Assembly (NCBI GenBank): GCA_031409655.1
Contig: JANNXQ010000203.1
Span: 1 to 17,687, forward strand
Length of the DNA: 17,687 nt
Direction of reading: 5' to 3'
Origin: Chthoniobacteraceae bacterium
Lineage (GTDB): Bacteria; Verrucomicrobiota; Verrucomicrobiia; Chthoniobacterales; Chthoniobacteraceae
Shown: in pieces, positions 1 to 17,687 of the stretch
Numbering within the stretch: position 1 is the first letter of the stretch
Layout of the letters: each line of letters opens with the position of its first letter
Notes under the pieces: model-generated
Seen by the model: the letters and a program-made list of their open reading frames with translations, nothing else
The model's database searches: none
What the model was told of the DNA's origin: nothing
Position numbers and translations under genes: made by a program

Positions 1-1774
1 CCGCGCGCGGCTCGCCGTAGAGCTTGCCGTTGCCATGCACGTCCACATCGAAGTGGCAGTCCACGCACTGCATGCCTTTGGCCAGATGGATGTCCTTGAG
101 ATGCACGGCTTGGGCGAACTTCTTCGGGTCGTCGTGCGGGATGATCTGGTCGTCCAGGTCGCGCAAAATGCCCTGGCGATCCTTCTTGAAGACCGCGCGG
201 AAGACCCAGCCGTGTCCGTGGTAATCCGCGAACTGCGTCTGCTTGAGCTGCGGGTTCAACTCGGAGACGCGTTCCAGAAAATCATTGTCGCCCCACTTGC
301 CGCGCGTGGCGGCCTCCTCGGGATTCTGGCGCAGCGCGGCCAGCCGTTCCGACTCGGTCGGGTTCTTCTGCTTCTTGGGATACATGAACTCGCCGTCGCT
401 TTCCTGATCCCACCAAGTGTAGCCGAGGTAGGGATTCACGAAGAGGTTGCCTTGGTGCATGTGACAATTCATGCACTGCGAACTCGGAATCGAGCGGGTG
501 AATTGATGGATGATCGGATGTCCACGCTCCGTCTTGGAAATGGTGGGATCCTTGGAAAAGCTCAGCCCTTGGTTGCCAAACTTGCACCACCAGCCGGAGT
601 TACTCGGCGAACGGTCATTGGCATAGACAACGTGGCAGGCGGTGCAGCCGCTCGATCGGTAATCGCCGGGGCGGTCGTTCGAACCCATGAAGCCGAGCAA
701 CGGATCGTGCAGCCGCGTTTTCTGGGCTCCGAGAAAGATCGGATCGGTGCGGTTCAGCGTTCCCAACCCGCGGGCGGAGAGCCGTCGTTCCGGGCGACCT
801 GGGGGCTCGTCGAGAGTGGGGACGCCAAGCACTAAAGGTTCGAAGCCGCCCTTTTCAAAGATTCGGAAGACGTTGCCCGGCTGGGCGACATTGAAGCGGG
901 GCAGGGGAACAAGCGCGGGCAGGATGCCGAGCGTGCGGGTTTCTTCCGCAGTCGGGACAAAGGGATTGTCGAGCCGCAGCGCGATCCCGTCCTGGCCATA
1001 GGCCTGGCCGACGATGGCGTCCTTCTTATTGATCGCGCCATTATTGTAGGCCGCGGCGTTCCAGAGCATCGCGCCGTGATTCATCATCGAGTGGCCGACC
1101 CGCTCGACGATGTCGCCATGGCACGCGCCGCACGCCTGCTCGGCGGCGCGCAGATCGCCCGGGTTCACGAAACGGATAAACTCGGGCGATTCGTGATTGA
1201 GCACCACGGTCGAATTCACGGGGTTCGCCGACGTGACCCAAAACTCAGGATTCAGCGGCTGGACGTGGGCTTTCGCGATCGAGAGGCCGCGCGCGGGATC
1301 CCCACCGTGACAGTCCGTGCAACCGAGGACTACCGCCGGAGAAGCATGCATGGTATGCGCGTCGGTGGTCGTATGGCAATCGATGCATCCCGCGCTCTTG
1401 CGCTGGGCCTCGGCGAACGGTTGGTCGATGAGGGTGTAAGGTGGACGTTGTCCAGTGGGTCGAGGCACTGGCACCGCGACCGGAGGTCCGAGCCCAGTGC
1501 CGATGAGGGTTTCCGGACCGGAACGGGATTTCCCGGGCAGGGGCAGCGGGGGATGAGACGCCGCTGGCGGCACGGCAATTTTCGGACCGGTTCCGGAGCC
1601 CGGTTTCGCCGCTGGCCCGGGTAACTTCGGATCGGGTATGGGCGCGGGGATCACGGTATTCTCTGGGACCGATGTCGGAGGACCGAGACCTCCCTCCACC
1701 TGCGCAAAAGCAGCGCCACCAAGCCACCAAGCAAGAAGGAAGGCCGCCCCCGCCTGAACAAGCAAGACTCTCAC
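1..1774 (-). CDS. Secreted multiheme c-type cytochrome (at least 6 CxxCH), 3' end beyond window edge
   Basis: Not in the ORF track (no stop in window). Manual translation from GTG 1774 gives [25 protein letters not shown] (Sec-like signal), a Pro-rich linker, then CIDCH (1373-1387), CTDCH (1307-1321), CGACH (1118-1132), CTACH (632-646), CMNCH (461-475) and [14 protein letters not shown] (motif 53-67). The frame stays open to position 2 (...[11 protein letters not shown]). Confidence 0.93.
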
Positions 1775-1775
1775 T

Positions 1776-4166
1776 TTAGTAGAGAAACGTAAGCGTGAAA
1801 AAGCCATTGTATAAGTAACGGTCAGTTTTACCGCGATCATCCTGATCGCCGAATCCCGGCACTGGCGCGGTGCTCCGGCGGTAGATGTCTTTGTATCCGT
1901 TGCCGGGGAAGAAGAAGCCGACGCCCGCAGAGACGATGATGTTATCCGTGAGCAGCGGTCGGAATTTGAAACCGACGCTGGCATCGAGCCCGAGATCGTG
2001 ACTGGCGCGATCCGTCATGAGCGCGACTTCCACGGGTTTCGTTTCGGCCAGCCAGATGTAGTTCACATTGAGAAACGCCTTCAGCTTCGGCGTCACATCG
2101 ATGTCCGAACCGATGCCGGCGATAAAGACTCCGGGATTGACGAAGTTGGACTGTCCTTCGGTCTTGCTGGTCCGCAGATTGGGCACGAGAGAGTCGCGCT
2201 GTTTCAAGTTCACCGCCGTGCCGCCAAAATTGATCCCCTCGTGGACGTACCAACTGAACGGCCCGCCGATGAAGAAGGGATTGTCGAGGATACTGTCGAA
2301 GCCGCGCGCGGTGCGATCGGTCGGATTGGAATCGCCGCTGGCGTAGAAGCCCGAAAGCTTGAAGCGAATCCAATCGCGATCGTAGCTGAGTTCGGCCGCC
2401 GCCATTTGCGCGTTGATATCCACCCGGCGCCCCGCCAGCGAGTTAAACTCGTCTTCGCCGAATACCTGGTAGAACGCATGGGTGATGTTCAGCCTCCCGA
2501 TGTGGCCGTCGCCGGTCCAGCCGAGATACGCCGCCTTGACATCGTGTCCCCGCAGCCGGCCTTGCTTGTCCACTGGGATCGTCCCGAGAATCTGCGGACG
2601 GGTGAGGAAGGTGTTCTTATCGTAGTGAACGCCCCCGTCATCGAGGTTCAGGTGGAAGTTCAGTTGCGCCGTGTAACCCTTCCAGATGAAGTCCTGGCGG
2701 AACACATTGGCGATCACTACCTGCTGTTTCCGGGAGTCGAGCATGTTCAGATCGGAGTAAGTGTCCTTCTCCCGCATGTTGAAATACGCGAGGTTGTATT
2801 GGACCCGGTTATTGTCGTAGTTGCCGAAAATCCGCGCCCCGAGATTGGTATCGGCAAAGATAAACCCGCGGAAATCCGAGACGAAGGGCTGGATCCCGAA
2901 ACGGGACGAGACAAAGTCGTAGTTGTCGGAAATATCGCCGAAGTGCAGTTCGCCGAACACTTCCTGCAGGGCGAAGAAATTCCGGTAGCGTTTCGTGTAA
3001 CGCAATCCGCTCCGGTCACCGTCACCTCCCTTGCCACTCCCCAGCTTCTTTCCCGCTGCGATTTCCTGGGTTCTGGGATCCACCTTGACCAATTCCCGCG
3101 CATCGCCAATCGGCCTCAACTGGTCGGCGAGGTAGTTGAAGGCGTCGCCGGGATTCACGTTGCTGGTGAAGAAGCCAGGATTTCCGGCCTGGGGAGAGAC
3201 GTTCCCTTGCACGGTCGGGATCGCTTGGATGCGTCCGGTGTTTGGCGCGCTCCGGTCCTTGAAGTCCACCCCGCGCGGGTCGGGATCGAGCAGGTTGTTT
3301 TCGCGCACGCGCGTCCAGTTGTTGTTATACACCGCATTCACGCGGATGAGCCAATGGACCGGTTTGAAGGCCGTCTCGCCCTGGAAGAGATCGAAAGCGA
3401 GAGAAGTGTCGTTGGAGACAAAGAACTGTTCGCCGCGCCCAAAGAACTCCGCGTTATTGGGCAGCGCGCCGCTCACGCCGCTGCCTACGGGCAGCTTGCG
3501 TCCCTCCACGAGGGTGAAGTTTTTCGCCGTAAGATTGAGGAAGATGTCCTGCCCGATGATGGGCACGTCGCCCTTCAGGGTGCTCTGCCGATACGGATGC
3601 CAGAGCAGCGGCGTGTCATACATGTAAGGCGTCTCGGTCGAGGGATCGCGATAGCGCTGCCAATGAGGGAAGGGCAGCAACCAGCGATTCGGCACCCCTT
3701 TCGCATTGGGCAGAAATCCGAGCCCCTCGCGCCCGAGCGGATAGGAGCGATAGGAAAAAGTCTTTCGCACCGGATCGAGTCCGAGCACCGCGTTGCGGGG
3801 GAGTCGCAGCTCCCTGGGGAGCCGCCGCGCGGCTTGGGGTGGTTGGAGCGGCACTTCCGGAAAAAGGTAAAGCTGGTCGGGATCCGTCGGCGGGTCAGAC
3901 GCCGGTGCAGCCGGCTGGTTCCATGCTCCCGGATCAGGATTGAACTGAGCCGGGGATTTTGGCGGCTCACTCTGTGGGGCAACTCGGGAGTCGGCTTCGT
4001 CCGGTGCGAAGAAGGGGCGAAGGATGGCCTTCGGCGGACGGAATCTCCCCCGCATTTCGGCCGCGCCAAAACAGTTTCCCGAGGCAAGCGTCGCCAAAAT
4101 CACTCCCGCGTAAAGCGGGCAGCGGCGACCGCAATGCACCGAGACGGGGTTCGCACCGAATTTCAT
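1776..4166 (-). CDS. Large predicted outer-membrane beta-barrel protein (porin-like), function unknown
   Basis: Long ORF (track 1776..4211); ATG 4166 or 4181 is a more plausible start. Hydrophobic signal-like stretch ([17 protein letters not shown]), Pro-rich N-terminal region, many alternating aromatic/hydrophobic strands (e.g. [34 protein letters not shown]) and C-terminus [11 protein letters not shown] ending in an aromatic residue like a BAM beta-signal. Confidence 0.82.
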
Positions 4167-4328
4167 GGCACGGGAATTCATACGTGCCCGCGCGGGTCCG
4201 CTACAATTCAAAACAGTGGACGAGGGCGCGTGGGTTTTGTCGGCGTCCGAGTGCGGCTTGCGGTGGCCCCAGGTCGGAGGTGACGGGCGCGCGGAGATTT
4301 CCTCTCTTTAATCGGGTGACTGCGGGAT

Positions 4329-4355
4329 TTGCTCGGGGCAAGATTCACCCATAAT
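4329..4355 (+). promoter_or_regulatory. Putative sigma70-type promoter for the Gfo/Idh/MocA gene (possibly leaderless)
   Basis: TTGCTC (4329-4334), 15 nt, CATAAT (4350-4355); ATG follows 6 nt later at 4362; no SD. Confidence 0.4.
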
Positions 4356-4361
4356 TTTCCG

Positions 4362-5666
4362 ATGGCCGTTCCTCCTATTTCCCGTCGTCGTTTTATCCAA
4401 AGCTCCAGTCGCGCGCTTGCGGCCGTGGGCGCGGCCTCTCTGGCAGTGGAGCGATCGGCGTTTGCCGCGGGTGGGGACAAGCTGAAGCTCGCGCTCATCG
4501 GCTGTGGTGGGCGCGGGAGGGGGGCGGCGGGGCAGGCGCTCTCGGCGGAGAAAGGCGTGGAACTCGTGGCCATGGCGGATCTTTTCCCGGCCCGCCTCGA
4601 GCTCAGCTTAAAGACCTTGAGTGCCGCCCATCCGGAGCAGATGGCGATCAGCGACTCGTCGAAGTTCATCGGCTTCGATGCGTACAAGGACGCGATCAAG
4701 ATGGCCGATGTCGTCGTGCTGACCACGCCGCCCGGCTTCCGCGCGATCCACTTTGAGGAAGCGGTGAAGCAGGGCAAACACGCCTTTCTCGAGAAGCCCG
4801 TAGCGGTCGATGCGCCGGGAGTGCGTCGCGTGCTCGCCGCCGCGGCGGAGGCGAAAAAGAAGGGGCTGAAAGTCGGCGTCGGTTTTCAGCGGCATCATCA
4901 GCCGGCGTATCACGAAGCCATGGAACTGGTGCGCGACGGCGCGATCGGCGATCTCACTTCCATGAGCGTTTACTGGCTTGGGAATGCCCGCGCTGGACTG
5001 CAGCGCGAACCCGGCGAGACCGAGATGCACTACCAGCTTCGCAACTGGTACTTCTTCACCTGGCTCTCTGGCGATCACATCGTCGAGCAGCACTGTCATA
5101 ATATCGACGCTGCGCTGTGGTTCAAAGGCGCGCACCCGGCGCGGGCTCAGGGCATGGGCGGGCGGCAGGTGCGCATTGGCAAGGAGCACGGCTGCATCTT
5201 CGATCATCATTTCGTGGAGTATGAATTTGACGACGGCATGAGGCTCTACAGCCAGAGTCGGCAGGGACAGGTGGGCGCCTTTTCCAAGATCGGCGAACGC
5301 ATCGAAGGGACCAAAGGCGTGCTCGATACCTCGCGCTTCACCATCACCGGTGCCAATCCCTGGCGCTACCGCGACGAAATCGGCGGCGCCAAAGACGCCT
5401 TTCAACTTGAGCACAACGACTTCTTCGCCGCGATCCGCGCGGACACCGATTACAATGAAGCGGAACGCAGCGCCATCAGCACGATGACGGCCATCATGGG
5501 TCGCATGGCGACATACTCGGGGAAGATGGTCGAATGGGACGAAGCCATGAAATCCCCCCTCGAACTCGGCCCTAAAGTTTTCTCCTGGGAAGCCGAGCCA
5601 CCCGTCCTGCCGGGTGCTGATGGCTTTTACCCCGTGGCCATCCCCGGACGCACCGTCGCACTCTGA
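4362..5666 (+). CDS. Tat-exported Gfo/Idh/MocA family NAD(P)-dependent oxidoreductase
   Basis: Twin-arginine signal SRRRFIQ...AFA; Rossmann motif LIGCGGRGRG; conserved EKP motif; DHIVEQHCHNID segment; start trimmed to ATG 4362. Confidence 0.92.
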   Translation: MAVPPISRRRFIQSSSRALAAVGAASLAVERSAFAAGGDKLKLALIGCGGRGRGAAGQALSAEKGVELVAMADLFPARLELSLKTLSAAHPEQMAISDSSKFIGFDAYKDAIKMADVVVLTTPPGFRAIHFEEAVKQGKHAFLEKPVAVDAPGVRRVLAAAAEAKKKGLKVGVGFQRHHQPAYHEAMELVRDGAIGDLTSMSVYWLGNARAGLQREPGETEMHYQLRNWYFFTWLSGDHIVEQHCHNIDAALWFKGAHPARAQGMGGRQVRIGKEHGCIFDHHFVEYEFDDGMRLYSQSRQGQVGAFSKIGERIEGTKGVLDTSRFTITGANPWRYRDEIGGAKDAFQLEHNDFFAAIRADTDYNEAERSAISTMTAIMGRMATYSGKMVEWDEAMKSPLELGPKVFSWEAEPPVLPGADGFYPVAIPGRTVAL

Positions 5667-6015
5667 AAAGGTCCGCTCCACTTTCCCGCCGGGCGTTTCT
5701 CCGCCAGAACGCGCTCGCTGCTGGTGGCCCAGTGACTCGGTCAGGCTCCGGGCTTCCCGCGGCGTTTTGAGAGCAGTAAGTGCGAACTCGTCCGTGACCC
5801 GCAGAAGCGGGCGCTGATCCGGCGGAGAAACCTGTCTTCAAGCCGCTTCCTGGCGCGGGCCTCGTGCAATCGAACGGCCTCATCTGCCACTCGAGTCCGG
5901 GGTGCGTGGGCTTTGGAAACATGTGGGGATCGCCATCCTCCCGGTCCCGATCGGCGTCTTTCACTGCTCGCGACCAGAGGTCGACGACCGCACAAAAAGA
6001 GAGTCGAGTAGGGTG

Positions 6016-7116
6016 ATGAGCGAACCCAAGACGAGCCAACCTGCCGTGCCAGCCGCGGGCGAATGGGGATCGCGTAGTCAGGTTCAGGTGCTCGTCCTGC
6101 TCGTGGCGACTGCCTTCGGGATCTTTGTCTGTTACAAGCTGGCCTTGCCCTTCTTGCCGCCGCTCGTCTGGTCGGCGGCGCTGGCGGTTTTGTTCGCGCC
6201 ATTCCACGGTTGGCTTCAGTCAAAGGTCCAGCACCCCGGCGCGGCGGCGGGCAGCGCCGTGCTGGTCGTGATTTTGATCGTCGCCGTGCCCGGAACGTTC
6301 GTGGGGCACCGGCTGATCACGGAGTCCGCGCGCGGTGCGGAGATCGTTCAGAAAAAGGTGGAATCGGGCGAGTGGCGGCAGGCGATCGAAGCGCAGCCGC
6401 GTCTCGCACCGCTCGCGGGCTGGATCGAAGAAAAAGTGGACCTGCCCGGGACGTTCCGCACTCTCGCCGCGTGGCTGGCTGCAATGGCCGGTTCAATCGT
6501 TCGCGGATCGGTCGTCCAGATCATCGGTTTCGCGCTGACCTTCTATCTCCTCTTCTATTTCCTGCGCGACCGCCGCGCGGCGCTCGGCTCGGTACGCTCG
6601 TTGTCGCCTTTGGCGCCGCTGGAAATGGACCGGCTCTTCGCACGCATCGGGGACACCATTTTTGCCACTGTGTATGGGACCTTCGCCGTCGCTGCCGTGC
6701 AGGGGCTGCTGGGTGGGCTGATGTTTTGGTGGCTCGGGCTGCCGACGCCGCTGCTTTGGGGAGTGGTCATGGGGCTTCTGGCCGTGGTGCCCGTGCTCGG
6801 CGCCTTTGTCGTGTGGATTCCCGCGGCCATCTTTCTCGCGCTGGAGGGCAGTTGGGGCAAAGGGATCATCCTCACGGTGTGGGGCGGAGTCGTCGTCGCA
6901 GGGATCGATAATGTGCTCTACCCGATGCTCGTCGGGAGTCGGCTCAAAATGCACACTGTCCTCGCCTTTATCTCTGTGGTCGGCGGGCTCATGCTTTTCG
7001 GCCCGTCCGGTCTCATCCTCGGACCCGTGGCGCTCACGATCACCGTGGAACTCCTGGCCATCTGGCGCCATCGCGCCGAACCCTCGTCCGACCGCCAGAG
7101 TGCCTCGCTCGTCTGA
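6016..7116 (+). CDS. AI-2E family (PerM/UPF0118) transporter
   Basis: Multi-TM protein with typical segments (LPFLPPLVWSAALAVLFAP, FYLLFYFLRD, VPVLGAFVVWIPA, DNVLYP...G, GGLMLFGPSGLILGP); start trimmed to ATG 6016. Confidence 0.9.
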   Translation: MSEPKTSQPAVPAAGEWGSRSQVQVLVLLVATAFGIFVCYKLALPFLPPLVWSAALAVLFAPFHGWLQSKVQHPGAAAGSAVLVVILIVAVPGTFVGHRLITESARGAEIVQKKVESGEWRQAIEAQPRLAPLAGWIEEKVDLPGTFRTLAAWLAAMAGSIVRGSVVQIIGFALTFYLLFYFLRDRRAALGSVRSLSPLAPLEMDRLFARIGDTIFATVYGTFAVAAVQGLLGGLMFWWLGLPTPLLWGVVMGLLAVVPVLGAFVVWIPAAIFLALEGSWGKGIILTVWGGVVVAGIDNVLYPMLVGSRLKMHTVLAFISVVGGLMLFGPSGLILGPVALTITVELLAIWRHRAEPSSDRQSASLV

Positions 7117-7140
7117 CGCGAAATGCCTTCACCGGGTTGC

Positions 7141-7168
7141 TTGACATGCGAGGTTCGACCGCTAGTCT
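7141..7168 (+). promoter_or_regulatory. sigma70-type promoter of rpsT
   Basis: Perfect TTGACA (7141-7146), 16 nt, TAGTCT (7163-7168), 34 nt upstream of the rpsT ATG. Confidence 0.65.
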
Positions 7169-7202
7169 CCGCGTTCCTTTTCCCGAACTACCTCCACTCC
7201 TC

Positions 7203-7466
7203 ATGGCCAATACCAAGTCCGCAGCCAAACGCGCCCGTCAGACGGTGCGCCGCACCAAAGCCAACAGCCCCGTGCTCACGGCGGTGAAGACGCAGCTCAA
7301 AAAAGTGCGGACGGCAATCAAGGCCGGCAAGAAGGACGAAGCCAAGGTTGCGGCACAGGAATTCATCTCGACGATCGACAAGGCCGTGAAGGGTGGACGC
7401 GTGCATCGGAACTCGGCGAACCGCCACAAGAGCACGATCAGCAAGGCTCTTTCCGGCCTGAACTAA
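7203..7466 (+). CDS. rpsT: 30S ribosomal protein S20
   Basis: MANTKSAAKRARQTVRRTKAN...IDKAVKGGRVHRNSANRHKS matches the S20 pattern; 87 aa, basic. Confidence 0.96.
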   Translation: MANTKSAAKRARQTVRRTKANSPVLTAVKTQLKKVRTAIKAGKKDEAKVAAQEFISTIDKAVKGGRVHRNSANRHKSTISKALSGLN

Positions 7467-7535
7467 GCGGAGTCCGGCTCCGGTGTGGGCGGGTGGTTTG
7501 CGGGCCCATTTTCAGGGCACTGCCAGGCCCTGACG

Positions 7536-7922
7536 TCAGGAGGGGCTCGCGACGTTCAGGTTTTCGTCGTTCCGAAAGTCGGCCGCGATCCGCGGATGTG
7601 AAAATTCCCGGAGAGAAGGTCTGATCTCGTCCGGGAATTCGAGAAAGAGGAGGGTGGTCTCGTGGCGCTGGGCGCCGGTCGGTTCGCACCAGACGACGAT
7701 GCCTTCCAGTTGCACGCGACTGAGGCCGAGGCGCGGATGCATGTGGAGCAGGGCGACGACGAGTTGGGTGCCGATGCTGAAGGTCCAGCGGGAGGTGAAG
7801 CGCAGGCCGCGCTCGGAGATTTCCACCTCGCCGAGGCCGCATTGCTGTTCATCGTCCACTTCGTCCAAATAGATCGAGGCGACGGGTGCGGGGGACGGGG
7901 TTTCGGTCGCTGGGTCTGGCAT
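7536..7922 (-). CDS. Small PilZ-like domain protein (degenerate)
   Basis: EISERGLRF resembles the (D/N)xSxxG motif, followed by PilZ-type strands (FSIGTQLVV, LEGIVVWC, TTLLF). No RxxxR motif. ATG 7922 lies just downstream of a good promoter. Confidence 0.6.
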   Translation of the reverse strand: MPDPATETPSPAPVASIYLDEVDDEQQCGLGEVEISERGLRFTSRWTFSIGTQLVVALLHMHPRLGLSRVQLEGIVVWCEPTGAQRHETTLLFLEFPDEIRPSLREFSHPRIAADFRNDENLNVASPS

Positions 7923-7939
7923 AATCCGGTGGGCCTCGA

Positions 7940-7967
7940 AAAGTAGCACTGGTCAATGGTGTGTCAA
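7940..7967 (-). promoter_or_regulatory. sigma70-type promoter (extended -10) for the PilZ-like gene
   Basis: Minus strand reads TTGACA (7967-7962), 16 nt ending in TGc, TACTTT (7945-7940); 17 nt before ATG 7922. Confidence 0.6.
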
Positions 7968-7995
7968 AAGGGTCGTGGCATTTCGCGGTCCGAAA

Positions 7996-8730
7996 CTAGA
8001 TGGCTTCGAGTGTCGTCGTTGCATTTGCAGAAGTCTCGGCTTCGGCGAGGAGGCGCAAGGCCAGCCGGGCGAGGAGCCCCGTGACGAGGAGCGAAAGGGC
8101 GAGCCCACCGATCCAGAGCGCATATTCCAAGGGCGCGGGATGCGACTGGCCGCGCGCGACCTTGATGCTGAATTGCGCGAGCGTGCCAAGGTAGGCGTAG
8201 AGGAAGAGGCCGGGGGCCTGCCCGAGTGCGACCCAGAGGAGGCAGACGGCGAAGCGGATGCGGGTGACGCCGTAGAGGTAGTTCAGCAGGCTGGAGGGAA
8301 AGAGCGGATGGACCTGACTGAGGAAGATGATCTTCCAGCCGTCGCGGGCGATGGCCTCGTCGAGGGTGGCCCATTTGCGCTGCCGCAGAAATTTCCGCGC
8401 GACCCAGCCGCGGCCGAGTTTGCGGGCGAGGAGGAAGGCGATGGCCGCACCGAGGACGTTGCCCGTGACATTCAAAAGGAAGCCCCACCAGAGCCCGAAG
8501 AAAAGGCCGCTGCCGATGGCGAGCACGCCGCCGGGGAGGAGGAGGACATTGCACGTGGCGGAGAGCAGTGGGTAAAGCACGCCGCCCCAGAGTTGCATGG
8601 CGCAGAGTTGCTCCTGGGCGCGCGCGACGTAGTCGAGGATGGGGAAACGATGCCAGAGCCACGCGGCGAAGATGGCGGCGAAGCCCAGGCCGCAAAGTTG
8701 GACAGTGAGGGCGCGTTTGACCTGAGACAT
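7996..8730 (-). CDS. TVP38/TMEM64 (VTT/DedA superfamily) membrane protein
   Basis: LLLPGGVLAIGSGLFFGLWWG, GNVLGAAIAFLLARKLGR and HPLFPSSLLNYLYGVTRI match the family pattern. The start ATG overlaps the upstream stop (TGATG at 8728-8732). Confidence 0.88.
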   Translation of the reverse strand: MSQVKRALTVQLCGLGFAAIFAAWLWHRFPILDYVARAQEQLCAMQLWGGVLYPLLSATCNVLLLPGGVLAIGSGLFFGLWWGFLLNVTGNVLGAAIAFLLARKLGRGWVARKFLRQRKWATLDEAIARDGWKIIFLSQVHPLFPSSLLNYLYGVTRIRFAVCLLWVALGQAPGLFLYAYLGTLAQFSIKVARGQSHPAPLEYALWIGGLALSLLVTGLLARLALRLLAEAETSANATTTLEAI

Positions 8731-9581
8731 CAAACGGGAGCGTCGCCGCCGAGGGCCGCGCCGAGTGCGGCGAGGTGGGCCGGGCCGACCCCGCAGCAAC
8801 CACCGAGCAAGTGGACGCCACGCTCGATGAGGCGGACGCTGGCAGTGGCGAATTCCTCAGGGGCCAGTGGATAGACGAGCCTGCCGGCGTTTGCGCGCGG
8901 CAGACCGGCGCTCGGGAAGACGGAGATCGGGCCGGGGTCGGTAGTGGTCGCGAGCGCGGTGAAGGCGGCGTGCGGGTCGAGGCAATTGCTGCCGACGACG
9001 TCCGCGTCCCCGGCGCGGAGACGCGTCCAGGCGACGGCGAGCGTGGTGCCATCCGGCAGGCGGCCAGCGGCGTCGCAGGCGAGCGACGTGATCACGGGGC
9101 AGTGATGCAGGGAATGCTTCATCTCGAGCGCGATGAGCAGTTCATCGAGGTCGGTGAAAGTTTCGAGGACGATGAGCTGCGCGCCGCCATCGAGCAGCGC
9201 GCCGATCTGCTCGGTGAAAATCGCCGCACGATCCAGCTCGGCGGTGCCGGGACCGAGCGGGCCGACACAGCCGGCCACGTAAACGCCTTTGCCCCGGGCG
9301 CAGTCGCGCGCGAGTTGGGCCGCGGTCCAGTTGATTTCACCCACGCGATTTTCGAAGCCGTGCGCCGCGAGTCGATGGGCGTTCGCGCCGAAGGAATTCG
9401 TCCGGAGCACCCGCGCCCCGGCAGCGATCGAGGCAGCGTGGACCGCCTGGACTCGCTCCTGCGCGCTCACGCAGAGCTCCTCCAGACACGCGTCGCGAGG
9501 CACGCCAGCGGCGAGGAGTTCCGTGCCCATCGCGCCATCGGCGAGCAGCGGGTGGTCTTGCAGTTCATCGAGGAAAGCCAT
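8730..9581 (-). CDS. Homocysteine S-methyltransferase family protein (standalone Hcy-binding Zn domain)
   Basis: LADGAMGTEL, AGARVLRTNSFGAN, LETFTDLDEL, Zn-ligand motifs GSNC and GGCCG. 283 aa from ATG 9581, with no fused MTHFR or pterin domain. Confidence 0.9.
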   Translation of the reverse strand: MAFLDELQDHPLLADGAMGTELLAAGVPRDACLEELCVSAQERVQAVHAASIAAGARVLRTNSFGANAHRLAAHGFENRVGEINWTAAQLARDCARGKGVYVAGCVGPLGPGTAELDRAAIFTEQIGALLDGGAQLIVLETFTDLDELLIALEMKHSLHHCPVITSLACDAAGRLPDGTTLAVAWTRLRAGDADVVGSNCLDPHAAFTALATTTDPGPISVFPSAGLPRANAGRLVYPLAPEEFATASVRLIERGVHLLGGCCGVGPAHLAALGAALGGDAPV

Positions 9582-9646
9582 CGTCCCGCGGAGTCTTCGG
9601 TGCCGCGCGGAGGCTGACGAGGAAAAGATTCCGCCGGTGCGCCCGC

Positions 9647-9674
9647 TTGCATTCCACTTCTCCTCCGACACACT
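9647..9674 (+). promoter_or_regulatory. Putative promoter for the lipoprotein operon (possibly leaderless)
   Basis: TTGCAT (9647-9652), 16 nt, CACACT (9669-9674); ATG 7 nt later at 9682. Confidence 0.4.
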
Positions 9675-9681
9675 CGCGCAC

Positions 9682-10506
9682 ATGAAAATCCTGCCCCGGC
9701 TGCTCACCCTCGCTGCCTTCGTCCCCGCGCTCTTTCTCGCGGGCTGCTTCCAAATCGATGCCGTGGTGAAAGTGAAACCGGACGGCTCCGGGACCATCGA
9801 GCAGAAGATGATGCTCGGGGGCGAAGTGGTCGCGCAGATGAAGTCGATGGCGCAGGCTTTCGGCGGCGACAAGAACGCGAAGGGCACGGAGATCTACGAC
9901 GAGGCCAAGCTCAAGGCGCAGGCGGCCGAGATGGGCGAAGGGGTGACTTTCGTCTCCGGAAAAAAGGCCGCGGAGGCAGATGGGAGCGAGGGTTACACGG
10001 CGATCTACGCCTTCACCGATATCAGCAAAGTGAAGCTCAAGACGTCGCCTTCGTCGTTCGGCGCGCCAGGTGGCATGGCGATGAAGACGAGCAGCAAAGA
10101 GCCACCGGTGACTTTTCAATTTACCAAAGGCAAGCCGGCGGAACTGACGGTCATCACGCAGCGGCCCAAGCCCGATGCGGCGAAGAAAAAGGAGGCCGGC
10201 CCTTCCCCCGAAGACGCGGCGCAGGACGCGATGCTGCCGATGATGCAGCAGATGATGAAAGGCATGCGGATGAATGTGGCCATCGAAGTCGTGGGGAAAA
10301 TCACCGAGACGAATGCGCAGTGGCGCGAGGGTTCGCGGGTCACGATGATGGACGTGGAGATGAACAAGCTCATGGCCGATCCCGTGAAATTTAAGGCGAT
10401 GACGAAGATCAAGGAGCCAAACTCGCCGGAAGCGAAGGCGCTGCTCGCCGGGGTGCCGGGGATCAAGGTGGAACTGGCGGATACCGTGAAGATCAAGTTT
10501 CAGTAA
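9682..10506 (+). CDS. Lipoprotein of unknown function
   Basis: MKILPRLLTLAAFVPALFLAG|C with an LAGC lipobox; VKVKPDGSGT after the Cys recalls LppM-like lipoproteins; Met/Lys-rich with strong coding codon bias. Confidence 0.82.
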   Translation: MKILPRLLTLAAFVPALFLAGCFQIDAVVKVKPDGSGTIEQKMMLGGEVVAQMKSMAQAFGGDKNAKGTEIYDEAKLKAQAAEMGEGVTFVSGKKAAEADGSEGYTAIYAFTDISKVKLKTSPSSFGAPGGMAMKTSSKEPPVTFQFTKGKPAELTVITQRPKPDAAKKKEAGPSPEDAAQDAMLPMMQQMMKGMRMNVAIEVVGKITETNAQWREGSRVTMMDVEMNKLMADPVKFKAMTKIKEPNSPEAKALLAGVPGIKVELADTVKIKFQ

Positions 10507-10518
10507 GCCCCCGTCCGG

Positions 10519-11682
10519 ATGAAATCCCTCGACGCCAAGATCGCTGAAATCCGCAAGAACCCATCCGGGAGCAAGGCTTTCATCATCGCGGATGCGAAGG
10601 ATGCGGACATGGCCTTTGGCATCACCGCGCCGGGGAGCAAACGCCCGCTGAATCCCGAGCGCGTCCTGAAGTCGGAGATCCACTGGAAGACGCTCGAGGA
10701 ATACCGCGAGCAGATCCGCGCCGTGGTCCAGCAGGGGCTCGTGGACATCATGCTGATGTCGGCGTCGAATGTGGAGCAGCTCGCCACGCGGGAGCGGCTC
10801 TTTGCCGATTCGCACATTACCCCGGCGGCGCGCGCGAATGACGCGACAGACATCTGGGTCGTCCGCGGCGCGGAGTACATCAAGGAAGCATCGCGGCCAT
10901 TCCGCAGCGCGACCATCGACCACATTAAGTGCGGCGCACTCGCCTGCGCTGACGATGCTCCCGCGACGGGTGCGGACCTCGGGCTCTATTCGGTCACCTT
11001 CACGAACAACTTCGACCGCGACTACGAAACGCTCTGCGCCTTCAAGGAATTCCGCGAAGAGGCCGAGCGGAAAAACTTCCGCTACTTCCTCGAGGTCTTC
11101 GATCCAAACGTGGACACGGGCCTGGCACCCGAGGCGCTCGATGGCTTCATCAATGATCACATCATCCGCAGTCTCGCTGGCGTGACCGAGAAAGGGCGCC
11201 CGCTCTTCCTGAAGATCGCGTGGCGGGGGCCGCGGGCCATGGAAGAGCTCGTCGCCTACGATCCGCAGCTCGTCGTCGGCATCCTCGGCGGCAGCGCCGG
11301 GACGACTTACGATGCCTTCAAGCTCATCGCCGATGCGCAGAAACACGGCGCGCGGGTGGCGCTCTTCGGCCGCAAGATCAATCACGCGGAACAGCCGCTC
11401 GCTTTCATCGAGATGCTGCGGCGCATCGTGGAAGGCGCGATCACGCCGGAGGAGGCGGTGAAGGCGTATCACGGCGTTTTGCAATCGCTGGGTATCCAGC
11501 CGCATCGTCCGCTCGCGGAAGATCAGAAGCTCACGTCTGGCGCGACGAGCTACGGCGGGTCCAGCGGCGCGCGCACGACGATCGTCAAATCCGACGGCGC
11601 ACCCGCGTCCGCGGAGGCCAAGCCTGCGACCAGCCGCGTGGCGGAGCATCTCGCGCGAATCCGCGAGCGCTTCGGCGAGTAA
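10519..11682 (+). CDS. Conserved hypothetical protein, probable class I aldolase-like TIM barrel
   Basis: 387 aa with repeating beta/alpha units: YFLEVF, LFLKIAWRG (candidate Schiff-base Lys), VGILGGS, GARVALFGRKI. The order resembles DhnA/LacD-type aldolases. 12 nt downstream of the lipoprotein gene. Confidence 0.62.
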   Translation: MKSLDAKIAEIRKNPSGSKAFIIADAKDADMAFGITAPGSKRPLNPERVLKSEIHWKTLEEYREQIRAVVQQGLVDIMLMSASNVEQLATRERLFADSHITPAARANDATDIWVVRGAEYIKEASRPFRSATIDHIKCGALACADDAPATGADLGLYSVTFTNNFDRDYETLCAFKEFREEAERKNFRYFLEVFDPNVDTGLAPEALDGFINDHIIRSLAGVTEKGRPLFLKIAWRGPRAMEELVAYDPQLVVGILGGSAGTTYDAFKLIADAQKHGARVALFGRKINHAEQPLAFIEMLRRIVEGAITPEEAVKAYHGVLQSLGIQPHRPLAEDQKLTSGATSYGGSSGARTTIVKSDGAPASAEAKPATSRVAEHLARIRERFGE

Positions 11683-11710
11683 CCGTGCCGTGCGGAATCA
11701 GCGGCGCGCT

Positions 11711-11738
11711 TTGACTTCACCGCGCGCGCTCTTACGCT
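11711..11738 (+). promoter_or_regulatory. sigma70-type promoter for the DUF4870-type gene
   Basis: TTGACT (11711-11716), 16 nt, TACGCT (11733-11738); 13 nt before ATG 11752. Confidence 0.55.
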
Positions 11739-11751
11739 TTGATCCTCCACC

Positions 11752-12183
11752 ATGACCGATCCCGAAGTCCCAGCACCCGCTCCCGTTTCACCGCCCGTCC
11801 CCGGGCCGGGGAGCGGCATCCCCCGGCACGTGGCCGCTGGTCTTGCGCTGCTGGTGCCCTTGGTCGGAGGCGTCGTTTTTCTGGTGATCGAAAAGGAGGA
11901 CAAATTCGTCCGCTTTAACGCCATGCAGTCCGTCTTTCTCGGCGGACTCCTCCTGGCCGTGTCGCTGGGACTCGGGCTCGCCGAGTTGATTTTCCGTCAG
12001 GTGCCCTTCGTCGGCTGGCTGGTAGCGCTCGGATTTATGGCCGCCAATCTGGTCTTCTCGCTCTGGTGGCTGGTCGTCTGGCTGATCGCGACGGTGAAGG
12101 CCTTTACCGAAAAGGAGTGGGAAGTGCCCGTGCTCGGAGCCCTCGCCCGGAAGCAACTCGGCGAACCGCCTGCGGTTACCTAA
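11752..12183 (+). CDS. DUF4870/Tic20-like small membrane protein
   Basis: AAGLALLVPLVGGVVFLVIEKEDKFVRFNAMQS...VPFVGWL...KAFTEKEWEVPVLG is typical of this family; three hydrophobic segments. Confidence 0.8.
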   Translation: MTDPEVPAPAPVSPPVPGPGSGIPRHVAAGLALLVPLVGGVVFLVIEKEDKFVRFNAMQSVFLGGLLLAVSLGLGLAELIFRQVPFVGWLVALGFMAANLVFSLWWLVVWLIATVKAFTEKEWEVPVLGALARKQLGEPPAVT

Positions 12184-12236
12184 AGCGGCCGACAAAAAGC
12201 CTTTCCGGCGGCGCATGGGCTGCCGAGGGCGGGAAC

Positions 12237-12346
12237 AAAGCGGCGCGAGGACGCGCCGCACTCCAAAGCGCTTCGCGCGAAAGAAACCGGACGCCTCGTT
12301 TTGCGGCGCAGCCGCTTTGGCGTGCGGCGCGTCCCCGCGCCGCTTT
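12237..12346. repeat. REP-like inverted doublet (34-bp arms, each itself a palindrome)
   Basis: Arm 12237-12270 and the reverse complement of 12313-12346 match at 32/34. Each arm has the hairpin GCGGCGCG-4nt-CGCGCCGC. Lies between convergent genes. Confidence 0.88.
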
Positions 12347-12384
12347 CTTCACGCACCGATCCAGGATCAATTTTTGCAGACGCT

Positions 12385-13281
12385 CTAACCGGACGCCATC
12401 CGGGCTAGCTTGGTGACTAAGGATGCGACGTCCGTCGAGGCAATGACCTTCACCGGTTCCAGCGAGGGCTCGCGACGGAACCACGTCATCTGGCGTTTCG
12501 CGTAGCGCCGCGTGGCTTGCTGGATCGCGGTGCTGCACTCGGCTCGCGTGATCTCACCAGCCAGCAGCGCGCGGATCTCGCGGAGGCCGAGCACTTGTTC
12601 TGCGGTCGGTCCGAGTTTGCCCACGCGCTCCACCTCGTCGATCACGCCGTCTGCAAACATCGCTTCGGTTCGCGCGGCGATGCGGTCGTGAAGTTCGGCC
12701 CGGTCGCGGGTGAGCACGACGCCGCACCTTTCATTGTCCGACGCCGTCCATTGCTCGCGGAAGCTTGAGAAAGGTTTCCCGGTGAGGAGGCACACCTCCA
12801 GGGCGCGGATGACGCGGCGCGGGTTTTTGAGATCGATCTGTGCGGTCGAGACTGGGTCGAGTTCGGTCAGGCGTCGTTGGAGTTCCGTCAGCGGTAGTGG
12901 CTCGAGATCGCTGCGCAAAGCGGCGTCCGCGGGAGGAAGTTCGGCGAGGCCGCGGGTGAGCGCGCGGAGATAGAGTCCAGTGCCACCGCAGACAATCGGC
13001 ACGCGGCCCCGCGCGTGAATTTCCGCGATCCGCTGCCGAGCGGCGGCCAGGTACTGCGCCACATCGAAGGCTTGGGTGAGCGGCACTTCACCGAGCAAGT
13101 GATGGGGAATCAGGTTGCGCAGTTCCGCAGACGGCTTCGCGGTGAGCAGGTCGAGGCCGGCGTAGATTTGGAACGCATCCGCGCCGACGATCTCGCCGCC
13201 GCACTCCTGCGCGACCGCGACGGCGATCTCGGATTTTCCGACCGCCGTGGGGCCGGCGATGATGAAGAAAGGGCGAAGCAT
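12385..13281 (-). CDS. miaA: tRNA (adenosine(37)-N6)-dimethylallyltransferase
   Basis: P-loop IAGPTAVGKS, DAFQIYAGLDLLTAKP, CGGTGLYL, NPRRVIRALEV, TRRYAKRQMTWFR. Confidence 0.96.
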   Translation of the reverse strand: MLRPFFIIAGPTAVGKSEIAVAVAQECGGEIVGADAFQIYAGLDLLTAKPSAELRNLIPHHLLGEVPLTQAFDVAQYLAAARQRIAEIHARGRVPIVCGGTGLYLRALTRGLAELPPADAALRSDLEPLPLTELQRRLTELDPVSTAQIDLKNPRRVIRALEVCLLTGKPFSSFREQWTASDNERCGVVLTRDRAELHDRIAARTEAMFADGVIDEVERVGKLGPTAEQVLGLREIRALLAGEITRAECSTAIQQATRRYAKRQMTWFRREPSLEPVKVIASTDVASLVTKLARMASG

Positions 13282-13343
13282 GGAGGCGCGTTGGAAGTTG
13301 GAGCAAACGCCTTTGCAGGTCGAGGAGCCGGAGTGTTCGGCGC

Positions 13344-13378
13344 AAAATAAAGAGGCTCACCGTTTCCGGTGAGCCTCT
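13344..13378 (-). terminator. Intrinsic terminator downstream of the RRM protein gene
   Basis: Minus strand: perfect 12-bp stem AGAGGCTCACCG-GAAA-CGGTGAGCCTCT followed by TTATTTT. Confidence 0.88.
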
Positions 13379-13411
13379 CGATTTGAAGGTGGGCGATTTT
13401 TGCCGGAGCGA

Positions 13412-13927
13412 TTAGTAGCCGCCCGTCTTTGCGCCGCTGACGACGAGCTTGCGGCCCATGAAGTCCTTGTCGTGCAACTCGGTGACCGCGCGTTTCGCTT
13501 CTTCGGTCGTGGTCATGGTCACAAAGCCAAACCCCTTCGATTTATCGGAGTCCTTGTGGGTGACGATCTCGGCGTTGGTCACTGCTCCGACGCCGTTGAA
13601 GAGTTCGGACAGATCGTTCTCCGTGGTGCTGTAGCTGAGGTTGCCCACGTAGAGTTTCGGTGAGGTGACTTCGACGTTCTCGGGCTTTCGGGCTTGGCGC
13701 GAGGAGCGGCCATCGTCCGCCGATTGACGCGAGCGGTTCGCCTCCGCTTGAGGATACGAACCGTTTGCTGGCTGACTCTTCGGTTTGAAAAACGCGACGA
13801 TTTTCTGCCAGAGAGACTGCGGCTCTGGGGGACGCTGCGGGGCGCGTGGGGCGTCGCGCCGATCGCGGGATTGGGGTCGGCGTCCGCCACGACGGCGGTC
13901 CGAGCCCCGGGATTCTTGGGATCTCAT
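13412..13927 (-). CDS. RRM-domain RNA-binding protein with Arg-rich N-terminal extension
   Basis: RNP2 LYVGNL and RNP1 KGFGFVTM in the C-terminal ~80 aa; the N-terminal ~85 aa are low-complexity and R/G/P/S-rich; strong terminator downstream. Confidence 0.92.
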   Translation of the reverse strand: MRSQESRGSDRRRGGRRPQSRDRRDAPRAPQRPPEPQSLWQKIVAFFKPKSQPANGSYPQAEANRSRQSADDGRSSRQARKPENVEVTSPKLYVGNLSYSTTENDLSELFNGVGAVTNAEIVTHKDSDKSKGFGFVTMTTTEEAKRAVTELHDKDFMGRKLVVSGAKTGGY

Positions 13928-14355
13928 TTTGGTATGCTTTCGAGTTGTAGGTTGCTGCGTGGCTGGCGAAGCGCACGGTGCGTGCAGGGTTCCTCTCGCG
14001 ACCCCCGGTGGCCCGCTGCGGGCCGAGACCGGTCGGGGTCGTTTTCGGAAAACTTCGCCGGGTGGAGCAGGGGACGCCGCTGGGATGGCGCCTCCCTCCG
14101 AGCCGCCCGGAACGTGCGGGACTAAGGCACCGCGCCGCCGGGACGAGGGAACCGAGCAGGAGTAAGAAGGAGAAGAATCTACTCATGAACGGATCACTGG
14201 CTGAGGGGTTGACAAGCGGACCGGAAGCCCATGGAAAACCCTGCTGCCGCGTGGGAGCTAAGCCACGGGGGTTGGTTCGGCAAGATGAAACTTCGGCCAG
14301 GTGAAGGAAATGCGGGGCGCCCGCGGGAAACGAGGTCTGCCGAGGAAGGCGCATT

Positions 14356-16554
14356 TCAGCACAGGCCCCAGCGTCGGCGCAGGTACCAATCCGATCCGAA
14401 AAGGAGGCCGATCGACCAAAAGATCCACCAGCGATCCCAGGCGCTGGTGAGCTTGGTCATCGGTTCCGCGGGGATTTCCTGGCTCTTGAGTTCTTTGAGC
14501 AGGCCGCCGAGTTCGCCGGGGGTGAGCAGGCGCCCGCCGCTCGCCTCGCACAGCTTCTTCAGGTAGCTGGCGTCGGTGGCGACTTCCGTTTGCTCGAGAT
14601 TTTCGTCGAAGACGATGAAGCGCACGCTCTGCTTGGTGCCGTCGAGGAACTCCGCTGTGGCGGTGAATTTGCCCGCCTTTTCGCCGACAAACTCCGCGGC
14701 GAGTTTGCCCGGTTCGGTGGCGCTGAGCGTCGTGCGGAAGGTCTCGCCGCCGCTGTTTTGTACGACCAGTGGGACGTCGCCCGAGATCGGCGGAGTGCCA
14801 TGCTGCAGCACACGAAAGTAGATTTTTTCCCCGAGCGGGATATTCGCCGAGCTGCTGCGGAGCGCGAATTTCTGGGCGGGTTGAAAGTCTCGACCGGCCA
14901 TGAGCCAGAGGATCATCTGATCCCAGAAACGATCGAAGACGGTGTTCGCGCCTTCCACCTTTGCATTGAATGCCCAGCGCCAGAGGCCATCCACGCCCAC
15001 GCTCAGCACCTGCCCGTCGCCGAAGCGCCGATGCACCATGCCGGGCATCGGCTCGCCGCCGCTCGTGCTTTGCGCGCTGGCCAGGGTGGCGGTGAGCGGT
15101 TTCTTGGCGAGAGCGGGATAGCCGGCGATCAGGTCCGGCACGGCGTCCGGTCCGGCCTGCTCCTGGATCGTGCGGAAAGGCGCGAGCGCCTGACCTTCGC
15201 GACCGACTTGCAGCCTAACATGTTCGGTGGGTGTGGTGGACCAGATCACGGGTTCGAGATCGTTCTTCGCCAGCCCGCCGCCGAAAGCCGGGCCGCGCGC
15301 GAAGATCACGGTGCCCCCTTGATCTTTCACATAACTCTCGAGCCGCCGCAGATCCTCGATGCCGAGCAGACTTTCGATCGAGCGCCCGAGCACCACGACA
15401 TCGTAGCGCCGCCAATCTTCGACGCTTGCGGGAATCTTCAGCTCCTTTTCCCCGGCCTTTTTGCGGATCAGGCGCGCCTTCCCTTTCGCGTATTGCACGA
15501 TGCTATCCACGTTCATCTTGTCGTTCCGCAGCAGCGAGCGGGAGAGAAAGGTGGTGTCCCAGTAGGGTGCGCCTTCGAGGAAGAGCACCTGGATTTGCTG
15601 GTCGATGACGTTGAGGAAAGTGAGCGCGTGGTTGTTTTCGTGATTCACTTCGCGGTCCAGCGGCACGACGCGAATCTCGTACTCAAATTGCCCGACGACT
15701 GGCTCGATGACCTCGAAGTTCACCGCGACCTCGGTCTCCTCCCCCGCGGAAACCTTTTTGGTCTGCACGACCTTCTCGCCGCGGAGCAATTCCACGGTCA
15801 GCGTTTCGAGTTCGCAGCCGATCAGGCGCAGGGCAGCGGCGATCCGCGCCTTTTGCTTTACGTAAGTGTAGGGCTGGTAACTGGTGATCCGCGCCGAGAC
15901 GTCGCGCACTTTGCCCTGCCGGCCGAGCGGCACGGCGAAGATGGGTGTGCCTCGCGAGCGAGCGACGAAGCCGGTCTTCGCGGGATTCACGAGTTCAAAG
16001 TCGTGGCCATCGCTCAGCAGGACGAGGGCGCGGGCGGTCTCGTCCGCGCGGAGTGAGCCGAGCATCGTGGAGACGCTGCGGTGGACGCGGGTCGAGGCGC
16101 CCTCGGCATCCAGCGTCGCGAGCGTCGTGAGCGGCGCGGCGTCTTCGGAGAATTTGAACAAACGGAGGCTGCCTTCAGCGGGCGAGCCGTCGGGCGCGGT
16201 GAACTCGGCGTCGGCGAGGATGGAGCGCGCTTCGTCTGAGCGCGTGCCTTGAGCGACGTCGCGCTGTGCCATGCTTTTGGAATCGTCGATGCCGATGAGA
16301 GTCACGCGGCTGGCCGCGGGCGGGGGCACTTCCTCCTGCCGCGAAGGCTGCAAGAGCAGCAGCAGCACCAGTGCGACCCCGGCGCTGCGCAGGACGAGGA
16401 GAGTCGTGCTCTGCGCCGCGCTCAGCCGCGCGCCGGTGCGGCGATACACCGCAAAAGTGAGCGCGAGCAAAACGAGTCCGAGGATCGTGACAGCGCCGAT
16501 CGGCAGGATCGGATCGAGAACGAGGCTCGGGTTCGCCACTGGGAGGGGAGTCAT
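14356..16554 (-). CDS. Membrane-anchored VWA-like / Ig-like / GATase1-like multidomain protein
   Basis: Two N-terminal TM helices; MIDAS-like IDDSKSM and LVLLSDG; beta-rich middle; VLFLEGAPYWD...YDVVVLG...YVKDQGGTVIF class I amidotransferase-like fold; C-terminal TM ending DWYLRRRWGLC. Confidence 0.78.
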   Translation of the reverse strand: MTPLPVANPSLVLDPILPIGAVTILGLVLLALTFAVYRRTGARLSAAQSTTLLVLRSAGVALVLLLLLQPSRQEEVPPPAASRVTLIGIDDSKSMAQRDVAQGTRSDEARSILADAEFTAPDGSPAEGSLRLFKFSEDAAPLTTLATLDAEGASTRVHRSVSTMLGSLRADETARALVLLSDGHDFELVNPAKTGFVARSRGTPIFAVPLGRQGKVRDVSARITSYQPYTYVKQKARIAAALRLIGCELETLTVELLRGEKVVQTKKVSAGEETEVAVNFEVIEPVVGQFEYEIRVVPLDREVNHENNHALTFLNVIDQQIQVLFLEGAPYWDTTFLSRSLLRNDKMNVDSIVQYAKGKARLIRKKAGEKELKIPASVEDWRRYDVVVLGRSIESLLGIEDLRRLESYVKDQGGTVIFARGPAFGGGLAKNDLEPVIWSTTPTEHVRLQVGREGQALAPFRTIQEQAGPDAVPDLIAGYPALAKKPLTATLASAQSTSGGEPMPGMVHRRFGDGQVLSVGVDGLWRWAFNAKVEGANTVFDRFWDQMILWLMAGRDFQPAQKFALRSSSANIPLGEKIYFRVLQHGTPPISGDVPLVVQNSGGETFRTTLSATEPGKLAAEFVGEKAGKFTATAEFLDGTKQSVRFIVFDENLEQTEVATDASYLKKLCEASGGRLLTPGELGGLLKELKSQEIPAEPMTKLTSAWDRWWIFWSIGLLFGSDWYLRRRWGLC

Positions 16555-16647
16555 GCCGGTTCGGTGTGCGGCGCCATGTCAGCGAAGATTCCGACATTCC
16601 CCAAACACTAAATGGCCTCATCGAGGAGTTTGCGCGCGGGCAGAAAC

Positions 16648-16853
16648 TCCGGGGAGCATCCGCGTCTCGCGTGTGGGTCGGGGCGTCTCGCCGCGACGGA
16701 CTTTCTCCGGCTATCATCTGGCAAGAGCTCCGCGCCAGGCAGACAGTCCGGGATGTTCTCTGGGTGCGGAGTTCTCGTCAGGCCTGCGCGATTCGGGAAG
16801 TTCGTTCCGGCGGGACGCCGAAACCCACACGCGAGACGCGGATGCTCCCCGGA
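16648..16853. repeat. REP-like inverted doublet (31-bp perfect, ~58-bp imperfect arms)
   Basis: 16648-16678 is the exact reverse complement of 16823-16853. Similarity extends to 16705/16796 with 8 mismatches over 27 nt. Internal mini-hairpins CGCG-TCT-CGCG and GGCG-TCY-CGCC. Confidence 0.9.
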
Positions 16854-16856
16854 AAC

Positions 16857-17687
16857 TCAGACCGCGCGCGCCGCGGCGGCTTCCCACTCTTTTGTCACTC
16901 GGGCGAGGTCGTCGGAGACGGTCTGGAGTTCGCGATTGAGCTGCATCGCATTGCCGCCCGCTTCGTAGGTCTCGGGCTTTTCGAGTTCGGCGGTCAGTTC
17001 TTTCTGACGGCTCTCGAGCGTGGCGATCTGCATTTCGAGATGAGAGACCAACTGCACGTGCTCGCGCTTCACCTTCGCCTCGGCTTTGCGCTGCTCGGCA
17101 TCCGCGCGGCGTTGCTCCCGGGATTCCCGCATCCCGGGGGTGCCGGCGGTCTTCGTGGGAGCGGCTTCGGCAGGCTGCGCGTTGTGCAATTTCTCCCCGG
17201 CCGTGAGCGCGGCGCGGGCGGACGTGGCCTTCGACTTATCGAGGTAGTACTCGTAGTCGCCTGCGTAGGGCGTGAGTTTTCCGGCGCCGATGTGGAGGAC
17301 CGTCTTGGCCATCGCGCGGATGAAATGCACGTCATGGCTGATGAAGATGAGGGTGCCTTCGTACTGACCAAGCGCGCCGATGAGCGCGTCGATGGAACCG
17401 ATGTCGAGATGCGTCGTCGGCTCGTCCATGAGGAGCAGGTTCGGCGGATCGAGCAGGAGCTTCACCAGCGCGAGCCGCGTCTTTTCTCCGCCACTCAGCA
17501 CGGCCACGGGCTTGAAGACATCGTCGCCGCGGAAGAGGAACGAACCGAGCACGGAACGCGCAGTCTGCTCGGACGGAGGGTTCGGCATGTCCAGCGCGCT
17601 CTCGAGCACGGTGTGCCGCTCATTGAGCATCTCCACGCGATACTGCGCGAAGTAACCGACCTTCACATTGTACCCGACCTCCCGCAC
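16857..17687 (-). CDS. ABC-F family ATP-binding protein (Uup/YheS-like), 5' end beyond window edge
   Basis: Second ABC domain with LSGGEK signature, LLLMDEPTTHLD Walker B and ISHD H-loop, then a C-terminal coiled-coil; no TM segments. Confidence 0.92.
   Translation of the reverse strand: MREVGYNVKVGYFAQYRVEMLNERHTVLESALDMPNPPSEQTARSVLGSFLFRGDDVFKPVAVLSGGEKTRLALVKLLLDPPNLLLMDEPTTHLDIGSIDALIGALGQYEGTLIFISHDVHFIRAMAKTVLHIGAGKLTPYAGDYEYYLDKSKATSARAALTAGEKLHNAQPAEAAPTKTAGTPGMRESREQRRADAEQRKAEAKVKREHVQLVSHLEMQIATLESRQKELTAELEKPETYEAGGNAMQLNRELQTVSDDLARVTKEWEAAAARAV

Follow-up and report, generated by a model that had tools for sequence, protein, structure and literature searches.

The window analysed here, a stretch of 17,687 nucleotides from a Chthoniobacteraceae bacterium starting at the first base of contig C203, begins with two adjoining genes on the reverse strand, one for an outer-membrane beta-barrel and one for a multiheme cytochrome c. 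The features considered are the following:

1..1774, reverse strand: decaheme cytochrome c / LVIVD beta-propeller fusion, N-terminal 591 aa; hemes 1-6 lie inside the window and the contig end truncates the gene
1772..1778, reverse strand: stop-start junction TAA-A-GTG (barrel TAA 1778-1776, A 1775, cytochrome GTG 1774-1772)
1776..4166, reverse strand: outer-membrane beta-barrel gene, 796 aa from ATG 4166; alternative starts 4181, 4211 (TTG)
4329..5666, forward strand: divergent Gfo/Idh/MocA oxidoreductase, context only; it occupies the place of the tandem DUF336/HbpS gene found in most relatives

A preliminary description of this DNA had placed the barrel stop one nucleotide before the cytochrome GTG, and A 1775 is indeed the sole spacer; a contig from a public run, possibly the source sample itself, covers positions 1053-4400 with 1 difference, thereby bridging the junction. 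No RNA run was listed as holding the sequence. This TAA-A-GTG arrangement suggests that the two genes may be translationally coupled, and in 32 of 58 related loci the gap from the barrel stop to the first cytochrome start lies between -4 and +13 nt. A secreted cytochrome with at least six CxxCH motifs, running past the window edge, had also been described: six motifs (aa 130, 152, 215, 377, 434 and 570) occur in a frame that stays open to the edge, against a mean of 0.011 and a maximum of 2 in 20,000 shuffles. The only hydrophobic stretch of the protein is its N-terminus, which resembles a signal peptide and fits GTG 1774 as the favoured start; other in-frame ATGs lie at 1807 and 1984. The cytochrome was absent from the ORF track because the gene runs off the contig edge, and the end of contig C100 holds what is probably the C-terminal part of the host gene, some 310 codons being missing between C203 and C100. 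Contig C42 was rejected as the continuation of the window, the overlap being 84% identical; it agrees at 36 of 37 sites with variant contigs whose depth is independent of the window copy, and is likely a co-binned relative. A promoter scan found none, and terminator-like sites were at about the level of shuffled sequence. The closest named homologues belong to Chthoniobacteraceae/Chthoniobacterales, in agreement with the Verrucomicrobiota host guessed earlier.

The barrel protein comprises a signal peptide, a Pro-rich linker, a conserved N-terminal segment and a predicted 18-strand barrel with a C-terminal aromatic residue (..FTLTFLY). Modelling with AF2 (pLDDT 83, 18 long strands) returned an outer-membrane barrel, as the preliminary description supposed. 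Its best matches in a fold search were AlgE (Z 25.8, rmsd 2.9 over 369 residues) and the Occ substrate-specific channels (Z 22-24.5), with which the predicted fold has 18 strands in common at about 11-13% identity to AlgE and OprD(Occ). Loop 7, of 70 residues, is conserved, being present in 95% of rows, as are eight Arg/Lys of the barrel. A Pfam and NCBIfam scan gave no match, and the barrel profile found a single irrelevant match in the PDB. The alginate export family PF13372 did not match the barrel, the one PF13372 match of the genome being located on contig C127; the Atlas neighbour of the barrel (0.95) has 21% PF13372 members, and no polysaccharide genes were found near the barrel gene.

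Full-length relatives of the cytochrome, in which ten heme motifs are conserved and an LVIVD propeller with 7 blades is present, measure about 1,300 aa. Their heme region has about 73 aa per heme, compared with about 33 in MtrA (PMC5566968), and 12 further His are conserved alongside the 10 hemes; invariant residues are equally dense between the hemes and elsewhere. An apparent 9-heme form in Acidobacteriota was rejected, since heme 3 is there a CX4CH. Segment 180-244 (65 residues) is highly conserved, with 19 near-invariant positions, and is unstructured in the monomer model, in which pLDDT falls below 50 over large parts of the heme domain. Searched against the PDB, the cytochrome profile matched only octaheme nitrite reductase (E 8e-4) and NrfA (E >0.1); the former match spans about 50 residues and may reflect a generic heme-pair similarity, and neither a CxxCK or catalytic motif nor a lipobox was seen in the cytochrome. 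Fold searches with the whole cytochrome returned propellers only, an Atlas search with the heme domain gave generic multiheme clusters only, and PDB searches with single sequences of both window proteins yielded zero matches at E up to 1.

Barrel and cytochrome are co-inherited in three bacterial phyla. The cytochrome occurs in 58 of 60 genomes of the family that carry the barrel and in 0 of 61 that lack it; both genes are found in the same 7 of 301 genomes of the phylum (7/7), the same 18 of 151 Acidobacteriota genomes (18/18) and the same 13 Sphingomonadales plasmid or chromid records (13/13), counts that overstate the association, since related genomes are not independent. Half of the sampled Chthoniobacteraceae, one in eight Acidobacteriota and many sphingomonads carry the pair, soil, peat and sediment bacteria being among the hosts. 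Conservation and synteny in other genomes, which had been put forward as a check, were found; co-occurrence is moreover kept in the 13 of 79 loci where the genes are not adjacent, and in many genomes of genus g169 both are present on different contigs. The barrel and cytochrome trees have 33 of 43 splits in common (46 pairs; at most 3 in shuffles), but this congruence was set aside as evidence of co-evolution because common host descent explains it.

Other genes accompany the pair: a tandem DUF336/HbpS gene, a c554-like cytochrome (3-4 CxxCH), a membrane-anchored decaheme protein (10 CxxCH), a di-heme protein of the inner membrane and a cNMP/Fe-S protein fed by NAD(P)H. The HbpS-repeat gene is present in 57/60 barrel genomes versus 1/61 outside, and in 50 of 79 related loci it lies upstream of the barrel at a distance of no more than 2.5 kb; for the membrane-anchored decaheme the figures are 58/60 and 4/61. 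The inner-membrane protein has two WX3HX13H motifs in 21/21 copies and SGXXG in 20/21, and the cNMP/Fe-S protein, which has two cNMP-binding domains, is fed by two different input modules: in Verrucomicrobiota and Acidobacteriota a NuoEF-like flavoprotein, in Sphingobium a fused FAD/NAD(P) domain. Genome G535 has six of the genes in a single co-directional run. In the present genome the partners are on separate contigs (C244, which bears the inner-membrane protein, C195 and C28), many soil Chthoniobacterales loci show just barrel, cytochrome and HbpS-repeat within 10 kb, and of the 79 loci, 22 show the decaheme and 21 the membrane protein. No ORF with more than 10 CxxCH was found in the host genome or in the clustered families of the 79 loci.

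The inner half of this set matches PCC4 (He et al. 2017, PMC5566968) and ptdABCDEFG (bioRxiv 10.1101/2023.11.21.568154), which, from their published descriptions, we infer to be the same cluster. A protein of the inner membrane that carries two WX3HX13H motifs along with SGXXG is present in both; the tetraheme and decaheme periplasmic cytochromes correspond by heme count only, and the NAD(P)H/cNMP Fe-S part by domain content rather than by Ptd sequences (Pfam for host contig C28 and loci L009, L077 and L079; annotation and sequence for Sphingobium). The outer half differs: PtdA is a pentaheme protein that has a beta-sandwich at its C-terminus and is encoded beside a porin, in place of which the present system has the decaheme-propeller of about 1,300 aa and a tandem DUF336 protein. 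The cytochrome profile gave no match, at E up to 1, to PDB 5ZE8, which we take to be a PtdA homologue. When plasmids were searched for PCC4/Ptd loci by means of the membrane protein, the decaheme and the cNMP protein, Sphingobium copies of the present system were recovered and otherwise nothing relevant. The system had been suggested to be uncharacterised, and no match to any characterised complex was found; it is nevertheless less isolated than that implied, given its PCC4/Ptd-like partner genes, PCC4/Ptd being likewise uncharacterised. The FHA-nonaheme (NHC) cluster of Ferrigenium straubiae (bioRxiv 10.64898/2026.01.22.701106; Table S6 of PMC5566968) shares the inner module, consisting of a membrane-anchored nona/decaheme, a five-helix membrane protein and a 4Fe-4S protein, and neither porin nor propeller-cytochrome is described with it; inward electron transport has been proposed for both PCC4 and the Ferrigenium cluster (PMC5566968; 10.64898/2026.01.22.701106).

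MtrCAB, MtoAB and PioAB likewise join an outer-membrane barrel to a secreted decaheme cytochrome, but MtrB has 26 strands and MtoB/PioB 24-32 where this AlgE-like barrel has 18, and MtrA-type cytochromes are compact where this one is heme-sparse, propeller-fused and about 1,300 aa long for 10 hemes. PF11854 (MtrB family) has no match in the 95%-complete host genome, nor TIGR03508 (compact decaheme) in the window cytochrome or a full-length homologue, so that the earlier impression of a pair unlike MtrA/MtrB holds. The Geobacter extHIJKLMNOPQS cluster (PMC5877670) also places a small porin among multiheme cytochromes and a cytochrome b of the inner membrane, its porin ExtI having been proposed to let in selenite/tellurite. 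It includes a rhodanese, a Rieske protein and a selenocysteine cytochrome, none of which is found here, and lacks a propeller, and the ExtM equivalog NF040943 scored 44.8 and 66.4 bits against a cut-off of 800; ext may serve as a functional analogue for a channel-fed periplasmic reductase. Compared by heme counts and architecture alone, Geobacter OmbB-OmaB-OmcB differs in its periplasmic octaheme and outer-membrane dodecaheme. PCC3 has periplasmic and extracellular cytochromes with medians of 21 and 34 hemes, whereas none here exceeds 10, and the architecture of the Tenderiales uet cluster is unlike the present pair. The Trout Bog Verrucomicrobia cluster (PMC5615132, PMC6344600), from the same phyla, also has a porin adjoining multiheme cytochromes, with, among the Table S2 rows listed, porins of at least 20 strands and 7- and 9-heme neighbours; the Verrucomicrobia porin-MHC of He 2017 combines a porin of at least 20 strands with an 8-heme cytochrome in the periplasm and, often, an extracellular one with 9 hemes, and is set apart by counts only from the 18 strands and 10 hemes plus propeller found here. 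Whether the pair is of that published type had been left undecided in the preliminary description; among the rows listed, the heme counts (7-8 plus 9) disagree with such an identity. The peat EET1-4 clusters (bioRxiv 10.64898/2026.05.27.727921), from the same phyla and compared by description, are presented as OmcE/MtrA/MtrC/OcwA-like; a propeller is mentioned neither for these nor for the Trout Bog cluster. The barrel-decaheme-propeller pair was not found described in a literature search outside which most subscription papers lay.

The co-folding proposed in the preliminary description was run on the barrel with the hemes 1-5 half of the cytochrome. It scored 0.32 versus 0.00 for the best of 3 controls, with at least 28% of contacts in agreement between runs and a partner pLDDT of at least 65, but gave no interface. 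The mark was reached by 116/157 solved complexes and 2/215 mismatches, and with a score of 0.60 or less by just 18/157 solved complexes plus both mismatches; a pass of this class is more often wrong than right unless binding is likely beforehand, and lends weak support to barrel-cytochrome binding.

Two possibilities had been raised for the pair, a distinct conduit or an outer-membrane-coupled periplasmic redox system, and the second fits best. On observed gene content, co-inheritance and motifs, and on predicted folds, we tentatively favour, with a little less than even confidence, that the pair makes up the outer terminus of a reductive chain across the envelope, with the cytochrome as a multiheme enzyme of the periplasm that docks on a selective channel. 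The order and direction that we infer, like the binding, catalysis and cNMP gating, would be as follows. Electrons from NAD(P)H would enter via the NuoEF-like flavoprotein or the fused FAD/NAD(P) domain, pass to the Fe-S protein with two cNMP-binding domains, and cross the inner membrane via the two-WX3HX13H protein, which likely holds two b hemes. In the periplasm, the membrane-anchored decaheme and the c554-like cytochrome would deliver them to the decaheme-propeller, which may reduce a small, probably anionic candidate substrate that the barrel admits or presents, and for which the secreted tandem DUF336 protein may bind a small ligand or heme. The cytochrome would sit under the channel rather than be threaded through it as a wire.

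A true extracellular electron conduit of new build, with the cytochrome partly inside the barrel or held at the surface and with humics, metal oxides or other cells receiving the electrons, seems to us unlikely, though it is the chief alternative. The barrel does adjoin a multiheme protein, the carrier chain to the inner membrane is complete, the conserved unstructured segment 180-244 could enter the pore and is part of the half from which the weak co-folding support came, and soil, peat and sediment hosts would suit such a function; yet an 18-strand AlgE/Occ-type barrel falls short of the 26 strands of MtrB and the 24-32 of MtoB/PioB, and the heme-sparse, propeller-fused cytochrome has no visible lipobox. 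The system is, in addition, common in Sphingomonadales, which are aerobes and are not known to respire metals. It is improbable that the genes form mainly a sensory or regulatory relay, in which an outside redox or ligand cue would feed cyclic-nucleotide signalling and two-partner secretion with little net electron flux. The two cNMP-binding domains, a CHASE2 adenylate/guanylate cyclase adjoining the cluster in 7/79 loci and also in L083 and L086, the CHAT/TPR, ShlB, haemagglutinin-like and phosphoesterase neighbours, an FHA domain (weak match) on the Sphingobium decaheme and the sensor roles of the DUF336 relatives HbpS and EfgA (PMC8153426) speak for it. Only a minority of loci have the cyclase next to the cluster, more than 20 hemes per system would be a large cost, and dedicated NADH-binding input subunits argue for flux. 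An inward-running chain, the propeller-cytochrome oxidising a barrel-admitted substrate for quinone or NAD+, is very improbable: heme c/propeller enzymes are frequently dehydrogenases and inward transport has been proposed for the two clusters named above, but NAD+ reduction by c-type hemes is energetically uphill at usual potentials, membrane domains of ferric-reductase type normally export electrons, and the hosts are heterotrophic.

In its fullest form the reductive chain might be an electron line gated by cyclic nucleotides, leading from NAD(P)H in the cytoplasm to the outer membrane and terminating in a multiheme-propeller enzyme of a new class that is clamped to a selective porin of its own, a combination that is unlikely to hold in every part; if it does, ordinary aerobic soil and freshwater heterotrophs would perform signal-controlled reduction at or just inside their surface. 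Abundant lineages of soil and fresh water commonly carry the pair, with neither a family model nor a sequence-level solved relative for either protein; automated surveys would tally it as extracellular electron transfer, whereas its anatomy suggests a different job. The pair also joins PCC4/Ptd and NHC, clusters as yet uncharacterised, in a modular family with a common inner half and exchangeable outer ends. Cultured, non-pathogenic Sphingobium hold complete copies of the system, and its function is therefore directly testable.

The barrel and cytochrome genes at the start of the window are a real, widespread and uncharacterised pair of the porin-cytochrome kind, nearest to the published PCC4/Ptd systems. 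The window comprises the first bases of contig C203, in a bin of 6.85 Mb (94.9% complete, 5.3% contaminated), with the following features:

1-1774, minus strand: predicted secreted decaheme/LVIVD-propeller cytochrome, cut by the contig end
1776-4166, minus strand: predicted 18-strand outer-membrane barrel
4329-5666: Gfo/Idh/MocA oxidoreductase with Tat-like signal (Pfam), not a conserved barrel neighbour
5902-7116: AI-2E family transporter (Pfam), not a conserved barrel neighbour
7137-17687, putative assignments made by eye: ribosomal protein S20, DedA/TVP38-like, homocysteine S-methyltransferase-like, miaA, RRM protein, vWA-type membrane protein and ABC-F ATPase end, a housekeeping context

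The preliminary description had reported a barrel-like gene of about 800 aa ending just before a protein with at least six CxxCH motifs that runs past the window edge, and both observations hold: the first ORF (796-811 aa, minus strand) ends with TAA at 1778-1776, and the second, from the GTG at 1774, reads through to the end of the contig, with six CxxCH over its 591 aa where 20,000 shuffles average 0.011. Neither protein has a hit above the Pfam or NCBIfam cut-offs, and a PDB sequence search with both gave no match. The closest named relatives are from Chthoniobacteraceae, and at least half of the window was present in four runs of one freshwater-sediment study, among which its source sample may lie.

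Adjacency across genomes, which the preliminary description proposed to test, is conserved, the cytochrome lying directly downstream of the barrel in 60 of 79 related loci; 13 others have room but no adjacent cytochrome, and six end too soon. Both genes occur in the same 7 of 301 genomes of a phylum sample, in the same 18 of 151 Acidobacteriota, always adjacent, and in the same 13 Sphingobium/Sphingopyxis records. The cytochrome is present in many cultured sphingomonads. In 121 genomes of the family, 60 have the barrel and 58 the cytochrome, all 58 among the 60. The pair is thus nearly obligate at the genome level, in counts drawn from genomes that are kin and so not independent. Several Chthoniobacteraceae (L010, L011, L013, L014, L016 and genomes of genus g169) keep both genes at separate loci.

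The barrel family is large (3,731 matches in 7,997 scored candidates; 1,477 clusters at 50% identity). The model of the barrel, described beforehand only as barrel-like, has 18 long strands (pLDDT 83), with AlgE as top structural match (Z 25.8, rmsd 2.9, 369 aligned), followed by Occ channels, MOMP and chitoporin. MtrB, a 26-stranded protein, is not among the structural matches listed, which leaves some likeness conceivable. By loop numbers read from strand order, the best-conserved features are short loops 3 and 4, a 70-residue loop 7, the periplasmic-turn acids D299 and D374, an N-terminal segment (R43, K80, D82) and eight Arg/Lys. In AlgE and Occ channels, loop 7 folds into the pore.

An alignment of 120 cytochromes drawn from Verrucomicrobiota, Acidobacteriota and Sphingomonadales shows nine heme sites in every sequence and the first in 117, site 3 being CX4CH in many Acidobacteriota. 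Another 12 His reach a conservation of at least 93%, so that ten distal ligands could be supplied with two to spare. For a close homologue, an AlphaFold2 model built without hemes (pLDDT 74) contains a 7-bladed propeller at residues 748-1135 (1l0q, Z 28.2, rmsd 2.1 over 273). Segments 180-244 and 600-711 are modelled poorly but show the highest conservation (near-invariant at 29% and 27% of positions), as would be expected of heme- or partner-dependent regions. A cytochrome profile best matched octaheme nitrite reductase (E 8e-4) and NrfA in the PDB, over only about 50 residues. Barrel or cytochrome copies with a frameshift or stop (G403:C3:166177-168163, L056, L072) may reflect sequencing errors of long-read bins.

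When residues 36-678 of the barrel were co-folded with the initial 355 residues of the cytochrome heme region, the result was rated "weak support" (0.32; individual runs 0.60, 0.31 and 0.32; best of three controls 0.00). Of 157 solved complexes, 116 attain this mark, only 18 of them at 0.60 or under; of 215 mismatches, two do, both at 0.60 or under. The runs share at least 28% of contacts, with partner pLDDT of at least 65 and no interface given. Together with the strong genomic prior, this makes direct binding likely.

The missing end of the cytochrome was sought in the host bin, where contig C100 ends in a C-terminal LVIVD region and a copy at 87% identity, with ten CxxCH, lies on C42. In four public sequencing runs, depth, a coarse measure for this assignment, was about 13-15, 8-16, 4-8 and 3-5 for exact window contigs, 14.5, 8-10, 3-5 and 2.5-3.5 for the C100 end, and about 3, 5, 3 and 11-14 for variant contigs, with which C42 agrees at 36 of 37 listed sites. 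Since C100 follows the window pattern and C42 the variants, C100 is probably the C-terminus of the host's own cytochrome and C42 a co-binned relative; host hemes 7-10, in about 310 unassembled codons, are deduced from relatives. Both the cytochrome (C42:1-2586, L002) and the DUF336 gene (C195 end versus C244 start) have a second copy in the bin, at 84-90% nucleotide identity, and barrel-cytochrome-DUF336 sets occur twice in G323, a genome of the same genus. Just downstream of the cytochrome C-terminal part lies a short, REP-type-like repeat of very high contig depth (L001:13980-14120), and beyond it two giant proteins of FG-GAP repeats are encoded, along with a haemagglutinin-like gene.

Recurring neighbours include a secreted tandem DUF336/HbpS protein (53/79 loci), a membrane-anchored decaheme (22/79), a protein of the inner membrane that has two WX3HX13H motifs (21/79), an Fe-S protein bearing two cNMP domains (17/79), a c554-like cytochrome (15/79), a NuoEF-like flavoprotein (8/79) and a CHASE2 cyclase (7/79). 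Across the family genomes, the DUF336 protein is found in 57 of 60 with the barrel versus 1 of 61 others, and the decaheme in 58 versus 4. In G535 the barrel and cytochrome genes share one direction with those for the c554-like cytochrome, the cNMP/Fe-S protein, the membrane protein and the decaheme, and Sphingobium herbicidovorans has the full set plus cyclase, phosphoesterase, CHAT and ShlB genes. As for the partner and heme-maturation genes that the preliminary description proposed to look for, all parts occur in the host bin, spread over C203/C100, C244 and C28, with the partner genes off C203, and cytochrome c assembly genes are present. C195 carries a second partial copy of the C244 part (89% identical), and either DUF336 copy, at the C195 end or the C244 start, may be the host's own. 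In alignment with EfgA (PMC8153426), the second DUF336 domain has Lys, Ser and Asp where that protein has its ligand-pocket residues K57/S114/D121, if the tag offset is taken as 20 residues; 44 of 51 sequences retain the Ser-Asp motif and 28 of 51 a strict Lys motif. Other multiheme proteins of the bin are an 8-heme TPR (C242:11685-13994), a 9-heme secreted (C296:9796-12249) and a 5-heme protein (C235:62344-63075), the last resembling ActA of alternative complex III.

The earlier view that neither protein is MtrA or MtrB was borne out, the pair failing membership of MtrAB, as well as of PCC3, OmbB-OmaB-OmcB and Ext (PMC5877670). By domain content, the inner half fits PCC4/ptdC-G and the NHC cluster (10.1101/2023.11.21.568154, PMC5566968; 10.64898/2026.01.22.701106). 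The outer half does not fit PtdA, there presented as a pentaheme with a beta-sandwich (10.1101/2023.11.21.568154), and the pair does not match the Trout Bog heme counts among the rows listed (PMC5615132, PMC6344600). With respect to the sequences of PtdB, the Trout Bog porins and peat EET1-4 (10.64898/2026.05.27.727921), the novelty of the pair is provisional. In the literature searched, no description of a barrel-decaheme-propeller pair was found, and term searches of PMC11475568 and 10.1101/2025.05.29.656830 gave no mention of a propeller.

A barrel of small size and a cytochrome with sparse hemes, conserved inserts, His to spare and a propeller, together with a ligand-binding partner, look more enzyme-like than wire-like. 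We therefore lean, tentatively, to a reductive chain from NAD(P)H ending in a multiheme enzyme beneath a selective channel, rather than a wire in a sheath; a new-style conduit, the main rival, is less likely. A signalling relay, to which the cNMP domains and cyclase might point, appears less probable again. The same cNMP/Fe-S protein is served by two NAD(P)H input modules that are unrelated to each other, and the membrane protein has the paired His motifs linked to ferric-reductase-type b hemes by He et al. (PMC5566968); both argue for export, in which electrons would pass from NAD(P)H via the cNMP/Fe-S protein and membrane protein toward the pair. Inward electron flow is the most improbable reading. 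Whatever in these readings goes past gene content and motifs is inference.

Tandem DUF336 proteins, with the EfgA pocket residues kept in the second domain (L003:1-1620, L009:6866-9439), include copies with a C-terminal FG-GAP propeller. CHASE2 adenylate/guanylate cyclases adjoin the cluster in three phyla (L005, L009, L019, L048, L073-L075, L083, L086), and CHAT/TPR and two-partner-secretion genes recur near it, on host C28 and C100 and in Sphingobium.
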